Shown here: positions 1 through 64,000 of the stretch, piece after piece
How positions within the stretch are numbered: the stretch's first letter is position 1
Layout of the letters: each line of letters opens with the position of its first letter
Source of the DNA: Rikenellaceae bacterium DTU001
GTDB taxonomy: Bacteria; Bacteroidota; Bacteroidia; Bacteroidales; DTU049
NCBI GenBank assembly: GCA_001512885.1
Contig: LFSZ01000043.1
Coordinates: 2,314 to 66,313 of the forward strand
DNA: 64,000 nucleotides
Reading direction: 5' to 3'
Notes under the pieces: model-generated
What the model saw: only the letters and a program-made list of their open reading frames with translations
What the model was told of the DNA's origin: nothing
The model's database searches: none
Translations under genes and position numbers: made by a program

Positions 1-583
1 ATATTTACTTGGAATAGCTAATAAATTTTCTAATATAGAAATAGGCATTTCGGATAAATCAAATATCAATAAAGTGAAAAAAGAACTTGCAAATTTATTG
101 CCTGAAGGATTTATAGTAAAAGATAGACACGAGCAAGACGAACTTTTATTTAAAATCTTAAGAAATGAACGCTTGATAGTTTTTATATTATTAGCGTTTA
201 TTGTTTTGATAGCTTCATTAAATATTATTAGCTCACTGGGGTTATTATTGTTAGATAAACAAAAGCGTGTACAAACACTTTATGCTCTAGGTATGAATAT
301 TTCGCAATTAAAAAAACTTTTTTTGAGAGAAGGTGCTATGATTGTATTAGGAGGTGGAGCCATAGGTCTCTTACTTGGTAGTATAATAGCTTTTTTACAG
401 TTACAATTTGGGATTGTACCTATGCATGGAGGCGATATGGTAGGACATATAGCTTACCCTATTGCATTCAAAGTTAGAGATTATTTTTTCATTATCTTAC
501 TCCTTTTATCTATTGCTATTTTATTGCCTAGAATACCTATCAAAAGAATAGATAAAGATTTCGTAGCTATTAGAAATGTTTAA
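1..583 (+). CDS. LolC/LolE-family (FtsX/MacB-type) ABC permease, C-terminal part; 5' end outside window
   Basis: Frame 2 is open from nt 2 with no stop before the GTG listed at 74, so the gene runs off the left edge. The C-terminal hydrophobic helices (LIVFILLAFIVLIASLNIISSL, REGAMIVLGGGAIGLLLGSIIAFL) and the overall layout are typical of FtsX-domain permeases. Confidence 0.7.
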   Translation, partial: YLLGIANKFSNIEIGISDKSNINKVKKELANLLPEGFIVKDRHEQDELLFKILRNERLIVFILLAFIVLIASLNIISSLGLLLLDKQKRVQTLYALGMNISQLKKLFLREGAMIVLGGGAIGLLLGSIIAFLQLQFGIVPMHGGDMVGHIAYPIAFKVRDYFFIILLLLSIAILLPRIPIKRIDKDFVAIRNV

Positions 584-677
584 AAAAATTAATATAAAAT
601 AAAAAGCAAAGGGGAATGATTTTAGAAAGTTATAAGTTTAGATTTATATGTTGTTTGTTATAGGCTATTTGTTAAAA

Positions 678-1493
678 TTATTTACCCCAATTTGGTACAT
701 TAAAAGGTGTAGATACATTTTGATTTAATTTTATTTGTTTAAAGAGCACCTTAGCTATAATTAATGGATTTTCGTAAGATTTTAATTCTATATTAATATT
801 AGTAGGCAATAACATAGTACCTATTAAATCATATTTTTCATATTTAATCGAGATACTTATATTGTCTCTATTCCAATAATTTAGTTCATTTTGTACTATC
901 TTTAAGGAATTATTAGAAATTTTTAGATTTTGTAATAAATTACAATTCTTATCATCAGGACCGATAATAATATTTCTAGATATAGTATAGTTAGTAAATA
1001 ATGAATCAGTGTGTTTTTGAATAATTTCATGGTTAAAAGAAATGAAATCATTAGCTACCAATAATGCTTCTACAACATCAAAATTTATACAAATACCAAT
1101 TTTTTCATAAATTTTTTCAAATGAGTCTGTGTAATATTCTCTACTAAATCGATTAATAATTTTGATGCTATCTTTATTTACTAAAATTCTAAATATCTCT
1201 ATTCCCGGCAAAACTGAGGCACTCATCCATACTAAACTATCGTGTATTATGATGATATTTGCATTGAAGTTGATTTCTTTATTTTCATAATTAAAAATAC
1301 CATTAGTTTTTAAAGATATATTATTATAACTAGTATTATTTACTAATACAAAGGTGTCTTTTGACTCTATAGATATAAATTTACTATCCTGAGAGTATTG
1401 CTGAGGTGATTTAGAAGTTTTGCAACTAAAAAAAACAAGAGAAACTATCAAAATAGATAAAATAAATTTAAAACGCATAATATTTTTTATCAT
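678..1493 (-). CDS. Putative outer-membrane lipoprotein (possibly LolB-like DUF4292 family)
   Basis: 271-aa ORF with an N-terminal signal peptide ending in a lipobox-like LVFFSC. The body is Asn/Ile-rich and beta-type. It overlaps the stop of the upstream TPR gene. The family guess is from memory of Bacteroidota neighbourhoods and was not searched. The true start may be the internal Met at nt 1478 (MRFKF...). Confidence 0.55.
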   Translation of the reverse strand: MIKNIMRFKFILSILIVSLVFFSCKTSKSPQQYSQDSKFISIESKDTFVLVNNTSYNNISLKTNGIFNYENKEINFNANIIIIHDSLVWMSASVLPGIEIFRILVNKDSIKIINRFSREYYTDSFEKIYEKIGICINFDVVEALLVANDFISFNHEIIQKHTDSLFTNYTISRNIIIGPDDKNCNLLQNLKISNNSLKIVQNELNYWNRDNISISIKYEKYDLIGTMLLPTNINIELKSYENPLIIAKVLFKQIKLNQNVSTPFNVPNWGK

Positions 1494-3240
1494 TTATTTT
1501 TTTATTGATTATCTCAGAGTTATTTCCATTTTCCTTAGATTTTTGCCATAGTTGCACTGCATCATCTATTAGATTTAGATGATAATAAATATCACCTGCA
1601 TGTTCTAAAATTTCTGGATCCGAATCATTATACATCAAAGCTTTATCTATCCATTTTTTTGCTTCATCATAATTTTTCATTTTAAATAAAATCCAAGCCT
1701 TAGTATCAATAAAAGAAAATCTAGTAGGTTCTGTTAGTAAAACCTCATCTATTAAATTTAATGCTTTATCCATCATAGTATCTTGTTGAGCCAAAAAATA
1801 TGCATAATTATTTTTGAGTACGAGATTCGCTGGATTAGCTTTTATTGCTTTTTCGAAATAATCGAATGCTTTGGCATATTCTCCTGTTTCATAGTAAGCG
1901 TTAGCTAGTAATTCTATAATAATATTTTGCAATTCTTTATTCTTAGAAGGTATATAGCTGAGTGCGTTTTCTAAATGTGGAATGCACTTTTCAAATTTTT
2001 TCTGCATAAAGGCAGCATAACCTGCATAAAAGTAAAATTCGCCTATATCAGGGTAAAAATTAAGCGCTTTATTAGCATAAAATAGCATACTATCATAATC
2101 ATTTTTAGCTTCATAAGACATAATGAGATTTCTATATGTCGCGTCATTAGTAGAGTCTAACTCAAGAGCTTTTTTGAAATAAACAATAGCAGTGTCTAAA
2201 ATGTTTTGTGCTTGATAATAAAAACCTATGATATTAAAAGTTTCGGCTTTATCGCTATGTAAATCTTCTAAATGATAAAATAATTGTTGTATAAATTGTT
2301 CATCTATATTGGGGTTTTCTATGCTTGTTAATATCACTTGCAGTTTGTCTTGAAAATCGACTCTTGGGTCCTTGATAGCTATTAACAATTCTTTTTTTAA
2401 CTCTTCTACTTTATTAATTGCAAAATAATAATTAGCAGCGAATAGCGCTGCATACCCATCGGTACTATCACGTTGTTTATACCATTGCACTAAACGGTAG
2501 AGAGCTGTTATTTTACCTTTTTCTATTGCAAATGAGGAATATTCTTTTTTGTAATCCAAATTAGACGGATCATATTGTATACATCTCCATAGCTCATCTA
2601 GAGCTTCATCACTCTTACCTAGCAATGAGTATATTTGATATTTATAAAAACCTATTTCCGGTATAAAGCCATGCTGCGATTCTAATTTCGTAAAGATTTC
2701 TAAGGCATTATTTGGCATAAAAGCTATTAAATACATTTGTGCAACATTTAAATAATAATCTAATATTTTAGGATTCTTAGATATTAATATCTCATATCGC
2801 TGTGCAGCTTCTCGGTATTTTCTTAATTTAACCAGTATATTGGCACTTAGTTCTAAATAATAAACATTTTCTGGTGATAATTTGATAGCAATATCGATAT
2901 ATTTATTTGCGCTATCCCATTTATTGTTTAGCTCATAATATTTACTAAGTAGATAATAAGCAACATCTTGCTTAGGATCTTTACTGATAATGTCAAATAA
3001 TATCTCTTTTGCTTGATCTAACTCATTTAGTAGTAAACATTTTTGTGCATCTAATAAAAGATTTTGTATCTCTACTGAGGCTTGCAAAGTTTTATTAGTA
3101 TCTTTTATTTTACAATTACTAAGTGAAAAGCTTAAAAATATTAATAATATAGGAATAATGACAAAGTTATATTTATTGATAAATTGTTTTTTTTCGTCTA
3201 TAATGATATCTGTAGATTTGATTTTTTTTGAATATTTCAT
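1468..3240 (-). CDS. TPR-repeat protein with N-terminal membrane anchor
   Basis: 590-aa ORF with many 34-residue A/Y/L-patterned repeats (e.g. AYYLLSKYYELNNKWDSANKYIDIAIKLSPEN, YFYAGYAAFMQKKFEKCIPHLENAL) and an N-terminal hydrophobic segment. Confidence 0.8.
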   Translation of the reverse strand: MKYSKKIKSTDIIIDEKKQFINKYNFVIIPILLIFLSFSLSNCKIKDTNKTLQASVEIQNLLLDAQKCLLLNELDQAKEILFDIISKDPKQDVAYYLLSKYYELNNKWDSANKYIDIAIKLSPENVYYLELSANILVKLRKYREAAQRYEILISKNPKILDYYLNVAQMYLIAFMPNNALEIFTKLESQHGFIPEIGFYKYQIYSLLGKSDEALDELWRCIQYDPSNLDYKKEYSSFAIEKGKITALYRLVQWYKQRDSTDGYAALFAANYYFAINKVEELKKELLIAIKDPRVDFQDKLQVILTSIENPNIDEQFIQQLFYHLEDLHSDKAETFNIIGFYYQAQNILDTAIVYFKKALELDSTNDATYRNLIMSYEAKNDYDSMLFYANKALNFYPDIGEFYFYAGYAAFMQKKFEKCIPHLENALSYIPSKNKELQNIIIELLANAYYETGEYAKAFDYFEKAIKANPANLVLKNNYAYFLAQQDTMMDKALNLIDEVLLTEPTRFSFIDTKAWILFKMKNYDEAKKWIDKALMYNDSDPEILEHAGDIYYHLNLIDDAVQLWQKSKENGNNSEIINKKINDKKYYAF

Positions 3241-3528
3241 TTTCCCTTAATATATTCGTAAGTTAATTATGCAAAATTAAAATTTAAAATTAATATAAAA
3301 AATTATTTAAATACTTAGATTTATTAAGATCTAATCTGTAATTGATAATTTACATCATTGATCGGATAAATAAATATATAGTTATTCAAAAAATGGAATT
3401 TCAAATAAGATTTATTGTATATTTGTTTTGTTATTTATGATTTTTAAACTTTTTTCTTTTACATAGTTTATTTCTGCTTATTTATAAATATTTTTACATT
3501 TAAAATAGTATTATTATTTCAAATTTAT

Positions 3529-3546
3529 TTGTTAATTTTGTAACAA
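3529..3546. promoter_or_regulatory. Candidate Rex-type operator (inverted repeat TTGTTA-N6-TAACAA)
   Basis: TTGTTAATTTTGTAACAA read directly from the sequence. It matches the Rex consensus TTGTGAAnnnnTTCACAA at 11 of 14 specified positions. It overlaps the -7 box of the hydrogenase-like operon, and a rex gene closes the same locus. The AT-rich background makes a chance match plausible. Confidence 0.3.
3533..3540 (+). promoter_or_regulatory. Bacteroidota-type -7 promoter box (TAATTTTG) for the hyd-like operon
   Basis: Matches TAnnTTTG. It lies 12 nt upstream of TTG(3553) and 24 nt upstream of ATG(3565). Confidence 0.4.
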
Positions 3547-3552
3547 TGTTAT

Positions 3553-4005
3553 TTGATAAACAATATGAGAATAATTTTACCTTTTACCATAAATGAATTA
3601 TTTAAGGAAGTATGGCACGTATATCCTAATTCTCTCATAGATTTTTGTGCTAAAATAATGTTAGAGCCATATGCACTCTCTAAATCCCATTTTGATGAAT
3701 TAGAAATTTATTTTAAACAGCCTGCATCGGAGATTTATGCTTTTGTGGTTACTTGCTTCCCTGATTTATTAATATCCGATATCAATTATGACATAGTTAT
3801 GTGTAGAGGGTGGAATTGCTACCTAAAATATGGTAAAAATTTTTTAAATGAAGTTAATTACCAATTTAGAAATGAGTCAGAAAAACCAATTATAAAATTT
3901 CATAAATGTAATGGCAAATGCCATACAGATCAAATAGAATTAAATATAAATTCAGCTTTTTATAAAATCTTGAATAATATTAAAGAAAAAATTATAAAAA
4001 AATGA
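3553..4005 (+). CDS. NuoE/HydC-like thioredoxin-fold [2Fe-2S] ferredoxin subunit (divergent)
   Basis: The four-Cys pattern IVMCRGWNCYLKYG ... HKCNGKCH is C84-x4-C89-x29-C119-x3-C123. It mirrors the NuoE/HndA signature VCxGxxCxxxG ... CLGxCxxAP (canonical spacing about x35). The stop overlaps the next start (ATGA at 4002-4005). The start may be ATG 3565 rather than TTG 3553. Confidence 0.65.
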   Translation: MINNMRIILPFTINELFKEVWHVYPNSLIDFCAKIMLEPYALSKSHFDELEIYFKQPASEIYAFVVTCFPDLLISDINYDIVMCRGWNCYLKYGKNFLNEVNYQFRNESEKPIIKFHKCNGKCHTDQIELNINSAFYKILNNIKEKIIKK

Positions 4006-5873
4006 GCACTATAAAGCTTCAGTTAGGCTATGCTATCACCTCATTAGAATTGCAAAATATATGGGAAAAAGAGTTATTGTCTCTGCTCTCTCAAGATAAA
4101 CATTTTATTTTAAAAAATCATAGTACAGATTTATCGCCTAATGATGATGCTATTATAATAGAAACTTTTCCTAATACTGGATTAAAAGGATTTTTGTATG
4201 CCGAACCCTTAGTATGGATAAAACATCCACTCAAGCGTACTTTATGTTTCAGAAATTTAGAACCTGAGTTAATACCATGGATAATAGAATGTGTTGTAAA
4301 TCTTGATATAACTAGTTTGAAACCTTGGATACAATTAGATGATTATGGAGAAAGCTGGCCCCATATCCCTATAATAACTCAAATGCCTTGGTATGACAAG
4401 ATAGTGCCCTTTTTGACAAATTCTTTTTCTGGAGATGATTGGATAATAGACAATACAATTTTAGACAATACAAATATTGATTTCATCGTCTCTCTATATA
4501 ATAAAAAAAGTAGTGTAGAAGTAAAAGATTTAATTTTTAAGAGTAAGCTTATCGGTAGAGGTTCAGGTACTCTACCTATAGAAATCAAGTGGCAAGCTAT
4601 AGATGAGCAATTAGCAGAAAAAAAATATTTAATAATAAATGCTAACGAATTCGGACCTAGTAGTCTAAGTAATTATTTTTTACTTCGATATTATCCTACA
4701 ATGATTCTAGAAGGTATAATAACCACTTGCTATGCTTTGCATATTAATAACGCCATAATAGCTATTCATCAAGACTATCTAGATGTTTATGAAGCTTTTA
4801 GTAAATTGATCAGCCAAGCCAAAGATTTAGGTCTATTAGGTGATGATATTTTAAATACTGGTAATTCTTTATCTATTGATGTAATGTTGACACCTGGTAT
4901 GTTAATTACAGGTGAAGAGACTGCCCTTATACATTTATTAGAATCTCAAATGCCTTTTCCTACTAATAAACCGCCATATCCCACTAGTTTAGGTTTGTGG
5001 GGACAGCCCACTTTAGTTCATAACGTAGAGACTATAGCAAATATTTCTCAAATAATAAAAACTGATAAATCTCTTGAAATCTACGCCCCCATTTCGAAGC
5101 AAGGGACTAAAGTAGTAACTCTATGTGGAGAAATAAATAATTATGGCGTTTACGAAATATCTATGGATATCAGTATAGATGAGGTAATAAACAAAATAGG
5201 TGGTGGACTTAATAATTCAAATAAAATAAAAGGCTTTCACATTGGAGGAGTTACTGGGAGATTTTTTGATCTAGATAACTTGGATAAATCTCTTTATGAT
5301 TTAGAAAAACAAACTAATTATTTAGGTACATCTACTATTTTTACTTTTTCAGAAGAGCAATGTATCGTTAAACTTTTACAACATATATCAGAAATACTTA
5401 CAGAGCAAAGTTGTGGTAAATGTATACCATGCTTATATGGATCTAGGGTATGGTCTGAGCTGATTAGTTATCTATCATTAGCTAATAATCCCCAAATTCC
5501 CCATTTTCCTTTATATAGATTAAAAACTATTTTATCATTTAATAAATTAGATCGTACTGTTACTGAATCTTCACTATGTGCATTAGGCAAAAGTCTTTCG
5601 CAAACATTCATATCAGCATATAATTTTTTCAAAGATGAAATCGAAGAGCATATATTTGATAAATATTGTCGTTCTTATCAATGTGTAGGATTGAGAAATT
5701 ATATTATAGATGAAGATGCATGTACTGGATGTGGACTTTGTATAGTAGAATGCCCTGTAAATGCTATAATAGAAAAACGAATAAATCTATTTGTTATTTT
5801 AGATGGTAAATGTGTAGGCTGCGGTTTATGTGAAAAAGTTTGTAAGTTTTCAGCTATAAATTTAAAAAAATGA
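4002..5873 (+). CDS. NuoF/HydB-like subunit with C-terminal 2x[4Fe-4S] ferredoxin domain; flavin/NADH motifs divergent
   Basis: NuoF signature blocks are present: GRGSGTLPIEIKW, NANEFGPS, ITGEETALIHLLES, PPYPTSLGLWGQPTLVHNVET, SCGKCIPC and SLCALGKS. The C-terminus carries CTGCGLCIVECP and CVGCGLCEKVC. The N-terminal Trx-like domain has no cluster cysteines (TGLKGFLYAEPLVWI). Confidence 0.85.
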   Translation: MSTIKLQLGYAITSLELQNIWEKELLSLLSQDKHFILKNHSTDLSPNDDAIIIETFPNTGLKGFLYAEPLVWIKHPLKRTLCFRNLEPELIPWIIECVVNLDITSLKPWIQLDDYGESWPHIPIITQMPWYDKIVPFLTNSFSGDDWIIDNTILDNTNIDFIVSLYNKKSSVEVKDLIFKSKLIGRGSGTLPIEIKWQAIDEQLAEKKYLIINANEFGPSSLSNYFLLRYYPTMILEGIITTCYALHINNAIIAIHQDYLDVYEAFSKLISQAKDLGLLGDDILNTGNSLSIDVMLTPGMLITGEETALIHLLESQMPFPTNKPPYPTSLGLWGQPTLVHNVETIANISQIIKTDKSLEIYAPISKQGTKVVTLCGEINNYGVYEISMDISIDEVINKIGGGLNNSNKIKGFHIGGVTGRFFDLDNLDKSLYDLEKQTNYLGTSTIFTFSEEQCIVKLLQHISEILTEQSCGKCIPCLYGSRVWSELISYLSLANNPQIPHFPLYRLKTILSFNKLDRTVTESSLCALGKSLSQTFISAYNFFKDEIEEHIFDKYCRSYQCVGLRNYIIDEDACTGCGLCIVECPVNAIIEKRINLFVILDGKCVGCGLCEKVCKFSAINLKK

Positions 5874-7453
5874 AAATTAATATTACAGTAAATAATCAAA
5901 AATACAAAGTAGATCTAGGGGAAAATCTACTAAATGCTTTACTTTCTTTAGGCTATGATATTCCACATCTTTGCTATTTAGAAAATTACTCCCCAAATTA
6001 TGCTTGCAGATTGTGCATGGTAGAAATTGATGGATTTAATAATCCTATTCAAGCTTGTACTGTTGATGTAAACACACCACTGCAGGTTTACACTCATACT
6101 CCGAAGCTAATAAATATTCGTAAGAATATATTAGAATTAATCTTGTCACAACATTCATTAGAATGTAATACATGTCCTAAGGCTATTAATTGCAGTTTAT
6201 TAAATTATGCATATCAATATGGTGTAAACGAAATTATTTGGAGACATGTGATTACCGATTCCAAGGAAAAAGATATATCTAGTCCTGTGATAGCTAAAAA
6301 TATAAATAAATGCATCTCTTGTGGTATTTGTGTTAAAATTTGTAATGAAATGATGCATTGCAATGTATTTAATCATGCTTTTATTGGTACTAAAAAAACT
6401 ATTATTTCTTCTTTGGATAAACCTATAAATTTATCTAATTGTTACTACTGTGGACAATGCTCTTATCATTGTCCTACTAGTGCTTTATATGAAAAATCAT
6501 ACATTGATAATGTGGAGATAGATCCACAAAATACTACCTTAATATTTGACTCTGCTGCTGTTTACAACTTGATGTCTCAGATTAATAGTAATTTTACAAA
6601 AAATCCTATTTTATCATTTAATTATTTATGTCAATTCTTAGGTTTTAAAAAATTAATTAATTTAGGAGAATTAATAGATGCTAAATTATATTTAGATTTT
6701 CAACTTTTAAAAGATAGAAAACACCCTATCATTTCTAATTTATGTCCTGTCAGTATAGAATATATTAAACAAAAATATCCAGAATTAATTGAATTTATCA
6801 GTCCTTTAGCTTCCCCAATGCAGGCTGCAATTAGATTGACTAATAAAAGTAATCCTATCCTGATACTCACTAATTGTTCGGCTTACAAAAATGATATTTT
6901 TCAAAATTATAGTAATACTGAGCACAAAATTTATGTTGCTAATGTAAGAGATTTTTTAAAATATTTATTGCGAAATGGCTATACATTAGAACAATTAAAA
7001 AATTTGATTCCTAACATCAAAGCTAAAAAAAACTATTCATATTCTATCGGCGGACTGTATGCTGATATATCAATGTATAATTTATTAAAATTAATTTTAG
7101 ATGAAACCAATATACAAATAGATAAACCCTCAAAAATTAATAGTTTTTTAACAGGAAAAAATGAAAATAAAAAGTATAATTTTAGATTAAAAAATAAAAA
7201 TTATTCTTTAATAAGCATTAATACAATAAGTGAGATTGCAAATTTTTTTGATCATGAATTTTTAAAAACAAATTTAGCATTAATAGGATGCTGGAGCTGT
7301 GCTAATGGATGCATTAATGGTGGAGGCAAAACTTTCGAAATATTTAAAACTACAAATAAAAGTTTATCCTCAAGAAATCCCTTGCTCACCCAAATTTATA
7401 ATATTAATGAAGATTTAATAATTCAAGAGAAATTATGGAAACAAGAAAATTAG
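5870..7453 (+). CDS. [FeFe]-hydrogenase HydA-like protein (2Fe-2S + His-ligated 4Fe-4S + 2x4Fe-4S + H-domain) with non-canonical L1/L2/L3 motifs
   Basis: Cluster patterns read from the sequence: C35-x10-C46-x2-C49-x13-C63, H95-x3-C99-x2-C102-x5-C108, CISCGICVKIC and CYYCGQCSYHC. H-domain motifs are ISNLCPVS (canonical TSCCPxW), LTNCSAYKND (MPCxxKxxE), ASPMQ and LIGCWSCANGCINGGGKT (ExMACxxGCxxGGGQP). The start overlaps the upstream stop (ATGA). Confidence 0.8.
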   Translation: MKINITVNNQKYKVDLGENLLNALLSLGYDIPHLCYLENYSPNYACRLCMVEIDGFNNPIQACTVDVNTPLQVYTHTPKLINIRKNILELILSQHSLECNTCPKAINCSLLNYAYQYGVNEIIWRHVITDSKEKDISSPVIAKNINKCISCGICVKICNEMMHCNVFNHAFIGTKKTIISSLDKPINLSNCYYCGQCSYHCPTSALYEKSYIDNVEIDPQNTTLIFDSAAVYNLMSQINSNFTKNPILSFNYLCQFLGFKKLINLGELIDAKLYLDFQLLKDRKHPIISNLCPVSIEYIKQKYPELIEFISPLASPMQAAIRLTNKSNPILILTNCSAYKNDIFQNYSNTEHKIYVANVRDFLKYLLRNGYTLEQLKNLIPNIKAKKNYSYSIGGLYADISMYNLLKLILDETNIQIDKPSKINSFLTGKNENKKYNFRLKNKNYSLISINTISEIANFFDHEFLKTNLALIGCWSCANGCINGGGKTFEIFKTTNKSLSSRNPLLTQIYNINEDLIIQEKLWKQEN

Positions 7454-9432
7454 AATATCATCAATTAGTTTTTACAGTACAAAATAGATGCAAGGTTTGT
7501 TATACTTGTGTTAGAGAATGTCCAGCTAAAGCTATAAGGATATTTAACGGGCAAGCTGATATTTTACCAGATAGGTGCATTACCTGTGGCAACTGCATAA
7601 AAGTTTGTAGTCAAGGCGCCAAAGATTTTGTAAAGCACTCTGATGAGGTCGATGAGCTTTTACAAACAAATGAAAAAGTAGCTGCATTAGTAGCGCCAAG
7701 CTTCCCATCCGAATTTTCTGATTTCAAAACTCATAATAATTTTGTAGGTTTATTAAGAAAACTTGGTTTTGACTATATTTACGAAGTGGCTTTCGGTGCC
7801 GACTTAGTAGCTCATACATTTAAAAAACTAATAAAAGCTAATCCAGATATGCAATATATCACTTCAGATTGCCCTGCAATAGTGAAATTTGTTAAAAAAT
7901 ATTATCCTGAACTGACAGAAAATTTATTACCTGTATGCTCGCCTATGAATGCAATGAATAGAGTAGTAAAAAATATGTTTGACTATAATATTAAAACTAT
8001 TTTTATAGGACCTTGTATCGCCAAAAAAGATGATTGGGAAGAGGTGGATTTCAAAATTACTTATCGTGAACTTAGAAGTTTAATTCAAAAACATAATATT
8101 GAAATAGAAAATATAGAACCTTCAACTTTCGACCCTCCTTATGGAGGTTTAGGAGCCATATTTCCTGTATCTAGAGGGCTGATACAAGCTGTAGACATTG
8201 ATGATAAACTCTATAAAAGTAATATAATAGCTGCTGAAGGCAGAGAAGATTTTCAAGAAGCTCTGAAAGAATTTTATTCAAAAACTTGGGGCAAAGAAAA
8301 CCTTGAACTTTTGTGTTGTGATGGCTGCATAATGGGGCCAGGAACTACTTCTTTGAGTAATAGATTTGCTAAGGAGGCTTTCGTTACTAATTATGTTAAA
8401 AGAAAATTAAAAAATATTGATTGGGAAGAATGGGAAAATAATTTAAACTATTGGATGGAAACACTTGATTTATCTGTAGAATATTATCCCTCCCCTATTG
8501 AAGATTTAATACCAAGTGAAGAGGAAATCAGATCTGTTTTAATTGAATTAGGTAAATCTACTCCCGAAGATGAACTCAATTGTGGTGCTTGTGGATACAA
8601 TACTTGTAGAGAGCATGCTATAGCGATAATAAAAGGTATAGCTGAAACCGAGATGTGCCTTCCATATACTATAGACAGATTGCATAGCCTATTAGAAGAA
8701 TTAAATATCTCAAACAAAGAATTGCGAGATGCCCAGGAAGCTCTGAAAAAAACTGAAAAATTAGCAACTATGGGACAATTAAGTGCTGGCATAGCTCATG
8801 AACTCAATAATCCCCTCGGTGTTATAATAATGTACGCAAATATTCTTTATGAAGAATGTCCGCCCGATGACCCTAAAAGAAAAGATCTAGAAATGATAGT
8901 CTCGCAAGCCGAGAGATGTAGGCAAATTGTTAAAGGATTACTTAATTTTGCTAGAAAAAATCAAGTTGTTTATGAAAAAATAAATATACAAAATCTATTT
9001 GATAAAGCTATTAATTCTGTTATAATACCTGAACATATTACAGTAAAAACCAAAGTTGATCCGCCAGATCTCGAAGGATATATAGACATAGAACAAATGC
9101 TACAAGCCATTACTAATCTTATTCAAAATTCAATAGATGCTATTGGCAATAAAAAAGGTGAAATCATATTAGAAGCTCAGACTAAAGATAACTATTTGGC
9201 AATCTCAGTATATGATAATGGTGTTGGGGTACCCGATAGTGATTTATCAAAAATTTTTGAACCATTTTTTACAACTAAACCCGTGGGCAAAGGGACGGGG
9301 TTGGGTTTGGCTACCGTTTATGGAATCATTAAAATGCATAGGGGCAAAATAGAAGTGGAAAGCAATGCTGATCCGTCTAAAGGGCCTACATATACTAAAT
9401 TTTATATCTTTATACCTCAAAGTAAAAATTAA
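7435..9432 (+). CDS. Sensory [FeFe]-hydrogenase-like protein fused to histidine kinase (2x4Fe-4S + H-domain + Cx2Cx4Cx16C module + HisKA + HATPase_c)
   Basis: Ferredoxin motifs [12 protein letters not shown] and [12 protein letters not shown]-domain motifs [17 protein letters not shown] and [14 protein letters not shown] four-Cys module CGACGYNTC...x16...C at aa 383-408. H-box [10 protein letters not shown] (His455, nt 8797-8799). N/G boxes [16 protein letters not shown] and GKGTGLGLA. It overlaps the upstream gene by 19 nt. Confidence 0.85.
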
Positions 9433-9473
9433 TAATTTTATATAAAAAATAAAATATTATTAAAGCCAAAAAT

Positions 9474-9908
9474 ATGATATCATTAAGTAGTTTTAAAAAA
9501 AAAATAAAAATTATGGAAAAAATAAAAATTTTATTAGTAGATGATGATCCCGATTTTTCTGATCAAATGTTATTTTATCTAAATAAATTTGGTTATAATA
9601 CAATATATTTACCTTCGCAAAGATCAGCTGAAAGTCGTCTGAAAGATTTAAAATTTGATCTTGCTATCATAGATTTGATGATGGAAGAGGAAGATAGTGG
9701 ACTACAATTAGCTCGAAAAATCAAATCAAACTATCCAGACATACCTATTATATTACTTACTGCTATCACTAATGAAACAGGGTATTCACTTTCTAATGAA
9801 TTTGATAATTCGCCAGAATTAATGCCTATAGATAAATATTGTGAAAAAGGTATCAGGCCTGAGGTATTAAATAAAATAATCCAACAATTATTAACAAATA
9901 AAAAATAA
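9474..9908 (+). CDS. Stand-alone response-regulator receiver (CheY-like, no output domain)
   Basis: Receiver pattern KILLVDDDPDF ... DLAIIDLMM ... PIILLTA, with no additional domain. The probable true start is ATG 9513 (MEKIKILLVDDD). Confidence 0.85.
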   Translation: MISLSSFKKKIKIMEKIKILLVDDDPDFSDQMLFYLNKFGYNTIYLPSQRSAESRLKDLKFDLAIIDLMMEEEDSGLQLARKIKSNYPDIPIILLTAITNETGYSLSNEFDNSPELMPIDKYCEKGIRPEVLNKIIQQLLTNKK

Positions 9909-9913
9909 AGGTT

Positions 9914-11065
9914 ATGATATACAATATTTTAATAGTAGATGACGAAGAAGGCATTAGAATGGCAATAAAAAGAGCATTAGAAAAACATCGGATAGATTTT
10001 CCATTTTTAGATGAACCTATCAAATTATCGCTATATGAAGCAGAGAGTGCTGAGAGGGCTTTAGAAATTTTGTCTGATACTCACATGGATATTATATTAT
10101 TAGATAATAAATTGCCAGGAATGCAAGGTATCGATATTATGCCTTATCTAAATGAGCATTATCCTGATACTAAAATACTAATCATTACTTCCTTTGCCTC
10201 ATTAGATATAGCATTAGAAGCTACTAAACATGGAGCTTTTGATTTCATTCCCAAACCTTTTACTCCACAGGAACTAAAAAATGCTATCGAGATAGCTAGC
10301 AAACAAATATATCTAAATAGTATAATAAAAGATATGGATAAAGAAGCTAGAAAAATACGCTTCAAATTTCTTTCTATTTTGTCGCATGAGCTCAAAACCC
10401 CCATAACTACCCTAGAAGGATATATTTATATGATAAAAGAAAAGCAATTAGGTGATAATATAGATAATTATATGGAATTAATAGACAAAATGCTTAATAA
10501 ATTAGAAGAAATGAGAACTCTGATAATGGATCTTCTAGACTTCACTAATTTGCAAGCCGAAAGCACTATAGGAGAAAAAGAATTGTTATCATTAAAAGAA
10601 ATTATCATGTTTTCTATTGATAGTCAACGACCATTAGCTATTCAAAAATCTATAACTTTCGATATAGATATAAAAAGTCCATTAAATATTTTTGCTAGTA
10701 AAAATGAAATGGAAATATTATTTAATAATTTAATAAATAATGCAATAAAATACAATAAAAATAACGGTAAAATAATAATAAAAGGCGAAGAAAATGATAA
10801 TAATATAATAATAAAAATAAAAGATACAGGTATTGGTATCAATGAAAATGATTTACCACATATTTTTGATGAATTCTATAGAACAGTAGATGCTAAATCT
10901 CGTCGTTTATCTGGTACTGGACTGGGACTTTCTATCGTAAAAAAAATGATAGAATTGTATAATGGAACTATAGAGGTAGAGAGCAAAGTTAATGAATACA
11001 CAGAATTTACCATTATTTTACCTAAAATAGAAGATAATAAAACTAAAAATTTTATTGATAATTAA
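9914..11065 (+). CDS. Hybrid receiver-histidine kinase (N-terminal REC + HisKA + HATPase_c)
   Basis: REC pattern ILIVDDEEGIR ... DIILLDNKLPGMQG ... ILIITS ... KPF. H-box LSILSHELKTPIT. N/G boxes NNLINNAIKY, DTGIGI and GTGLGLSIV. Confidence 0.85.
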   Translation: MIYNILIVDDEEGIRMAIKRALEKHRIDFPFLDEPIKLSLYEAESAERALEILSDTHMDIILLDNKLPGMQGIDIMPYLNEHYPDTKILIITSFASLDIALEATKHGAFDFIPKPFTPQELKNAIEIASKQIYLNSIIKDMDKEARKIRFKFLSILSHELKTPITTLEGYIYMIKEKQLGDNIDNYMELIDKMLNKLEEMRTLIMDLLDFTNLQAESTIGEKELLSLKEIIMFSIDSQRPLAIQKSITFDIDIKSPLNIFASKNEMEILFNNLINNAIKYNKNNGKIIIKGEENDNNIIIKIKDTGIGINENDLPHIFDEFYRTVDAKSRRLSGTGLGLSIVKKMIELYNGTIEVESKVNEYTEFTIILPKIEDNKTKNFIDN

Positions 11066-11098
11066 AAGTCTTTTTTATTAATTATAAATTTCACTAAT

Positions 11099-11719
11099 AT
11101 GATATTACCAGAAAAAACAATAGAACGTTTAAGTAAATATAGAAGGGTATTGATAAACCTAAATTTTCAACAAAAAGATTATATCTATTCACATGAATTA
11201 GCTAATCTGATTCATATAACTCCCGAACAAGTAAGAAGGGATATGATGTTAATAGGACATAGCGGTACACTTAGAAGGGGTTATGAAGTTAAACAATTAA
11301 TAGAAAAGATAAATTCTATAATAGATGGTAACACAGTACAATATGTTACTCTAGTAGGTGTTGGTAATTTGGGACGTGCAATGCTCAATTATTTAAAAAA
11401 TAAAAATAAATATTTGCAAATAATAGCTTGCTTTGACAATGACCAGGATAAAATTAATAAAATGTGTTGTGGTATACCTTGTTATTCTATCAATGAAGCA
11501 GAAGAACAAATAAAAAAGTTAAATATAAATATTGCTATATTGACAGTCCCAACAAATGTAGCTAACGAAGTAGCTGATATTTTAATTAAGGCAGGCATTA
11601 AAGGATTATTAAATTTCACTACTATGCCTTTAAAAGTGCCATCCAACGTATATCTAGAAGAATATGATATGATAACATCTTTGGAAAAAGTTGCTTACTT
11701 TACACAATTTATTGAATAG
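11099..11719 (+). CDS. rex: Redox-sensing transcriptional repressor Rex
   Basis: N-terminal winged-helix block IPEKTIERLSKYRRVL ... SHELANLIHITPEQVRRDM, followed by the Rossmann motif VTLVGVGNLGRAMLNY. The 206-aa length is typical. Confidence 0.85.
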   Translation: MILPEKTIERLSKYRRVLINLNFQQKDYIYSHELANLIHITPEQVRRDMMLIGHSGTLRRGYEVKQLIEKINSIIDGNTVQYVTLVGVGNLGRAMLNYLKNKNKYLQIIACFDNDQDKINKMCCGIPCYSINEAEEQIKKLNINIAILTVPTNVANEVADILIKAGIKGLLNFTTMPLKVPSNVYLEEYDMITSLEKVAYFTQFIE

Positions 11720-11788
11720 AACCAAAATAATTAAAAAAAAAGTAAATGCTAAATAAATGAGTAAGTATTTTTTTTTAAAAAAATAAAA

Positions 11789-12700
11789 ATGCATATATAT
11801 TATAGCTTTGATGAAGATTTTGAAATATCTAATCCTGTTGTAACGATTGGCACTTTTGATGGTGTGCATGCTGGACACAGAGCTATATTGAAAAGATTAA
11901 ATATATTAAGTCAAAAAGTAAATGGTGAGTCTGTACTGATAACTTTTTATCCTCATCCTCGCAAAGTATTATATCCTGATACCTTAGGTAAAAATTTAAA
12001 AATGATCTGCACTCAAAATGAAAAAATACATCTATTACAAGAGACTAAATTGAATCATCTATTTATAATACATTTTACTAATGAATTTTCTAAAATTACC
12101 GCTGAGCAATTCGTTAGAAATTTTTTAGTAAATAAATTGCACGCTAGAGTCATAGTAGTTGGTTTTAATCATCATTTCGGCTACGACAAACAAGGTGACT
12201 ATGAATATTTATATGAATTACAACAATATTTTGGATTTCAAGTAGAGGAGATACCACAACAAGAGATAGAAAAAGAGACTGTATCATCTACTAGAATCAG
12301 ACAAGCTCTAAGCCAAGGATTGATACAAAAAGCTAATGCTTACTTACAATCTCATTTTCCCTTTTTCGGTGTTGTAACTGAAATAAACCCATTAGACAAT
12401 AAATTGACAAAAATAAAAATCAAAACTGATGAAATAGAAAAAATAGTACCACCGATAGGTTTATATGCTGGAGTTTTGCAAATGGATATTAAAAAAATTA
12501 AATGCTTAATAATCACAAATGAAATTGATGAGAATATCATACCATTTATTGAAATAATTTTTCAAGGTGAAATAAATATCACATTAGGAGATAATGTACG
12601 TGCATTTTTTGCAAAAGAATTACAATTATATGATAAAATAGATAATTTGCATAAGAGTATTAATGAGTATATAACATTAATAAATGAATTGATATATTAA
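11789..12700 (+). CDS. ribF: RibF-type FAD synthetase (FMN adenylyltransferase module intact; riboflavin-kinase module degenerate)
   Basis: The N-terminal motifs GTFDGVHAGH, FYPHP and SSTRIR are present. In the C-terminal half the expected GRxLGFPTAN, NIGxRPT and LRxE motifs are replaced by DNKLTKIKIK, ITNEIDE and AKELQ. Confidence 0.75.
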   Translation: MHIYYSFDEDFEISNPVVTIGTFDGVHAGHRAILKRLNILSQKVNGESVLITFYPHPRKVLYPDTLGKNLKMICTQNEKIHLLQETKLNHLFIIHFTNEFSKITAEQFVRNFLVNKLHARVIVVGFNHHFGYDKQGDYEYLYELQQYFGFQVEEIPQQEIEKETVSSTRIRQALSQGLIQKANAYLQSHFPFFGVVTEINPLDNKLTKIKIKTDEIEKIVPPIGLYAGVLQMDIKKIKCLIITNEIDENIIPFIEIIFQGEINITLGDNVRAFFAKELQLYDKIDNLHKSINEYITLINELIY

Positions 12701-12738
12701 AGATATTTATTTTTTTTAAAAAAAAAGTCCCAAAAATA

Positions 12739-13413
12739 TTATAAATTTTGAATTTCGACTTTAAAAATTTCAGAAAAAATATCTAAAATATATTTTTTTA
12801 CTTCATTTATATCTACCTCATACCCTAATTCTTTAGCTATAGATGTTACTCCTTTGCCAGTAATACCACATGGATTTATATATGAAAAGTATTTTAGATC
12901 TGTATTTACATTAAATGCAAAGCCATGCATAGTAATATTTCTAGTAATTCGAATACCGATAGAGCAGATTTTTCTAGCCTTTGGTGTATTAGGATCTAGC
13001 CATACACCTATAGAGCCGCTCATTCTATCTCCCTTTATTCCATATTTATCTAATACATTAATTATCACTTCTTCGACATTATAAACATACTGTTTGGGTC
13101 CTATTTTTAGTTTCATCAGATCGATTATCGGATAACCAACAATCTGTCCTGGTCCATGATAAGTAATGTCACCCCCTCTATCAGTTTTTACTAATTCCGC
13201 ATTAATCTTTTCTAATAATTGAGGTGAAATGAGCAAATTATCTTCTTTACCATGTTTTCCAAGGGTATAAACATGTGGGTGCTCAAGTAATATTAAATAA
13301 CCAATAAAATCAGGTTCATTTTTCTTATTGAAAACTTCATCAACTTTTTTTAATTGATACTGGTAAGCGTCATCGAATCGCTTATTACCGAGATCTACAA
13401 TTTTTATATTCAT
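12739..13413 (-). CDS. lipB: Octanoyltransferase LipB
   Basis: RGGDITYHGPGQIVGYPI, KICSIGIR and HGFAFNV are typical LipB blocks. Confidence 0.9.
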   Translation of the reverse strand: MNIKIVDLGNKRFDDAYQYQLKKVDEVFNKKNEPDFIGYLILLEHPHVYTLGKHGKEDNLLISPQLLEKINAELVKTDRGGDITYHGPGQIVGYPIIDLMKLKIGPKQYVYNVEEVIINVLDKYGIKGDRMSGSIGVWLDPNTPKARKICSIGIRITRNITMHGFAFNVNTDLKYFSYINPCGITGKGVTSIAKELGYEVDINEVKKYILDIFSEIFKVEIQNL

Positions 13414-14750
13414 AATAATTCATTTGCTATATTTGCTAATTCACTTCTTTCGCCTTTTTCTAAGGTTACATGAGCATAAATGGGATGTCCTTTTAGACGA
13501 TCTATGAGGTATGATAATCCATTACTTCGAGCATCTAAATAAGGGGTATCTATTTGTCTAATATCGCCAGTAAATATAATTTTAGTACCTTCTCCTGCTC
13601 TAGTGATGATAGTTTTTACCTCATGAGGTGTTAAATTCTGAGCTTCATCTACTATGAAGCATACATGTGAGATACTACGACCTCGAATATATGCTAACGG
13701 GGCTATTACTAGATTATCTTCTTCGAGCATCTTATCTATATTTTGCTGAAAAGCATAGTTATTATTTTGAGATTTTATGAAACGCAGATTATCATATAGT
13801 GGCTCCATATAAGGATTTATTTTACTTTTTATATCTCCTGGCAAAAATCCAATGTCTTTATTACTAAGTGGTACGATAGGTCTAGCTAAATATATTTGTT
13901 TGAAATCATCTTTAGTTTCTAAAGCGCCGGCTAAAGCTAATAAAGTTTTACCTGTACCAGCAACACCTTGCAATGTAACTAATTTAATATTAGGCGAGAC
14001 AATAGAATGAATAGAAAATACCTGCTCTGCATTTCGTGGATAAATACGTGCTGCTGGTTTTTTGACAATTTTCTCTATTACTTGTGTTAATGGATTATAA
14101 TAACCTAATACGGAGTTGCTATTATATTTTAAGATAAAATAATGATTAGGGACAGGATCAGTGATGCCTATTTCATTTGGTTCCACAAAGCCTTGTTTAT
14201 ACATCAGATCTATTATAGATTTGTCATCAATTTCTAATGTAGTTTTGCCAGTATATAATTTTTCTAAATCTTTTATTTTACCTGTTTCATAATCTTCGGC
14301 CATTATATTCAGAGCTCTTGCTTTTAATCTAAGATTTATATCTTTAGACACCAAAATCACTTTACGATCAGGAAATTCTTTTGATAGCTTTATAGCTACA
14401 TTTAAAATTCTATGATCTGGCTTGTGGCCACCAAAAATTTTATTAGCATCAGGGTCGGATCCTTCATCTAATATGACTCTAACAGAGGCCCCATTTTCTC
14501 TAAACTGTATCCATTCATTAATTGAATGATTATATGATATCTGATCTAAGATTCTTATAAATTCACGAGCTTCGAAATTAATTAATTCATTTCCTTTTTT
14601 GAAATTATCTAATTCCTCTAATACTGTTATGGGAATAGCAATAAAATTGTCATCAAAGCTATAAATAGCTTCATGATTATACAAGATGACAGATGTATCT
14701 AATACAAAAATTTTAGGAAGTGATTTTGTTTTTATATTTGGTTCACTCAT
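13410..14750 (-). CDS. PhoH-family ATPase with N-terminal PIN domain (YlaK-like)
   Basis: PIN-like N-terminus FVLDTSVIL. Walker A LQGVAGTGKT. PhoH blocks IVDEAQN and GDIRQID. Confidence 0.85.
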   Translation of the reverse strand: MSEPNIKTKSLPKIFVLDTSVILYNHEAIYSFDDNFIAIPITVLEELDNFKKGNELINFEAREFIRILDQISYNHSINEWIQFRENGASVRVILDEGSDPDANKIFGGHKPDHRILNVAIKLSKEFPDRKVILVSKDINLRLKARALNIMAEDYETGKIKDLEKLYTGKTTLEIDDKSIIDLMYKQGFVEPNEIGITDPVPNHYFILKYNSNSVLGYYNPLTQVIEKIVKKPAARIYPRNAEQVFSIHSIVSPNIKLVTLQGVAGTGKTLLALAGALETKDDFKQIYLARPIVPLSNKDIGFLPGDIKSKINPYMEPLYDNLRFIKSQNNNYAFQQNIDKMLEEDNLVIAPLAYIRGRSISHVCFIVDEAQNLTPHEVKTIITRAGEGTKIIFTGDIRQIDTPYLDARSNGLSYLIDRLKGHPIYAHVTLEKGERSELANIANELL

Positions 14751-14823
14751 TTTTTTATCAAAGATAATAATTTATTTTTTAGCCTAGCCAATTATTTTAT
14801 AATTGCAACATGTTTTTTATCAT

Positions 14824-17800
14824 CTAATAACACAATGGCAGGATAATCGTAAATTTTGTCCCCTCACCTAAAAGACTTTCTACCAATATTTTACCATTTA
14901 AGTCTTCGATTATATGCTTTACTATTGCTAAGCCTAGTCCGGTACCAGATGATTTAGTAGTGAAATTGGGTTCAAATATATTTTCTAGCATCTCATTGGC
15001 GATTCCGATACCATTATCAGAAATTATAATTATAGCATTATTATTATCTGATTTAGCATAAATGTTTATCTCTCCGCGTCTTTCATTTGATAGAGCTTGC
15101 ACGGCATTTTGCAATATATTAGTAAAAGCTCTATTTAGTCTACTCTCATCTCCTATTACTGTCAATTTATCAGATTCTAAATGAATATTAATATCATAAT
15201 CTGTACTATGAAACAGGGCAGCTAAATTTTGTAAAAGTGTTATGAGATTTACTTCCTTGCTTAATGGTTCTGGCATTTTATTAAATTGAGAAAATGCTGT
15301 TGCTATTTCAGATAATTGTTCTATTTGTTCTAGAAGTGTTGTTAAGTATTTTTCGATATCTTGTTCAAATCTTTTTTTATCTTGCTTCCATATTCTTTGC
15401 AAAAATTGAACACTTAGCTTCATAGGTGTAAGAGGATTTTTTATTTCATGAGCTACTTGTTTTGCCATTTCTCTCCAAGCTATTTCTCTTTCGTTCTGAG
15501 CCAGCTTTTCAGCTTTTTCAGCTAATTCATCTATCATTTGATTATATTGCTTTACTAATTGTCCTATCTCATCATTACTTTTGTATTCTATTTTTTCATT
15601 TTGTTTAGATAAATTTAGTGATTTTAGCCTTTTACTTATTAATTGCAAGGGTCTATTTATATATTGTGTTATTAAAAAAGTAAAAATTAGAGAAATCAAG
15701 AGTAAAATGGCATAAATATTTATAAAAGCACCTATTAGCTCACTCAATTCTCCCCGTAATTCTGTGATCTGGCTAAACATAGGTATAGACAATATGCCTA
15801 TTATATTATTACCTCTAAATACTGGCATATATGTATTGCGATATTCAAACTCACTTATTTTTTCTTTATTTGAGTAATACCAATACTTTTTCCATTTGTT
15901 TGTCCAATAAACATCTGGATTTATCAATGTTGTTAACAAATGATCGTTAAACAATGCAAATTGTGTCGTTGATAATAAAGTGCCATCTGTATTATAAAAA
16001 TGTAAATCCGAAAAGTAAGAGTATTTATATTTCCATAACAGTGAATCTATGCTGGTCGAGTTGATTTTTATATTATTTTTTACGATTTCGTCTTGTAATG
16101 ATAAGTACAATCCATAATTGCGCTCAAAACATTGTTTTTCTAATTGCCGTGAGTATGTGTTTTGTATATATTTGACAGACAAAATACCTGCTACCAAAAT
16201 GACAATAGTAATAATACTGATCAATGTGATTTGTAATCTACCCGCATAACTTCTAAAAATCTTTTTAATGTTAATACCTTTTATTAATATGTAATAAATT
16301 AAATAAAGCAATAGAATTATTATAATAAAAAATGAAAAGATACTCAACCAATTTGGTAAAGTGTGATTAGACACTAACACAATAAATCTATTATTGTCTA
16401 TTTCGCTTTTGATGGCGTATTTATCATGATATTTAAATAATTTGCCAATAGGAGCTGCATCTATTTCATTATCTACTTGTAAAGGAAAAATTGTATTACC
16501 ATAGCTCTGCATTAATGTATTATTATAGTATGTAGCATAATCTAGCTGTCCAGGGAGTAATTGCTCTTCCTCTATATTTACTAATAATTCTAAATATCCT
16601 TCTGGTCTAAAAGGTTTCTTTTTGTAAAGTTCTAAATATAATTGGTGTGGTAGCTCACTATGAAGCATGATTTTGTATAAATAGTAAGTAATATTGGCAT
16701 TAGTAATGAAATATAAATTATCTGATATGTGCTGTGCTTGCGAATACTCCACTATGCTATCATAATATTGCCAGCAATTGATTTCTAAATTATTATTTAA
16801 AAATTTATCATGACTACTACAGATGAAACCTATGATATCATACTGATCTTGAAATGAGGATAAGTAGTGATTTTTTATATGTGTCAGCCATTGCATACTG
16901 GTATCGAAGCTATTAGCATAATTCACTAAAAATCTATCAGCAGATATTTCAGTTTGGAGTTCATTTAAGTGATTTTCTAGTATCAAATCTCGCTCAGAGC
17001 TTATTTTTACAGCATTTAAGAGTAAATAATTCGAAAAACTCTGATGATGCACTCGCATAAATAAAAAACTACTAATAGCTACTATCATACCACTAAAAAT
17101 ATAAATAAAATAGCGCCTAAACGACTTCTTATTCATAGATGATAATAGGTACATTATCAGCCAAAGTAAGATCCCTAACATCGAGATAATAAGATAAAAA
17201 TTTTGATTTTTTAATAAAAAAATCAAAAAAATTGTATAAAAAGCAAAACCACTATAAACTATTTTTTTGGGTGGTTTGTGAGTTAGCATCAATCTGATCG
17301 ACCATGTCCATATGACCAGTAGGGATATAGCTAAAATTATTACAAATATAATATCCACTTTTGTAGATATCCATTCATAATAGCTATAGGGAAATTCAGT
17401 TGCATTGAATATGCGAGATAGCCAGATAAAAATATTACCAGAGAAAAATATTGAGGTTACAAAACAGAAAAGCCTTTTGTAATCATTAGGTAATAGCTTG
17501 ATAGCAATCTTGATAATTAGAGCAGCTAGCCACACTAATAAAAATGTTTTACCTATATTGTTAAAAATAAGAGATAATGCAAAAAATGAAGGATTAAAAA
17601 CATAATATTTGGTAGATAAAAAATTAGTAAGTATCCATAATAACCCGATAATCGTTAATATTAAAATTAAAAGGACAAAGATTTTATTACTAGCTTTCCA
17701 TTTATTTATCAATGCAGAAATCAAAAGATACAAACCAAATAAAAACAAAATAAAACTTAATAATGCAATGAAATTTTGAGTTTTAGTAGGCTGAATATCC

Positions 17801-18363
17801 CGAGGAATAAATTCTAAATTTTCTAAAACATTATTATTTTTATTATTTATTTTTAATTCAAAAGCTGCTAATGGGTCTATTTTTTTATTTATCTTATTTG
17901 TTAAATAATTATTTTTAATTGGATAACTTTCTTGTAATTGCCAGCTCAAAATCAATTTATAATTTTCAAACTCTTGGCTGTAACATAAAAAAATACCCCT
18001 CTCACTCTCAGCTACCCATTGCTGCGCTGTTAAATTATTAATTATAAAGTCATTAGTAGACCAATAGATCAAACTGTCTGCATCATATATCCAAACACCA
18101 GCCTTTATATTATTAATATTTTCTAACTCCTGTTGTAGACTACTCCAATCATTATTGATTATTAATTTAATGATAGCAGTATCATTTACAAAACTTTTTA
18201 GTTCATTCCATTGTTTTTCAACTTTTTTTGATAAATTATTTTTATTTATTGACTGATAAAGTGGATAAAATGTATGATTAATAGTAAATACTAAAACACT
18301 TATCAGAAGTATCCACAGGCTTAATTTTAATTTTTTATTAATTATATAATCAATTTTGATCAC
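14824..18363 (-). CDS. Large multi-pass membrane sensor histidine kinase (HAMP-like linker + HisKA + HATPase_c, NtrY-like core)
   Basis: 1179 aa with many hydrophobic helices across roughly aa 190-450 and 660-900. H-box VAHEIKNPLTPM. N/G boxes NILQNAVQA, DNGIGI and GTGLGLAIV. No adjacent response regulator. Confidence 0.8.
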   Translation of the reverse strand: MIKIDYIINKKLKLSLWILLISVLVFTINHTFYPLYQSINKNNLSKKVEKQWNELKSFVNDTAIIKLIINNDWSSLQQELENINNIKAGVWIYDADSLIYWSTNDFIINNLTAQQWVAESERGIFLCYSQEFENYKLILSWQLQESYPIKNNYLTNKINKKIDPLAAFELKINNKNNNVLENLEFIPRDIQPTKTQNFIALLSFILFLFGLYLLISALINKWKASNKIFVLLILILTIIGLLWILTNFLSTKYYVFNPSFFALSLIFNNIGKTFLLVWLAALIIKIAIKLLPNDYKRLFCFVTSIFFSGNIFIWLSRIFNATEFPYSYYEWISTKVDIIFVIILAISLLVIWTWSIRLMLTHKPPKKIVYSGFAFYTIFLIFLLKNQNFYLIISMLGILLWLIMYLLSSMNKKSFRRYFIYIFSGMIVAISSFLFMRVHHQSFSNYLLLNAVKISSERDLILENHLNELQTEISADRFLVNYANSFDTSMQWLTHIKNHYLSSFQDQYDIIGFICSSHDKFLNNNLEINCWQYYDSIVEYSQAQHISDNLYFITNANITYYLYKIMLHSELPHQLYLELYKKKPFRPEGYLELLVNIEEEQLLPGQLDYATYYNNTLMQSYGNTIFPLQVDNEIDAAPIGKLFKYHDKYAIKSEIDNNRFIVLVSNHTLPNWLSIFSFFIIIILLLYLIYYILIKGINIKKIFRSYAGRLQITLISIITIVILVAGILSVKYIQNTYSRQLEKQCFERNYGLYLSLQDEIVKNNIKINSTSIDSLLWKYKYSYFSDLHFYNTDGTLLSTTQFALFNDHLLTTLINPDVYWTNKWKKYWYYSNKEKISEFEYRNTYMPVFRGNNIIGILSIPMFSQITELRGELSELIGAFINIYAILLLISLIFTFLITQYINRPLQLISKRLKSLNLSKQNEKIEYKSNDEIGQLVKQYNQMIDELAEKAEKLAQNEREIAWREMAKQVAHEIKNPLTPMKLSVQFLQRIWKQDKKRFEQDIEKYLTTLLEQIEQLSEIATAFSQFNKMPEPLSKEVNLITLLQNLAALFHSTDYDINIHLESDKLTVIGDESRLNRAFTNILQNAVQALSNERRGEINIYAKSDNNNAIIIISDNGIGIANEMLENIFEPNFTTKSSGTGLGLAIVKHIIEDLNGKILVESLLGEGTKFTIILPLCY

Positions 18364-18602
18364 AAAAAATTTATTTAGTAAACAAATTTATTAAATTTAA
18401 ACAAAATGATTTAATTAAATGCTTCGTTAATAATATTTATAATTAGACACAGAGAATAGATGCCTATAAACAAAACTAAATACTCACTTAAAATTTTTTA
18501 TATAAACTTATTTCAGGATTAGAAACATCATTTCTCAGTTTCATACTCATACTTATTGGGTATCTAATTAATTCAATTTATTTGGATGATTTTGATTATC
18601 TA

Positions 18603-19385
18603 TTATTTAAAAAAAGTTTTTAATAAAACATTGCTACCATCAAATTGTGCGTAGTTAGGTTCTAGTAGCCAAGTACCTAAATTTATATATCTAATATCAT
18701 TTATTAGAAGATCCGTTTTTAAATGTCTATGACCGAAAATGGCAATATCGGGCTTAATACTTTCATCTAAAGAAGCTAAAAATTGAATGATAAATTCCTT
18801 TTCTATTCCTTTAAACTCTTCGATATGCTTTTCATAATCACCTCTGCTAGTCGATGATAATCTATGAGCAATTTTAAAAGCAAAATAAGGATGGAGCATA
18901 GAAAATAATTTCTGAGCAACATTATTCTTAAAAATTTTTTTCATTACCTTGTATCCATAATCTCTAGGCCCTAATCCATCTCCATGACCTAAAAGAATTC
19001 GTATATTATCTATATAAAATCCAGCAATATCACTATATATTTTAAATCCTATTTCATTTTCTAAATAACCATAAGTCCACATATCATGATTACCTACAAA
19101 AAAATGAATTTCTATGCCACTGTGGTTCATTTTAGCTAATTGCCCCAAAAGGCGAGTATATCCTTTAGGAACAACATACTTGTATTCATACCAAAAATCA
19201 AATAAATCACCCAAGATAAAAATTGCTTGTGCATCAGATGAGACTTGTTCTAACCATTGAACGAGCAAAATCTCTCTATTTTTGCTATCGCTCTCATTAG
19301 GCATCCCCAAATGAATATCAGATATAAAATATAATTTTTTTTCTTTAGCTAGTGAATAAGGAATATAAGAAATTTGTTTTTTCAT
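18603..19385 (-). CDS. lpxH: UDP-2,3-diacylglucosamine diphosphatase LpxH
   Basis: Calcineurin-like metallophosphatase motifs ISDIHLG, GDLFDFW, GNHD and GHGD. The size is right for LpxH. Confidence 0.8.
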   Translation of the reverse strand: MKKQISYIPYSLAKEKKLYFISDIHLGMPNESDSKNREILLVQWLEQVSSDAQAIFILGDLFDFWYEYKYVVPKGYTRLLGQLAKMNHSGIEIHFFVGNHDMWTYGYLENEIGFKIYSDIAGFYIDNIRILLGHGDGLGPRDYGYKVMKKIFKNNVAQKLFSMLHPYFAFKIAHRLSSTSRGDYEKHIEEFKGIEKEFIIQFLASLDESIKPDIAIFGHRHLKTDLLINDIRYINLGTWLLEPNYAQFDGSNVLLKTFFK

Positions 19386-20563
19386 TGAATAGTATTGATA
19401 GATGAAACATTTATGCTGTCAGCAGTAAAAGCTTTATCTCTTATAATACCATTAGCATCTATCAAATAATACATAGGCAATTGCTCTACAGCATACAATT
19501 TAGCAACAGGACTACGTGTGCTACTAAGATCATAACAAATAGTCCAATTTATTCCCTCTCCATCAATTGCACGTGCGATGGTCTCCATATCATAATCAAG
19601 AAAGATAGTAATTAATTTAATTTTATATTTTGAGAGTTTTGGTAAAAGTTTTTTTAGCTTAGACATATCTTTTACACTTGATAGAGAAGCACCAGCAAAA
19701 AAATGAAGTAATAAAGACTTGCCACGTTCTAATGACAAAACAAACTCAGAATCAGACTGCCATAAAGGCAGTGCAAAATCTGGAGCTGGCTTACCAATAG
19801 CTAATCTACTTAAAATACTATCACGCTCTGCTATTTTGGTTTTTATTTTATTGATCCTCATCTTTAGATTTATTACGTGTTCATTGTCAGAATAATTTTT
19901 TTCTAAATTACTTAATACCCATTGATAAATTTCTAAGTCGTGATATTCGTCGAATAGAGGTTGATTAATAAAAAATTGATAAATAATAAAAATATTTGCA
20001 AAATCTTCTGGATTTTTGTTTATCAGAGCTAGAGCAGAATCTCTCTGATTTTTAAATATTTCTAAAGCTTTTCTATCTAAGCTATCTTTTATATTTAAAT
20101 TATCATTATCATATTTATGATTTTCCCAGTAGATGGAGAGCATGTGCAATTTTTCGAGATTTTTACGTGTAAAAGATCTATATTTATGTATAATTTCACT
20201 AGAAGGAGAACCAAATACTGAATATGTAGCATCTAATTGATAATAATCACCACTGATGTAGATATCTTCTTTTGGATGAGCTGCTAATATTATAAAATTA
20301 GTATCATTGCTGTATGCTTTAATAAATTGTGGTTGAGCTATAGCAAGCTTGATTTTAAAGAAACCCTCCTCATTGAGAGTGCAGCTATCTAATAATTCTA
20401 TTTCTTTAGGATGTACAGTAGCGAAATACAACGGCTTGCCTCCACCACCGATGAGTCTACCAGAGATGCTTACATGACCTTGTGGTACATTCTTTTTGCA
20501 GCAAACTATAATTGATAAAATAAAAAATATTACTAAAATTAAGTATGCTTTAATTTTTTTCAT
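19382..20563 (-). CDS. TlpA-like thioredoxin-fold lipoprotein paralog lacking the CxxC active site
   Basis: Same architecture as the 25274-26377 gene. Its FFAGASLSS segment aligns to FWASWCGPC, so CGPC has become SLSS. Has an N-terminal signal/lipobox (IIVCC). Confidence 0.65.
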   Translation of the reverse strand: MKKIKAYLILVIFFILSIIVCCKKNVPQGHVSISGRLIGGGGKPLYFATVHPKEIELLDSCTLNEEGFFKIKLAIAQPQFIKAYSNDTNFIILAAHPKEDIYISGDYYQLDATYSVFGSPSSEIIHKYRSFTRKNLEKLHMLSIYWENHKYDNDNLNIKDSLDRKALEIFKNQRDSALALINKNPEDFANIFIIYQFFINQPLFDEYHDLEIYQWVLSNLEKNYSDNEHVINLKMRINKIKTKIAERDSILSRLAIGKPAPDFALPLWQSDSEFVLSLERGKSLLLHFFAGASLSSVKDMSKLKKLLPKLSKYKIKLITIFLDYDMETIARAIDGEGINWTICYDLSSTRSPVAKLYAVEQLPMYYLIDANGIIRDKAFTADSINVSSINTIQ

Positions 20564-20581
20564 TTTTTATCTAAAATATTT

Positions 20582-21055
20582 TTATAATTCAAACTGAAAA
20601 GGCAACAACACATCAATAGAAGGCAAAATAATACCACTATTAGTGGGACTGAGTAAAATCACTCTTAGAGGTTTTTTTTGAGCAGATTGTATCTCAGCCA
20701 TCACTTGCCTACAAGCTCCACAAGGGGTTACAATGTCTTTATAGGTATTATCTTCATTATTAGCATAGATGGCTATAGTTACTATTACTTCATTAGGATA
20801 CCGACTATGAGCATAGAAAAGTGTCACTCGTTCAGCACATAATCCTGACGGATAAGCTGCATTTTCTTGATTATTTCCCTGAATAATAATATCATTTGAT
20901 AATCTGACAGCTGCCCCTACATGAAATTTGCTATAAGGAGCATATGCACGAGTAGAAGCATCTATCGCATTTTTTACTAATTCTTTATCTTTTTTATCTA
21001 ACTCTTCTAAATTATCAAATATATAATATTCTAATCCTAAATATTCTTTTTTCAT
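20582..21055 (-). CDS. cdd: Cytidine deaminase
   Basis: Zinc motifs CAERVTLF and PCGACRQVM. 157 aa. Confidence 0.9.
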   Translation of the reverse strand: MKKEYLGLEYYIFDNLEELDKKDKELVKNAIDASTRAYAPYSKFHVGAAVRLSNDIIIQGNNQENAAYPSGLCAERVTLFYAHSRYPNEVIVTIAIYANNEDNTYKDIVTPCGACRQVMAEIQSAQKKPLRVILLSPTNSGIILPSIDVLLPFQFEL

Positions 21056-21141
21056 TTTAACTTTTAATTGATAAGTACAAAGATACGATAAAAAATTTTA
21101 TTACCTAAACACAATTAATACACACCCTATTTTATAAAAAA

Positions 21142-22104
21142 TCAAAAATTAAAATTTTCCAAAAATTTTTGTGCATCAATGGCAGCCATTGCTCCAGAAC
21201 CGGCAGCTATAACAGCTTGCTTATAAATAGGATCTCTCACATCACCACAAGCAAAGATTCCTTCTACACTCGTTTTAGTACTTCCAGGAATAGTTTTTAT
21301 ATATTTATCATTTGTTAATTCCAATTGTCCTTCAAATAATTCTGTATTAGGATGATGACCTATAGCAATGAAAACACCATCTACATTAATAGTTTTCAAT
21401 TCGTTGGTTTTTACATTTTTCAAAACTATAGCATTGACATTTTTAGTAAAACCTTTGGTTTCACCTTTTATTTCCTCCACCACACTATCCCAGATAACCT
21501 CAATATTTGGTGTATTAAAAATCTTTTTTTGATTACAAGTGCATGCTCTCAATTGATCACGTCTGTGTATAATATATACTTTAGAAGCTAGATTAGCCAG
21601 ATAAATAGCTTCTATAGCAGCTGTATCACCACCACCTACTACAGCTACTACTTTTCCTTTATAAAAATAACCATCACAAGTAGCACAAGTAGAAACTCCA
21701 TAACCTAGATATTCTTTTTCGGAAGGAAGGCCAAGAAGTCGTGGCGAAGATCCAGTAGCGATGATTACAGATAAGGCAGAAATAGCTATATCATTGTCAT
21801 CCCATAAAAGAAAAGGATATTGCAAAAAATCAACTTTTTCTATTGATGAAAAACGCAAATCTGCACCAAATTTAATAGCCTGTTTTTTTATTTTTTCCAT
21901 AAGTTCCATACCTTGTATCCCATCAGGAAAACCAGGATAATTTTCTATTAATGTAGCATTTATTAACTGACCCCCACTGATTAATCCTTCATATAATAAT
22001 GGATGTAAATCTGCTCTAGCAGCATAAATACCTGATGTGAGCCCGGCAGGACCTGAGCCAATAATAACTAAGTTTCTTTTTTCTTCTCCTGTTATATTTG
22101 ACAT
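21142..22104 (-). CDS. trxB: Thioredoxin-disulfide reductase
   Basis: FAD motif IIGSGPAG, redox-active CATCDG, NADPH motif VVGGGDTA and C-terminal GDVRD. Confidence 0.9.
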   Translation of the reverse strand: MSNITGEEKRNLVIIGSGPAGLTSGIYAARADLHPLLYEGLISGGQLINATLIENYPGFPDGIQGMELMEKIKKQAIKFGADLRFSSIEKVDFLQYPFLLWDDNDIAISALSVIIATGSSPRLLGLPSEKEYLGYGVSTCATCDGYFYKGKVVAVVGGGDTAAIEAIYLANLASKVYIIHRRDQLRACTCNQKKIFNTPNIEVIWDSVVEEIKGETKGFTKNVNAIVLKNVKTNELKTINVDGVFIAIGHHPNTELFEGQLELTNDKYIKTIPGSTKTSVEGIFACGDVRDPIYKQAVIAAGSGAMAAIDAQKFLENFNF

Positions 22105-22275
22105 TTATAATATTTTTTTGTAAAATTACTAAAAGAAAATAAGTTTAAAAAACAACGAGAAAGATTAAAATAGGTATCACTTGCTCGTTATTAGTAGACT
22201 ATTCAATTTTTTATATAAATGATTGAAAATATATAAATCTGTTATTGGCAAAAATATCATTATCTCAAATTTTTA

Positions 22276-22283
22276 TATATTTG
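22276..22283 (+). promoter_or_regulatory. Bacteroidota-type -7 box (TATATTTG) upstream of ftsX-like gene
   Basis: Matches TAnnTTTG, with 18 nt between the box and the ATG at 22302. Confidence 0.4.
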
Positions 22284-22301
22284 CACAATAAATAATATAT
22301 T

Positions 22302-23156
22302 ATGAGATTTAGAGGCATTCATGCCATATTAATATTAGCTCTAAGCCTTGTATTGTTACTATTAGGAATAGCAGGTATTATCTATTTGCATGGTACAGCA
22401 CTAGAGAATAAATTAAAAGAAAATTTCACTATACAAATAATGCTAAAACCTACTGCTAGTGAGGTAGAGATCTCATTACTAAAACACAATTTAGAAGCTA
22501 CAGGCAAATTTTCTGCTATTAATTACATCCCATCAATGAAAATGCTCGAAGAACTTCAAGCTGAGTTAGGTGATATATCTGCAGATAAATTAGAATTAGA
22601 AAATATTCCTTTGCCATCTCTCTTAGAGGCTACTATATCCGCTGATTATTTAAATGATGAAGTAATAAAAAATCTAGTAACTCAGATAAAACAAAAAGAT
22701 ATTGTAGACGAAGTGTATTATCCTACTAATGTGCTAACTGAAATAGAAAAAAATAAAAATACCCTCAGTACCATAACACTTGTAGTAGCTATTATTATTT
22801 TAGCAATCGCAGTTACATTGCTAAGCTTGACTATACGCTTGACAATATATAGCCAAAGATTTACCATCAGAACAATGCTACTTGTAGGAGCTAAGAAAGG
22901 ATTTATTCAAAAACCTTTCTTAAAAGATGCCCTATTCTGGGGTGTATTAGCATCTATATTAGCTATTCTAGGATTAGAAGTAATAATAAATCAACTCTAT
23001 AAACTTATTCCTGAACTTAATGGAGTTGTTACTCAACAACATTTTATATTTCTTTTTATATTTATATTTATAATAGGTGTAGTGATAACTGAATTATCAA
23101 CTCTCTTTTCTGTAAATAAATATATAAAAATGAAAACAGATTCATTGTTTTATTAA
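22302..23156 (+). CDS. ftsX: FtsX-like cell-division permease
   Basis: 284 aa. One N-terminal TM helix, an extracytoplasmic domain, then three C-terminal TM helices with an FtsX-domain pattern (MLLVGAKKGFIQKPFL). Confidence 0.7.
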   Translation: MRFRGIHAILILALSLVLLLLGIAGIIYLHGTALENKLKENFTIQIMLKPTASEVEISLLKHNLEATGKFSAINYIPSMKMLEELQAELGDISADKLELENIPLPSLLEATISADYLNDEVIKNLVTQIKQKDIVDEVYYPTNVLTEIEKNKNTLSTITLVVAIIILAIAVTLLSLTIRLTIYSQRFTIRTMLLVGAKKGFIQKPFLKDALFWGVLASILAILGLEVIINQLYKLIPELNGVVTQQHFIFLFIFIFIIGVVITELSTLFSVNKYIKMKTDSLFY

Positions 23157-23201
23157 TTAAAATTTTTATTTTTTCTAATTCTTGTTTAACTTTGCAAAAA
23201 A

Positions 23202-24419
23202 ATGAAAATTTTAGTTCTTAATTGTGGTAGTTCTAGCATTAAATATCAATTGTTTGATATGCTAGCAGATGAAACTGTACTAGCTAAAGGGTTACTAGAA
23301 AGGATAGGTTTGCCAATGGGCATTGTAAATCATACTCCTATAGGAAAAGAAAAAATAATATATGAGCAGCCTATACCAAATCATACAGCAGGTATAGAAA
23401 TAATTATAAAAATATTGATAGATAAAGAACTAGGTGTTATAAAATCTCTTAATGAGATAGCTGCTGCAGGTCATAGGGTAGCTCATGGAGGCGAACATTT
23501 TAAAAATAGCGTACTCATAAATAATGAAACAAAATCAGAAATAAGTAAATGCATACAATTAGCTCCTTTACACAATCCAGCAAATCTTAAAGGTATTTTA
23601 GCTGTCGAACAATTAATTCCAGGATTACCCCAAGTAGCAGTTTTTGATACATCTTTTCATCAATCTATTCCAGATTATGCTTATATTTATGGAATACCCT
23701 ATGAATATTATGAAAAGATGGAAATTCGTCGTTATGGCTTCCATGGTACTAGTCATAAATATGTATCTGATAAATCAGCTAAATTGATTGGTAAAAATAT
23801 TGATGATTTAAAGATAATCTCATGCCATTTAGGTAATGGTGCTTCTATAACTGCTATAGAAAATGGTAAATCAATTGATAATAGTATGGGGTTTACACCT
23901 GTAGAAGGCTTGATAATGGGAACTCGTTGCGGAGACTTGGATGTAGGAGCCTTACTTTATATTATGGAAAAAGAAAATATAGATACTAAACAAGCTAATG
24001 ATTTGATAAATAAAAAAAGTGGGGTTTTTGGTATCTCTGGTCTTAGTCCCGATATGCGTGATATAGAATCTGCAGCTAAAAATGGTAATAAACGAGCTCA
24101 ATTAGCTTTGGATGTATATGCATATCGCGTAAAAAAATATATTGGTGCTTATGCAGCAGCTATGAATGGGCTAGATTTGCTCATCTTCACTGGTGGCATA
24201 GGTGAAAATAGTAGCTTTATGAGAGAAAAAATAGCTTCTGATTTGGAATTTCTTGGTATTAAATTAGATTCTAATTTGAATAATTCTGCAAAAGGTAAAG
24301 ATGCTCTGATATCTACTACAGACTCTAATGCTTATATTGTAGTAGCAACTACAAATGAAGAACTTGTCATTGCACGTGATACTATGTGTATAGTGAATGA
24401 TAATCTTTCAAAAAATTAA
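23202..24419 (+). CDS. ackA: Acetate kinase
   Basis: MKILVLNCGSSSIKYQLF, HRVAHGG, FDTSFHQ, YGFHGTSH and the GGIGEN blocks. Confidence 0.95.
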   Translation: MKILVLNCGSSSIKYQLFDMLADETVLAKGLLERIGLPMGIVNHTPIGKEKIIYEQPIPNHTAGIEIIIKILIDKELGVIKSLNEIAAAGHRVAHGGEHFKNSVLINNETKSEISKCIQLAPLHNPANLKGILAVEQLIPGLPQVAVFDTSFHQSIPDYAYIYGIPYEYYEKMEIRRYGFHGTSHKYVSDKSAKLIGKNIDDLKIISCHLGNGASITAIENGKSIDNSMGFTPVEGLIMGTRCGDLDVGALLYIMEKENIDTKQANDLINKKSGVFGISGLSPDMRDIESAAKNGNKRAQLALDVYAYRVKKYIGAYAAAMNGLDLLIFTGGIGENSSFMREKIASDLEFLGIKLDSNLNNSAKGKDALISTTDSNAYIVVATTNEELVIARDTMCIVNDNLSKN

Positions 24420-24471
24420 ATAAATAATAAAATTCATTAATCGCTATTTGTAGCTTTAGATTTTTTATAAA

Positions 24472-25224
24472 ATGAGATATTTACTTGAATTATCATTTGT
24501 AGGTACTAATTACTTTGGTTGGCAAAAGCAAAAAAATCTACCTACTATTCAAGGTGAATTAGATAAAGCACTTACAATATTTTTTCGTCAAGATCTTACT
24601 ACTATTGGTTGTGGCAGAACTGATACAGGCGTACATGCTATAAATTTTTTTGCTCATTTTGACATAAATATTAATATAGAAAATCCTAATAGGATATTAT
24701 ATAATCTAAATGCTATTTTACCAACTGAGATTGCTATTAAAAATATAAATAGTGTGCAAGATGATTTTCATGCTAGATATTCGGCTATTAGTCGTACATA
24801 TCATTATTTGATTATTAAAAATAAAAATCCTTTTTTTATTAATAGAGCCTGGCAAATGTCTAAACCTTTGAATATAGATAATATAAAAAAATTATTACCA
24901 TCTCTAATCGGTATCAAAGATTTCAGTGCTTTTGCTAAAAAAATGCCTATATCAAATTATAATTGCAATATCCACGAAATAATTGTGAAAGAACATAAAG
25001 ATTTTATAATTTTTTCAATTACAGCTAATAGATTTCTTAGACAGATGGTAAGAAGCATTGTCGGGGTATTGACCTCAATAGGTTTAGGTGATATAGATGA
25101 AAAAACATTTAATGATTTACTGATTAAAAAAGATAAAAACAAGATTAAATTAATTGCTCCACCACAAGGTTTATATTTGACACATGTCTGTTATCCTGAA
25201 AATCTTACTCACATAGTTAAGTAA
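24472..25224 (+). CDS. truA: tRNA pseudouridine(38-40) synthase TruA
   Basis: YFGWQKQ and GCGRTDTGVHA (catalytic Asp). 250 aa. Confidence 0.9.
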   Translation: MRYLLELSFVGTNYFGWQKQKNLPTIQGELDKALTIFFRQDLTTIGCGRTDTGVHAINFFAHFDININIENPNRILYNLNAILPTEIAIKNINSVQDDFHARYSAISRTYHYLIIKNKNPFFINRAWQMSKPLNIDNIKKLLPSLIGIKDFSAFAKKMPISNYNCNIHEIIVKEHKDFIIFSITANRFLRQMVRSIVGVLTSIGLGDIDEKTFNDLLIKKDKNKIKLIAPPQGLYLTHVCYPENLTHIVK

Positions 25225-25273
25225 TAAAAAAATGAATGGTTTGAAATTCTTTATATAATTTTGAAATAAAAAA

Positions 25274-26377
25274 ATGGGGAAAAATATAAAACTTCTTATT
25301 ATACTATTGACAGCGCTGCCGTCAATAGTATTAAGTCAACAAAAAATAGAAATATTTGGTAAATTTATTTCTCCAACTCAATATTCTGAAATCACCTTAT
25401 CAAATTATCTAAATCCTGCAGCACTCACCATAAAAGTGCCTATTATCAACTCAGATTCGTTTTATATATCATTAGAGCAGACATCTGCAGAAGAGATTTA
25501 TAAATTGTATTTCGACATTAGAACAAATTTTTTGGCCTTAGTTTTAAAACCTGGCGAGAAAGTACATTTATTACTAAACCCATATCAATTAGGAAATAAA
25601 CCAATAATAAAAGGTTCTCCTTCGAGTATTATGGTTTACGAAGTAGAATGGATACTTGCTAATCTGCCAAAACAATTAGATAGCTTACAAAGGCTTTATA
25701 TTCAAACAAAATCAATAGATACAAAAGCAATAATAGAACAGGAATTTATCAATTTGCATAATGTCAAAAATACTTACATAAATAATATAGTTAGAAGCAA
25801 TCCAAGTAGTTTAGCAAATTTATTTTTTATTGAACGATTAAATATAGATGATGGCTATGCTGAAACATATAAAATTGTAGACAGTGCTTTGCTACATAAT
25901 TATCCCCATCACCCTGGTGTTTTAAATTTTCATAATAAAACCCAAGCATTACTTAGGACAAGTATAGGCTCTAAAGCACCAAATATTAAATTACCATCTC
26001 CCAATGGAGATACATTAGAATTATATTCTATAAAAGGGAAATTAATTTTAGTAGACTTTTGGGCTAGCTGGTGTGGCCCATGTAGAAAAGAAAATCCTTT
26101 AGTAGTAAAGGCATATCAAACTTTTCATCCTAAAGGGTTTGAAGTTTTTGCCATTTCCTTAGATAAAGATAAACAATCGTGGATCAATGCCATTAATACA
26201 GACAAACTCACATGGCATCACGTAAGTGATCTAAAATATTGGAATTCAGAAGCAGCAAAACTTTATGGAGTAAGTGTGGTGCCTTACAATTTTTTATTAG
26301 ACGAAAATTATAACATCATTGCAAAAAATCTTAGAGGCCAACAGCTTTATAATTTTTTAAATCATTATTTTAAATAA
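25274..26377 (+). CDS. TlpA-family thiol:disulfide oxidoreductase (N-terminal DUF4369-like domain + thioredoxin fold)
   Basis: Signal peptide, then an intact VDFWASWCGPCRKENP active site. Confidence 0.8.
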   Translation: MGKNIKLLIILLTALPSIVLSQQKIEIFGKFISPTQYSEITLSNYLNPAALTIKVPIINSDSFYISLEQTSAEEIYKLYFDIRTNFLALVLKPGEKVHLLLNPYQLGNKPIIKGSPSSIMVYEVEWILANLPKQLDSLQRLYIQTKSIDTKAIIEQEFINLHNVKNTYINNIVRSNPSSLANLFFIERLNIDDGYAETYKIVDSALLHNYPHHPGVLNFHNKTQALLRTSIGSKAPNIKLPSPNGDTLELYSIKGKLILVDFWASWCGPCRKENPLVVKAYQTFHPKGFEVFAISLDKDKQSWINAINTDKLTWHHVSDLKYWNSEAAKLYGVSVVPYNFLLDENYNIIAKNLRGQQLYNFLNHYFK

Positions 26378-26494
26378 AATTTTTTGATTTAGGCTTTTTT
26401 TTTAAAAACAATTATATATAAAAATCAATAACAAATAAATTCTAAAATACAAATCATAAATCTTTTTTTCTTCAGTTTTACTTGTATTTTTTGT

Positions 26495-26528
26495 ATAATT
26501 AATTTCAGAAAATACTGAAATTAATTAT
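26495..26528. terminator. Perfect 14-bp stem / 6-nt loop hairpin between convergent genes (candidate bidirectional terminator)
   Basis: ATAATTAATTTCAG-AAAATA-CTGAAATTAATTAT read directly from the sequence. It overlaps the stop codon of the minus-strand gene ending at 26525. The stem is almost entirely A/T, so its stability is modest. Confidence 0.45.
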
Positions 26529-27685
26529 TTTTTAGATTTTTTAATAGCATTCCAAAATATATGAGGAATTTTATTTTGTAATGCAGCTAAATAATCTTCA
26601 TACAAGCAGGGGATGAGAGTATGCCGTTGAATTTGCGAAGTGTTGTAAATAGGTAGTTCTATCCACCAACGATCTGAACGAGGACTTCTATAAAATATCA
26701 ATTCCTTTACAGCCGAATCCATAATAACAGTATATTTTATCATTTGAGTTTTAGCAGTAAAAGGATAATCTTTTACCCTAAGCGAAACGCCTTCTACGAT
26801 ATACCATATAGTTTGCGCTAAAAGTTGAATGGTCTGATCTTGCAAATCTTTATCAGGATAATAATTATAAAAAGTAAAAACAGATGATTTGTCAGACATA
26901 CCAGCATAAAAAGCTAATTGGCAAAGTTCTTCTGCATATAATCCATTTGGTAGAGTGAGCATAGTGGCTGGGGCTTCAGCTTTTTTCATAGCATTCAAAT
27001 CGAAGCATACGATATCCGAATTTCTAATATATGGTTCTGTAGCTTTAATATTTTCGCGTATGTCACCGAGCCTGAGTGTATCATAAAAATTATTTTCTAC
27101 CCATTCTAGTGCTTCATTATCAGTCAGATAACTCTGATAGCCTATGAAAGTAGCATTATTTAGTAGATTGTTATCTTTAAATATTTCATTATGCCACGGC
27201 AAAAGATCTTTAGATTGTTCCCACAGATTGTCTGCATTCACATCTATAAAAGGCAAAATAAAAGCCAAATTATAAAATCTTTTTATTAACTCATAAGCTT
27301 TATGAATGGCTAATACTACAGATCTATCATCACTCAATATTATAGGCAAAGCACCTTTTAATAATAAATCAGATAATACATAAGCCAAACCATTAATATT
27401 TTCGAAAGCATCTGTATTGTTTATAAATGTTCCTAGATCTATTATTTGAACATTGTCTATTTTTCTATACGAATAAAGGTAAGATCTAAGCTTATATAAG
27501 CTATTAATAAAGTTTTTTTTCCCAGTATTTATTGAGAAATTAATAATTGCTAAAGAATTAATATCAGACATAGACTTATCATCTAGTTTATCTATAGTGA
27601 TAACATTAGAATATAAATGTGATTTATGATTATTAAAACTAAAATCATAAAAGCAAGGTTCGAAAAGATATTGAAGCTCTTTCAT
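26525..27685 (-). CDS. Arginase/formiminoglutamase-fold protein with substituted metal ligands
   Basis: Blocks align to the ureohydrolase motifs. ILSDDRS aligns with GGDHS, FIDVNAD with DAHxD, CFDLNAMKKAEAPA with DxDxxDPxxAP, and LPNGLY with PGGL. His and Asp ligands are replaced by Arg and Asn. The gene sits next to topA, overlapping it by 4 nt. Confidence 0.5.
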   Translation of the reverse strand: MKELQYLFEPCFYDFSFNNHKSHLYSNVITIDKLDDKSMSDINSLAIINFSINTGKKNFINSLYKLRSYLYSYRKIDNVQIIDLGTFINNTDAFENINGLAYVLSDLLLKGALPIILSDDRSVVLAIHKAYELIKRFYNLAFILPFIDVNADNLWEQSKDLLPWHNEIFKDNNLLNNATFIGYQSYLTDNEALEWVENNFYDTLRLGDIRENIKATEPYIRNSDIVCFDLNAMKKAEAPATMLTLPNGLYAEELCQLAFYAGMSDKSSVFTFYNYYPDKDLQDQTIQLLAQTIWYIVEGVSLRVKDYPFTAKTQMIKYTVIMDSAVKELIFYRSPRSDRWWIELPIYNTSQIQRHTLIPCLYEDYLAALQNKIPHIFWNAIKKSKK

Positions 27686-30075
27686 TTTTTATTTTTTTTG
27701 GTTTTATGATTTTCTATGATAAATTTTATTTCATCATCGGTGATAGTATTTATATCTGTCCCTTTAGGTATAGGTATATTGCCATCATCAGTTTTAATAT
27801 AAGGTCCATAACGACCTATCAATAATTGTATCAATGGTTTTTCAGAAATAGTTTTAATAAGTCCAGTAGGTTGTTTGATTATTTCGATGGCTTCATCGAG
27901 TGTAAACTCTGTCAAAGGTTTATCTAGTTTTTTGATAGAATAAAATTTATCCTTATACAAAACATACGGACCATATCTACCGATGTTTACTACCACTTTA
28001 CTACCTTGATAATCGCCGAGCTCTTTAGGTAGTTCAAAAAACTTCAAAGCTTCTTCCAACGTTATTTTATTGAAATCAATATTTTGTCTCTTATTTATAG
28101 AAACATATGAAGGTTTTTCGTTATCAGTATAATCGCCTAGTTGCAATGCCATACCATGCTTAGTATAAGTAATGTAAACATTTTTATTAGTTTTAGGATC
28201 CACTCCTAATAATCGAGAAATATGTTGTTTGCTAGAAGTTTCTATAGCTTCTAATACTTTGGGATGAAAATCTTTGTAAAAATCTCTAAGCATATCTTGC
28301 CATTCTTCTTGACCGAGGGCAATTTTATCAAAGCGTTCTTCTATTTCAGCAGTGAAATTATAATCCATGATATCAGGGAAATGTTTCATTAAAAAATCTG
28401 TAACTACCTTACCAAGCTCTGTAGAGATTAATTTTTGCTTTTCACCACCATATTTTTCTTTCTTTTCTGTATCTTTTATTTTTTTAGAATTATCTAAAGT
28501 ATAAATTTTTATATTTCTCTCCTTAGCAGGGATGCTCCTTTTATCTACATAATCTCTTTGCTGAATAGTAGTGATGATAGTAGCGTAAGTAGATGGACGA
28601 CCTATGCCTAACTCTTCTAATTTTTTAACTAGTGCAGCTTCATTGTAATGATAAGGAGGATTGGTAAATGATTGCTTGGCAGTTATATCTTTAAAGTCCA
28701 ATCTATCATCAATTTTAAATTTAGAAATATCTATTGCAGAGGTGATTTCCTTTACATCATCATCATCATCTTTTTCTTGATAAATTTTTAAATAACCATC
28801 AAAAACTAAAGATTCGCTTTTAGCTAAGAAGAGATGTTTATTCTGGTCAGATGCAATAGAAATGGTAGCTCTTATAAATTCTGCATCAGACATTTGTGAA
28901 GCTATGGTGCGTCGCCAGATAAGCTCATAGAGTCTTTTCATTTGTTGTGTGGCCTCTATAGTAGATTTAGATAAATCTGTAGGTCGTATAGCTTCGTGAG
29001 CTTCTTGAGCACCCTTTACTTTATTTTTGTATTGCCTACGTTTATAATATTTTTCGCCATAATTTTTAGTAATAAACTCTTTAGCAGCATTCAGAGCTAA
29101 ATTACTAAGAGTCACACTATCTGTTCTCATATATGTGATCAATCCAGCTTCATATAATTGCTGAGCGATGTTCATTGTTTGTGAAACGCTAAATCTTAGC
29201 TGTTTAGCTGCCTCCTGTTGTAGAGTAGAAGTGATAAATGGCGGTGGTGGAGTACGCTTAGCAGGATGCTGCTTTATATCTTTGATAGTAAATATTGCAT
29301 TTTTAGATTTTTCTAAAAAATTTAAAGCATCTTTTTCTTTTTTAAATTCATGATTTAACTCTGCTGAGAGTAAAATATCTGGTTTTTCTAATAAGAAAAA
29401 ATTTCCAGAAATTTTATATGATTCTTCGGCAACGAATCTTTCAATTTCTCTATCCCTTTCGACTATCAGACTCAATCCGACAGACTGCACTCTACCAGCA
29501 GAAAGATTTTTAGCTATTTTTCTCCATAAAACAGGTGATAATTCATAACCAACTAGACGATCTAAAATACGACGAGCCTGTTGAGCATTTACAAGATTAT
29601 AATCTATACCTCGTGGATTTTTAATAGCCTCTTCGATAGCAGATTTTGTAATTTCATGAAAAGTAATCCTTTTTAATTTATCTTCAGGTATTTCTAATGC
29701 TTCGGCTAGATGCCAGCTAATAGCCTCTCCTTCTCTATCTTCATCTGTAGCCAACCATACCAATTCACTTTGATTGCTAGCAGCACTTAATTGATTTATA
29801 ACTTTCTCTTTGCCTTTTATAATCACATATTTAGGTTCGAAATTTTTCTCTACATCTACACCTAACTCACCTTTTGGCAAATCGCGTATATGCCCAAAAC
29901 TTGATAATACTGTAAAATCGCTTCCTAAATATTTTTCGATAGTTTTGGCTTTAGCCGGAGACTCTACTATTACTAAATTTTTACCTTTTAATGTATAGGT
30001 ACTACTTTTATTTGTTGTTTTTTTACTTGTACTAGATTTTTTTTCTTTTTTTTCTTCTTTACTTTGTTTAGCCAC
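27682..30075 (-). CDS. topA: DNA topoisomerase I
   Basis: Toprim block LVIVESPAKAKTIEKYLG and DEDREGEAISWH, active-site region GLITYMRTDS, and C-terminal repeats GRYGPY. 797 aa. Confidence 0.95.
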   Translation of the reverse strand: MAKQSKEEKKEKKSSTSKKTTNKSSTYTLKGKNLVIVESPAKAKTIEKYLGSDFTVLSSFGHIRDLPKGELGVDVEKNFEPKYVIIKGKEKVINQLSAASNQSELVWLATDEDREGEAISWHLAEALEIPEDKLKRITFHEITKSAIEEAIKNPRGIDYNLVNAQQARRILDRLVGYELSPVLWRKIAKNLSAGRVQSVGLSLIVERDREIERFVAEESYKISGNFFLLEKPDILLSAELNHEFKKEKDALNFLEKSKNAIFTIKDIKQHPAKRTPPPPFITSTLQQEAAKQLRFSVSQTMNIAQQLYEAGLITYMRTDSVTLSNLALNAAKEFITKNYGEKYYKRRQYKNKVKGAQEAHEAIRPTDLSKSTIEATQQMKRLYELIWRRTIASQMSDAEFIRATISIASDQNKHLFLAKSESLVFDGYLKIYQEKDDDDDVKEITSAIDISKFKIDDRLDFKDITAKQSFTNPPYHYNEAALVKKLEELGIGRPSTYATIITTIQQRDYVDKRSIPAKERNIKIYTLDNSKKIKDTEKKEKYGGEKQKLISTELGKVVTDFLMKHFPDIMDYNFTAEIEERFDKIALGQEEWQDMLRDFYKDFHPKVLEAIETSSKQHISRLLGVDPKTNKNVYITYTKHGMALQLGDYTDNEKPSYVSINKRQNIDFNKITLEEALKFFELPKELGDYQGSKVVVNIGRYGPYVLYKDKFYSIKKLDKPLTEFTLDEAIEIIKQPTGLIKTISEKPLIQLLIGRYGPYIKTDDGNIPIPKGTDINTITDDEIKFIIENHKTKKNKK

Positions 30076-30098
30076 AATATTTCCTTTTTTTTATTGTG

Positions 30099-30106
30099 CA
30101 AAAATA
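30099..30106 (-). promoter_or_regulatory. Bacteroidota-type -7 box (TATTTTTG on minus strand) upstream of topA
   Basis: The plus strand reads CAAAAATA, with 23 nt between the box and the topA start at 30075. Confidence 0.35.
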
Positions 30107-30353
30107 TATAAAAATAATTTTATTGTATTTTGGTAAATCATTTTTTCAAATATAAAAATAATCTACCGGTAATATCTATGTTGTCGTATAAATCTATAAA
30201 AACGGGAATACTTATTAAACAATTAAATGATAGTGAACTTTAGCTTTGCAAAATAAGATACATTCTTAACTAATCCTTAAATCCAGAAAATCAAAGTTTA
30301 AAACAAAAAAATTGTATATTAATGATTATATGCAATTACTAATCATAAAAAAA

Positions 30354-31688
30354 TTAATATTTCTTGAGCCAATTCCACAGTTCTTTATATGAAGGTTTTT
30401 TGCCATAGGTAAGTATGCCAATTCTATATATTTTAGAGGAAATATATGCTGATAGTATAAAAGTAAGCACTAAGATAGCCATAGATGTTATAATAAGCCA
30501 TAATGGTGGATTAAAAGGTATGAGTCCAATCATTATCACAGGAGAAGTAAAAGGAAAAAGGCTGAAAAAGATAGAAACTCCGCCCGTAGGGTTGTTAAAT
30601 ATAGGTTGCAAACAAATGATAGCTAAGATTAGTGGTATTGTGATCGGTAGCATAAATTGATTAGTATCATCTTGATTATCTACTGCTGCACCTATAGCAG
30701 CAAAAAGCGTTGCATAAATCAGATAACCAAAGATAAAATAAAATAAAAACAATAAAAGATATAATGGAATATTTATATTAGCTAAAGCTAAAAGTGCATT
30801 ATTAGAAGGACTTTCTTGTAATTTGGCAGCATTTGCTATTTGTTGAGCCTCTGATTGTGTAAGTCCTTTAGTTTGTATATTTACGATTTCTGGCTCGGTA
30901 TATTTAAAAAGTTGAGGAAAAGCTTGCTGTACTCCGAAAATGATTAACACTGTTAGCAAGATCCACGTAACAAATTGTGTAAGACCTACTAACAAAACTG
31001 CTATTACTTTGCCGATCATTAGATGAATAGACTTCACAGAGCTGATAATGATCTCTACAATTCTATTAAGCTTCTCTTCCATTACTGAACGCAATACCAT
31101 AGAGCCATACATAAATACAAAGAAATATATTATTAATGCCATTACAAAGCCCAAAATTGTAGCTACAGTACTAGAAGCTACTTTTTCTACTCCCCCTTTA
31201 TAAGTATAATTATTTACTTTTACGTCTGCATTTATTTGCTCGAGGATTTGATTATTGATACCATATAAGGCTAATCTATGTTTTTCTAATTCACTTTTAA
31301 GTACTGATTCTATATTATTTATTACAGATTGATTTATAGCATTTTTAGACCATATACGTGGTGTCTGTGGTGAGTTAATAAATGAGATAGGAATATAAAG
31401 TATAGCATCATATTTGTCTTCATCTAATAACTTTTTAGCACTGTCTACAGGCAGATATAACAAAGTGTATCTAGCTAGAGCATTAGTCTCGAGCCCCTTG
31501 TATATAAAACCTGTTTCATCTATCACACCCACTGATATTTGAGCTTCATTAATGTGAGAAATATATATAGGTATAACAAATATGCTAGCTAATATTATGG
31601 GCCCAAGTAATGTAATTACAATAAAGCTAGTTTTCTTTACTATATTTAGATATTCTCTTTTAATTATTATAGGTAATTTGCTCTTCAT
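30354..31688 (-). CDS. ABC-2 family transporter permease (NatB-like)
   Basis: 444 aa. An N-terminal TM helix, a large extracytoplasmic domain, then about five C-terminal TM helices. It overlaps the upstream ATPase gene by 29 nt. Confidence 0.75.
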   Translation of the reverse strand: MKSKLPIIIKREYLNIVKKTSFIVITLLGPIILASIFVIPIYISHINEAQISVGVIDETGFIYKGLETNALARYTLLYLPVDSAKKLLDEDKYDAILYIPISFINSPQTPRIWSKNAINQSVINNIESVLKSELEKHRLALYGINNQILEQINADVKVNNYTYKGGVEKVASSTVATILGFVMALIIYFFVFMYGSMVLRSVMEEKLNRIVEIIISSVKSIHLMIGKVIAVLLVGLTQFVTWILLTVLIIFGVQQAFPQLFKYTEPEIVNIQTKGLTQSEAQQIANAAKLQESPSNNALLALANINIPLYLLLFLFYFIFGYLIYATLFAAIGAAVDNQDDTNQFMLPITIPLILAIICLQPIFNNPTGGVSIFFSLFPFTSPVIMIGLIPFNPPLWLIITSMAILVLTFILSAYISSKIYRIGILTYGKKPSYKELWNWLKKY

Positions 31689-32634
31689 GATCGTAGATTT
31701 CTTCTTTTTGTTGTACTACAGTTACAAATATATCATGCATACTAGGTAGCTGTTCTCTAAAAGAGATGATCTCTCCTAGTTCTATTACTAATAGTAATAT
31801 TTCATTAGATTTTATTGGCAAGTTAGATGTGATAGATATAGTGTTTTTGTCATTATTATTTTTATTAACTCTATTGATAGTAAAATGAGGATGATTTTTT
31901 TGCCAGTTTTCTATTTTTTTATCATCTATTGGGTGAGCAAAAGTGACTTCAAAATGATTTTTACTAAATTTCCGTTTTATTTCATCTACTTCTCCGTAGA
32001 GTATAAGCTTAGACCTATCTATCAATACTATCTCATCGCAAAGCTCTTCTACAGACTCCATATTATGAGTAGAGAGTAAAATGGTAGCTCCTTTATTTTT
32101 TAATTCTATGATTTCATTTTTTAATATATCTACATTAATAGGATCGAAACCACTAAAAGGTTCATCAAAGATCATAAGTCGCGGAGAATGAATCACAGTA
32201 ATGATAAATTGTACTTTTTGTTGCATCCCTTTAGATAATTCCTCTACTTTGCGTCCAAGCCAAGATTTTATTTCAAGCTTTTCGAACCAATAATTAATCC
32301 TTTCTCTGGCTTGCTTCTGAGATAATCCTTTTAGCTGTGAAAGATATAGTACCTGATCGCCAACGGACATTTTTTTATACAAGCCTCGCTCCTCTGGTAG
32401 ATAACCAATCTGCTCCATATGCTTATCTGTCAGTGGCTCATCGAAAAGTAATATTTCTCCATTGTCAGGTGGTATGATATTATTGATTATTCTCAAAAGT
32501 GTTGTTTTGCCAGCACCATTTGGACCTAAAATACCAAAAATACTTCCCGTAGGTACTTCAAAGCTAACATTATCTAAAGCTGTATGTTCTCTATATCGCT
32601 TAGTTATATTAGAAACTACTATAGCATTATTCAT
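31660..32634 (-). CDS. ABC transporter ATP-binding protein
   Basis: Walker A GPNGAGKTT, signature LSKGMQQKV and Walker B LMIFDEP. Confidence 0.9.
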   Translation of the reverse strand: MNNAIVVSNITKRYREHTALDNVSFEVPTGSIFGILGPNGAGKTTLLRIINNIIPPDNGEILLFDEPLTDKHMEQIGYLPEERGLYKKMSVGDQVLYLSQLKGLSQKQARERINYWFEKLEIKSWLGRKVEELSKGMQQKVQFIITVIHSPRLMIFDEPFSGFDPINVDILKNEIIELKNKGATILLSTHNMESVEELCDEIVLIDRSKLILYGEVDEIKRKFSKNHFEVTFAHPIDDKKIENWQKNHPHFTINRVNKNNNDKNTISITSNLPIKSNEILLLVIELGEIISFREQLPSMHDIFVTVVQQKEEIYDHEEQITYNN

Positions 32635-32734
32635 AATTATTAAAAGATAAATAAATTAAATGCAAAATTAATAAAAATGAGAAAATTAACAATGATTGTA
32701 ATAAAATATTTTTTTAATAAAAATTAGTTTGCTT

Positions 32735-33583
32735 TCAATACGCCATAGCTTCTAATTTCTCAATTCTTTTTTCAATCGGAGGGTGGGTTGATAATAAAGC
32801 TGCTAATCCTCCTTTTTTGAATGGATTAATAATGAGCATATGAGTAGCTGCAGGATTAATTTCATTTTCTGTAACAGGTTTCATTTTAGCATAAGCATCC
32901 ATTTTTCGTAAAGCATTAGCTAGATATAAAGGATTACGAGCAAGCTTAGCACCTTTTTCATCAGCTACATATTCACGAGTACGTGAAATAGCTAATTGAA
33001 TTATCATAGCTAAAATAGGAGTAATTATTATCATAATGAGAGTAGCTAATAAATTGCCGATTCCACCACCTTTATTATCACCACCAAAGATATTTGCAAA
33101 ATAAGCAACACGAGCTAACATAGCTATAGCACTAGCTATCACTGCTGCTAATGAAGAAATCAGGATATCTCTATTAGCAATATGAGCAATTTCATGAGCT
33201 AATACTCCTTTTATCTCATTTTGATCTAATATTTCTAATAATCCTTTGGTTACTGCGACAGCACTATGTTTAGGACTACGACCTGTAGCAAAAGCATTGG
33301 GTACTTCTATGTTTGAAATATATACTCTAGGCTTTGGGATGCCAGCCTCAGTAGCCAATTCTTCCACTATTCTATGAAGTTGAGGTGCTTCGGATTCTGA
33401 AACTTCTTTAGCTCTAAACATCGATAGTGCTATTTTGTCAGAATAAAAAAAGGAGATCCCATTCATCAATAAAGCGATAAAAAATGCTATAAACATTCCA
33501 CTCTCACCACCTATTAGATATCCTACACCCATAAATAGTGCAAACATTAATCCTAATAAAAATGCAGTTCTGACTTTATTCAT
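32735..33583 (-). CDS. htpX: M48-family zinc metalloprotease HtpX
   Basis: HEIAHI zinc motif, four TM segments and a C-terminal STHPP. Confidence 0.9.
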   Translation of the reverse strand: MNKVRTAFLLGLMFALFMGVGYLIGGESGMFIAFFIALLMNGISFFYSDKIALSMFRAKEVSESEAPQLHRIVEELATEAGIPKPRVYISNIEVPNAFATGRSPKHSAVAVTKGLLEILDQNEIKGVLAHEIAHIANRDILISSLAAVIASAIAMLARVAYFANIFGGDNKGGGIGNLLATLIMIIITPILAMIIQLAISRTREYVADEKGAKLARNPLYLANALRKMDAYAKMKPVTENEINPAATHMLIINPFKKGGLAALLSTHPPIEKRIEKLEAMAY

Positions 33584-33660
33584 AATTACTTTAATTTTTT
33601 ATTTTTGCTCAAAATATATGCCAAATATTATTATTAAAATATTTTTTAAATAATTACAAT

Positions 33661-34956
33661 TCATTTCGAAATACTAAAAACATGTAAAAGTCTAAAATAT
33701 CTATCACTCTCTTCTCTATAATAAATCAAGCCTTGATACTCATTTTCTGTTTCAGAATGATTGCCTTCGAAATATGAAATATTTAATATATCTGTTTGAT
33801 TTGGCACTAATGCATAAGCATAATTATAATAACCTTGCTTTAGTAATAAACAAAGTTCGTATTGTTTAGCTTCATAGTTATATTGCATTCTATATCTTGG
33901 AATAATTTCATAATTAGTAAAATCTCCTATTAGATAGACGGCTCCCTCAGTAATAGGTTCACTTTTGATAGCAAAATGCACATAATAGTATTCACTTTCT
34001 GTATTTATATTACTGTATAAATCATTAGAAATAAAAAATCTACCATTTAAATCTGGTTGTCTAAGATATTGAGTATATCGCCGTGATATATCTGGCACCA
34101 AATATACATGTACAGTCTCGCTGTCGTGCATGATTCCGGCTAAATTGCCAGTTTGGTATGATATGCTTCTAATATCAAAATATCTAAATTCGTTATTCCC
34201 ATCAAAAGTTGTAAAATTTTTTGCAGATTCATCGAAATAAACAATATTATCTTTCATATAAGTAGGTTTTATATTGCAATGAGCATCTATCCATCTACCG
34301 TTTTGGAGTAAACACACATATAAGCGTTCATAAATATTATTGAATACTATATTATTGCTGGTAAAGCTAAAGAGCACTTGTTGACGATAAAATCTTTCAG
34401 TTACATCACTAGCAAATATTACATGAGCATTTACTAAAAGTGCTTGCTCACTTACGACAAATCTTTTACTAAAAGCTTTACTATATTTATTATTTTCTTT
34501 GTCATGGTAATAAACTGTTAGTAAATAATTTCCACTCCTTTTAAATTTGATATCTTCATTAGGAAAATAATAATAATAATTTATATATGATATTAGTGTA
34601 TTGCGAGAAAAACTATAATCAAATATAGGATTTTCATTAAAACCTTCAATAAAATCAGTGATAGGCTCATCTAAGATTTGCCATTCTGGCGAGCAAGGAC
34701 TAAAAACTACATAAAGATCATATACTTCATCTACTAACATATCAAATGATAATTGCAATGCATTGCCTTTAGCTAAATCTATCACAGGAAATTTGAATTC
34801 CCACGAAGTATCTAATAATAATATGGTAGCAAATCTCTCATCATAAACTCCGTCAAACGTATTTTCTATATCATATATATAATAATCATATTGGGCAAAC
34901 AAATACAATGGTAAAAAGAAAATAAAAATAGACTTAATAATTTTTTTATTTAACAT
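33661..34956 (-). CDS. DUF5103-like protein (T9SS plug-protein family)
   Basis: Signal peptide, and a Tyr/Asn-rich beta protein. The block LQLSFDMLVDEVYDLYVVFSPCSPEW resembles the conserved SFD...Y.Y...HC..DW segment of that family. This is from memory and was not searched. Confidence 0.45.
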   Translation of the reverse strand: MLNKKIIKSIFIFFLPLYLFAQYDYYIYDIENTFDGVYDERFATILLLDTSWEFKFPVIDLAKGNALQLSFDMLVDEVYDLYVVFSPCSPEWQILDEPITDFIEGFNENPIFDYSFSRNTLISYINYYYYFPNEDIKFKRSGNYLLTVYYHDKENNKYSKAFSKRFVVSEQALLVNAHVIFASDVTERFYRQQVLFSFTSNNIVFNNIYERLYVCLLQNGRWIDAHCNIKPTYMKDNIVYFDESAKNFTTFDGNNEFRYFDIRSISYQTGNLAGIMHDSETVHVYLVPDISRRYTQYLRQPDLNGRFFISNDLYSNINTESEYYYVHFAIKSEPITEGAVYLIGDFTNYEIIPRYRMQYNYEAKQYELCLLLKQGYYNYAYALVPNQTDILNISYFEGNHSETENEYQGLIYYREESDRYFRLLHVFSISK

Positions 34957-35034
34957 TTTTTTAATTTTTTCAAAATTAAAAATTAAACTTTAAAATAAGA
35001 AAAATAATATATTTGCAATAGTTGCAATTTTATT

Positions 35035-35042
35035 TAATTTTG
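35035..35042 (+). promoter_or_regulatory. Bacteroidota-type -7 box (TAATTTTG) upstream of ABC-2 permease gene
   Basis: Matches TAnnTTTG, with 19 nt between the box and the ATG at 35062. Confidence 0.4.
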
Positions 35043-35061
35043 CAAATATATTATTATTTAG

Positions 35062-35883
35062 ATGGAGATAGAGATAAAGCCACCTGGTAAATGGAGTTTT
35101 TTTGATGTTAAAGAGCTTGCTTTTTATAAAGACACTCTTTATTTTTTAGCATGGAAAGATATCAAAATAAAATATAAACAAGCAGTTTTAGGCTTTTTAT
35201 GGGCTTTTATCCAGCCCATAGCTATGACTGCTGTATTTGTGATTTTTAATTTAGCTATTAATGTTACATTAGGCGATGTCAATATACCATATCCATTATT
35301 TGTACTCTCAGGGGTGATGCTATGGAATCTTTTCGGTAATGCAGTAACAACTACTTCTAATAGTGTTGTAAGCAATGCTAATATTCTAAAAAAAATATAT
35401 TTTCCTAGAATTTTTTTCCCAATGAGTTCTCTATTGGTCAATCTTTTTGATTTTTTCATTACATTATTGATTTATATTCCAGTGATGGTGTATTTTAAAG
35501 TTTACCCCAATTGGGATATTATATACATTTTGCCTATTTGTGTATTATTAGTTTCTATATTAGTATTAGGAATAGGTTCATTTTTTGGTGCATTAAATGT
35601 GAAATATAGAGATGTCAAGTATGTAATTCCTTTTATTATCCAACTTTTATTTTTTATTTCTCCAGTATTTTATTCTAATAATCAAATAGCTATACCATGG
35701 TTGAAATCTGCTTATTACTTAAACCCAATGACTGGTGTCATCGAATTATTTAGGTATGGCCTTTTTGGTACACAAATAAATCAATTCGGATTATCGATAA
35801 GTATTATAATATCATTTGTCTGTCTAATAGTTGGCTTATATTATTTCAGAAAGACAGAATATTTCTTTGCAGATATATCATAG
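35062..35883 (+). CDS. ABC-2 type polysaccharide/polyol-phosphate export permease (Wzm/TagG-like)
   Basis: The N-terminal block LAWKDIKIKYKQAVLGFLWAFIQP and six TM helices are typical of Wzm/KpsM/TagG. No ATPase partner lies adjacent. Confidence 0.75.
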   Translation: MEIEIKPPGKWSFFDVKELAFYKDTLYFLAWKDIKIKYKQAVLGFLWAFIQPIAMTAVFVIFNLAINVTLGDVNIPYPLFVLSGVMLWNLFGNAVTTTSNSVVSNANILKKIYFPRIFFPMSSLLVNLFDFFITLLIYIPVMVYFKVYPNWDIIYILPICVLLVSILVLGIGSFFGALNVKYRDVKYVIPFIIQLLFFISPVFYSNNQIAIPWLKSAYYLNPMTGVIELFRYGLFGTQINQFGLSISIIISFVCLIVGLYYFRKTEYFFADIS

Positions 35884-36064
35884 ATAGTAAATACTAGTTT
35901 TTATTTTAATCACAAATATTCTTTACTTTTTAATAAATTAAAATTTATGAGATATGAAAGTATATTACATGTTTAAAAAAAAATAATATAAAAATTCAAA
36001 AAAGATTACTCTATATTTTTTATTAAAATACAAATTAAAATTTTTTTTATTTAAAAAAAATTAA

Positions 36065-36072
36065 TAATTTTG
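36065..36072 (+). promoter_or_regulatory. Bacteroidota-type -7 box (TAATTTTG) upstream of rplU
   Basis: Matches TAnnTTTG, with 19 nt between the box and the ATG at 36092. Confidence 0.4.
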
Positions 36073-36091
36073 CAATTCAAAATTCAATATA

Positions 36092-36403
36092 ATGTTTGCA
36101 ATAGTAGAATTAGGGGGTAAACAGTTTAAAATAACTGAAGGCAAAAAGCTATATATCGACAGATTAAATGCTGAACTAGAAAGCATTTTAGAAGTAGACA
36201 AAGTTTACTTAATAGCAAATGATGAAGGTGTGAAAGTAGGCAAACCAATAGTAGAAGGTGCTAAAGTTACTATTAAAGTTTTAGAGCATTTAAAAGGACC
36301 AAAAGTAACAGTTTTTAAAAAGAAACGTCGTAAGGGTTACAGAGTGAAAAAAGGTTTTCGTCCTTATTTAACTAAAGTTGAAGTTTTAAATATTAAAGCA
36401 TAA
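36092..36403 (+). CDS. rplU: 50S ribosomal protein L21
   Basis: [14 protein letters not shown] ... [15 protein letters not shown]. Confidence 0.95.
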
Positions 36404-36419
36404 AAAAAGGAAATTATAT

Positions 36420-36674
36420 ATGGCACATAAAAAAGGTGTAGGAAGTTCTCGCAATGGTAGAGAATCCGAAAGTAAACGATTAGGGGTTAAAAAATTTGGT
36501 GGCCAGTATGTAAAAGCTGGTAATATTATAGTTCGTCAACGTGGTACTAAACATTATCCAGGTGAAAATGTAGGCATCGGCAGAGATCATACTTTGTATG
36601 CTTTGAAAGATGGTATAGTAGAATTCAAAAAGACACGTGGAAATAAATCCTATGTTTCTATAAAAGTAAATTAA
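36420..36674 (+). CDS. rpmA: 50S ribosomal protein L27
   Basis: [24 protein letters not shown] ... IIVRQRGTK. Confidence 0.95.
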
Positions 36675-36678
36675 TTGT

Positions 36679-37425
36679 TTATTCTAATGCTTCTATAAGT
36701 TCATCTGATAATTCTAAATTGTGGTATACCTCTTGCACATCATCGTCATCTTCGAGTAAATCTATTAATTTTAGTATTTTTAAAGCTTGTTCTTTTTCTA
36801 ATTTAATATAATTATTTGGTATACGTTCTAATTTAGATGATTCTGCTTCTATAGATAATCTTTCAAGTGCTTTTTGAATGTTACCAAAATTTTCACGAGC
36901 TGAATATATGATTACAAAATCATCTTCTTCTATTATATCATCAGCTCCAGCATCGATAATTTCAAGCATAAAATCATCGAAATTTTTTATTTGATCACGT
37001 TTGATGCTAAAGACACCTTTTTGATCAAATATAAAATTTAGTGATCCCGTTGTAGTAAGATTGCCCCCATGTTTATTGAAATAACTTCTAATATTAGATA
37101 TAGTTCTTTGTTGATTATCAGTAGCACATTCTACTATTATAGCCACACCATGAGGAGCATATCCTTCATAGACAAGCTCTACATAACTAGCAGAATCTTT
37201 TTCGATAGCTTTATTTATAGCCCTTTGTATATTATCCTTAGGCATGTTTACCCCTCTAGCATTAGAAATGGCTAATCTGAGCCTAGGATTAGAATCTGGG
37301 TCGGGGCCACCTTCTCTGACAGCTATTGTTATATCTTTAATGATTTTAGTAAACATTTTAGAGCGTTTAGCATCATTTGCTTCTTTTTTCCTTTTTATTG
37401 TTGACCACTTACTATGACCTGACAT
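36679..37425 (-). CDS. YebC/PmpR-family DNA-binding transcriptional regulator
   Basis: MSGHSKWSTIKRKKEANDAKRSK ... NPRLRLAI. 248 aa. Confidence 0.9.
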   Translation of the reverse strand: MSGHSKWSTIKRKKEANDAKRSKMFTKIIKDITIAVREGGPDPDSNPRLRLAISNARGVNMPKDNIQRAINKAIEKDSASYVELVYEGYAPHGVAIIVECATDNQQRTISNIRSYFNKHGGNLTTTGSLNFIFDQKGVFSIKRDQIKNFDDFMLEIIDAGADDIIEEDDFVIIYSARENFGNIQKALERLSIEAESSKLERIPNNYIKLEKEQALKILKLIDLLEDDDDVQEVYHNLELSDELIEALE

Positions 37426-37492
37426 ATTATATTATTTTTACAAATTTACAAAAAAATATAATTATTTAAAACAATATTTTTTTTTTATTTTA

Positions 37493-38533
37493 TTATTCCT
37501 CTTTTTTGAAACTATCCCATCCCTGTGCTTTCAGTTCTATAGCTTCGCCGATATTATTTATTAGATACATGCCTTCGTTTGCATCTGTGATATGGCCGAT
37601 TACTGAAATATCATCTATGTTTTTTATGAGATCATATTGATTTAGTGGAATTGTAAATAACAATTCATAGTCTTCTCCACCATGCAATGCCATAGTAATG
37701 GGAGAAATATAAAACTCATCAGCTATATTAGATACCATCATATCTATTGGGATATGATCTTCGTATATTCTGCAGCCAGTATTACTCTGCCTGCATATAT
37801 GATGTAGCTCACTGGATAGACCATCACTGATATCTATCATAGCTGTGGGCAGTATATTTAATTCTCGTAGTTTATTAATAATATCTATGCGAGGTTCTGG
37901 TTTTATTTGTTTCTCTATCACATATTCATAATTTTGTAAATCGGGTTGATAATAAGGATTAGCCATAAAAGTTTTTTTCTCTCTCTGCAATATAAGTAAC
38001 CCGGCATAAGCAGTACCTAAATCACCGGTAACACAAATCAAATCATTAGGTTTGGCTCCATTACGATATACAAGATTTTCTTTATTTATATAACCCATTG
38101 CAGTAATAGAGATTATAAGTCCTTGATTAGATGACACCATATCTCCGCCTATTATATCTATTTTGTAATTTTCGCAAGCTAATCTAATTCCTTCATATAA
38201 TTCATCTATAGCCTCCAGAGTAAATCTATTAGATATCGCTAGGGTTACTGTTACATGAGCTGGTATAGCATTCATAGCTACTACATCACTTACATTTACT
38301 ACTATAGATTTGTATCCCAAATGTTTCAAAGGCATCCAACTGAGATCGAAATGTATATTCTCTACTAACATATCAGTAGTTACTACTTGTACTAAGTCTA
38401 TATCTGGTTTAATGACTGCTGCATCATCACCTATACCTTTGATTACTTTATCTTTGTTATAAATATTTATTAATTTGGCTAATCTCTCTAACAGTGCAAA
38501 TTCACCAATATTATTTAACGGAGTTAATGACAT
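37493..38533 (-). CDS. thiL: Thiamine-monophosphate kinase
   Basis: AIR-synthase-like fold with GIGDDAAVI, TTDMLVENIHF and GGDM. Confidence 0.85.
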   Translation of the reverse strand: MSLTPLNNIGEFALLERLAKLINIYNKDKVIKGIGDDAAVIKPDIDLVQVVTTDMLVENIHFDLSWMPLKHLGYKSIVVNVSDVVAMNAIPAHVTVTLAISNRFTLEAIDELYEGIRLACENYKIDIIGGDMVSSNQGLIISITAMGYINKENLVYRNGAKPNDLICVTGDLGTAYAGLLILQREKKTFMANPYYQPDLQNYEYVIEKQIKPEPRIDIINKLRELNILPTAMIDISDGLSSELHHICRQSNTGCRIYEDHIPIDMMVSNIADEFYISPITMALHGGEDYELLFTIPLNQYDLIKNIDDISVIGHITDANEGMYLINNIGEAIELKAQGWDSFKKEE

Positions 38534-38620
38534 ATAAGCAATTTATTAATAATTTTTAAAAAACTACAAAATAAATAATAAAATATCAATAATAAAATTT
38601 TATAAATATCATTAAACCAA

Positions 38621-40987
38621 TTATAATATTAATGTAAAAATACTTTTAACTAACAGAGCTACTCCATAAGCTATTATAGTTGTATAAACTACAGTAAACA
38701 TAGCCCACCAAACCGAACCTGTTTCTTTTTTAATAGTTGATAAAGTAGCTATACATGGACAATATAACAAAGCAAAAAACAATAACCCAGCAGCAGATGG
38801 AGGCGACAATATATTAGCCATGGCTCCTCTATTAGGCAATACTATAGATAATGTAGATACTACAAGCTCTTTAGCTACCGAACCACTAATAAGTGCAGAT
38901 ATTACGTGCCATTCGTAGCCTAAAGGTTTAAATATGGGTTCCAAAAACATACTTATTTTAGCTAAATATGAGTTAGAAATACGCTCATATACTAATTGGG
39001 TATGTAAAGAATCCAACAAAGCTGTATTTGTTTCAGTTTCTGTGATTCTTGCTATTTGTGTCTCTATCAATCTAGTATTGTCATTATCTAATGGGAAATG
39101 AGATAAAAACCAAATTACAATAGAAGCTATAAAAATAGTAGTACCAATTTTTTTTAGATACATAGAAGCTCTAAACCACATGTGTTTTATAATAGCATTA
39201 AATGTAGGCATTCTATAAGGCGGTAATTCCATTACAAATGGAGAAGACTCTTTAGCAAATAAAAATTTTCTAAATAAAATAGCAACAATTGCTGCTATTA
39301 ATACGCCAGTTAAGTATAAGATAAATGGCATATATGCTAAAGAATTAGGGAAAAATATATTAATTATAAATACATAGATAGTTAATTTAGCATTGCAAGA
39401 AAAAAATGGATTTATCAATATAGTTATTTTTCTATCCGACGGATTTTCTAATATTCTAGCAGACATAATAGCTGGCACATTGCACCCAAACCCCATTATC
39501 ATTGGTATAAATGATTTGCCATGAAGTCCTATACGATGCATTAATTTATCCATCAAAAAAGCTACTCTACTCAAATAACCTGTATCCTCCATAAAGGCTA
39601 TAAATAAAAATAAAATCATTATATTAGGTAAAAAGACTAAAACGCTACCTATACCAGTAATCACACCATCTATTAATAAATTTTTAAATAATGATGCTGG
39701 CAAAAATCCAGACAAAAATACTTTGAACCAATCTACTCCTGATTCCATCCAATTTTGCAAATAACTACCTAAATAAAAGGTAGAAAAAAACATAACATAA
39801 AGAAAAGCAAGGAAAATGGGGATTCCCCAGATCTTGTGTGTCAATATTTTATCTAGCTTATCGATACTTTGGTCAGCATCCTCTTTTGAATAACTTAATG
39901 TCTCTTTAAGTGCACCTTTAATAAAACCATACCTCACATCTGTAAATAAAAATTCTGATGGTCGATTATATTGTTTTTCAATATTTTCGATACATTTATC
40001 TACTACGTTATTCAGAGAAGCATATTCATTTCTTTTCAGAAAACGATGAAATTCTGGATCTTTTTCTAATAATTTAATAGCTACGAAACGTTGAGATATA
40101 GCAGATTTAGTGAAATTTGTCTTAGCGATCTCATTTTCTATTTTTTCTATACAGGCTTCTACTGGCAGAGGGAAGTGTACGACGCTTTTCACTGTTAAAG
40201 TAGATTCATATCTATCGATGACTGCACTCAAAAGTTTATCTATACCTTTATTTTTTATTCCTATAGTAGGAATAATCGGTATTTTAAACATCTCTTCCAG
40301 TTTATCAATATTTAGCTTTGCTCCTTTTTTTGTTAATTCATCATACATATTAATAGCTATAATCATAGGATAGTCTAATTCCATCAGCTGAGTAGTAAGA
40401 AACATATTACGTTCTATATTAGAAGCATCTATTACATTGATGATAACATCTGGCATTTTTTTAAGTAAATAATGGCGTACAAAGGCTTCTTCTGGTGAAA
40501 ATACTTGAAGAGAATAAGTTCCTGGTAAATCTACAAAAGTGATTTTGTAATCTTTAAATTCTATAGTTCCACTTTTGGCATCTACAGTGACTCCAGCATA
40601 ATTGCCCACATGCTCATGTGCGTGGCTAACGTAATTAAAAATAGTTGTTTTTCCAGAATTTGGATTCCCTATAAGTGCTACTTCTATATTTTTGCTCTTT
40701 TTGGTTATTAAATGTTGAATATTTGTTGAAAGTATATCAATATTTTCAGATTCTTGTAATTCTTCTTCAGTTGTGATTTCAATATTAATAGCTTCACTTC
40801 TCCTGAGAGAAACCTTAGAGCCCATGACTTGAAAGAGTAATGGATCATTAAGGGGAGCTTTGTGTAGCAGAGTGACATTTTCATTGGTTTTAAACCCCAT
40901 TTCCATTAATCTATGACGAAAAGTCTCATTACCCTTGATCTTAACTATGTAGCCACTTTGTCCTATATCTAGATCGTTTAAAGTCAT
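38621..40987 (-). CDS. feoB: Ferrous iron transporter, fused FeoA-FeoB
   Basis: N-terminal FeoA SH3-like segment (LNDLDIGQSGYIVKIKG ... RLMEMGF), G-domain ALIGNPNSGKTTIFN and DLPGTYSL, and a C-terminal polytopic membrane domain. Confidence 0.9.
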   Translation of the reverse strand: MTLNDLDIGQSGYIVKIKGNETFRHRLMEMGFKTNENVTLLHKAPLNDPLLFQVMGSKVSLRRSEAINIEITTEEELQESENIDILSTNIQHLITKKSKNIEVALIGNPNSGKTTIFNYVSHAHEHVGNYAGVTVDAKSGTIEFKDYKITFVDLPGTYSLQVFSPEEAFVRHYLLKKMPDVIINVIDASNIERNMFLTTQLMELDYPMIIAINMYDELTKKGAKLNIDKLEEMFKIPIIPTIGIKNKGIDKLLSAVIDRYESTLTVKSVVHFPLPVEACIEKIENEIAKTNFTKSAISQRFVAIKLLEKDPEFHRFLKRNEYASLNNVVDKCIENIEKQYNRPSEFLFTDVRYGFIKGALKETLSYSKEDADQSIDKLDKILTHKIWGIPIFLAFLYVMFFSTFYLGSYLQNWMESGVDWFKVFLSGFLPASLFKNLLIDGVITGIGSVLVFLPNIMILFLFIAFMEDTGYLSRVAFLMDKLMHRIGLHGKSFIPMIMGFGCNVPAIMSARILENPSDRKITILINPFFSCNAKLTIYVFIINIFFPNSLAYMPFILYLTGVLIAAIVAILFRKFLFAKESSPFVMELPPYRMPTFNAIIKHMWFRASMYLKKIGTTIFIASIVIWFLSHFPLDNDNTRLIETQIARITETETNTALLDSLHTQLVYERISNSYLAKISMFLEPIFKPLGYEWHVISALISGSVAKELVVSTLSIVLPNRGAMANILSPPSAAGLLFFALLYCPCIATLSTIKKETGSVWWAMFTVVYTTIIAYGVALLVKSIFTLIL

Positions 40988-41008
40988 TATCTATTCTATA
41001 ATAAATTG

Positions 41009-41016
41009 CAAAATTA
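41009..41016 (-). promoter_or_regulatory. Bacteroidota-type -7 box (TAATTTTG on minus strand) upstream of feoAB
   Basis: The plus strand reads CAAAATTA, with 21 nt between the box and the feoAB start at 40987. Confidence 0.35.
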
Positions 41017-41435
41017 TGTATAAATGTTTATTAATATATTTCATAATTGATATTTATCAGAAAAATGTGATCTTAAAATGACAACATACAATGGTTTTCC
41101 GATTTTCGAAACTTTTAATCTATGTTTGAAAAATATTATTAATCAGGACCAAAAAAAATCATCACCTTCACTTTTTTGTTCCCCAAAATTAAGATGTTAA
41201 TAATTATATGCTTGAATATTAGTTTCAAAATGCCTTTATTTGCTCATTCTCCTCTAACTCTTCATTGAAACTCTCTACTCATCATAAATCTAAAAATCAT
41301 GCTTCGTATAAGTTTACTAAATGTCATTAACTAAAAGTCTGATTTAAAAAATAATTTTTTCTATACCTATCTCCATAAATATTGAATTATTAACTTATTT
41401 TTTTTAAAAGGTTTAATATATAATATTAAAATAAA

Positions 41436-42305
41436 TCAATATTTAATTACTTTTTTCCATCTTTTATGTGACCATAAATAGTCTCCAGGGTGTTCGCAAA
41501 TAGCTTTTTCTAAAACATTTGCAAATCTTTGTGTAATGGTTTTTGATTCTACTTTTTCTTCTCCATTATAAATTAAATGATATTTGGTAGTATATTCAAA
41601 AGGTTTTATATATAATATATCTGCAAAAAAAACTGGCATATTAAATTTAGTAGCTAAAAATTCTATGCCTCGATGAAAAGGTGTATTTATTCCAAAAAAA
41701 TCCACCCAATGCACCCCTGTATCTGTAGCTGGAGATTGATCTGCGACCATTAAAAAAACAGATGGAGTGCCTTGCTTTGAAACTTTTAATATATGCCTTG
41801 CAGCAGATCGATTGTCTATGAAAATAGTATTGGGAGAATGTAGATTATTTCTTAGCCAATTATCAATATACTTATTAGATAATGGTTTATAAACCATATA
41901 GACTGGCACTTCTAAAACCTCTGATAAAATTATTTGTGTCGTCCATGCATTCAAATGTCCCAATGCTATCATCACATTTTTGCCTTCTGATAAACATTTT
42001 TTTATTTCATTTATATTTTCAAATTTTAGATATTTTAATCTTTTAGTTTTATTTGTAGTCCCATTAATAGCTATATCTATGATTAATCTGGCAAAATAAT
42101 GATAAAATTGTTTTTCGATTTTTTTATAATAATTTTTAGATTTATCAGGAAATGCTAATTTTAAATTTTTTTGAACTACTTTTTTTCGATAGTGTAGCAA
42201 ATGATATGTAATGAAATAAATAAAATAATCCCAAAAAAAAAGTAAAAAATGAGGAGTATAACCTATTAATATTTGAAGTAATCTAGCAAAAAAGGATGTT
42301 AACAT
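41436..42305 (-). CDS. Lipid A biosynthesis late acyltransferase (LpxL/HtrB family)
   Basis: 289 aa with an N-terminal TM helix. ALGHLNAWT aligns to the HX4D/E acyltransferase motif region, and the C-terminal block is DYLWSHKRWK. Confidence 0.7.
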   Translation of the reverse strand: MLTSFFARLLQILIGYTPHFLLFFWDYFIYFITYHLLHYRKKVVQKNLKLAFPDKSKNYYKKIEKQFYHYFARLIIDIAINGTTNKTKRLKYLKFENINEIKKCLSEGKNVMIALGHLNAWTTQIILSEVLEVPVYMVYKPLSNKYIDNWLRNNLHSPNTIFIDNRSAARHILKVSKQGTPSVFLMVADQSPATDTGVHWVDFFGINTPFHRGIEFLATKFNMPVFFADILYIKPFEYTTKYHLIYNGEEKVESKTITQRFANVLEKAICEHPGDYLWSHKRWKKVIKY

Positions 42306-42560
42306 TATAAAATTTTTACAAAAATATATATTTATATTTACAAAAAAGATTTTAATACTAAATAATTAATACACTTAAAAGCTAATAAAAAATAAAAACA
42401 ACAACAAATGACTTTCGGCTTTCTTGCTTTTTTATCTCTCATTTTATCATTTATAGCTTTTATATTAAACTTTAGTAATTTTTAATTAAAATAAAAAACA
42501 ATCTTAAATAAAATCAGTTAATGTTTTAGATAATACATATTTTACTTTCGATAAAAATAT

Positions 42561-42568
42561 TATTTTTG
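42561..42568 (+). promoter_or_regulatory. Bacteroidota-type -7 box (TATTTTTG) upstream of TPR-histidine kinase
   Basis: Matches TAnnTTTG. It is 11 nt from TTG 42580 and 17 nt from ATG 42586, which favours 42586 as the start. Confidence 0.4.
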
Positions 42569-42579
42569 CATAAATAATA

Positions 42580-44631
42580 TTGAAAATGAAAAATTTTTTA
42601 AAAATATTTCTATGTGTTATATTGTGTATTTTATGTATACCAAGATTAAATTCCAAAAATACTTATGATATCGATAAGGAGTTTATCGATATTATAACTA
42701 AAAGATCTTTGGATGATATAACTGATAATCTAAAAAACATAAAAGATACAATTAAAATATTTAATATTTTAGATACTTTAGAAAATCAAGCTTTATATAA
42801 AAATGATTTAAACCTTAGAGCTAAAATAGAATTTACTAGAGGTTGTTTGCATTACTTAGGTTCTAATCATATACAATCATTAAAACATTTTTCCACATCA
42901 TACAGGATTTTTACTTCACTACACGATACTGTAGGCATAGTATATTCTTTATATTATCAAAGTGTAATTGCTTTTAATATAAATTTGAATTCAATAATAG
43001 TATCAAACTTTTTCGAAGCTAAAGATTATCTACCAGGATTTAAAAATGATAGTTTATTAATAGAATTTTACAGATTATTAGGTTCAGCATATTTTAATAT
43101 GGGCTTTTACAAAGAAAGTATAGATGCTGTACAATCTGCAATACAACTATCATACCATATCAATAGTAAAGAACAATTGTTGCGTTCATACATGAATTTA
43201 GCATTAAATTTTATAGAATTAAAAAAATATAAAGAAGCCGAAGAAATACTATTATATGTTTTAGAAAAAGCCCAAGAATCAAATAATTACAATTTAATAG
43301 GTACTGCTTATTCTTATATTGGATACTTATATAATGAATTTGGAGAATATGAAAAAGGAATAGAATATAATAAAAAAGCTTTAGAATTTAGAAAAAAAAT
43401 CAATGATAAACGTGGTATATCTACCGAATTAAATAATATAGCAGATGGATATTATAAATTAGGTAATTATACAATGTCTATTGAGTTTAGCAAAGAAGCA
43501 TTAAAATATGCAGATAGTGCTAATCTAACAAATGCTAAGATATCAGCCAATTTTATTTTAGCACAATCTTATGCTTGTCTTGGTAATTATAAAGGTGCTT
43601 TCGATGCATTATTAAAATCTTATACTGCTTATAAAGAAAAATATAATCAAAATTTTATTCAAGAAGTACTGGATATACTTGTGAAAACTTCTTATGATTA
43701 TCTTATTAATGAAAACATGGCATTAAAGCAAAAATTAGAAATAAATGCTAAACTTATAAAAAATAATCGCAATTTACAGTTTTTTATGGTTTTGATAATA
43801 ATCATTACTATTATTATCGCCTACTTTTTGTTTAGAAATACAATGAAAAATCGTAGATTAGTTAAAGAAATGGCTAAAATAAACCTAGAATTAATAGAGA
43901 CTAATAAAAAACTAATAGAAAACGAAGAAGCCTTAAAAATAGCAAATGCAACTAAAGATAAATTTTTGAGCATCATAGCTCATGATATACGCAATCCGAT
44001 AGCTAGTATGATAAGTTTTATCAGAATAATGAGAAGAGATTTTAATGATCTAACAAAAGAAGAGAGAAATGCTCTGATAGATGAGCTAGAAAAGGTTGTG
44101 AATAACACAAATCAATTACTTGACAATTTGCTTTTATGGGTAAGATCTCAATCAGGTAAAATAGAAGTAAAAATAGTAGATACTAATCTAAATAATATAA
44201 TATCTCACGTGCAAGATTTGTTTACATCAATAGCTAAAAACAAAAATATTGATTTAATAATTGAAGGTGATACTAATATAGATATAAAAACAGATGTGGA
44301 TATGTTAAATACTATTTTGCGTAATCTTGTAAATAATGCTATAAAATTTACTCACCCTCAAGGTACAGTAACTATTAGTACTGAAATATCAAACGGTAAT
44401 TTGATAATTTCTGTATCTGATACGGGTATTGGAATGTCCGAAGAATTACAAGAAAAATTATTTAAAATCGGTGAAAAAGTAGTTCAGAATGGTACTAATA
44501 AGGAAACTGGCTCTGGATTAGGTTTGTTACTCGTTAAAGAATTTGTCACACTTTTAAATGGTAAATTAGAATTAGAAAGTGAAAAGGGCAAAGGGACTAC
44601 TTTTAGAATATATTTGCCCTTGGATTTTTAA
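42580..44631 (+). CDS. TPR-domain sensor histidine kinase (signal peptide + TPR sensor + TM + HisKA + HATPase_c)
   Basis: TPR-like repeats across roughly aa 150-340, a TM helix FFMVLIIIITIIIAYFLF, H-box LSIIAHDIRNPI, and N/G boxes RNLVNNAIKF, DTGIGM and GSGLGLLLV. Confidence 0.8.
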   Translation: MKMKNFLKIFLCVILCILCIPRLNSKNTYDIDKEFIDIITKRSLDDITDNLKNIKDTIKIFNILDTLENQALYKNDLNLRAKIEFTRGCLHYLGSNHIQSLKHFSTSYRIFTSLHDTVGIVYSLYYQSVIAFNINLNSIIVSNFFEAKDYLPGFKNDSLLIEFYRLLGSAYFNMGFYKESIDAVQSAIQLSYHINSKEQLLRSYMNLALNFIELKKYKEAEEILLYVLEKAQESNNYNLIGTAYSYIGYLYNEFGEYEKGIEYNKKALEFRKKINDKRGISTELNNIADGYYKLGNYTMSIEFSKEALKYADSANLTNAKISANFILAQSYACLGNYKGAFDALLKSYTAYKEKYNQNFIQEVLDILVKTSYDYLINENMALKQKLEINAKLIKNNRNLQFFMVLIIIITIIIAYFLFRNTMKNRRLVKEMAKINLELIETNKKLIENEEALKIANATKDKFLSIIAHDIRNPIASMISFIRIMRRDFNDLTKEERNALIDELEKVVNNTNQLLDNLLLWVRSQSGKIEVKIVDTNLNNIISHVQDLFTSIAKNKNIDLIIEGDTNIDIKTDVDMLNTILRNLVNNAIKFTHPQGTVTISTEISNGNLIISVSDTGIGMSEELQEKLFKIGEKVVQNGTNKETGSGLGLLLVKEFVTLLNGKLELESEKGKGTTFRIYLPLDF

Positions 44632-44728
44632 TTTATTTGTACTGATATTGAATTTCATATTTATTTATAAAGTAATCATTTAATTAACATTTGATAATTT
44701 ACAACTTCCAATAATTTTATTTTTTATG

Positions 44729-44736
44729 TATATTTG
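44729..44736 (+). promoter_or_regulatory. Bacteroidota-type -7 box (TATATTTG) upstream of OmpA-family gene
   Basis: Matches TAnnTTTG, with 43 nt between the box and the ATG at 44780. Confidence 0.35.
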
Positions 44737-44779
44737 CATTACATTATGTGATTATGATTGAATAATAAAAAATGAAAAA

Positions 44780-46771
44780 ATGAAAAAAATTTATATATTT
44801 TTTGCAAGCTTAATTAGTATTTTATCCATTTCAGCACAAGATTACAATTGTACAAGCATTCCTAAAAGCAAACATCAACAAAAATTGGACCTTGCTATTT
44901 CAAAAATATATCAAGGCATGCAAAGCAAATTTATTGAATCTCAAAAAATTTATTTTAGTGAAGCTACCGAAATTTTAAAATCTATAAATGAAAATCATGA
45001 ATATCCTATTGTTAACTATTATTTAGGATTAACATATATTTATAAACCTGATAATAATTTTTACCTTGCAGAACAATATTTAAAAAAAGCAATAGATGCT
45101 TGTCCTGATGATATACCAGAGGCATATTTTCATTTAGGTAAATTAGCATATACTAATAATGATAAATGTGAGGCTATAAATTATTTTAAGCGTTTTTTAT
45201 CTTATGAAGGTGATTTTGATACTCTTTTGGATGAAGCTCGATTGCTTTTGAAGTGGAGTATAGAGATATGTGACATAATCAGTAATCCCGTTCCTTTTGA
45301 GCCTAAATTAGTAAAAGGTATTAGTAGTCCTTTAGATGACTATTTAGTGTCTTTGAGTCCTGATAATGAAATAGCCTATTATACTAGAAAAACAAAAGAA
45401 TATCAATTATCCGGTTATAAGTCTGAGCCTGCATTTCAAGAAAGATTTTACTATAGTTATCGTATTGGTAAAAATGAGTTTGATAATGGCAAACTAATGC
45501 CATATCCTTTTAATAGAAATGAAAATGAAGGCGGTGCTACGATTACAGGTAATAACAAAGAATTGATCTATACTGTATGTATAATGGTCAATAGTCCCAG
45601 ACAGTATTATAATTGCGATTTATATTCATCGAGATACGTGAAAGGTTATTGGACAGATATCATACCACTAGATAGAGTTAATAGGCCAGATACTTGGGAA
45701 AGTATGCCATCAATAACTGCTGATGGTCAAGAGTTATATTTTGTGAGCAATAGACCTGGAGGTATAGGTGGTTATGATATTTATAAAAGTATAAGAGATC
45801 AAAATGGTGAATGGTCTGAACCTATTAATTTGGGCAGACCTATTAATACTCCTGGTGATGAAAAATCGCCATTTATTCATACTGATACTCGTACCTTATA
45901 TTTTAGTTCTAATGGACATCCTGGAATAGGCGGTTATGATATTTTTTATGTAAAATTGAATGATAATGATGATAAATCTTATCTGAAAGTCAAAAATATA
46001 GGGTTTCCAATAAATACCGAAAATGATGAAGTGGGTTTCGTAGTGAGTCTAGATGGTAGATATGGCTATTTTGCTAGTAATAATATTAAAAATCAAAGCA
46101 TTGGTGGAATGGATTTTTATTATTTCGATTTGCATCCTGATGCTAAACCAGAAGAAGTATTGTTGGTAAAAGGAAATCTAAAATCTCAAGATACTACACA
46201 GTCTGTAAAAGCTACTATACAGATAAAAAGCATGGAAAGCAAAAAAGTATCGTTTATTCCTGTAGATGATGAGGGAGATTATGCAGCTACATTGTTAAAA
46301 AATGAAGATTATTTATTAACTATAAAAGGCGAAGATATTGTTTATCAGAGTACTTATATATCTGCTAGAGATTCATTAGAGGCTTCAATTATAGAGCTAG
46401 AAATGGAAGTACAACCTATAGAGCTGGGAATGCACTATCGCTTACACAATATTTATTTTGCTTTTAATTCTGCAGATATTTTACCTAGTTCTCAAAAGGT
46501 ACTCGATGAGTTTATAATATTTTTGAATGATCACCCTACTATGAAAATTAGCATCGAAGGACATACGGACTATATCGGTAGCGACGATTTCAACTTGATA
46601 CTTTCCGAAAAAAGAGCAAGGGCAGTTTATGACTATTTAGTTATTAATGGAATAAATAAAAATCGTTTGGAATGTAAAGGTTTTGGTAAACAAAGACCAA
46701 TAGCCACAAATGACACTGAAGAGGGTAGAGCAATGAATAGAAGGACTGAATTTGTGATATTGAGTTATTAA
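44780..46771 (+). CDS. OmpA-family protein with TPR and TolB-like beta-propeller repeats
   Basis: Repeated PINTxxDExxPF motifs (WD40-like/TolB repeats) and a C-terminal OmpA domain: NIYFAFNSADI ... GHTDYIGSDDFNLILSEKRARAV ... NRRTEFVI. Confidence 0.85.
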   Translation: MKKIYIFFASLISILSISAQDYNCTSIPKSKHQQKLDLAISKIYQGMQSKFIESQKIYFSEATEILKSINENHEYPIVNYYLGLTYIYKPDNNFYLAEQYLKKAIDACPDDIPEAYFHLGKLAYTNNDKCEAINYFKRFLSYEGDFDTLLDEARLLLKWSIEICDIISNPVPFEPKLVKGISSPLDDYLVSLSPDNEIAYYTRKTKEYQLSGYKSEPAFQERFYYSYRIGKNEFDNGKLMPYPFNRNENEGGATITGNNKELIYTVCIMVNSPRQYYNCDLYSSRYVKGYWTDIIPLDRVNRPDTWESMPSITADGQELYFVSNRPGGIGGYDIYKSIRDQNGEWSEPINLGRPINTPGDEKSPFIHTDTRTLYFSSNGHPGIGGYDIFYVKLNDNDDKSYLKVKNIGFPINTENDEVGFVVSLDGRYGYFASNNIKNQSIGGMDFYYFDLHPDAKPEEVLLVKGNLKSQDTTQSVKATIQIKSMESKKVSFIPVDDEGDYAATLLKNEDYLLTIKGEDIVYQSTYISARDSLEASIIELEMEVQPIELGMHYRLHNIYFAFNSADILPSSQKVLDEFIIFLNDHPTMKISIEGHTDYIGSDDFNLILSEKRARAVYDYLVINGINKNRLECKGFGKQRPIATNDTEEGRAMNRRTEFVILSY

Positions 46772-46810
46772 AATTGATATTTAATCATTTAAATGTGAAA
46801 AATTTCATAA

Positions 46811-47464
46811 TTACTCAATAACTCCATCTTTTATATATACTATTCTATCTGATATTTTTGCAAAAGACTCTTGGTGGGTTACTAAAATTATTGTGCGTTT
46901 GCATTCATCACGCAATTTCTTGAATAAATTTATTACTTCTTGAGCATTTTTACTATCTAGATTACCAGTAGGCTCATCAGCAAGTAAAACTTTAGGATTG
47001 TTGATCAAAGCTCTAGCAATAGCTACACGTTGTTGTTCGCCTCCTGATAGTTCTTGTGGTCTATGAGTAAAGCGATGTGATAAATTTAAATTTTCCAATA
47101 ATATTTTAGCTTTATCCATAGCTTCATCTTTGTTTAGACCACCTATTAATACTGGAAGCATTACATTTTCGATAGCTGTAAACTCCGGTAAAAGATGATG
47201 AAACTGAAATACAAACCCAAGATTTTTATTACGAAAATCACTCAATTCTTTATCATTTAATTTATAAATATCTATATCATTATATTTCACTGTGCCACTA
47301 TCCGGTTTTTCTAATGTGCCAATTAAATGTAGCAATGTAGACTTGCCAGCGCCGCTAGGTCCTACTATCGATATAAATTCATTTTCTTTTATTTCTAAAT
47401 TGATACCTTTCAAAACTTCAACAGGCTTAAAGGATTTATAAATGTTTTCTAATTTAATTATCAT
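46811..47464 (-). CDS. lolD: Lipoprotein-releasing system ATP-binding protein LolD-like
   Basis: Walker [10 protein letters not shown], signature [15 protein letters not shown] and Walker [13 protein letters not shown] divergent LolC/E-type permease lies next door. Confidence 0.8.
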
Positions 47465-47558
47465 AATTTCAAAAAATTAACATAAAATTATTGCCAAAAT
47501 TACAAATCAAAAATTAATTATATTTATTTTAATAATAATTAATTCTTTTTAATTACTT

Positions 47559-48797
47559 TTGTTACAAAAAAATTTGAAAATCGATAGGTATCTTGCTTCT
47601 AAATTGATACAAAGTAAACAAGAAGGGTCAGCGCGCCCTATACTGATAATTGCTCAAATATCAATAGCTATTAGTATTTTTGCTATGCTTATTTCTTTTG
47701 CTATCATTAGAGGATTCAAAACTGAAATTAAAGAAAAAGTAGTCGGTTTTAATGGTCATCTACAAATTGCTAATTATAGTAGTTTAGTAGAAGTTTATAC
47801 TAGCGATCCTATTGCATATCCACGCGATGATGTAGAAAGTTTGAAATCTATTAGTGGTATCGTCTCTATAGCACCTGTAATAGAAAAACCAGCAATTCTA
47901 CACGAAGATAATTTAATCGAAGGGATCATCTTTAAAGGTATTAATGCTGATTACCCAAAAGATTTCTTCGAAAAAAATCTTGTAAAAGGTCGCTTCCCTA
48001 ATTTAGATACAGCCCTCACTGAAGTATGTATTTCTAAAAATATTGCCCAAAAGTATAATCTAGACATAGATAGTGCTGTTAGAATTTATTTTTTTAAAGA
48101 AGGTCAATACACTCCAAGAGGTCGTAAATTAAAAATTGTTGGTATTTATAATACCGGATTACAAGATTATGACAATCATTACGTTTTAGGTAATATTAAA
48201 ATTCCTCAACAGATAGATGGTTGGAGTGATTCATTAGTAGCAGCTTACGAAATATATCTGACAGATATCGATAAAATAGATATTATAAAACCATTGATAT
48301 TGCAAAGGCTAAATTATGATGTGCAATTAATAGACGTCAGAGACAAAGAAAATCGTTTTTTTTCATGGTTAGAAATGCTAAATAGTAATGTGGTAGTGAT
48401 ATATATTCTAATGGCTATCGTCGCTTTTATTAATATTATTAGCATTTTACTAATATTAATCTTAGAAAAAATCAAATTTATCGGACTAATGAAGACTCTG
48501 GGAATGACCACAAATAATCTTTCAAAAGTATTTTTGTGGATTACAATGCGGTATATATGTTATAGTTTGATCATTGGTAATGTAGTTACAATTTTATTGA
48601 TAATTGCTCAAAATCTATGGCACCTGATACCACTCAATGAAGCTATGTACTACATGTCATATGTGCCTATGCAGTTTGATTTTGATTATTTCATTTTTGC
48701 CAATTTAGCTATTATATTTTTAGGTTTATTAGGAATAGTGATACCTCGCTTGGTTATCAAGCAGATATCACCTGCAGAAGCTTTAAAAATAGAATAG
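47559..48797 (+). CDS. LolC/LolE-family lipoprotein-release permease
   Basis: 412 aa with an N-terminal TM helix, a periplasmic MacB-like domain and a C-terminal FtsX domain. TTG start as listed. Confidence 0.8.
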   Translation: MLQKNLKIDRYLASKLIQSKQEGSARPILIIAQISIAISIFAMLISFAIIRGFKTEIKEKVVGFNGHLQIANYSSLVEVYTSDPIAYPRDDVESLKSISGIVSIAPVIEKPAILHEDNLIEGIIFKGINADYPKDFFEKNLVKGRFPNLDTALTEVCISKNIAQKYNLDIDSAVRIYFFKEGQYTPRGRKLKIVGIYNTGLQDYDNHYVLGNIKIPQQIDGWSDSLVAAYEIYLTDIDKIDIIKPLILQRLNYDVQLIDVRDKENRFFSWLEMLNSNVVVIYILMAIVAFINIISILLILILEKIKFIGLMKTLGMTTNNLSKVFLWITMRYICYSLIIGNVVTILLIIAQNLWHLIPLNEAMYYMSYVPMQFDFDYFIFANLAIIFLGLLGIVIPRLVIKQISPAEALKIE

Positions 48798-48965
48798 ATA
48801 ACAAGTAATTGAAATGAAAATCAAATAATTAAGTATACTAGTGATTTATTAATTTTCAATTTATTTAAATTAATCTTAGCGAATTGATTTTATGATATTT
48901 AAATGCCCAAGTTTTAACTTTTAAATTAGATTAATTTACTATTTTTGATGAAATTTTTAAATTTA

Positions 48966-48973
48966 TATTTTTG
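48966..48973 (+). promoter_or_regulatory. Bacteroidota-type -7 box (TATTTTTG) upstream of GH18 gene
   Basis: Matches TAnnTTTG, with 22 nt between the box and the ATG at 48996. Confidence 0.4.
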
Positions 48974-48995
48974 TAATAAATAAAAATATATAAAT

Positions 48996-51980
48996 ATGAG
49001 AACAAAAGTAATACCCTTTTTTTTATCTATTCTATTATTTGCTAATGCAATTAATTTTTTAAATGGGCAAATATCAATAGTACAAGAAGAATTTTACTAT
49101 CACGAATCCACAGGGATGACAATAGAAGATTATGAGCATTACAATCTAATGAATAAAGCTAATATGGCGCCTCGTAAAAAAGATAATTGTGTTTTGACTA
49201 AGTTGGTCTATGGATGGCATCCTTATTGGCAAAATGGCTTACAAACAAACTATGATTGGAATCTCTTAAGTCATTTTGTATATTTTGCCTATGCAATAGA
49301 CCCTGCCACTGGAAATCCTTCTACTACTCAAGCTTTTAGCACTGCTCAATCAGTTACAGACGCTCTAAATGCAGGTGTCAAGGTACATCTATGCGCTACT
49401 CTATTTAGCAATCATTCCACATTTTTAAATAATATTACAGCACAAAGAAATTTTATGCATCAGATCGTAACCTTAGTTTTAAATAGAGGAGCTCATGGAG
49501 TAAATATAGATTTCGAAGGAATGAACTCATCTCATAATGCTGCTTTTGCTAATTTTATGAACGAACTTGCTGATACTTTTCATACACGTATCCCAGGATC
49601 AGAAGTTACTATAGCTCTTAATGCAGTCGAATGGAGTGATGTATTCAACATTAATGCCATGAAAAATAAAGTAGATTATTTCGTCATTATGGGCTACGAT
49701 TATTATTGGGGTGGTAGCACTACTGCAGGCCCTACAGACCCTTTATATAATTTTGTAACCTCATATAATTATACACTTACTAAATCTATTACTCATTATC
49801 TAAATAAAGGTTGTCCACCTAATAAATTAATTCTCGGTTTACCTTATTATGGACGTGAATACGGCACTGTATCCAATACTATACCTTCTGATGTAAATAA
49901 TCCTCCTAATTGTGTATCGCGCACATATAAATTTGTTAGAGACAACACAACAGGACATTACTCTGCTACTAACAAACTGTGGGATCAGGCCTCATTCACA
50001 CCCGCATATATCTTTTATGATGGCACTGAGTGGCGGCAATGTTTCATAGATGATAAATATAGTATGGGTAAGCGCATGGATTTGATTAATCAAAGAGGTA
50101 TAGCAGGTATGGGAATATGGGCTCTGGGTAATGATGATGGTTATTCAGATTTTTGGGATGCTATTAGAGATCATTTTACTACTTGTGCTCTGACGCCTTG
50201 TGTAGATAGCTTATTCGATATGGGTGGACCTCTTAGAAATTATTATGATAATGAAGATTATACATACACTATTTCACCATCAAATGCTCAATCTATTACA
50301 CTTAATTTTACTCAATTAGATTTAGAGCCTAATAATGATATGTTGTGGTTGTATGATGGTAGTTCTACATCTTCTCAATTGATAGGGTCGTTTACAGGTA
50401 ATTCTCTTCCAGGCACTCTTATTGCTAATTCTGGTGCCTTTACTCTAAAGTTTCATTCTAACTCTTCTATTAATAAATCTGGTTTCAAACTATATTATCA
50501 ATGTGATCAGTCTCCAATAGACAATATACCACCAATTACACTTATCTCCCCAATATCTACTTGGCAAACACAAGATTTCTCAGTTATATTTCAAGATTCT
50601 GATGCTGAGAGTGGTATACAAAAGGCTTATTATCAAGTGATCGAATACGACGGTATAGATTGGGGAGCCAATCCCCATAGAGGCTTCTTGGGTGATAATT
50701 TCGATTCACCATCCATAAATAGTAGATGGAACATCATAACAGGAAATTGGGTACAAGAAAATGGTTGTCTCATACAAACAGATTCGTCTATTCATAATAC
50801 TCATATCAGCACTTACCTCGATCAAGAACTTTCTAATAGATATTTATATGAATTTGAAGCAAAAGTACTAGGGAATAATTTGACAAATAAACGTGTAGGC
50901 TTTTATTTTTTCTCTTCTGACTCTGCTTCTGAAAATAGAGGTAATGGATATTTTATCTGGTTTAGATTAGAAACTGGAAAACTCGAATTTTATAAAGTAA
51001 CGAATGATGTTTTCTCTAAAGTACATGAAACTAACTGTCCATTAAACTTAAACCAATGGTACAATATAAAAGTAATATATGATAGAATAGATGGTGGGAT
51101 ATGGGTTTATGTCAATAATTTATTAAAAGGTAAATGGATAGATAGTCAACCTTATAATAATGGTAGTTATATATCTTTCAGAACAGGCAATTGTTCAGCA
51201 CAATTTAATCAAATCAAGGTCTATCGTTCTCGTTACGAAAATGCAACAATACATATAGGTGTAGGTCCCGATAATTCTAAGGAATTGAGATATCAAAGTA
51301 TCAATACTTTGTCACCTGCTGGCAAGATCAAAAGCATTGTCCAAGATAATGCAGATAACCTTTCGAATACTGCTATGTGTGATGTATATGTAGATTATAC
51401 TCCTCCTATACCGCCTTCTTATGTTTGGGATGGCATAGGACAAGATTATGATACCATTTTTTTATTACCGATATCTACTCAATGGGACCATGCCCAAGAT
51501 CCTAATAGTGGCATTAGTCATTATGAAGTTTGTCTAGGTTCTCAACCTGGTTATAATGATATAGTCGATTGGATAAATGTGGGAACTAATAATTTTTATT
51601 CATTTAATCCAACAAGTTTAATTTATGATAATTTTTATTATATTACAGTTAAAACTTTTAATAATGCAGGTATGAGTATTCAGACTTTTAGTGATGGATT
51701 TAGATATATAGTGGTTGATCAAATATCAATTTTTAATCAAAATAACAAGCCATGGATCATCTATCCTAATCCTGCCAATGATCACATATATATAAAAGGT
51801 GATATAAATATCGAAAAATTATCAATTTATAGTTTGCTAGGAGCTAAAATAGATTGTCCTATTATCGAAAAGCATAATAATAAAGTGGCCATCCAAATAG
51901 ATCACTTATCATCAGGTATTTATATTTTTCAAATAAATTCTGGTAATCAAATATATTTTTATACATGGGAAAAGCAATAA
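48996..51980 (+). CDS. Secreted multidomain GH18-family glycosyl hydrolase (GH18 + CUB-like + concanavalin/LamG-like + Ig/Fn3-like + T9SS C-terminal sorting domain)
   Basis: Signal peptide. GH18 catalytic block HGVNIDFEG (D172, E174; E174 at nt 49515-49517). CUB-like segment CVDSLFDMGGPLRNYYDNEDYTYTISP ... LWLYDG ... FKLYYQC. Lectin-like segment WNIITGNWVQENGCLIQ ... YFIWF ... IKVYRS. C-terminal T9SS-type CTD IIYPNPANDHIYIKG ... LSSGIYIFQI. Confidence 0.8.
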   Translation: MRTKVIPFFLSILLFANAINFLNGQISIVQEEFYYHESTGMTIEDYEHYNLMNKANMAPRKKDNCVLTKLVYGWHPYWQNGLQTNYDWNLLSHFVYFAYAIDPATGNPSTTQAFSTAQSVTDALNAGVKVHLCATLFSNHSTFLNNITAQRNFMHQIVTLVLNRGAHGVNIDFEGMNSSHNAAFANFMNELADTFHTRIPGSEVTIALNAVEWSDVFNINAMKNKVDYFVIMGYDYYWGGSTTAGPTDPLYNFVTSYNYTLTKSITHYLNKGCPPNKLILGLPYYGREYGTVSNTIPSDVNNPPNCVSRTYKFVRDNTTGHYSATNKLWDQASFTPAYIFYDGTEWRQCFIDDKYSMGKRMDLINQRGIAGMGIWALGNDDGYSDFWDAIRDHFTTCALTPCVDSLFDMGGPLRNYYDNEDYTYTISPSNAQSITLNFTQLDLEPNNDMLWLYDGSSTSSQLIGSFTGNSLPGTLIANSGAFTLKFHSNSSINKSGFKLYYQCDQSPIDNIPPITLISPISTWQTQDFSVIFQDSDAESGIQKAYYQVIEYDGIDWGANPHRGFLGDNFDSPSINSRWNIITGNWVQENGCLIQTDSSIHNTHISTYLDQELSNRYLYEFEAKVLGNNLTNKRVGFYFFSSDSASENRGNGYFIWFRLETGKLEFYKVTNDVFSKVHETNCPLNLNQWYNIKVIYDRIDGGIWVYVNNLLKGKWIDSQPYNNGSYISFRTGNCSAQFNQIKVYRSRYENATIHIGVGPDNSKELRYQSINTLSPAGKIKSIVQDNADNLSNTAMCDVYVDYTPPIPPSYVWDGIGQDYDTIFLLPISTQWDHAQDPNSGISHYEVCLGSQPGYNDIVDWINVGTNNFYSFNPTSLIYDNFYYITVKTFNNAGMSIQTFSDGFRYIVVDQISIFNQNNKPWIIYPNPANDHIYIKGDINIEKLSIYSLLGAKIDCPIIEKHNNKVAIQIDHLSSGIYIFQINSGNQIYFYTWEKQ

Positions 51981-52747
51981 ATTACATAGATACTCATGCG
52001 CATATATACTTAGAGGATTTCGATAAAGATAGAAAAGACGTTTTAGAAAGGGCTGAAAAAGCAGGCATAGATTTAATTATACTTCCAGCCATAGATATGA
52101 GCACTTTTGATGCTATGTGGCAGTGCTATCAAGTAAATGTAAATTTACAAAAAATGATGATAGGATTGCATCCTGGTAGTGTAAAAGAAGATTATAAATT
52201 AGAATTAAATTTTATAGAAAATCAATTACAAAATAATGTAAATAGTTTCATTGGTATTGGAGAAATAGGAATGGATTTATATTGGGCTAAAACTTACATA
52301 GTAGAGCAAAGGATAGTCCTTATACAGCAATTACAATGGGCTATACAATATGACTTACCAGTTTGCATTCATCAGAGAAATTCATTACATGAAATTATTT
52401 CTATATTAGATGAGTTTTCTAATAAACCAAGGGGTATATTTCATTGTTTTACAGGAACTTATGAAGAGGCTAAAATAATTATTGATCGCGGTTTTATGCT
52501 AGGAATAGGTGGTATTATTACCTTTAAAAATAATAAATTGGCACAAACTATATCACAAATTGGCTTAGATTATTTAGTTTTAGAGACAGATGCACCATAT
52601 CTAACACCAGTACCATATAGAGGTAAAAGAAATGAAAGCTCCTTTATACCACATATTGCTAAGAAAATTGCTGAAATTCTTAAAATAGATATAAAAAAAG
52701 TAGCATTTAAAACAACTATGAATGCTAAAAATTTATTTTCTTTATAA
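51965..52747 (+). CDS. TatD-family metal-dependent hydrolase
   Basis: IDTHAHIY, GEIGMDLY, IHQRN, FHCFTG and LETDAPYL. It overlaps the upstream stop by 16 nt. Confidence 0.9.
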   Translation: MGKAINYIDTHAHIYLEDFDKDRKDVLERAEKAGIDLIILPAIDMSTFDAMWQCYQVNVNLQKMMIGLHPGSVKEDYKLELNFIENQLQNNVNSFIGIGEIGMDLYWAKTYIVEQRIVLIQQLQWAIQYDLPVCIHQRNSLHEIISILDEFSNKPRGIFHCFTGTYEEAKIIIDRGFMLGIGGIITFKNNKLAQTISQIGLDYLVLETDAPYLTPVPYRGKRNESSFIPHIAKKIAEILKIDIKKVAFKTTMNAKNLFSL

Positions 52748-52781
52748 TTAAATTTACTTTTGCTTTTTGATATATTTTTCA

Positions 52782-52789
52782 TACATTTG
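52782..52789 (+). promoter_or_regulatory. Bacteroidota-type -7 box (TACATTTG) upstream of gyrA
   Basis: Matches TAnnTTTG, with 19 nt between the box and the ATG at 52809. Confidence 0.4.
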
Positions 52790-52808
52790 CAAATAATTTT
52801 ACTATATT

Positions 52809-55328
52809 ATGGAAGACAATGAATTAACTCAAAGTGGAGGGCAGATAATTGATATAAATATCGAAGATCAGATGAAAACTGCCTACATTAACTACTCAAT
52901 GTCTGTGATAGTTTCTCGGGCTCTCCCAGATGTACGTGATGGACTAAAACCTGTACATAGAAGAGTATTGTATGGCATGTACGAATTAGGTCTTTTTTCT
53001 AATAGACCAACCAAAAAAAGTGCTCGTATAGTAGGAGAAGTATTAGGTAAATATCACCCTCATGGTGATTCATCTGTATATGATGCTATGGTACGTCTAG
53101 CTCAACCGTGGTCTATGCGATATCCATTAGTAGAGGGGCAAGGTAATTTTGGGTCTATAGACGGTGATAGCCCTGCAGCTATGCGTTATACAGAAGCCAA
53201 ACTTACTAAGCTTGCCGAAGAAATGTTAGCTGATTTAGAAAAAGATACTGTAGATTTTCAAAATAATTTCGATGATTCCTTAAAAGAACCTACAGTTTTA
53301 CCTGCCAAGATACCCAATCTGTTACTTAATGGAGCCTCAGGGATAGCTGTAGGTATGGCTACTAATATGCCTCCTCATAATTTATCCGAAGTAGTGGATG
53401 GCATCATTGCATATATAGATAATAGAGATATTACTGTAGAGGAATTAATGAATTATATAAAAGGTCCTGATTTTCCTACTGGTGGACTTATTTATGGAAT
53501 TGATGGCGTCATAGAAGCTTATAATACAGGTAGAGGTAGAGTATGCATACGCGGTGAAGCAGAAATCATAGAACATAATAATAAACATCAAATTATTATT
53601 TCTAGTATTCCTTATCAAGTTAATAAAAGTGATTTAGTGCAAAAAATGGCTGCACTGGTAGAATCTAAAAAAATTGATGGGATTACTGATATACGGGACG
53701 AATCTGATAGAGAAGGCATACGTATTGTGATAGACATGCGTAGAGATGCTAATGCTAATGTTATTTTAAATTCACTTTATAGATTTAGTCCATTACAATC
53801 TACTTTTAGTATCAATAATATAGCACTCGTAAATGGTAAGCCTGAAACATTGAATCTAATTCAATTAATCCATTATTACGTTGAACACAGGCATGAAGTC
53901 ATAATTCGTAGATCTCAATATGAATTAAATGAAGCTGAAAAAAGAGCACATATCTTAGAAGGCTTATTGAAAGCATTGGATTTTATCGATGAAGTGATAG
54001 CCATTATTCGTAGTAGTGAAACAGTAGAAATTGCTAAAAATGGTTTGATGCAACGTTTTGATTTCACAGATATACAAGCTACAGCTATTATTGATATGAG
54101 ATTGAGAACTTTGACTGGACTCGAGCGTGATAAATTGCAAAGTGAATACGATGAGTTGATGAAAAAAATTGCTTACCTCAAACATGTCTTGAGTGACGAA
54201 AACTTGCAAATGCAAATAATAAAAGATGAACTACTAGAAATCAAACAAAAATATGGTGATAAACCTAGAACAGATATAGATATTCATGGTAAAAATGTTA
54301 GAATTGAAGATTTGATAGCTGACGAACCAGTAGTTATCACAATATCTCATCTTGGTTATATCAAACGAACTAAATTAAGTGATTATCGTAGTCAAAATAG
54401 AGGTGGTAAAGGCAAGATAGCATCTGATATCAGAGATGAAGATTTTATAGAAAATTTGTATATAGCTACTAATCATGATTATTTACTATTATTTACTCGA
54501 AAAGGAAAAGTTTACTGGTTACGTGTATTCGAAATACCCGAAGCTGCTCGCAATGCTAAAGGAAAGCCAATACAAAATCTAATAGCCTTAGATAGTGATG
54601 ATAAAATACAAACTATTATTAATACTAAAAATCTTGATGACCATGATGCTATTAAAAATGATTATGTGATTTTTATAACTACTAAAGGAATTATCAAAAA
54701 AACAAGTCTTACAGCTTTTGCACGCCCTCGCAGTACTGGTATAATAGCTTTGAATATTAGAGATGGTGATGATTTATTACAAGTAGCCCTTACTCATGGT
54801 AAATCAGAAATAGTAGTTGCTACTAGTCAAGGTAAAACTGTACGTTTTAATGAAGAAGAAGTACGTCCGATGGGTAGAACTGCGATAGGTGTTAAAGCTA
54901 TAACTTTAAGTTCTAAAGATGATAGTGTGATAGGTATGGTAGTAATGGAAGATGAAAATCAACAAATATTGGTGATTTCTGAAAAAGGTTATGGAAAACG
55001 TTCATTTTTATCAGCTTATCGAAAAACTCATCGTGCTACTAAAGGTATAAAAGCTATGAACATAACTGAAAAAACTGGAAAACTGATCAGTATAATTGAT
55101 GTAACTAATGAAAATGATGACATTATGCTGATCACTAAAAATGGCATAGGTATACGTCTTAATATTTCTAATATCCGATTACAAAATAGAGTAACTCAAG
55201 GGTCACGTTTGATTCAATTACAAAATGATGATGCTATTGCCTCTGTTGCCAAAATAGCTCATGACATTGATGATGATGATACAGAAAATATAGAAGCCGA
55301 AATTAGCTTAGAAGAAAATAATGAATAG
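52809..55328 (+). CDS. gyrA: DNA gyrase subunit A
   Basis: [57 protein letters not shown], and a C-terminal beta-pinwheel with an acidic tail. Confidence 0.97.
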
Positions 55329-55384
55329 AAAAATTCACAAATATTTAAAAAATTTGTATTAAATTTGTATAAAAAATTAACAGT

Positions 55385-56593
55385 ATGAAAACTAAAAGTT
55401 TTTTAATAAGTATGATACTTTTAATAAGCGTGAGTAGTTTTGCTCAATCAAATAAAGTATTAGATGCTTATAATTATTTAAAAGCAGGAAAATTAGATAA
55501 AGCTAAAGCAGCTATAGATGCTGCGGCTCAATATCCAGATACTAAAGATGATCCTAAAACTTGGCTCTACAAAGGCAATGTTTACTTGGCTATTGCTTTT
55601 ACTAAAGATGATAAATATAAACAGCTGACTCCTAACCCTCTCGATACAGCCTTAGAAGCATATAAAAAATGTCTCATTTTAGACCCAGATTTTACAGTAT
55701 CAACTGCTGTACCGCCACATCCTAATATGGGACTCAAATTAATAGCTGATGAATACTTTAATATAGGGGCTACATATTTCAATAATAAAGACTATAATAA
55801 TGCATTAGTTTATTTCGAAAAGTCTCGAAATACAAGAAAAATTTTTACAAAAGAGGTTGATACTTTAGCCAATTTTTATGGTGCTATAGCAGCTCTTAAT
55901 CTACAAGATACTATTACAGCTGAAAAACTTTTAAAGGAGCTAACTACTGCTACTAATTATAATGAACCAAGAGTTTTTACTCTATTATTTGATATTTATT
56001 TAGCTAAAAAAGATACTGATAATATGCTTAAAACAATTCAATTAGGTAAAAAAAGATTTCCTAATGATAATGATATTTTATTGAGAGAAATAAATTATTA
56101 TCTAATTACTGGTGATTTAGAAAAATCTCAATTACTATTGCAAGAAGCCATCACTAAAGATCCTAATAATCCTATGTTGTATTATGTAATAGGTACTAAT
56201 TATGATCAACTGGCCCAAGATACTACTTTATCTCAAGAGAGAAGGGATTTATTTTTCGAACAAGCTAAAAAATCATATCAAAAAGCTATTGAGTTAAATC
56301 CTGATTTTTATGAAGCATATTACAACTATGGTGCATTGCTATTTAATAAAGGCGTAGAGATTTTCAATAAAGCTAATAAGCTGCCTCCAACAGAACAAGC
56401 TGAATATGAAAATTTGAAAAAAGTATATGAATCTCTTTGGCATCAATCATTACCTTTATTAGAAAAAGCACTAACTATTCAACCAGATGATATCCCTACT
56501 CTATACACACTCAGAACTATATATGCTAGATTGTCTATGCCTGATAAATTAAAAGAAATAAATCAAAAAATAGAATTGCTAGAAAAAAATTAA
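55385..56593 (+). CDS. Secreted TPR-repeat protein
   Basis: Signal peptide (VSSFAQ) and TPR-like repeats (e.g. YNNALVYFEKS, AIELNPDFYEAYYNYGALLFNKG). Confidence 0.7.
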   Translation: MKTKSFLISMILLISVSSFAQSNKVLDAYNYLKAGKLDKAKAAIDAAAQYPDTKDDPKTWLYKGNVYLAIAFTKDDKYKQLTPNPLDTALEAYKKCLILDPDFTVSTAVPPHPNMGLKLIADEYFNIGATYFNNKDYNNALVYFEKSRNTRKIFTKEVDTLANFYGAIAALNLQDTITAEKLLKELTTATNYNEPRVFTLLFDIYLAKKDTDNMLKTIQLGKKRFPNDNDILLREINYYLITGDLEKSQLLLQEAITKDPNNPMLYYVIGTNYDQLAQDTTLSQERRDLFFEQAKKSYQKAIELNPDFYEAYYNYGALLFNKGVEIFNKANKLPPTEQAEYENLKKVYESLWHQSLPLLEKALTIQPDDIPTLYTLRTIYARLSMPDKLKEINQKIELLEKN

Positions 56594-56601
56594 AAAAAAT
56601 A

Positions 56602-56619
56602 TATATTAAAATTTATAAA
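56602..56619 (+). repeat. 18-nt direct repeat copy 1 (TATATTAAAATTTATAAA)
   Basis: An identical 18-mer recurs at 56672-56689. The two copies bracket the terminator hairpin. Confidence 0.6.
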
Positions 56620-56652
56620 AGGAGTTATTTATCATAAATAACTCCTTTTTTT
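56617..56652 (+). terminator. Rho-independent terminator downstream of TPR gene
   Basis: AAAAGGAGTTATTTA-TCA-TAAATAACTCCTTTT forms a 15-bp perfect stem whose 3' arm runs into a T7 tract. It starts 24 nt after the stop codon. Confidence 0.65.
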
Positions 56653-56671
56653 ATCACATACATTGAAATAT

Positions 56672-56689
56672 TATATTAAAATTTATAAA
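56672..56689 (+). repeat. 18-nt direct repeat copy 2 (TATATTAAAATTTATAAA)
   Basis: Identical to 56602-56619. Confidence 0.6.
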
Positions 56690-56877
56690 CCTTACTATGC
56701 CTTATTTTGCTCTCGTAATTTCCTAATAATTACTTTGTTATATAGCTCCTTACTATTGGGATAACTTAAATTATGAAATATATTTGCGCATAAATATATA
56801 TGATATTTGTCATTTTATACATATTTATGTTGAATATGTTTTAATTTTGTATAAATAAATCAAATAATTTAGGTAAT

Positions 56878-57630
56878 ATGAAAAAATTAGAAAATAAAAT
56901 CGCGATAATAACTGGAGCTGCTAAAGGTATGGGGAGAGAGGAAGCTATTTTATTTGCTAACGAAGGAGCTAAAATTGTTGTAACAGATATTCTAATAGAT
57001 GAGGCTAAAATAGTTGCTAATGAAATAATAAAAAATAATGGCGAAGCAATAGCATTTAAACTAGATGTAGCTAAAGCTAAAGACTGGGAAAAATTAATTG
57101 ACCAAATTATGGACAGATGGGGCAAAGTAGATATATTGGTAAATAATGCTGGTATATTAAATTTGTGTGGTATAGAAGAAATCACTGAAAAGGAATGGGA
57201 TAAAATTATGGAAATTAATGCGAAAGGAACTTTTTTGGGTATTAAGTATGTATTGCCTGCTATGAAATTGACTAAAAATGGATCTATTATTAATATCTCT
57301 TCTATTTATGGTTTGGTTGGTAGTGGTGCAGCCGTAGCATATCATGCTTCTAAAGGCGCTGTGAGGCTTTTGACAAAAACAGTTGCTGCCGAATTAGCTA
57401 AATATAATATTCGTGTCAACTCAATTCACCCAGGTGTCATTAAAACCCCTATGACTGATGATTTATTAAAAAATCCAGAAAATGCTAAAAATCTGCTTGG
57501 CACCACTGTATTAGGAAGAGCTGCTGAACCTATAGAAGTAGCTTACGGTGCATTGTTTTTAGCTTCTGATGATGCTTCCTACGTTACTGGTTCTGAATTA
57601 GTAATAGATGGTGGATACACAGCTTTGTAA
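56878..57630 (+). CDS. Short-chain dehydrogenase/reductase (classical SDR, FabG/glucose-dehydrogenase-like)
   Basis: Cofactor motif ITGAAKGMGR, NNAG and catalytic YHASKGAV. 250 aa. Confidence 0.85.
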   Translation: MKKLENKIAIITGAAKGMGREEAILFANEGAKIVVTDILIDEAKIVANEIIKNNGEAIAFKLDVAKAKDWEKLIDQIMDRWGKVDILVNNAGILNLCGIEEITEKEWDKIMEINAKGTFLGIKYVLPAMKLTKNGSIINISSIYGLVGSGAAVAYHASKGAVRLLTKTVAAELAKYNIRVNSIHPGVIKTPMTDDLLKNPENAKNLLGTTVLGRAAEPIEVAYGALFLASDDASYVTGSELVIDGGYTAL

Positions 57631-57647
57631 ATTAATAAATTAATTTT

Positions 57648-57655
57648 TAATTTTG
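57648..57655 (+). promoter_or_regulatory. Bacteroidota-type -7 box (TAATTTTG) upstream of rubredoxin
   Basis: Matches TAnnTTTG, with 21 nt between the box and the ATG at 57677. Confidence 0.4.
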
Positions 57656-57676
57656 CATGTCAAAAAATAAAAAGAT

Positions 57677-57841
57677 ATGAAAAAGTATGAATGTGATATT
57701 TGTGGTTATATTTATGATCCACAAAAAGGTGATCCAGATTCTGGTATAGCACCAGGTACGCCTTTTGAAGAATTACCTGATGATTGGGTGTGTCCTATAT
57801 GTGGCGCTGATAAATCAGAATTTAGCGAACTAGAAGATTGA
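57677..57841 (+). CDS. Rubredoxin (54 aa; absent from supplied ORF track)
   Basis: Hand translation gives [54 protein letters not shown]. It carries the classic CxxCG ... CPxCG iron-binding pairs and the conserved Y, PGT.F and W residues. TGA stop at 57839-57841. Confidence 0.85.
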
Positions 57842-58004
57842 TTTTTAATACCAATTTTGCAGAATTTATAAAATTTACAACGTACAAAAACTTATAAACA
57901 TAAATTTTTTAATTGATCCCTTCTAATAATTATGTTAATTTAGTATACTCTAGATCGTGAGTATTAGATTTGTAAATCATTAAAATGTAGGGTTATAAAT
58001 TACC

Positions 58005-58895
58005 TCAAATTGGTTCTGTATGAATATTTATAATGGTTTCTTTGCCAAATTTATTACGTATTTTACTTTCTATCTCACTGGCTACATCATGCGAATGAAC
58101 AAAAGTAATATTTTTATCTAATTTCACATGAACATCTATTGCATAAATATTACCAATTTTTCTAGTTTTTAAATTATGACAATCTTTAACGTCTGGATGT
58201 GATTTGATAATATCGACAATTTCATTTTCTAAATTTTCGGGAAGCGATGATTCTAATAGTTCATTGATAGCAGGTAATAAAATTTTCAAAGCAGCCCATA
58301 TAATAAATCCGCTTACCAATATACCAGCTATAGGATCAAGTATGTGAGCTTTTTCGCCTAAAAATATTGCTCCACCAATACCTAAAGCTGTTCCTACTGA
58401 TGATAAAGCATCTGAACGGTGGTGCCATGCATTAGCTATCACTGCTTGATTATTTGTTTTTTTCCCTATTTTTATAGTGTACCAATACAAAGACTCTTTA
58501 GTGATGATAGATACAATAGCAGCTATAAATGCTATCATACCAGGAGCAGCAATAGATTTGCCCTTAATTACATATGAAACTTTATTAATACCATTGATTA
58601 AAATACCTATGCCCACTGCTAACAAAATAGCACTTACTAATAAAGAAGCAAAAGTTTCGAATTTGCCATGTCCGTAATCATGTGTTGCATCACGCTGCTT
58701 TGCTGAAATACTAACAAAAACTATAACTATTAAATCTGTAACAAAATCTGAAATAGAATGAATAGCATCAGCTAGCATAGCAGTACTTTTGCCAAATATA
58801 CCCGCAAATAGTTTAAAAAAGCAAAGAATAAGATTTACAAAAAAACCAATCCATGATACTCTAATAGCATCACGAGTACGGATATCACTATTCAT
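58005..58895 (-). CDS. Cation diffusion facilitator (CDF) family divalent-metal efflux transporter
   Basis: Six TM helices with metal-site motifs HSISDFVTD and HHRSDALSS, plus a C-terminal cytoplasmic domain. Confidence 0.85.
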   Translation of the reverse strand: MNSDIRTRDAIRVSWIGFFVNLILCFFKLFAGIFGKSTAMLADAIHSISDFVTDLIVIVFVSISAKQRDATHDYGHGKFETFASLLVSAILLAVGIGILINGINKVSYVIKGKSIAAPGMIAFIAAIVSIITKESLYWYTIKIGKKTNNQAVIANAWHHRSDALSSVGTALGIGGAIFLGEKAHILDPIAGILVSGFIIWAALKILLPAINELLESSLPENLENEIVDIIKSHPDVKDCHNLKTRKIGNIYAIDVHVKLDKNITFVHSHDVASEIESKIRNKFGKETIINIHTEPI

Positions 58896-59029
58896 AAAAA
58901 TTTTTTACAAAAATAAAAATTTTATTATTTATTTTTATAGTGCTAAAAATAGTAAACAAGAATATTTTTTTTGATTATTAGAATATATTAAAATTATAAT
59001 TAAAAAAATTGTACAATAATATAATAAAT

Positions 59030-59305
59030 TTATGCTGTAGTAGCAGCTGAATTCAATCGTTTATTTAATTCTTTTGTGATTTTATGTTTTAGATTTGCAC
59101 CTTTGTTTTTATGTATTATTCCACGTTTCACATTTTTGTCAATGATAGAATATAAAGATGGTAGCATCTGAGCTGCCTCTTGGGGATCAGCAGTTGCATA
59201 AAATTTCTTTACCATAGTGCGCATGGTTTTATTGTAATATCGATTATAAAGTCGTTTTTTTTCGTTAGAACGAATACGTTTCTTTGCAGATTTATGATGT
59301 GCCAT
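59030..59305 (-). CDS. rpsT: 30S ribosomal protein S20
   Basis: MAHHKSAKKRIRSNEKKRLYNR. A 91-aa basic protein. Confidence 0.9.
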   Translation of the reverse strand: MAHHKSAKKRIRSNEKKRLYNRYYNKTMRTMVKKFYATADPQEAAQMLPSLYSIIDKNVKRGIIHKNKGANLKHKITKELNKRLNSAATTA

Positions 59306-59334
59306 AATTTACTTTGATTTTTTTTTAAAATTAG

Positions 59335-59409
59335 TGACCCATGGGGGATTCGAACCCCCGATTTCCAGGATGAAAACCTGGCGTCCTAGGCCGACTAGAC
59401 GAATGGGCC
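59335..59409 (-). tRNA. tRNA-Glu (anticodon UUC)
   Basis: The reverse complement GGCCCATTCGTCTAGTCGGCCTAGGACGCCAGGTTTTCATCCTGGAAATCGGGGGTTCGAATCCCCCATGGGTCA folds by hand into a cloverleaf. The acceptor stem is 7 bp, the D stem is GTCT/GGAC, and the anticodon stem CCAGG/CCTGG carries the loop TT-TTC-AT. The T arm is GGGGG-TTCGAAT-CCCCC. No CCA is encoded. Confidence 0.9.
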
Positions 59410-59510
59410 AAAATATTTTTGCAAAGATAATAATTTTTTTAATTTCAAAAAAATTATTATTAAACTTTTATTTTAATAATAATCTATAAAATGTCAAACA
59501 CAAAAAAAGA

Positions 59511-60023
59511 TTACTTGATACCTAATTTATCTTTTACGAAACTCATTATGTCATCACCACTTTCCCAATATAATACGACACCTGTACCTGTATCTAAAAT
59601 GTAAGTATATCCTTTTTCTTTTGCTACTTCCTCTATAGCTTTTTTAGCTTTATCTATGAGCGGATTCAGAAGTTCTTGCTCTTTTGCGACTAATAATTTT
59701 TGAGCTTCTTCTTGAAAATCTTCTATACGAGTCTGTAAATCTAACAGCTCTTTTTGTTTAACTTGTTTAATAGCATCTATAAATTGATTTTCATTAGCTA
59801 GGTAGTCGCTGTATTTAGTTTGAAATTCTTCGACCATTGCTTCAAGTTGTTTTTGTAAGTTTTGTGCGTAAACAGTTAATACTTGTTCTGCGGTATCTCT
59901 ACCAGGCATCAACTGCATTAATTCATTTGTATTAATATGTCCAATTTTTAATTTAGTTTGTTGTCCCATTAATGCAAATGACAAAAATACAGACAAAATA
60001 ATTACTAAGGGAATTTTTTTCAT
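59511..60023 (-). CDS. OmpH/Skp-family periplasmic chaperone
   Basis: Signal peptide plus a coiled-coil-rich 170-aa protein, located downstream of bamA as in other Bacteroidota. Confidence 0.8.
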   Translation of the reverse strand: MKKIPLVIILSVFLSFALMGQQTKLKIGHINTNELMQLMPGRDTAEQVLTVYAQNLQKQLEAMVEEFQTKYSDYLANENQFIDAIKQVKQKELLDLQTRIEDFQEEAQKLLVAKEQELLNPLIDKAKKAIEEVAKEKGYTYILDTGTGVVLYWESGDDIMSFVKDKLGIK

Positions 60024-60100
60024 ATTATTTATTTTTTATATATAATTTGCAAAATTAATAAAATTTATTAAAAAAAAATTAATTTATTAAAACAAAAGTC

Positions 60101-60616
60101 TTATAATCCGAGATTCATCTTAATATCATTAGTAATATCGAGTTTATTATCATAAAACAACAAAGTAGTATTATTAGAAATATCAAAAATAGCACCCATA
60201 CGATTTTTTTTGGCATAATCATTAATAGCTTCATAAAGTTGATTTTGAATAGGTTGCAAAAGGGCTTTTCTTCTTTGAAATAGCTCACCTTCTGGTCCGA
60301 AGTATTTCTTTTGTAATTCTTTTGCAGCTTTTTCAGCTTCTACGATTTCGTTTTCTCTTTTTATTTTTTCATTTTGTGGTAAAAGATATGCTTCAGCTTG
60401 ATATTTTCTATACATTTGATCTATTTCAGCATATTTTTGTTCCAGTTCTTGTTGCCATTGAGCACTCAGATTATCTAACTGATTAATAGCATTTTGGTAT
60501 GCAGGCATTTGTTCTAAAATGTATTGTGTATCTACAAACCCTATTTTAGTTGGGCTCTGTGCTATCAGTCCCACACTAAAAAAAACTAATAAAATTAATG
60601 GAATTAACTTTTTCAT
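60101..60616 (-). CDS. OmpH/Skp-family periplasmic chaperone (second copy)
   Basis: Coiled-coil protein whose signal peptide starts at the internal Met (MKKLIPLILLVFF, ATG at 60616). The longer ORF-track start at 60712 would overlap bamA and adds a non-signal extension. Confidence 0.75.
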   Translation of the reverse strand: MKKLIPLILLVFFSVGLIAQSPTKIGFVDTQYILEQMPAYQNAINQLDNLSAQWQQELEQKYAEIDQMYRKYQAEAYLLPQNEKIKRENEIVEAEKAAKELQKKYFGPEGELFQRRKALLQPIQNQLYEAINDYAKKNRMGAIFDISNNTTLLFYDNKLDITNDIKMNLGL

Positions 60617-60629
60617 AATTATATTTTTT

Positions 60630-63149
60630 TTAATCAATTGACGCATTAATAGAAAAATGGAATTGTCCTTGATATTTTTTATTTGCAAATGTATTATCAA
60701 AAGGTATGCCAAAATCTAGACCAAGTAAACCAAACATAGGCATATAAAGTCTCACACCAATACCAGCAGATTTCAAGGTGTTGAAGGGTTGAAATTCTTT
60801 TATATTTACCCATGCATTACCAGCTTCTACAAAGCCGAGCAAATATATAGTAGCCATCGGATTCATAGACAAAGGATAACGCATTTCTAAAGTATATTTT
60901 GCATAAATAGTGCCACCAATATAATTGCCCTTTGGATCTCTAGGAGTTAAAACTTGATTAGCATAACCTCGCATACCTATTACTTCTCTGCCATCCAGAG
61001 AAAAACCAGATAGTCCATCTCCACCCAAATAAAATCTTTCAAAAGGAGATAACCCAATATCTCTATTGTACATTCCCATCAAACCAAATTTAGCTCTTGC
61101 CATTAATACCCATTTACCATATACATTTGTATAATTTTCTAATTCTATCTTCCACTTGTGATATTCTATCCATCTAAATTTGACAGAATCAGGCAATTCA
61201 CTCCAATTTTTTTTCTTAAAAAATGAATATGGCGGAGTTATATTTAATGATAAATAAATAGAACTACCACTTTTGGGATAAATAGGTGAATCCGTAGAAT
61301 TTCTACTAAAAGATACACCAATATTAAAATTATTAGCAACTCCATTTTGAAATGTGAGAACTTGGTAATATTTATCTAATTTATAATGTTGATAATTCAC
61401 TGTAATAAATAGACGAGAGAAATCGTCAGGTTTTTTTAGTTTTAGACCTAATCCAACGCTAGCACCGGTGATTGAAATTTCTTGTCTTTGTAATAAAGTG
61501 CCTTCGGAATTATAAGTGCCATCCTTTTTTTTGCTAATACCATTAGATTCTAATGAATGATAAATAGAAATAGATAAAGCATTTGGTTTTTTACCCCCTA
61601 ACCATGGCTCCATAAAGCTAAAACTATAAGCTTGATAATATTGTCCATTGGTTTGAGCTCTTATAGCTAAAATTTGCCCATCACCTGACGGTATAGGTCT
61701 CCAAGCATCTTTTTTAAATATATTTTTTAATGAAAAATTATTAAGTACGAGTCCCAATGTACCGACAAATCTGCCAAGTCCCCATCCACCACTAAGTTCT
61801 ATTTGATTAGTTGATATTTCTTCTACTACATATTCTAGATCTACAGTGCCAGCTGATGGATCAGGATTCATATTTACATTTAATTCTTCTTGATTAAAAA
61901 AACGCATCTGTGCTAGTTCCATCTGTGTGCGAATAATATCTGAACGTTTAAAAAGATCTCCAGGTTTGCTACGCACTTCTCTTAAGATCACTCTATCATT
62001 TGTAACTGTATTTCCTATTACTGATACTTTGTTTATAGTAGCTTGCTTACCCTCATATATTTGTATTTCTATATCTATGCTATCATTTTCTATATTTACA
62101 ATTACTGGATTCATTTGAAAAAATAAATAACCATTGTCCATATATAGAGCAGCTACATCCAGCCCGTTAGGATTTGCAAAAAGGTTTGTTTGCAATAATT
62201 TCTCGTTATATGTATCGCCTTTTTTAATTTGTAATATTTGATTTAGTGTCTCAGACGAATATTTTGTATTGCCTACCCAAGTAATATTTCTAAAATAATA
62301 TTTTTTGCCCTCTTCTAGGTAAATATCAATTTTAAGACTTTTATTATTAATGGGGTATATAGAATCTTTTAAAATGATAGCATCTTTGTATCCCAACTCT
62401 GCATATTTATTTATGATATTAGCTTTATCTTTTTCATAATTAGCTAAAATAAATTTAGAAGATTTGAAAATATTAAAAATATTTTTTTCTTTTGTATCTT
62501 TCATAGCCTTTTTTAGTTTTTTATCAGTTAATACTTGATTACCTTCAAAATTTATTTCTTCTATTTTTACTCTTGGACCTTTGTCTATGTTTATATATAG
62601 TGTAGAGCGACCTTTTGCTGATGTGTCTGGTATTTGGTCGATTTTTACTTTTATATTATGAAATCCTTTATCAATGTAATGTTTTTCTATTTTATTTTTT
62701 ACATTTTCTATCAAAAACTCTGTAATAATATCACCAGTTTGGATATTTATTTTTTCTTTTAATGAATTAGCTTCATTTTTTTTAACACCTTCTATTACAA
62801 AACTTGATACTCTATCCTTCTCTTCGATATAAATATCTAAATATATCGTATTGGCAGCACGTGATACCACAGATATTTCAATAGTTTCAAACATTCCTTG
62901 CTTGTATAAATTTTTAATAGCTTTTTGAATATCTTCGCCTGGTATAGTAATTTTTTTGCCTGGAACCAAATCGCTAATCAATATTATCAGATCTTTAGAC
63001 TCTTCATTTTGCAAGCCAGATACTGTAACACCACCAATAATATACTCTTTTGGTAGTCTGTAATCTATATCAATTATTTGCCCTATCGAGCTAAAAGTTA
63101 TTATAAATAACAGTAAAAATAAAGCGAGGGTTTTTTTATACATAAACAA
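60630..63149 (-). CDS. bamA: Outer-membrane protein assembly factor BamA
   Basis: 839 aa with a signal peptide, five POTRA-like repeats (e.g. INFEGNQVLTDKKL, ITWVGNTKYSSETL, VSVIGNTVTNDRVILRE) and a C-terminal beta-barrel ending in F-x-F-type strands. Confidence 0.9.
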   Translation of the reverse strand: MFMYKKTLALFLLLFIITFSSIGQIIDIDYRLPKEYIIGGVTVSGLQNEESKDLIILISDLVPGKKITIPGEDIQKAIKNLYKQGMFETIEISVVSRAANTIYLDIYIEEKDRVSSFVIEGVKKNEANSLKEKINIQTGDIITEFLIENVKNKIEKHYIDKGFHNIKVKIDQIPDTSAKGRSTLYINIDKGPRVKIEEINFEGNQVLTDKKLKKAMKDTKEKNIFNIFKSSKFILANYEKDKANIINKYAELGYKDAIILKDSIYPINNKSLKIDIYLEEGKKYYFRNITWVGNTKYSSETLNQILQIKKGDTYNEKLLQTNLFANPNGLDVAALYMDNGYLFFQMNPVIVNIENDSIDIEIQIYEGKQATINKVSVIGNTVTNDRVILREVRSKPGDLFKRSDIIRTQMELAQMRFFNQEELNVNMNPDPSAGTVDLEYVVEEISTNQIELSGGWGLGRFVGTLGLVLNNFSLKNIFKKDAWRPIPSGDGQILAIRAQTNGQYYQAYSFSFMEPWLGGKKPNALSISIYHSLESNGISKKKDGTYNSEGTLLQRQEISITGASVGLGLKLKKPDDFSRLFITVNYQHYKLDKYYQVLTFQNGVANNFNIGVSFSRNSTDSPIYPKSGSSIYLSLNITPPYSFFKKKNWSELPDSVKFRWIEYHKWKIELENYTNVYGKWVLMARAKFGLMGMYNRDIGLSPFERFYLGGDGLSGFSLDGREVIGMRGYANQVLTPRDPKGNYIGGTIYAKYTLEMRYPLSMNPMATIYLLGFVEAGNAWVNIKEFQPFNTLKSAGIGVRLYMPMFGLLGLDFGIPFDNTFANKKYQGQFHFSINASID

Positions 63150-63250
63150 ATTTTTATGTTAATTTAAAAATAAATCAACTTGCAAAAATATAATATTGTA
63201 TCCATATCATGTAGCTAAAAAAAAATTTTAATATAAAAATCTCATAAAAT

Positions 63251-63967
63251 TCAAATTTTACCATATCTTCTTTTACGATTATAAAAGTCAGCTATAGCTT
63301 CTTCAAATTCACTTTCATCAAAATCGGGCCATAGAGTATCAGTGAAATACAATTCACTATAAGCAGACTGGAAAAGTAAGAAATTAGAAAATCTTTTTTC
63401 TCCAGAAGTACGAATTATCAGATCAGGATCAGGTAATTCAGGTAAATATAGATATTGTCTGAAACTATCAACGTTTATATCATCAATAGTCATCTGATCA
63501 TTAAGAATTTTTTGAGAAATAGCTTTAGTGGCATCTACTATTTCCTGTCGGGAGCCATAGCTCATAGCTATTACAAGTGTAAGGTGATTGTTGTCAGCAG
63601 TTTGACTTTCTAGTAATGATACACCTTCTTGAATATCAGGAGGCAATAGAGACAAAGTCCCCATAAATTTTACTTTTACACCATTGGCAATTAATTCATC
63701 AGAATAGGTATTAATAGCCTTATCAAAAAGTGAAAATAAATACATAACCTCATCTTGTGGTCTACCCCAATTTTCTATAGAAAAAGCAAACAAAGTTAAA
63801 TATTTAATGCCCATCTCACCAGCTTTATTAATTATTTTTTTAGCAGCATCAATACCAGCTTCATGTCCTTTAACTCGAGGCAAACCTCTTATTGATGCCC
63901 ATCTTCCATTACCATCCATGATGATGGCTACATGAAGTGGTAGATTATTAAATAAATTTTGTTTCAT
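63251..63967 (-). CDS. uppS: Undecaprenyl-diphosphate synthase (isoprenyl transferase)
   Basis: HVAIIMDGNGRWA, FAFSIENWGRP, and the RTSGEKRFSNFLLFQSAYSELYF blocks. Confidence 0.95.
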   Translation of the reverse strand: MKQNLFNNLPLHVAIIMDGNGRWASIRGLPRVKGHEAGIDAAKKIINKAGEMGIKYLTLFAFSIENWGRPQDEVMYLFSLFDKAINTYSDELIANGVKVKFMGTLSLLPPDIQEGVSLLESQTADNNHLTLVIAMSYGSRQEIVDATKAISQKILNDQMTIDDINVDSFRQYLYLPELPDPDLIIRTSGEKRFSNFLLFQSAYSELYFTDTLWPDFDESEFEEAIADFYNRKRRYGKI

Positions 63968-64000
63968 AATATATCAGAATCTAATTTTTTCTTTACTTTT

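Follow-up and report, generated by a model that had tools for sequence, protein, structure and literature searches.

Seven co-oriented genes, all on the forward strand and spanning positions 3553-11719 of a 64-kb window (the whole stretch of DNA that was analysed), encode three proteins resembling the HydC, HydB and HydA subunits of a bifurcating hydrogenase, a hydrogenase-kinase fusion, two receiver proteins and the repressor Rex. A Rex-operator-like palindrome precedes them and ribF follows (Table 1). The ORF coordinates agree with the first-pass annotation in this arrangement and in the overlaps that it had read as translational coupling of the first four genes, namely ATGA at 4002-4005 and 5870-5873, and 19 nt shared by g3 and g4 at 7435-7453, where the corresponding overlap in L002 is 13 nt. 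The ATG starts preferred for g1 and g5 are likely, since they match the lengths of orthologues. The eighth gene, ribF, is conserved and stands directly after rex in most related loci. Genes flanking the locus in the window are unrelated, and a search of the 64 kb found no hydG, hydE, hydF, other hydrogenase or PP2C module. An Rfam scan of positions 3000-13000 returned no RNA family and a search upstream of the locus found no further meaningful repeats, while promoter and terminator scans, whose models describe sigma-70 and do not cover Bacteroidota promoters, performed much as they did on shuffled sequence.

Table 1. Features of the locus, with positions in the window.
Feature	Position	Strand	Description	Evidence
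g1	ORF 3553-4005, TTG-opened; likely 3565-4005 from ATG 3565	+	HydC/NuoE-like, 146 aa	
g2	4002-5873	+	HydB/NuoF-like	Pfam, motif comparison
g3	5870-7453	+	HydA-like	Pfam, alignments, PDB search
g4	7435-9432	+	HydS-HK: H-domain, HisKA and HATPase_c	Pfam, invariant residues
g5	ORF 9474-9908; likely 9513-9908 from ATG 9513	+	Stand-alone REC	Pfam Response_reg
g6	9914-11065	+	REC-HisKA-HATPase_c hybrid	Pfam
g7	11099-11719	+	Rex, NADH/NAD+-sensing repressor	NCBIfam, Pfam
ribF	11789-12700	+	FAD synthetase, eighth gene	Pfam FAD_syn (1.6e-46)
Rex-operator-like palindrome	3529-3546	no strand	TTGTTAATTTTGTAACAA, 19 nt upstream of the likely hydC start	

Of 61 evaluable Bacteroidota species genomes, 54 keep the order HydC-HydB-HydA-HydS/HK-REC-REC/HK-Rex, and HydC-HydB-HydA-HydS synteny with canonical HydCBA genes was seen at 67 of 68 loci. 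Judged by gene order and family membership, the window carries an example of an operon that is widespread in Bacteroidales, hydC-hydB-hydA-hydS(HK)-REC-REC/HK-rex-ribF. A divergent PP2C-HydS2 module accompanies 43 of 54 Bacteroidales loci and is missing from the window clade, which is also without an adjacent hydG. The suggestion that such a combination might be undescribed does not stand, given that the seven-gene order is standard in Bacteroidales (54 of 61) and has precedents in the literature. HydDB names histidine-kinase-linked group C [FeFe] hydrogenases as a subgroup (PMC5037454); in Elusimicrobia (10.1101/765248) and in Hydrogenedentota, as BfuABCT/BfuTABC (PMC11406978), kinase-fused group C hydrogenases adjoin trimeric group A enzymes and Rex is close by; Caldithrix abyssi has Rex inside a bifurcating-hydrogenase operon (PMC5317091), and in Petrimonas mucosa a group C1 enzyme adjoins hnd genes (PMC7768429). 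The operon plan itself is therefore known, and what is new here is a lineage whose HydCBA proteins are without flavin- and catalytic-site motifs.

Pfam upholds the families proposed in the first-pass annotation for g2, g3 and g4, whereas g1 has no Pfam or NCBIfam match, NuoE included, even at E≤10. The assignment of g1 to HydC comes instead from profile-profile comparison with a HydC alignment (hhalign probability 88%, E 3e-6, all four cysteines aligned), from BLASTP against syntenic HydC (E 6e-4), from weak top PDB matches to NfnC and a 24-kDa subunit, and from a position syntenic with the PF01257 genes of relatives. By this evidence g1, which carries Cx4C...Cx3C, is a putative and highly diverged HydC/NuoE-like [2Fe-2S] subunit. 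Its homologues form two clusters only among 5.8 billion proteins; an AF2 model built on a three-sequence alignment reached pLDDT 56, with the C-terminal half below 50, and Foldseek found nothing significant with this low-confidence model.

The HydB-like g2 is NuoF-like by Pfam, with Complex1_51K (1e-29), NADH_4Fe-4S and two Fer4 domains. Its NuoF-type [4Fe-4S] motif, SCGKCIPC with the downstream cysteine, and two C-terminal ferredoxin-type clusters are intact. Alignment with orthologues bears out the claimed erosion of the flavin and NADH motifs: the FMN loop GRGGGGFPTG (family form GRGGxGFPTG) has become GRGSGTLPIE, and the NADH/FMN loop NADESDPGAF (family form NADExxPGxF) has become NANEFGPSSL, while in 64 orthologues outside the window clade these motifs are still recognisable. 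Two of the three conserved cysteines that HydB has lost fall within the ICNADE and VCGEETAL motifs. A joint erosion of the RibF flavokinase domain and the HydB flavin site was considered and rejected, because the C-terminal region of RibF is equally divergent across all relatives.

In the HydA-like g3, Pfam recognises Fer2_4, NADH-G_4Fe-4S_3 and Fer4, and Fe_hyd_lg_C weakly and in part (6.7e-14). As had been noted, neither H-domain protein has TSCCP: this P1 signature reads SNLCP in g3 and TSDCP in g4. In g3, P2 (MPCxxKxxE) has further become TNCSAYKND and P3 (ExMxCxxGCxxGGGQP) has become GCWSCANGCINGGGKT, so that four cysteines alone survive of the three signatures. The substitutions are C299L, M353T, K358Y and M497W, the APS, SPQQ and GGV-EA-LR motifs are absent, and at the C terminus the small-subunit-like tail is cut short. 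All N-terminal Fe-S ligands are kept together with the four cubane cysteines, and K359 is retained beside the lost K358; since K359 and all four H-cluster cysteines persist, an unusual H-cluster is possible in g3. Recognition of the H-domain by phmmer ends at residue 320, and in a PDB search the good alignment to HydA chains of HydABC structures covers residues 3-320 only. The predicted AF2 structure (pLDDT 59.9; best match 8a6t_A, HydA, E 9e-25) confirms the HydA fold and is too weak a model for judging the cofactor pocket. Departures at these positions are common in the operon family, C299, M353 and K358 being all canonical in only 21 of 76 HydA orthologues; in many of the operonic HydA proteins C299 has given way to A, D, H or S, or K358 to M, R or A. 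Because hydG and hydE adjoin loci encoding such C299/K358 variants, non-canonical HydA sites are perhaps tolerated in the family. A literature search for natural SACP/SDCP-type HydA in Bacteroidales found no description.

The kinase fusion, g4, comprises two Fer4 domains, Fe_hyd_lg_C (2e-46), an FeS domain, HisKA and HATPase_c. It carries two N-terminal [4Fe-4S] motifs (C19/22/25/29 and C48/51/54/58), the H-domain motifs TSDCP, GPCIAKK and LLCCDGC, and a C-terminal Cx2Cx4Cx16C (C383/386/391/408); D145, C146, C194, C294 and C298 are invariant in a nine-sequence alignment. C299 is replaced by Asp, M353 by Gly and M497 by Leu; the protein still has the four H-cluster cysteines, K358 and the APS motif, as well as the H, N and G boxes of the kinase, with H455 in HisKA as the predicted phosphorylation site. 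It matches 90% of the conserved family columns, and none of the 18 conserved cysteines is missing. More than 7900 homologues were found, and HydS-HK fusion proteins are present in at least 594 species genomes. To Pfam, g5 is REC only, with D23/D24, D67, T96 and K125 conserved across 80 orthologues; 76 orthologues of g6 share D64, T92, K114, H158 and the N/G1/G2 boxes. The phosphorelay residues are thus complete, both kinases having the H-box histidine and N/G1/G2 boxes and both receivers the Asp, Thr and Lys. Neither the window locus nor those related loci that were classified yielded a DNA-binding or enzymatic response regulator, in keeping with the earlier remark that a DNA-binding one is missing, and the reading of the genes as an H2/redox-sensing signalling unit appears to fit the families involved. 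A literature search for HK-fused HydS found no biochemistry.

The seventh gene is a firm member of the Rex family (NCBIfam NF003995, 199 bits for a cut-off of 126), with PF06971 as winged-helix N-terminus and PF02629 as Rossmann NAD(H) domain; its orthologues share the GxGxxG motif and the DNA-binding N-terminus. The palindrome is a perfect TTGTTA-N6-TAACAA, and nothing else in the 64 kb fits TTGTNAAN4TTNACAA with ≤1 mismatch. Its count is not above chance (1.18 expected), but its position and conservation are: of 67 related loci, 69% have a Rex box of ≥10/12 ahead of hydC, versus 5% of random windows, and 39% have one of ≥11/12, versus 1.1% of controls. The palindrome also contains TAATTTTG, which fits the consensus of the Bacteroidetes -7 promoter element, TAnnTTTG. 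The Rex site singled out in the first-pass annotation is conserved among these 67 loci and matches the published Rex motif TTGTTANNNNNNTAAC (TTGTTA-N6-TAAC; PMC5886521), and as a candidate cognate operator it is strongly supported.

Divergence is much greater in g1-g3 than in the genes beside them. Identity to orthologues is 17% for HydC, 31% for HydB and 25% for HydA, where the family norms are 47%, 53% and 51%; for the sensor kinase it is 52.5% against a norm of 62%. Conserved columns are retained at 30%, 58% and 57% respectively, and conserved cysteines at 4/4, 15/18 and 19/19 (38 of 41 in total), with every Fe-S ligand motif that was checked in HydCBA present. Three species-level lineages of the clade have intact reading frames, free of frameshifts and stops. 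Between L002 and L004, for which dS is unsaturated at 0.2-0.3, dN/dS is 0.085, 0.077 and 0.074 for g1, g2 and g3 and 0.083 for the sensor; overall, values of 0.07-0.14 for g1-g3 are about equal to the 0.06-0.08 of the sensor kinase. The sister lineages L084 and L088, which group with the window clade in HydS-HK, HydB and HydA trees (L084 being its closest relative in all three), have the NEFGP erosion signature in common with it and are eroded to an intermediate degree, and the eroded state has been maintained while sensor identity between lineages fell to about 59%. The remodelling of HydCBA is genuine and lineage-specific; it has advanced by degrees, and purifying selection acts on the proteins. 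Comparison of the proteins indicates that the FMN/NADH site and nearly all the non-cysteine residues of the H-cluster motifs are lost, motif loss in itself not being proof that FMN or [2Fe] is lost. The differing residue patterns of L086 and L087 suggest that erosion had more than one origin. L086 has eroded HydCBA and rex-ribF and no HydS-HK, REC or REC-HK within the 13.4 kb covered; this argues against a sensor-dependent role, and the HydCBA module may work without the sensor.

We propose that the locus is probably a Rex-gated, H2-sensing phosphorelay operon in which a bifurcating hydrogenase has turned into a flavin-less iron-sulfur module. As in known families, Rex would bind the conserved palindrome overlapping the promoter and leave the DNA as NADH/NAD+ rises, controlling its own operon in the process, so that transcription would track the NADH pool. 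The HydS-HK fusion would hold an H-cluster, and H2 would alter the redox state of its cluster chain; this chain, including the Cx2Cx4Cx16C cluster just ahead of the kinase helices, would set the autophosphorylation of H455. Phosphate would then pass to the stand-alone REC, to the REC of the second kinase, or to both, and the second kinase would signal to a response regulator encoded elsewhere. HydCBA, presumed ancestrally to be an NADH- and ferredoxin-dependent bifurcating hydrogenase, would no longer be one in this lineage, since FMN/NADH and H-cluster motifs are lost while essentially all Fe-S cysteines are kept under purifying selection. It would now be a flavin-less iron-sulfur electron-relay module, most plausibly a link from the ferredoxin pool to the sensor translated with it, or to another partner, and not a producer of H2 in bulk. 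A bolder version, possible but in our view doubtful, would have the bifurcating hydrogenase become, stepwise and in one Bacteroidales lineage, a non-catalytic Fe-S scaffold in a four-protein complex with the hydrogenase-kinase that compares H2 with the ferredoxin pool, Rex adding an NADH term; more broadly, most 'HydABC' of the family would not be conventional hydrogenases.

The diverged HydCBA could instead still be a working hydrogenase, ferredoxin-only, non-bifurcating or slow, with another proton path, the operon being simply a hydrogenase with its regulators. Retention of the four H-cluster cysteines and the Fe-S ligands, purifying selection on g1-g3 and the frequency of C299/K358 variants among operonic HydA orthologues with hydG/hydE adjoining would all agree with this, as would the finding that putative sensory group C and D enzymes without C299 still bind the H-cluster (PMC8163306). 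Yet g3 combines all four substitutions, at C299, M353, K358 and M497, with loss of the APS, SPQQ and GGV-EA-LR motifs and of the tail, its H-domain is invisible to phmmer past residue 320, and the flavin/NADH loops of HydB are unrecognisable. In mutagenesis of CpI and CrHydA1, moreover, C299 variants except Asp, and K358 variants, are reported to be inactive or to fail in cofactor binding, and we consider continued hydrogenase activity unlikely.

A new role unrelated to H2 sensing, as a Rex-controlled ferredoxin-linked oxidoreductase or electron-transfer complex left in an old operon, is suggested by L086, with its eroded HydC-HydB-HydA and rex-ribF but neither sensor kinase nor receivers in the 13.4 kb covered, and by the likely repetition of erosion with different residues in L086 and L087. 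Set against it, g3 and g4 overlap in both the window and L002 and translation of the first four genes is coupled; the genes of the operon have evolved together, the HydS-HK, HydB and HydA trees agreeing on L084; and Pfam and NCBIfam reveal no new domain or motif hinting at a new substrate. We regard such a change of role as quite improbable. That g1-g3 are decaying relics of an unneeded hydrogenase is very improbable indeed: their divergence relative to the neighbouring genes and the missing PP2C/HydS2 module and adjacent hydG are what decay might leave, but dN/dS is the same as for the sensor kinase, frameshifts and stops are absent from three species-level lineages, cysteines have been selectively kept and the eroded state is long-lived. 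On the strength of dN/dS and cysteine retention, the pseudogene reading is effectively refuted.

The closest known systems are the group C + A3 clusters of Elusimicrobia lineage V, Hydrogenedentota, Petrimonas and Caldithrix, which likewise set an H-domain-HisKA/HATPase fusion beside NuoE-, NuoF- and HydA-like genes, with Rex in the cluster and a Rex box upstream; for those clusters as for this locus, function is proposed from genomics alone. The trimeric genes of the described clusters are treated as functional bifurcating hydrogenases, whereas those here and in the sister lineages are without flavin, NADH and catalytic motifs. Among sensory enzymes, g4 resembles TmHydS of Thermotoga maritima (M2f/group C) and TamHydS of Thermoanaerobacter mathranii (M2e/group D; PMC8163306) in its two N-terminal [4Fe-4S] motifs, four-cysteine H-domain, absence of C299, replacement of M353 and M497, and adjoining HydABC genes, and in the C-terminal Cx2Cx4Cx16C described for M2e/M2f enzymes (PMC8163306). 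It differs in having an invariant Asp at 299 and a fused histidine kinase, where the Thermotoga protein has a PAS domain and the Thermoanaerobacter protein no signalling domain. A putative H2 sensor combined with Rex redox control of fermentative hydrogenase genes also recalls Ruminococcus albus, where a group C sensory hydrogenase occurs with a Ser/Thr phosphatase (PMC6776011), and T. saccharolyticum, whose hfsABCD cluster carries a Rex box (PMC5886521). Unlike R. albus, the window clade lacks the PP2C-linked module and would signal through the fused kinase and two receiver proteins. The [NiFe] system HoxBC-HoxJ-HoxA of Cupriavidus necator, in which a slow sensor hydrogenase and a histidine kinase control hydrogenase genes, shares the logic of the locus, but the metal centre and proteins are unrelated; there, sensor and kinase are separate polypeptides and HoxA is a known DNA-binding regulator, whereas here they are fused and no output regulator was found. 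For g3 itself an analogy, from an independent lineage, is eukaryotic Nar1/NARFL (IOP1), a hydrogenase-like protein that has kept the cluster cysteines and not the [2Fe] subcluster environment and has a non-hydrogenase Fe-S role; g3 differs in keeping the full NuoG-like N-terminal cluster chain, within a HydABC-type operon.

Anoxic and gut microbiomes are rich in putative sensory [FeFe] hydrogenases, of which the kinase-fused type offers a direct readout in autophosphorylation. The lineage described here is a natural experiment, in which the catalytic partner is without flavin and active-site residues and its Fe-S wiring is conserved; this suggests that the HydCBA partner has a second role, as electron relay or scaffold, able to outlive catalysis. 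Domain-based annotation would count the eroded genes as bifurcating hydrogenases; one member of the window clade is annotated 'NADP-reducing hydrogenase subunit HndD'. The canonical proton-relay cysteine or lysine is missing in two-thirds of the HydA orthologues of the operon family, and the H2-producing capacity of environmental Bacteroidales may for this reason be overestimated.

The seven co-oriented genes that a first-pass annotation had read as an H2/redox-sensing locus are present as predicted, with overlaps of 4 nt, 4 nt and 19 nt; the observation is confirmed and its interpretation partly supported. The locus is common and has already been described in outline, and it is the remodelling of its HydC, HydB and HydA products (HydCBA) that is distinctive. 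Pfam and NCBIfam profiles place six of the seven proteins in the families first assigned to them, but the HydC-like product of the first gene (g1) is unmatched in both, even at E<=10. Despite this absence g1 is, on sequence comparison, a diverged HydC: it occupies the position of PF01257 genes in relatives, syntenic HydC aligns with it by BLASTP (E 6e-4) with the Cx4C...Cx3C cysteines in register, a profile-profile comparison with HydC returns a probability of 88% (E 3e-6, 121 columns), and its top PDB matches, which are weak, are NfnC and the 24-kDa complex I subunit.

Coordinates of features in the window and in two related loci
Feature	Sequence	Position	Strand
Candidate Rex site, TTGTTA-N6-TAACAA	window	3529-3546
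Seven-gene block, g1-g7	window	3553-11719	+
AT-rich 80-nt gap, HydS-HK to likely REC start (9513)	window	9433-9512
RibF	window	11789-12700
Orphan 1179-aa HAMP-HisKA-HATPase sensor kinase, no adjacent response regulator	window	14824-18363	-
Orphan TPR-HisKA-HATPase sensor kinase, no adjacent response regulator	window	42580-44631	+
Secreted 994-aa protein: GH18 (chitinase-like), CUB and T9SS C-terminal sorting domains	window	48996-51980	+
Second module, example	L001 (Tenuifilaceae CYCD)	2157-5515	-
Variant locus with an eroded HydC-HydB-HydA	L086	3225-8790

Profile matches (Pfam/NCBIfam) and sequence retention; identity is the median between the window and orthologues outside its clade, and the norm is that of the CYCD locus (L001) against the others
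Product	Matches	Identity (%)	Norm (%)	Conserved columns kept (%)	Conserved Cys kept
g1, HydC	none	17	47	30	4/4
g2, HydB	NuoF-like: Complex1_51K (1e-29), NADH_4Fe-4S, two Fer4	31	53	58	15/18
g3, HydA	NuoG-type N-terminal cluster domains; weak partial Fe_hyd_lg_C (6.7e-14, profile positions 60-245)	25	51	57	19/19
g4, HydS-HK	two Fer4, Fe_hyd_lg_C (2e-46), PF04060 FeS domain, HisKA, HATPase_c	52.5	62	90	18/18
g5, REC	single receiver domain, nothing else
g6, REC-HK	REC-HisKA-HATPase_c
g7, Rex	Rex (199 bits against a cut-off of 126)	53	62.5	82	1/1
RibF		45	48	90	none conserved

The window has a G+C content of ~28%, and a T9SS sorting domain, DUF4292 and BamA in it are markers of Bacteroidota. The kinase fusion encoded by g4 has more than 7900 homologues, those with a named source being annotated as Bacteroidales or Bacteroidota, and relatives were found in at least 594 genomes when one genome per GTDB species was scanned. 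Titles of the best 80 of these genomes are nearly all Bacteroidota (one contig is labelled Thiohalospira), and it is from their loci that ORF classifications and synteny counts were drawn. The order HydC-HydB-HydA-HydS/HK occurs in 67 of 68 evaluable loci and the identical order of all seven genes, whose conservation the first-pass annotation had proposed to check, in 54 of 61; in most loci ribF comes after rex, and hydG with a hydE-like gene lies shortly downstream in many. A second module, divergently transcribed upstream of hydC (43/54 evaluable loci), comprises a small 2Fe-2S thioredoxin-like protein (small HydC), a PAS-less H-domain protein of ~625 aa (HydS2) and a SpoIIE/PP2C phosphatase; this putative sensory PP2C/HydS2 module is absent from the window clade. 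A sub-family without rex-ribF (L047, L059, L066, L071, L074, L075) has additional REC (and HK) genes ahead of hydC, canonical HydA and HydB and, where downstream DNA is covered, a hydG-like gene directly after REC-HK, joined in three loci by a hydE-like gene. HydB and HydA are apparently fused in a single 1178-aa ORF upstream of HydS-HK in an uncultured Lentimicrobium (L042).

Together with published parallels, this distribution answers the earlier doubt as to whether the combination had been described: the architecture was already known. Among putative sensory [FeFe] hydrogenases, HydDB distinguishes a 'histidine kinase-linked' class, C1, and a 'phosphatase-linked' one, C3 (PMC5037454). In Elusimicrobia, similarly, a group C hydrogenase with a fused HATPase domain adjoins trimeric group A genes, and Rex lies nearby; the authors related these clusters to Ignavibacterium and Caldithrix (10.1101/765248). 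Comparable arrangements are the BfuABCT/BfuTABC clusters of Hydrogenedentota, whose T subunits bear PAS or His-kinase domains (PMC11406978), the C1 enzyme adjoining hnd genes in the Bacteroidales species Petrimonas mucosa (PMC7768429), and the bifurcating-hydrogenase operon of Caldithrix, with rex and a Rex box (PMC5317091). We found no biochemistry of the kinase-fused sensory type in the literature.

Compared with Tenuifilaceae CYCD, a relative with a complete genome, the sensor is 54% identical, HydA 28%, HydB 32% and HydC 23%. The residues lost from HydB and HydA are, judging from motif comparison, functional ones. The flavin/NADH motifs of HydB are indeed eroded, as first noticed, with GRGGGGFPTG replaced by GRGSGTLPIE and NADESDPGAF by NANEFGPSSL; two of its three cysteine losses fall in ICNADE and VCGEETAL, which are not cluster-ligand motifs, and the NuoF-type SCGKCIPC and downstream cysteine are kept. 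The canonical TSCCP, reported missing from both H-domain proteins, is SNLCP in HydA (C299L), while g4 has Asp at position 299. HydA has also exchanged MPCxxKKFE for TNCSAYKND (M353T, K358Y) and ExMxC for GCWSC (M497W) in the second and third H-cluster signatures; it lacks the APS, SPQQ and GGV-EA-LR motifs, and its small-subunit-like tail is truncated. Only residues 3-320 of g3 align with solved HydA chains (phmmer), and the best match of a modest AF2 model is the HydA subunit of HydABC from T. kivui.

The HydCBA genes are being maintained rather than decaying. Between the clade members L002 and L004, where dS is unsaturated (0.2-0.3), dN/dS is 0.085 for HydC, 0.077 for HydB, 0.074 for HydA and 0.083 for the sensor; between the window and L002 it is 0.10-0.14, with dS saturated. 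Only a narrow clade shows the extreme form: g3 has relatives in three 90%-identity clusters, the next dropping to 29% identity, and g1 in two clusters. Intermediate forms are found in the sister lineages L084 and L088, which have the NEFGP signature in HydB and a HydA that carries SSSCP or TSSCP but lacks the small-subunit-like tail, the L088 HydA running to the contig end. In the trees of HydS-HK, HydB and HydA alike, L084 clusters with the window clade; L088, a short contig with no hydS, joins that clade in the HydB tree, though not in the innermost levels of the HydA tree. These intermediates, with the differing erosion patterns of L087 and L086, indicate that the loss is old and vertically inherited, and possibly recurrent. 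More widely, all 76 operonic HydA orthologues encoded upstream of a HydS-HK gene (from L001-L083) keep the four cubane cysteines, and only 21 have the canonical C299/M353/K358; A299/T353/M358 occurs in 26, co-varying with GRSGGG and NAKESDPGAF in HydB, D299 in nine and H299 in five. No published description of this pattern in the operon family was found.

The sensor and the relay proteins look functional from their conserved residues. The g4 product keeps the eight cysteines of two N-terminal clusters, the four H-cluster cysteines, the APS motif, the second-signature lysine, H455, the N, G1 and G2 boxes, and the C-terminal Cx2Cx4Cx16C motif characteristic of M2e/M2f sensory enzymes (PMC8163306). 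It retains 90% of the columns that are at least 90% conserved across 79 orthologues, with mostly conservative substitutions. The Asp at its proton-relay position is invariant in nine aligned family members, and M353 is Gly and M497 Leu. The g5 and g6 receivers keep their Asp, Thr and Lys, and the g6 kinase its catalytic boxes. No output regulator is encoded in the locus or its orthologues, in line with the earlier remark that a DNA-binding response regulator was missing. The gap between HydS-HK and REC is 231 nt in L002 and only 3 nt in CYCD; an internal promoter here is possible in the window clade.

The palindrome upstream of hydC is the sole match in the window at <=1 mismatch, a count that by itself equals chance expectation. 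It is conservation, not this count, that is decisive for the predicted Rex operator and that backs the site as first proposed: within 250 nt upstream of hydC, a site of >=10/12 occurs in 69% of 67 related loci and one of >=11/12 in 39%; the corresponding shares among 280-nt windows drawn at random from these loci are 5% and 1.1%. The palindrome contains TAATTTTG, fitting TAnnTTTG, the consensus of the Bacteroidetes -7 element, and such an overlap would suit repression by promoter occlusion. A Rex motif of this type has been reported in Thermoanaerobacterium, where hfsABCD and hydG are among the genes it precedes (PMC5886521).

The best-supported account is of a Rex-gated operon encoding an H2-sensing kinase phosphorelay, in which H2 would lead to phosphorylation through HydS-HK, with a presumed phosphotransfer route and output, and the former bifurcating hydrogenase would now act as a flavin-less Fe-S relay. 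The overlap between g3 and g4, and the evolution of the operon as one unit, would fit a relay in the service of the sensor. A role independent of the sensor is equally possible, given that L086 keeps the relay, its HydB without the C-terminal ferredoxin domain, with Rex and RibF directly after and no HydS-HK, REC or REC-HK within the 13.4 kb of sequence covered. The 64-kb window encodes no maturases.

Across the operon family, RibF shows little conservation in its C-terminal third; a Flavokinase Pfam match is recorded for the CYCD orthologue, and none for the window protein (Pfam, E<=0.01) or the L002 and L003 orthologues. Elsewhere in the window, the secreted chitinase-like protein carries a CUB domain, a type uncommon in bacteria.

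Follow-up and report, generated by a model that had tools for sequence, protein, structure and literature searches.

The HydB/BfuB subunits of bifurcating hydrogenases, solved for T. maritima (7P5H), T. kivui (8A6T), A. woodii (7Q4V) and the A. mobile NiFe-HydABCSL complex (7T2R), share a five-domain architecture. Published sequence criteria for bifurcating HydB comprise an AFM motif, Phe282, a GGPSG motif and the B5 cluster (PMC8880783, PMC7311640, PMC9304861), the N-terminal B5 [2Fe-2S] cluster being described as conserved throughout the Bfu enzymes (PMC9304861). As FMN ligands, the literature names the Gly67 backbone and Lys76 and, in A. mobile, Lys177, Asn194 and Glu197 (PMC8880783, PMC6560083 supplement). 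In non-bifurcating, NADH-dependent HydB proteins, the residues at T. maritima 232 and 234 are Thr or Ser and Lys, Ser or Ala, a Tyr replaces Phe near the FMN, and GGPSG is missing (Losey et al. 2020); the S. wolfei HydB is without B3/B4 (PMC11406978). The putatively sensory group C [FeFe]-hydrogenases (TmHydS, TamHydS, HydDB C1/C3) are single proteins with PAS, kinase or phosphatase partners, for which HydB and HydC subunits of their own have not been described.

In the window, that is, the whole 64-kb stretch of DNA analysed, we identified a gene, hydB′, whose product shares with the bifurcating subunits the five-domain architecture and fold (TM ~0.8), the B1 [4Fe-4S] cluster, the Bfu-specific B2/Zn Cys3His site and the C-terminal B3/B4 domain, and which is likewise encoded between HydC-like and HydA-like genes. 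As judged from sequence and gene order, hydB′ is orthologous to the HydB gene of an operon that is widespread in Bacteroidota, HydC-HydB-HydA-HydS/HK-RR-RR/HK-Rex-RibF (Table 1).

Table 1 Features of hydB′ and its operon (positions in the window).
Feature	Position	Strand	Details and evidence
Rex-operator-like palindrome TTGTTAATTTTGTAACAA	3529..3546	+	19 nt upstream of the HydC′ start codon; putative Rex site
HydC′/NuoE-like small subunit	3565..4005	+	146 aa, very diverged; dN/dS 0.12
hydB′ (HydB′/BfuB-like subunit)	4002..5873	+	Intact ORF, 623 aa
HydB′ N-terminal Trx-like domain	4002..4331	+	Without B5 [2Fe-2S] ligands; alignment, modelled beta/alpha fold
Gly-rich loop GRGSGTLPIEIKW	4554..4592	+	Residues 185-197; canonical GRGG(A/G)GFPTGxKW; alignment
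NANEFGPSSLSNY loop	4638..4676	+	Canonical NADE(G/S)(D/E)PGAFMDR; alignment
TPGMLITGEET loop	4890..4922	+	Canonical GAGA(F/Y)(V/I)CGEET; alignment
HNVET	5019..5033	+	Residues 340-344; canonical NNVET; alignment
IGGVTGRF loop	5241..5264	+	Canonical IGGPSGGC, bifurcation-specific GGPSG; alignment, criteria of PMC7311640 and PMC8880783
HydB′ four-helix region	5361..5684	+	B1 [4Fe-4S] and B2/Zn-site ligands, all kept; alignment
HydB′ C-terminal 2x[4Fe-4S] ferredoxin domain (B3, B4)	5688..5870	+	Intact; Pfam Fer4
HydA′-like subunit	5870..7453	+	527 aa, intact Fe-S chain, degenerate H-cluster environment; dN/dS 0.16
HydS-type [FeFe]-hydrogenase domain with HisKA/HATPase kinase (HydS-HK)	7435..9432	+	Group C1-like H2 sensor kinase; Pfam
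Stand-alone receiver-domain response regulator	9474..9908	+	Pfam Response_reg; kept in all related operons
Receiver-histidine kinase hybrid (RR/HK)	9914..11065	+	Pfam Response_reg, HisKA, HATPase_c; conserved in related operons
Rex-type NADH/NAD+-sensing repressor	11099..11719	+	Pfam Put_DNA-bind_N and CoA_binding
RibF (riboflavin kinase / FMN adenylyltransferase)	11789..12700	+	Conserved neighbour

HydB′ retains the fold and the Fe-S wire of HydB/BfuB

The NuoF/Nqo1-type 51-kDa flavoprotein fold (PF01512 and PF10589) was recognisable in HydB′ by both profile and fold. Pfam matches were found to Complex1_51K (1e-29) and NADH_4Fe-4S (2.5e-12), both above the Pfam cut-offs, and to two Fer4 domains, and the best PDB sequence matches were HydB/BfuB chains (1e-80). 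The AF2 model (pLDDT 85.7) matched NuoF/HydB chains in Foldseek at probability 1.0, with TM 0.8 to HydB of T. kivui, A. woodii and T. maritima. HydB′ scored 241 bits against NCBIfam TIGR01959, whose equivalog cut-off is 558.65; since canonical HydB relatives (483-487 bits) also fall below this cut-off, only the score gradient is informative. As in A. aeolicus NuoEF and T. thermophilus Nqo1, a Rossmann-type FMN domain, an SLBB domain and the N3 helix bundle are present, but HydB′ has additional N- and C-terminal domains.

An earlier note on this DNA had described the N3-type cluster and the two C-terminal ferredoxin clusters as intact, and this holds: the B1 (N3) ligands C471, C474 and C477 (SCGKCIPC, residues 470-477) and C526 (SLCALG, residues 524-529), as well as the eight B3/B4 cysteines in two CxxCxxCxxxC motifs (C574/577/580/584 and C604/607/610/614), are invariant in a 66-sequence alignment. 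The ferredoxin domain, which is absent from the S. wolfei HydB, is the best conserved domain relative to a sister lineage described below (52%). The B2/Zn ligands C454, H550, C556 and C561, mapped from A. mobile HydB Cys438/His525/Cys531/Cys536 through the solved-chain alignment and PMC8880783, are present and conserved in both HydB′ lineages; the equivalent of the semi-conserved Cys476 is Ala. The Trx-like domain does lack its cluster cysteines as the note had stated. Ile, Leu and Leu occupy residues 4, 61 and 65, the places of three N-terminal cysteines that reach at least 90% conservation among 80 canonical HydB (TGLKGFLYAEPLVWI, residues 59-73, against TGCCGRCSSGPLV in T. maritima 7p5h_B), and the only cysteines within residues 1-110 are those in LCF and ECV. 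A Cys-poor version is, however, common in the Bacteroidota orthologue group and is not peculiar to this gene.

The NADH side of the HydB′ pocket is changed at conserved positions

The canonical counterparts of the pocket motifs were read residue by residue from an alignment with solved HydB chains such as T. maritima 7p5h_B. The Gly-rich loop, whose T. maritima equivalent is GRGGGGFPTGLKW, retains G187 and K196, which contact the FMN phosphate, and carries G188S, G190T, F191L (adenine stack), T193I and G194E. In the NANEFGPSSLSNY loop, NANEFGPS (residues 213-220, nt 4638-4661) stands for NGDEGDPG; N213, E216 and P219 are retained, and D215N, G217F, D218G and A221S are common to the sister lineage (P0121/P0271). 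GMLITGEET (residues 299-307) stands for GAFVCGEET, with E305 and E306 retained, F/Y301 replaced by L, and A298P, A300M, V302I and C303T again common to the sister lineage, as is N340H, which also occurs in ~16 of 118 other Bacteroidota homologues. In all, six glycines of the cofactor-wrapping loops are swapped for larger residues. The deviating nucleotide-binding motifs listed in the earlier note are confirmed in position and letters.

When mapped onto the HydB and NuoF contacts, the substitutions fell on the NADH side. In Aquifex NuoF numbering, F71, F79, S96, E97, D103 and Y/F180 are replaced in HydB′ (L191, A, F, G218, N224 and L301, respectively), whereas the equivalents of Lys76, Asn92, Glu95 and Glu184/185 are kept, as are E306 (Glu185), K323 (Lys202) and Y326 (Tyr/Phe205) of the NADH site. 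The named FMN contacts are unchanged: the equivalents of the Gly67 backbone, Lys76/Lys177, Asn194 and Glu197 (G187, K196, N213 and E216) and of the Glu185 backbone are all present and invariant in the 66-sequence alignment, so that these contacts give no indication of the impaired FMN binding considered in the earlier note. The proposal that HydB′ could not perform canonical NADH-linked bifurcation fared better. AFM is SLS, Phe282 is Leu301, GGPSG is GGVTG and B5 is absent, and, as far as the alignment tells, HydB′ has none of the bifurcation-specific signatures and neither the nicotinamide-positioning pair nor the adenine-stacking Phe. At the two positions that tell non-bifurcating from bifurcating beta subunits (T. 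maritima 232 and 234), HydB′ has Ser (S221 and S223), and the missing GGPSG also fits the non-bifurcating, NADH-dependent HydB of S. aciditrophicus HydAB and S. wolfei; those enzymes, however, bind FMN and have Tyr and acidic residues in their NADH site, where HydB′ has Leu and lacks the acidics. In the AF2 model, the pocket loops reached pLDDT 67-76 and the surrounding core the 90s.

The altered pocket is under purifying selection

Every variant HydB′ motif was identical in seven contigs of 78-79%-identical relatives, in three of which the whole operon is visible, and the reading frame runs uninterrupted, with neither stops nor frameshifts, in 8 independent contigs (the window and seven others). 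Because dS exceeds 1, the related contigs do not represent one clonal population, and dN/dS values are approximate: for hydB′ they were 0.04-0.10 overall and 0.02-0.06 in the flavin domain, the most constrained domain, and against L005 hydB′ (0.09) was close to ribF (0.10) and the RR/HK gene (0.09). The substitutions are also partly shared by the sister lineage (38% GC), whose HydB is only 36% identical and which has NxNEFGP, PGM(I/L)ITGEET and HNVET; loop 297-307 is 82% identical between the two. The 80 canonical HydB have 206 positions with conservation of at least 90%; 110 of these, about half, are altered in the window clade and 87 in the sister clade; identical derived changes in both clades number 18, and 10 of these lie within pocket loops (Fisher p = 0.005). 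Since the altered residues are themselves under strong purifying selection, these comparisons argue that the pocket is remodelled and then held, and not eroded as the earlier note had put it.

HydB of the HydB′ lineage is 32-35% identical to that of other lineages and HydS-HK 49-53%, whereas among the other lineages HydB (47-53%) diverges about as much as HydS-HK (51-58%). By these identities, the faster divergence is limited to the HydC-HydB-HydA trio, and the neighbours are not accelerated.

Partner subunits and operon context

BfuC-like (HydC′) and BfuA-like (HydA′) partners are encoded beside hydB′. HydC′ had no match in Pfam or NCBIfam, and its CRGWNC...CNGKC aligns with the Cx4C...Cx3C [2Fe-2S] ligands (C1 cluster) of canonical HydC; its start is the ATG at 3565, as in relatives, and not the TTG at 3553. 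HydA′ shows SNLCP, TNCSAYKND and GCWSCANGCINGGG and lacks the proton-relay Cys, Met353, Lys358 and Met497, with Tyr at the position that we take to be Lys358. Across lineages HydA degenerates together with HydB, and sensory-type substitutions arise at Cys299 and Met353, which HydA′ and its milder relatives share with group C [FeFe]-hydrogenases; the latter, however, retain the residues that hold the [2Fe] subcluster.

Genes overlap by 4 nt (hydC′/hydB′), 4 nt (hydB′/hydA′) and 19 nt (hydA′/hydS-HK), which suggests co-translation. The C1-type sensor kinase encoded in the operon matches Fe_hyd_lg_C (2e-46), FeS, HisKA and HATPase_c, has Asp at the Cys299 position of its HydS domain, and is 85-86% identical in close relatives and 58% in L008. 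With up to 1 mismatch allowed, TTGTKAA-N4-TTMACAA matches the window at this palindrome alone, which is weak by itself as 24 of 100 shuffles give at least one match; the 28-nt block containing it is identical in L003-L006 where the flanking intergenic DNA has diverged, and L008 has TTGTTATTATTTTAACAA there. The rex gene is conserved after the RR/HK gene in type-2 loci, and FAD_syn occupies the position homologous to ribF in L008, L015, L017, L019, L020 and the P0011 contig; RibF itself has 73% identity in L003 and L005. The window has 26-32% GC, in a genome of 28% GC.

The same gene order was found in L003/L005, L008, L014, L015, L017, the P0011 contig and L020, and, without the RR/HK gene, in L019. 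In L016 and L018, HydGEF replaces Rex-RibF, and HydB and HydA are fully canonical. Near-canonical HydA also occurs in type-2 loci (L019 and L020), so that degeneracy does not strictly follow layout. In L017 the diverged set adjoins a HydB-HydA-HydC set that is fully canonical, which shows that a second, canonical copy can coexist with a diverged one; the P0011 contig has a second HydA/HydB/HydC set that is typical by Pfam. No canonical HydABC was found within the 64-kb window.

Discussion

Our tentative preference is to read HydB′ as a functional but non-canonical HydB/BfuB, belonging to a non-NADH, low-turnover HydABC variant of electron-transfer or sensor type. Since the NADH-reacting side of the pocket is rebuilt and kept, the complex probably passes electrons or senses redox state and does not act as an ordinary energy-conserving hydrogenase linked to NADH. 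The sequence states, their conservation, the selection on them and the operon family are observed; that NADH reactivity is lost, flavin kept and a sensory role taken on is inferred from them. A burst of change in the HydC-HydB-HydA trio would have occurred on the stem of the low-GC Bacteroidales lineage and its sister. The nicotinamide/isoalloxazine side of HydB would have been rebuilt (D->N, G/S->F, D/E->G, A->M, F/Y->L/I, C->T, N->H) and the N-terminal B5 cluster removed, and HydA would have lost the proton-relay Cys, Met353 and Lys358 with all Fe-S wire ligands kept, and purifying selection has maintained the new state since then. Hydride exchange with NAD(H) would have ended and bifurcation become impossible, and HydB′ could serve as an electron-transfer subunit from the HydA′ chain, via B1 (perhaps with a bound flavin) and HydC′, to a B2/Zn-B3-B4 branch acting as the ferredoxin docking end. 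The redox state of such a complex may report H2 versus ferredoxin, jointly with the co-translated HydS kinase, and Rex may gate the whole operon. The H-cluster-less HydA of A. mobile NiFe-HydABCSL, an electron-wire scaffold with H2 chemistry performed by another protein, is a possible analogy for HydA′ and the HydS kinase; in that complex, however, HydB is fully canonical and the complex bifurcates, whereas here HydB′ is altered too and there is no NiFe module. The signalling role suggested in the earlier note is plausible in view of the concerted loss of HydA catalytic residues and the acceleration of the trio, but the adjacent kinase does not count as evidence for it, since this layout also surrounds canonical enzymes (L016, L018).

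Several observations fit the preferred reading less well. The named FMN ligands (G187, K196, N213, E216), the adenosine contacts E305/E306, K323 and Y326, and G415/G416 are intact, so that an altered but working nucleotide site is conceivable; apparent Rex control and the conserved ribF neighbour are as expected for an NADH-linked flavoenzyme; and L019 and L020 keep near-canonical HydA. The retained contacts, the Rex-like operator and rex gene and the ribF neighbour would suit a HydB′ that remains the flavin/NAD(P)H subunit of an active bifurcating or NAD(P)H-dependent hydrogenase, with flavin potential or nucleotide preference retuned and the neighbouring sensors merely regulating the operon. 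Also in favour of this, S221 and S223 match the residues listed by Losey et al. for non-bifurcating NADH-dependent HydB, and hydB′ is under strong purifying selection; canonical enzymes are housed in identical layouts, which makes the context non-discriminating. We nevertheless consider this doubtful, because Gly/Leu replace the E97/Y180 pair by which nicotinamide is positioned for hydride transfer, Leu replaces the adenine-stacking Phe, the six loop glycines are enlarged, HydA′ has lost its catalytic residues, and a trio-specific acceleration is unexpected for a conserved enzymatic role. It is unlikely that the former pocket has become an allosteric site for a putative ligand (nucleotide, flavin or other metabolite) or a side-chain-filled core, with HydB′ a pseudoenzyme scaffold in a hypothetical HydS-kinase signalling complex: the conservation of NEFGP, GM(I/L)ITGEET and HNVET across 36%-identical lineages, the bulkier substitutions (G->F, A->M, G->S/T), the lower pLDDT of the pocket loops and the 19-nt overlap are consistent with it, but the retained FMN phosphate ligands argue for continued flavin binding.

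The reading that hydB′ is decaying under AT mutational pressure and drift in a 28% GC genome, its odd motifs being pre-pseudogene damage, could draw on the low GC of the window, on several changes in the GC-to-AT codon direction (D->N, G->S, A->T/S) and on the reduced TIGR01959 score. It is highly improbable and effectively refuted by the selection analysis: dN/dS is ~0.09 with the flavin domain most constrained, the eight independent contigs are free of stops and frameshifts, neighbouring genes of the same genome are not accelerated, and the key derived residues also occur in the 38% GC lineage. A further, speculative and rather improbable proposal is that HydA′B′C′ descends from a bifurcating hydrogenase but is catalytically disabled (a 'pseudo-bifurcase') and serves an H2 sensor as its redox-input scaffold. 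In that case the only competent H-cluster would be the one in the HydS domain, electrons would run through HydA′-B1-(flavin)-HydC′-B2-B3/B4 to ferredoxin, the HydB pocket would be a regulatory ligand site and not a hydride-transfer site, and the kinase output would compare H2 with the ferredoxin/nucleotide state.

As a naturally selected variant, hydB′ combines a complete Fe-S wire and B2/Zn site with the absence of B5, the bifurcation motifs and the nicotinamide-positioning residues, and it stands at the extreme of a graded Bacteroidota orthologue series (canonical, mild, extreme) that offers ready-made tests of mechanistic proposals. Bacteroidota metagenome genes called NuoF or 'group A3 bifurcating hydrogenase' may not encode NADH-linked H2 producers, which would alter metabolic inference for digesters and possibly for gut and rumen. 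A sensory role, if borne out, would make this complex the first H2/redox sensor of the multi-subunit HydABC type.

The cofactor pocket of HydB'

The variant flavin- and NADH-binding motifs that an earlier note had described in HydB', the HydB/BfuB-type protein of the window, were all located at their positions, and each aligned to the corresponding canonical motif in HydB chains of known structure. In HydB of A. mobile, Feng et al. (PMC8880783) named five cofactor loops and listed Lys177, Asn194, and Glu197 as contacts of FMN, Phe180 and Phe307 as those of the adenine, and Glu287 as that of the ribose, with AFM (202-204), Phe282, and GGPSG as bifurcation-specific signatures. In Aquifex NuoF (Schulte et al., PMC6560083 supplement; PMC9299107), the FMN phosphate is bound by the Gly67 backbone and Lys76, Glu185 contacts the adenosine ribose and FMN O2', Phe71 and Tyr205 stack the adenine, the Glu97-Tyr180 pair positions the nicotinamide, and Glu95 and Asp103 make contacts via water. 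In the alignment, HydB' retained G187, K196, N213, E216, E305/E306, K323, Y326, and G415/G416. Replaced positions (canonical residue in brackets) were L191 (Phe71), A199 (Phe79/180), N215 (Asp94), F217 (Ser/Gly96), G218 (Glu97), N224 (Asp103), L301 (Tyr/Phe180), T303 (Cys182), and H340 (Asn219), and the bifurcation motifs AFM and GGPSG were changed to SLS and GGVTG. Therefore, the named FMN ligands survive, and the losses affect the nicotinamide side and some of the adenine site; the impaired FMN or NADH binding that the note had considered would, judging by sequence, apply to the NADH side and is not indicated for FMN.

Among the Fe-S clusters of BfuB (B1-B5), the B1 ligands, the Bfu-specific B2/Zn ligands (C454, H550, C556, C561), and all eight B3/B4 cysteines were intact in HydB'. 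The N-terminal domain lacks the B5 cysteines, as had been noted. Schut et al. described every BfuB cofactor as absolutely conserved across the family, which the sequence of HydB' contradicts for B5. The AF2 model of HydB' had a pLDDT of 85.7 and a TM score of about 0.8 against full-length HydB/BfuB structures, with lower confidence in the pocket loops. In a library of 1.84 billion proteins, heavily degenerate flavin-site motifs (e.g., DRNGKTEPTAEKW/CNVFNNGPGG/HDPET) were also seen in unrelated NuoF/HydB-like proteins (P0136, P0163, P0177), and the canonical flavin site may have been lost several times among such proteins.

Conservation of the pocket in relatives and a sister lineage

Orthologues carried identical substitutions: the same gene and motifs were present in seven contigs, four from Bacteroidales MAGs and three from metagenomes. 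Two contigs from 78-79%-identical relatives, L003 and L005, extend to RibF and display the entire operon; L004 stops inside the kinase gene, and the remaining contigs end sooner. Neither a word-indexed search nor an exhaustive one by HMMER, which covered 1.84 billion representatives, yielded intermediates between 79% and 37% identity. The best remote HMMER match, P0121 (37%), carries CNINEFGPH, PGMIITGEET, and HNVET, and its relative P0271 is encoded on a 58.6-kb contig (38% GC) in the same operon, with Rex and RibF present. When the metagenome collection was scanned at the DNA level for the NxNEFGP...ITGEET signature (247-N spacer), only three contigs were found, all of the 79% lineage; the clade with this signature is rare in the collection scanned.

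The reference set consisted of the 206 positions that reach a conservation of 90% or more among 80 canonical HydB proteins. The window and sister clades both retained 87 of them and shared an identical derived residue at 18. Pocket loops held 10 of these 18 positions against a background of 53 of the 206 (Fisher p = 0.005), and the GM(I/L)ITGEET loop was 82% identical between proteins whose overall identity is 36%. These comparisons indicate that the HydB' pocket was rebuilt once and has been conserved since.

Between HydB' and its 79%-identical orthologue, dN/dS was 0.04-0.10 overall and lowest in the flavin domain (0.02-0.06). Gene-by-gene values against L005 (see table) are approximate because dS is saturated, yet far below 1. 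A pseudogene, or AT drift in a window of about 28% GC, was rejected for hydB', as these ratios and the neighbour-gene controls speak against it, and we regard a decaying gene as highly improbable. Among other lineages, HydB identity was 47-53% and tracked that of HydS-HK (51-58%), the histidine kinase that carries an H2-sensor-type hydrogenase domain. In the window and in L008, a related Bacteroidota locus, identity was 32-36% in HydB, 28-39% in HydA, and 18-24% in HydC, and the kinase, regulators, Rex, and RibF held at 43-61%. The acceleration is confined to the HydC-HydB-HydA trio, and therefore does not reflect a genome-wide effect.

Operon organization

The plus-strand genes are tightly packed in a row, with successive overlaps of 4 nt (hydC'/hydB'), 4 nt (hydB'/hydA'), and 19 nt (hydA'/HydS-HK).

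Features of the window operon, with dN/dS against L005
Feature	Position (nt)	Strand	dN/dS
Rex-operator-like palindrome	3529-3546		
HydC/NuoE-like (HydC'), 146 aa	3565-4005	+	0.12
HydB/NuoF-like (HydB'), 623 aa	4002-5873	+	0.09
HydA-like (HydA'), 527 aa	5870-7453	+	0.16
HydS-type [FeFe]-hydrogenase domain fused to histidine kinase (HydS-HK)	7435-9432	+	0.06
Antisense ORF, 102 aa, within HydS-HK	8484-8792	-	
Receiver protein (RR)	after HydS-HK in row	+	0.05
Receiver-kinase hybrid (RR/HK)	after HydS-HK in row	+	0.09
Rex	after HydS-HK in row	+	0.04
RibF	11789-12700	+	0.10

HydC' retained its Cx4C...Cx3C ligands and had no match in Pfam or NCBIfam; a TTG start at 3553, given by the ORF finder, is probably wrong because its relatives start at the ATG at 3565. 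The palindrome TTGTTAATTTTGTAACAA, 19 nt upstream of hydC', is statistically weak by itself; it lies inside a stretch of 28 nt that does not vary among L003-L006, and L008 has a recognisably similar box. The antisense ORF is most likely spurious. Inspection by eye of ORF translations of at least 120 aa revealed no second hydrogenase or HydE/F/G in the rest of the window.

At the loci examined, Bacteroidota HydB homologues share one conserved gene layout. In type 1 (L016, L018), canonical HydB and HydA are followed by HydG/E/F. In type 2 (L014, L015, L017, L019, L020, the contig of the homologue P0011, L008, and the window), Rex-RibF is added downstream and a divergent cluster usually lies upstream. 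This cluster (L008 4850-9419; also upstream of L014, L015, L017, L019, and L020) comprises genes for a second HydS-like hydrogenase and a SpoIIE/PP2C phosphatase, together with one for a small thioredoxin-like protein of the 2Fe-2S type, and its composition appears group C3 sensor-like. The window has no such cluster upstream of hydC'; a gene for a TPR protein takes its place. In every type 2 locus examined (the window, L008, L015, L017, L019, L020), ribF, for FMN and FAD synthesis, lies immediately 3' of rex, a deeply conserved association between flavin-cofactor synthesis and a flavoprotein-hydrogenase operon. A fully canonical HydB-HydA-HydC set (GRGGGGFPTGLKW, NADEGDPGAFMDR, GGPSG, TSCCP) was present at L017 89-4199, with the diverged, sensor-linked HydC-HydB-HydA some 5 kb away on the same contig, and the P0011 contig held a second Pfam-typical hydrogenase set, identified by Pfam domain content.

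Parallel degeneracy of HydB and HydA

Type 2 loci formed a graded series by falling TIGR01959 score, and HydA degeneracy, compared in the P1 and P2 H-cluster motifs, ran parallel to that of HydB.

TIGR01959 scores of HydB and H-cluster motifs of HydA
Protein or locus	HydB TIGR01959 (bits)	HydA P1	HydA P2
Canonical	483-487	TSCCP	MPCxxKK
Mild type 2	429-444		
L015		TSSCP	SSCTAAK
L014		ISACP	TPCVAMK
L017 (diverged copy)		SSNCP	SPCTARK
L008		TSSCP	TSCTGRK
P0271	318		
Window	241	SNLCP	TNCSAYK

A strict dichotomy in which layout predicts degeneracy was weakened by L019 and L020, which combine the Rex/RibF/C3-sensor layout with near-canonical HydA. According to PMC10055695, sensory hydrogenases have their hallmark in substitutions of Cys299 and Met353. 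HydA' retained every Fe-S ligand and Cys at the four H-cluster positions (SNLCP, TNCSAYKND, GCWSCANGC), and equivalents of the proton-relay Cys, Met353, Lys358, and Met497 were replaced, the last by Trp; from after the P1 motif up to P3, it has no sequence similarity to solved HydA. The loss of Lys358 presumably exceeds the sensory-hydrogenase hallmark. HydS-HK has TSDCP, with Asp at the Cys299 position, the sole substitution there reported as preserving activity in prototypical enzymes.

Interpretation

Canonical HydCBA operons have the same sensor kinase beside them; the kinase is therefore a normal operon regulator and provides no evidence for signalling by HydB', and the argument that the adjoining kinase proves signalling was rejected. 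HydB' could be a still-active enzyme with an unusual pocket, which the retained FMN ligands would suit; the replaced Glu97-Tyr180 pair counts against it, and we consider this reading unlikely. Conversion of the pocket to a ligand or structural site, in favour of which the derived residues shared between the lineages speak, seems to us improbable. Our preferred reading, held tentatively, is that HydB' is functional and would pass electrons along the retained Fe-S wire toward ferredoxin, possibly still holding flavin, with NADH hydride transfer and bifurcation lost. The searchable open-access literature yielded no account of a HydB with such a pocket, and none of a HydABC paralogue whose catalytic residues had been lost in concert. 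The 'group A3' HydA of B. thetaiotaomicron, reportedly of low activity once matured, minimally transcribed, and without a fitness phenotype (PMC12578642), might be a member of the graded operon family. On the preferred reading, HydB' would belong to a HydABC variant of low or zero catalytic turnover, with a likely sensory or regulatory role.

Follow-up and report, generated by a model that had tools for sequence, protein, structure and literature searches.

The window, the whole 64,000-nucleotide stretch of Rikenellaceae bacterium DTU001 DNA that was analysed, has a GC content of about 28% and carries a plus-strand module of hydrogenase-related genes, whose order hydC'-hydB'-hydA'-hydS(His kinase)-REC-REC/HK-rex-ribF is found in all members of the HydA subclade described below. 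Within it, hydA' (5870..7453, +) encodes an M3-type HydA descendant of 527 residues, in which the accessory-cluster domain is intact but the H-domain has decayed; the gene starts with an ATG and overlaps the stop of the preceding NuoF-like gene by 4 nt. The accessory-cluster motifs (5972..6472, +), which the original prediction described as textbook, were all located by a scripted regular-expression search: C-x10-C-x2-C-x13-C for a [2Fe-2S] cluster (residues 35-63; Cys35/46/49/63), H-x3-C-x2-C-x5-C for a His-ligated [4Fe-4S] cluster (residues 95-108; His95, Cys99/102/108) and CxxCxxCxxxC twice (residues 148-158 and 191-201), with 20 of 20 Cys/His ligands present.

Pfam recognizes Fer2_4, NADH-G_4Fe-4S_3, Fer4_7 and Fe_hyd_lg_C in HydA', the last with a score of 52.6 that exceeds its cut-off of 22.1, whereas the scores against NF040763 (FeFe_hydrog_A6; 218.8, with an alignment that stops at residue 319) and TIGR02512 (FeFe_hydrog_A; 94.7) fall below the respective cut-offs of 765 and 405.95. 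A C-terminal small-subunit-like domain (PF02256) was not found in HydA', and Pfam and motif searches detected neither a C-terminal Cys motif nor a signalling domain. The AF2 model of the protein (pLDDT 73.8), which is of low confidence at the equivalent of the F417 loop and from residue 482 onward, everything after L3 included, has the HydA subunits of T. kivui and T. maritima and CpI as its closest structural matches. Searched alone among 1.84 billion representatives, the H-domain matches one other cluster at E < 1e-30, and subsequent matches have E values of ~1e-9 to 1e-10.

Partner subunits and sensor module

Upstream, hydC' (3565..4005, +) encodes a highly diverged NuoE/HydC-like [2Fe-2S] subunit of 146 residues, counted from a conserved ATG that is backed by alignment; the program-made list of reading frames starts it at TTG 3553. 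HydC' has no match in Pfam or NCBIfam, and its profile-profile comparison with syntenic HydC, in which both Cys pairs line up, gives a probability of 74% (E 2.8e-5); the pattern C-x4-C-x29-C-x3-C is retained, bringing the Cys/His ligands kept by HydA' and HydC' to 24 of 24. The NuoF/HydB-like product of hydB' (4002..5873, +) contains Pfam domains Complex1_51K, NADH_4Fe-4S and two Fer4, and scores 241 against nuoF_fam, for which the cut-off is 558. It retains 37 and has lost 14 of the 51 positions that are conserved in at least 95% of 82 HydB homologues; its Cys ligands are kept and the losses are concentrated in the flavin/NADH loops, with GRGGAGFPT altered to GRGSGTLPI, NADExDPGAF to NANEFGPSSL, NNVET to HNVET and CREG to CLYG. 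The corresponding partners of intermediate HydA forms retain 50-51 of the 51 positions.

Downstream, hydS-HK (7435..9432, +), which starts 19 nt inside the 3' end of hydA', encodes a sensory [FeFe] hydrogenase of group C type that carries a HisKA/HATPase fusion (Pfam Fe_hyd_lg_C at 159 bits, FeS, HisKA and HATPase_c; dN/dS 0.06). Its pocket consists of A230, P231, S232, D299, C300, G353, C355, K358, F417, L497, C499 and C503, and no protein of the cluster other than HydS appears to have kept a sensor-type H-cluster pocket intact. In the fetched loci, 31 HydA genes from several phyla are followed directly by HydS-HK. A comparable association has been described in Hydrogenedentota, where HydABC-type genes (BfuABC) occur with a PAS/histidine-kinase group C hydrogenase as a 'T' sensor subunit, and where variation of the P1-P3 motifs between BfuABC sub-types was noted without biochemical test (Zheng and Huang 2024, PMC11406978). 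BfuA keeps xTSCxPxW, MPCxAKK and ExMxCPGGC (PMC11406978), whereas the motifs and pocket of HydA' are largely lost; unlike BfuABC clusters, moreover, the present module also carries Rex and RibF.

The remaining genes encode a single-domain response regulator (REC; 9474..9908, +; Pfam Response_reg), syntenic in loci L001, L005, L009 and L012; a hybrid REC-HisKA-HATPase kinase identified by Pfam (9914..11065, +), syntenic in related loci; a Rex-type redox-sensing repressor (11099..11719, +; Pfam Put_DNA-bind_N and CoA_binding), which matches the Rex of L012 with 216 bits in phmmer and has a dN/dS of 0.03-0.05; and, as the last gene of the conserved module, a RibF-like FAD synthetase (11789..12700, +; Pfam FAD_syn 158 bits, with no Pfam match to Flavokinase), syntenic in the same loci as the response regulator. 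Just upstream of hydC' lies a candidate Rex-operator-like palindrome, TTGTTAATTTTGTAACAA (3529..3546, no strand assigned), which has one mismatch to TTGTTAANNNNTTAACAA and is the sole match to it in the window at up to two mismatches; Ravcheev and colleagues are said to have described TTGTTAANNNNTTAACAA in 2012 as the Rex consensus. Because the DNA is AT-rich and 94 of 100 shuffles match the consensus at least once, the palindrome match alone is not significant. The palindrome lies within a 29-nt footprint, TATTTGTTAATTTTGTAACAATGTTATTT, which L001 and L005 share with the window letter for letter, and the remainder of the intergenic region diverges.

Residue changes in the H-domain

The three atypical H-domain motifs of the original prediction were confirmed to the base: L1 reads SNLCP (residues 289-293; 6734..6748, +) instead of TSCCP, L2 reads TNCSAYKND (residues 334-342; 6869..6895, +) instead of MPCxxKxxE, and L3 reads GCWSCANGCINGGGKT (residues 473-488; 7286..7333, +) instead of ExMxCxxGCxxGGGQP. 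The extent of the change had been understated, since 41 of the 59 H-domain positions that are conserved in at least 95% of 80 canonical HydA sequences are changed and 18 retained; by the same threshold, the N-terminal iron-sulfur domain (F-domain) retains 28 of 28.

For residue-level comparison, HydA' was aligned to what we take to be the CpI sequence, checked beforehand at 20 known positions. All four cubane cysteines have equivalents (C300, C355, C499 and C503 of CpI correspond to C292, C336, C477 and C481), and the proton-relay residue C299, a Cys in 80 of 80 canonical sequences, is indeed replaced by Leu (L291). The surrounding L1 region reads SNLCPVS against a canonical TSC(C/S)PxW, and the L1 loop contains no Cys, Asp or Glu in place of the relay Cys; the presence of such a residue had been named as what would count against the original prediction. 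With E279D, E282L and the deletion of R286, S319 is all that survives of the canonical proton path beyond the relay; given the loss of both relay and path, HydA' is certainly not, as judged from its sequence, a standard catalytic HydA.

Loss of the relay, correctly predicted, is nevertheless too narrow a description of the defect, because anchors of the di-iron site are changed as well. L2 carries M353T, P354N, K358Y (Y339) and E361D (D342), the last two at positions that are 100% conserved in the 80 canonical sequences; in the alignment register, for which the Cys and the acidic C+6 residue serve as fixed points, the L2 Lys lies at C+4 and is the equivalent of K359 rather than K358, one residue later, hence the motif C-x3-K. 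L3 keeps both cysteines and the three glycines, with GGGQP becoming GGGKT, carries E495G, M497W (W475), P500A, G501N, Q509K and P510T, and has an additional, lineage-specific Cys474. The pocket is further changed by A230D, F417Y, G418S, G422L, V423Y and R449T, and A230-P231-S232 reads D-S-A. In CrHydA1, variants of K228, which corresponds to K358 of CpI, prevent H-cluster assembly, and an E231D variant could not be matured (PMC9516953). Taken with the changed anchors, this assembly failure suggests that HydA' is more likely to have lost its di-iron site than to be a crippled but cofactor-bearing enzyme.

Descent and selection

HydA' descends from group A3 HydA, as supported by its M3 architecture, its HydA fold, its nesting in a neighbor-joining (NJ) tree and its synteny with canonical and intermediate forms. 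The best sequence and structure matches are the A3 proteins of T. kivui (8A6T), T. maritima (7P5H) and A. woodii (7Q4V), with which it shares the type of N-terminal cluster domain, all of its ligands and the gene order hydC-hydB-hydA. Unlike them, HydA' has non-canonical L1, L2 and L3, keeps few of the conserved H-domain positions and is without the C-terminal small-subunit-like domain, and HMMER aligns only residues 3-320 and a short L3 stretch to the A3 structures. Phylogenetic placement, proposed in the original prediction, puts HydA' inside a clade of HydS-HK-linked HydA, on a very long branch at the tip of a Bacteroidales HydA subclade. Pocket positions decay stepwise within this subclade, in which positions 299, 353, 358, 417 and 423 take many residues and C300, C355, C499 and C503 are invariant; at the level of sequence, this pattern marks a relaxation of constraint on the 2Fe site while the cubane is kept.

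Orthologues from two other species, P0001 (71% identical) and P0002 (69%), share SNLCP, NCSAYKNE and CWACxxGCINGGGR, so that the unusual motifs are due neither to chance nor to sequencing error. Across the lineage, all three members conserve the pocket residues, including the new protic residues D230, Y339, C474 and the Tyr at 417, and the Lys at C+4 of L2 is invariant; the L3 inter-Cys residues differ (AN, DN, ND). In all three species the reading frames are intact and overlap their neighbors, and, at a saturated dS above 1, the H-domain of hydA' has a dN/dS of 0.15-0.24 and its F-domain one of 0.05-0.08, the former evolving ~3x faster; the values are 0.05-0.11 for hydC' and 0.07-0.10 for hydB'. 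hydA' is not a pseudogene, purifying selection having maintained it in three species or more.

Possible roles of HydA'

The favored reading, at a probability of roughly 0.58, is that HydA' would hold only iron-sulfur clusters and provide a sensor system with a redox wire or scaffold: its iron-sulfur ligands are kept and the residues holding or feeding the di-iron site nearly all lost, which makes it probably a non-catalytic, electron-carrying relic beside an H2-sensing kinase. Less probably, HydA' could still carry the whole H-cluster in a pocket that has been re-tuned and has no proton path, forming a second, slow, sensor-grade H2 site that, like group C or D HydS, would report through the neighboring kinase or along the HydB'C' chain. 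The non-protic residue at C299, the Thr at M353 and the bulky hydrophobic residue at M497 parallel TamHydS (group D) and TmHydS (group C), both of which still bind the H-cluster, Ser/Thr at M353 being typical of group D (PMC8163306), and the same substitution pattern occurs in group D-like reading frames among those fetched; like HydS, HydA' is also devoid of the canonical proton path and is encoded beside HydABC genes. Of the original suggestion that the subunit is sensory or otherwise non-standard, the second part stands, and the first has this group D-like pattern in its favor and both the loss of K358 and the architecture against it. Unlike HydS, which has two N-terminal [4Fe-4S] motifs, a C-terminal Cx2Cx4Cx16C and often PAS, kinase or phosphatase modules, HydA' has a full M3 N-terminus and A3 ancestry, and a dedicated sensor with HydS architecture is already encoded by the adjoining frame (7435-9432).

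The pocket itself also argues against an occupied sensor site, inasmuch as K358Y, E361D and A230D together remove a cation and add an anion beside the distal cyanide, G422L and V423Y change the conserved GG(V)MEA loop, and the residues between the L3 cysteines differ even from one lineage member to another. In the fetched loci, most HydS-type proteins have K358, A230-P231-S232 and an aromatic 417, whereas HydA' is without K358, the residue whose CrHydA1 counterpart is needed for cluster assembly (PMC9516953), and without A230-P231-S232. Calibration weakens the argument from position counts: HydS-type proteins, a kind for which H-cluster binding has been shown by experiment, retain only ~20-27 of 51 canonical positions, against 15-18 in HydA'. 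The lineage retains the four cubane cysteines and all nine positions that canonical HydA shares with 90% or more of HydS-type proteins; six Bacteroidales PP2C-linked HydS-type frames in the fetched loci are without K358, some of them keeping the adjacent Lys, and this residue, invariant in the HydA' lineage, might substitute for K358. Conservation of the pocket in the three species would also fit a re-tuned, occupied site.

It is improbable that HydA' is a working hydrogenase in which protons take another route, such as one by way of Cys474, the Asp at 230 or Tyr339, and HydA'B'C' an NADH/ferredoxin-linked H2 producer; the three subunit genes are intact and translationally coupled, purifying selection acts on them and the new protic residues are conserved, but most H-domain positions are changed, the known proton path is gone except for S319, the Lys on which cofactor insertion depends is missing, the flavin/NADH loops of HydB' are degenerate, HydA' scores below both the A6 and the group A cut-offs, and the rate of evolution of its H-domain is about three times that of its F-domain. 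Least credible is that hydC', hydB' and hydA' are relics heading for loss, their odd motifs reflecting genome-wide drift in an AT-rich, fast-evolving genome, for which the low GC content, the scores of all three proteins far under family cut-offs and the very long branch could be adduced, but against which stand a dN/dS of 0.05-0.24 (at saturated dS) across three species, frames free of stops and frameshifts, the full retention of Cys/His ligands and F-domain positions, and the good conservation of the neighboring HydS-HK and Rex in the same genome, which shows that drift is not genome-wide.

An analogy for the wire or scaffold is provided by Nar1/NARFL (CIAO3), an H-domain homologue that keeps the cubane cysteines and is not known to carry a di-iron subcluster or to take part in H2 metabolism. 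Nar1 is described as an Fe-S protein (PMC13451876). The likeness, drawn by description, is functional and lies in the four retained cubane cysteines; unlike Nar1, which keeps the L2 Lys, HydA' is a bacterial A3 derivative whose partners are HydB', HydC' and a kinase rather than the CIA machinery, and its placement inside bacterial A3 implies that the resemblance would be convergent.

On the favored reading, HydA', derived from the catalytic subunit of an electron-bifurcating HydABC, would itself be non-catalytic; its H-domain would bind only a [4Fe-4S] cluster, like apo-HydA and Nar1, and would not turn over H2. The operon is probably repressed by Rex via the conserved palindrome upstream of hydC'. 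Gene order, the sole basis for proposing a wire or scaffold role and a contact with HydS, suggests that HydA' and the equally derived HydB' and HydC' may form an iron-sulfur wire or scaffold, which would link HydS, the co-translated kinase that senses H2, to redox carriers of the cell (ferredoxin, possibly NADH).

Accessory clusters and di-iron pocket of HydA'

The product of hydA' (nt 5870-7453, + strand; 527 residues) combines an ordinary set of accessory-cluster motifs with an altered H-domain, as the original prediction had claimed. A script search located the [2Fe-2S] motif C-x10-C-x2-C-x13-C at residues 35-63, H-x3-C-x2-C-x5-C at residues 95-108 and two CxxCxxCxxxC motifs at residues 148-158 and 191-201, as well as L1 = SNLCP (nt 6734-6748; canonically TSCCP), L2 = TNCSAYKND (nt 6869-6895; canonically MPCxxKxxE) and L3 = GCWSCANGCINGGGKT (nt 7286-7333; canonically MACxxGCxxGGGQP). 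Alignment to the CpI sequence, right at 20 of 20 literature positions checked, equates the proton-relay residue C299 with Leu291, and the cubane ligands C300, C355, C499 and C503 with Cys292, Cys336, Cys477 and Cys481. With all elements located and these equivalences established, the observation is confirmed exactly.

The departure extends far beyond the relay cysteine. Among positions at least 95% conserved in 80 canonical M3-type HydA from fetched genome loci, HydA' has all 28 in the F-domain (the N-terminal iron-sulfur domain) and just 18 of 59 in the H-domain. Losses along the proton path comprise C299L, E279D, E282L and a gap at R286 (CpI numbering), and nearly all known contacts of the di-iron subcluster are changed (A230D, M353T, P354N, K358Y, E361D, F417Y, G418S, G422L, V423Y, M497W). 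The lysine of L2 lies at C+4 and corresponds to K359, the cyanide-binding K358 being expected at C+3; this register is fixed by the acidic residue at C+6. A one-residue shift that would bring K340 to the position of K358 was excluded, as three independent MAFFT alignments hold the Cys at C+0 and Asp/Glu at C+6.

Profile and structure comparisons are in line with this. Pfam Fe_hyd_lg_C scores HydA' at 52.6 bits, versus 159 bits for the neighbouring HydS, and HydA' lacks the C-terminal small-subunit-like domain PF02256; the NCBIfam A6 model gives 219 against a cut-off of 765, with an alignment ending at residue 319, and HMMER aligns HydA' to PDB HydA chains over residues 3-320 and a short L3 stretch only. 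Searched alone against 1.84 billion representatives, the H-domain matched one cluster at E < 1e-30, the next lying at about 1e-9 to 1e-10. The AF2 model, read here through its confidence values and fold matches, adopts a HydA fold (pLDDT 73.8; best matches T. kivui HydA, T. maritima HydA and CpI), with low confidence at residues 384-396, equivalent to the F417/GGVMEA loop, and from residue 482 onward.

Constraint on hydA' and its gene neighbourhood

Orthologues from two other species (P0001 and P0002, 71% and 69% identical) carry the same L1, L2 and L3 variants. At dS values around or above 1, Nei-Gojobori dN/dS ranges over 0.05-0.08 in the F-domain and 0.15-0.24 in the H-domain, so that the H-domain is some threefold more relaxed yet clearly constrained; the values are 0.07-0.10 for the NuoF-like gene, 0.05-0.11 for the NuoE-like gene and 0.06 for the HydS-histidine kinase gene (hydS-HK). 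A pseudogene or sequencing artefact is excluded by an ORF intact in three species and dN/dS far below 1, and genome-wide AT drift as sole cause by the good conservation of the F-domain, HydS-HK and Rex in the same genome.

In all three species the gene belongs to an eight-gene order, hydC', hydB', hydA', hydS-histidine kinase, REC, REC-HisKA-HATPase, rex and ribF, whose flanking genes differ among them. The hydA' and hydB' genes share 4 nt, and hydS and hydA' share 19 nt, against 13 nt in the relatives. The NuoE-like product HydC' (3565-4005) has no Pfam match, and profile comparison, in which its two Cys pairs both align, identifies it as homologous to HydC. HydB' (4002-5873) keeps all its [4Fe-4S] cysteines and 37 of 51 conserved positions, versus 50-51 of 51 in the HydB partners of intermediate forms; its flavin/NADH loops have diverged from GRGGAGFPT to GRGSGTLPI, NADExDPGAF to NANEFGPSSL, NNVET to HNVET and CREG to CLYG. 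The 14 changed positions include G188S, G190T, G220S, C303T, N340H and R478L, and the N-terminal 170 residues are unlike the corresponding domain of syntenic homologues.

At the end of the module, a RibF-like gene (11789-12700) encodes a full-length product of 303 aa in which Pfam recognises the FAD_syn half only; the Flavokinase half, detected in the homologue of locus L012, had no Pfam detection in the window, L001, L005 or L009. The window also encodes two other large sensor histidine kinases, of 1179 aa (14824-18363, - strand; HAMP, HisKA, HATPase) and 683 aa (42580-44631, + strand; TPR, HisKA, HATPase); no response regulator was noticed next to either. No maturase or other hydrogenase genes were found within the 64-kb window; in relatives, a radical-SAM+BATS gene two to three genes past ribF, not present in the window, is read as HydG. 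The lack of maturase genes concerns the window only and says nothing about HydA', since maturases would in any case be required for HydS.

A 29-nt block (3525-3553; TATTTGTTAATTTTGTAACAATGTTATTT), some 12 nt before the ATG of hydC', is identical in the three species, the remaining spacer having diverged. It includes a perfect 6+6 palindrome, TTGTTAATTTTGTAACAA, that resembles the Rex operator consensus and makes this a candidate site. Taken alone, the Rex-box match has no statistical significance in AT-rich DNA, and the informative evidence is solely that the 29 nt are conserved across species.

Intermediate forms and sensory relatives

The module is also present in more distant Bacteroidales. 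An NJ tree gathers HydA' and the relatives' HydA described below, canonical and variant, in one subclade of HydS-HK-linked HydA, the window lineage occupying a very long terminal branch; a downstream Rex and RibF are limited, among fetched loci, to this subclade. The pattern scan of genome contigs used canonical patterns, and the window's own species was not among the matches listed. The syntenic HydA of a Tenuifilaceae MAG (L012) has the canonical residues at 299, 353, 358, 417 and 497. Other loci carry C299K and K358R (L011), C299N, M353T, K358R and F417G (L009, L010), or C299A, M353T, K358M and F417A or F417T (L013, L015, L020), and in the further representatives P0122-P0165 residue 299 is Ser, Phe or His and residue 358 is Ala, Ser, Tyr, Leu or Arg. 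Close to its variant module, locus L009 also encodes a PP2C-linked HydS and another HydABC that is canonical throughout; the variant HydA there is a paralogue among regulators. That canonical HydABC is complete and lies in the upstream region (L009 1-7197), where, as upstream of hydC' in L012, L013, L014 and L020, a divergently oriented second sensory hydrogenase is paired with a PP2C (SpoIIE) phosphatase; several of these PP2C-linked HydS have the next Lys but no K358.

The pocket of the HydS encoded next to hydA' (7435-9432) is of intact group C type (A230-P231-S232, K358, G353, L497, F417), with Asp at the relay position. The same Asp occurs in the HydS-HK of Bacteroidota loci L001-L015, L020, L026, L031, L059 and L089, and other phyla have Ala, Ser, Thr, Pro or Asn. 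For clostridial enzymes, no substitution at CpI 299 other than Asp is known to preserve activity. The structural matches listed include 6GLZ, a structure of CpI C299D.

Genes for short H-domain proteins (about 420-460 aa) with group D-like pockets lie several kilobases before canonical HydA, at L052 2769-4136, L072 2676-4055 and L083 2683-4059, and likewise in L058, L079, L084 and L091. The proteins have Ala/Phe at 299, Ser/Thr at 353, Trp at 417 and Leu/Asn/Arg/Lys at 497; those of Firmicutes fit the published group D description, and those of Marinilabiliales keep even fewer canonical positions than hydA'. Separately, about half of the canonical A3 HydA (many loci within L017-L092), and also A. 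woodii HydA1, read TSCSP, with Ser at the cubane ligand position 300 and Cys at 299 only. This C300S variant is already known (PMC4284687; also noted in PMC11406978), the cluster-ligating residue not being discussed there.

Proposed role and place among [FeFe] hydrogenases

Across the subclade, positions 299, 353, 358, 417 and 423 take varied residues and the four cubane cysteines are invariant, a pattern that would be expected from relaxed constraint on the di-iron site. In HydA', K358Y together with E361D and A230D removes the cation holding the distal cyanide in place and puts a carboxylate next to it; in K228 (CpI K358) variants the H-cluster is reported not to assemble, and maturation of an E231D variant was not achieved (PMC9516953). 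On these grounds we favour, at a probability of about 0.58, a HydA' that carries iron-sulfur clusters only and, with HydB' and HydC', provides the neighbouring HydS kinase system with an electron wire or scaffold.

A live, if doubtful, rival is that HydA' holds a sensor-grade H-cluster. HydS-type proteins retain about 20-27 of 51 canonical positions versus 15-18 in the window lineage; since this is only slightly more, the retained-position count was downgraded as proof of cofactor loss. In addition, the window lineage has every one of the nine positions that canonical HydA shares with at least 90% of HydS-type proteins, group D sensors bind the cofactor despite similar replacements of C299, M353 and M497 (PMC8163306), and six Bacteroidales PP2C-linked HydS likewise lack K358 and have K359. 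That HydA' is an active enzyme using another proton route is unlikely in view of its altered H-domain, the loss of K358 and the changed flavin/NADH loops of HydB'; slightly less credible still is a decaying relic, given the low dN/dS and the retained cluster ligands.

By descent HydA' belongs to group A3, but it departs from each of the three signature motifs and scores below the curated hydrogenase cut-offs, and it is not filed as a functional member. Of the original prediction that it is sensory or otherwise non-standard, the second half stands, and the first survives as the rival just weighed. HydA' is like group C/D sensors in its pocket and unlike them in architecture and at K358; in the elements it keeps, it resembles Nar1-type hydrogenase-like proteins, as an analogue rather than a demonstrated member. 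Clusters that combine HydABC genes with a sensor 'T' subunit have been described (PMC11406978), and no description of the decaying HydA subclade was found in the searchable literature, possibly because at least one survey explicitly excluded sequences without L1-L3 (PMC6085437). Automated annotation names HydA' 'NADP-reducing hydrogenase subunit HndD', so that genome-based estimates of H2 production would count as a catalytic group A3 enzyme a protein that almost certainly is not one.

More tentatively than the wire or scaffold role itself, the HydABC-derived complex of this Bacteroidales lineage might form an iron-sulfur 'antenna' on the HydS kinase. In such an enzyme turned signalling device both catalytic ends would be gone, HydA' having lost its di-iron site and HydB' its flavin/NADH site. 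HydA'B'C' would be physically attached to the histidine kinase, which would integrate H2, through the HydS H-cluster with its relay Asp, and the ferredoxin redox state, through the HydA'B'C' wire. If so, the stepwise intermediates would record the passage from a metabolic hydrogenase to a dedicated sensor subunit. The clade forms a natural series, from canonical forms through C299/K358/M353 variants to the window lineage, usable to probe which second-sphere residues H-cluster insertion really needs, and the close link, kept across species, between a probably dead HydABC and the HydS kinase offers a concrete test of the partners of group C 'sensory' hydrogenases.
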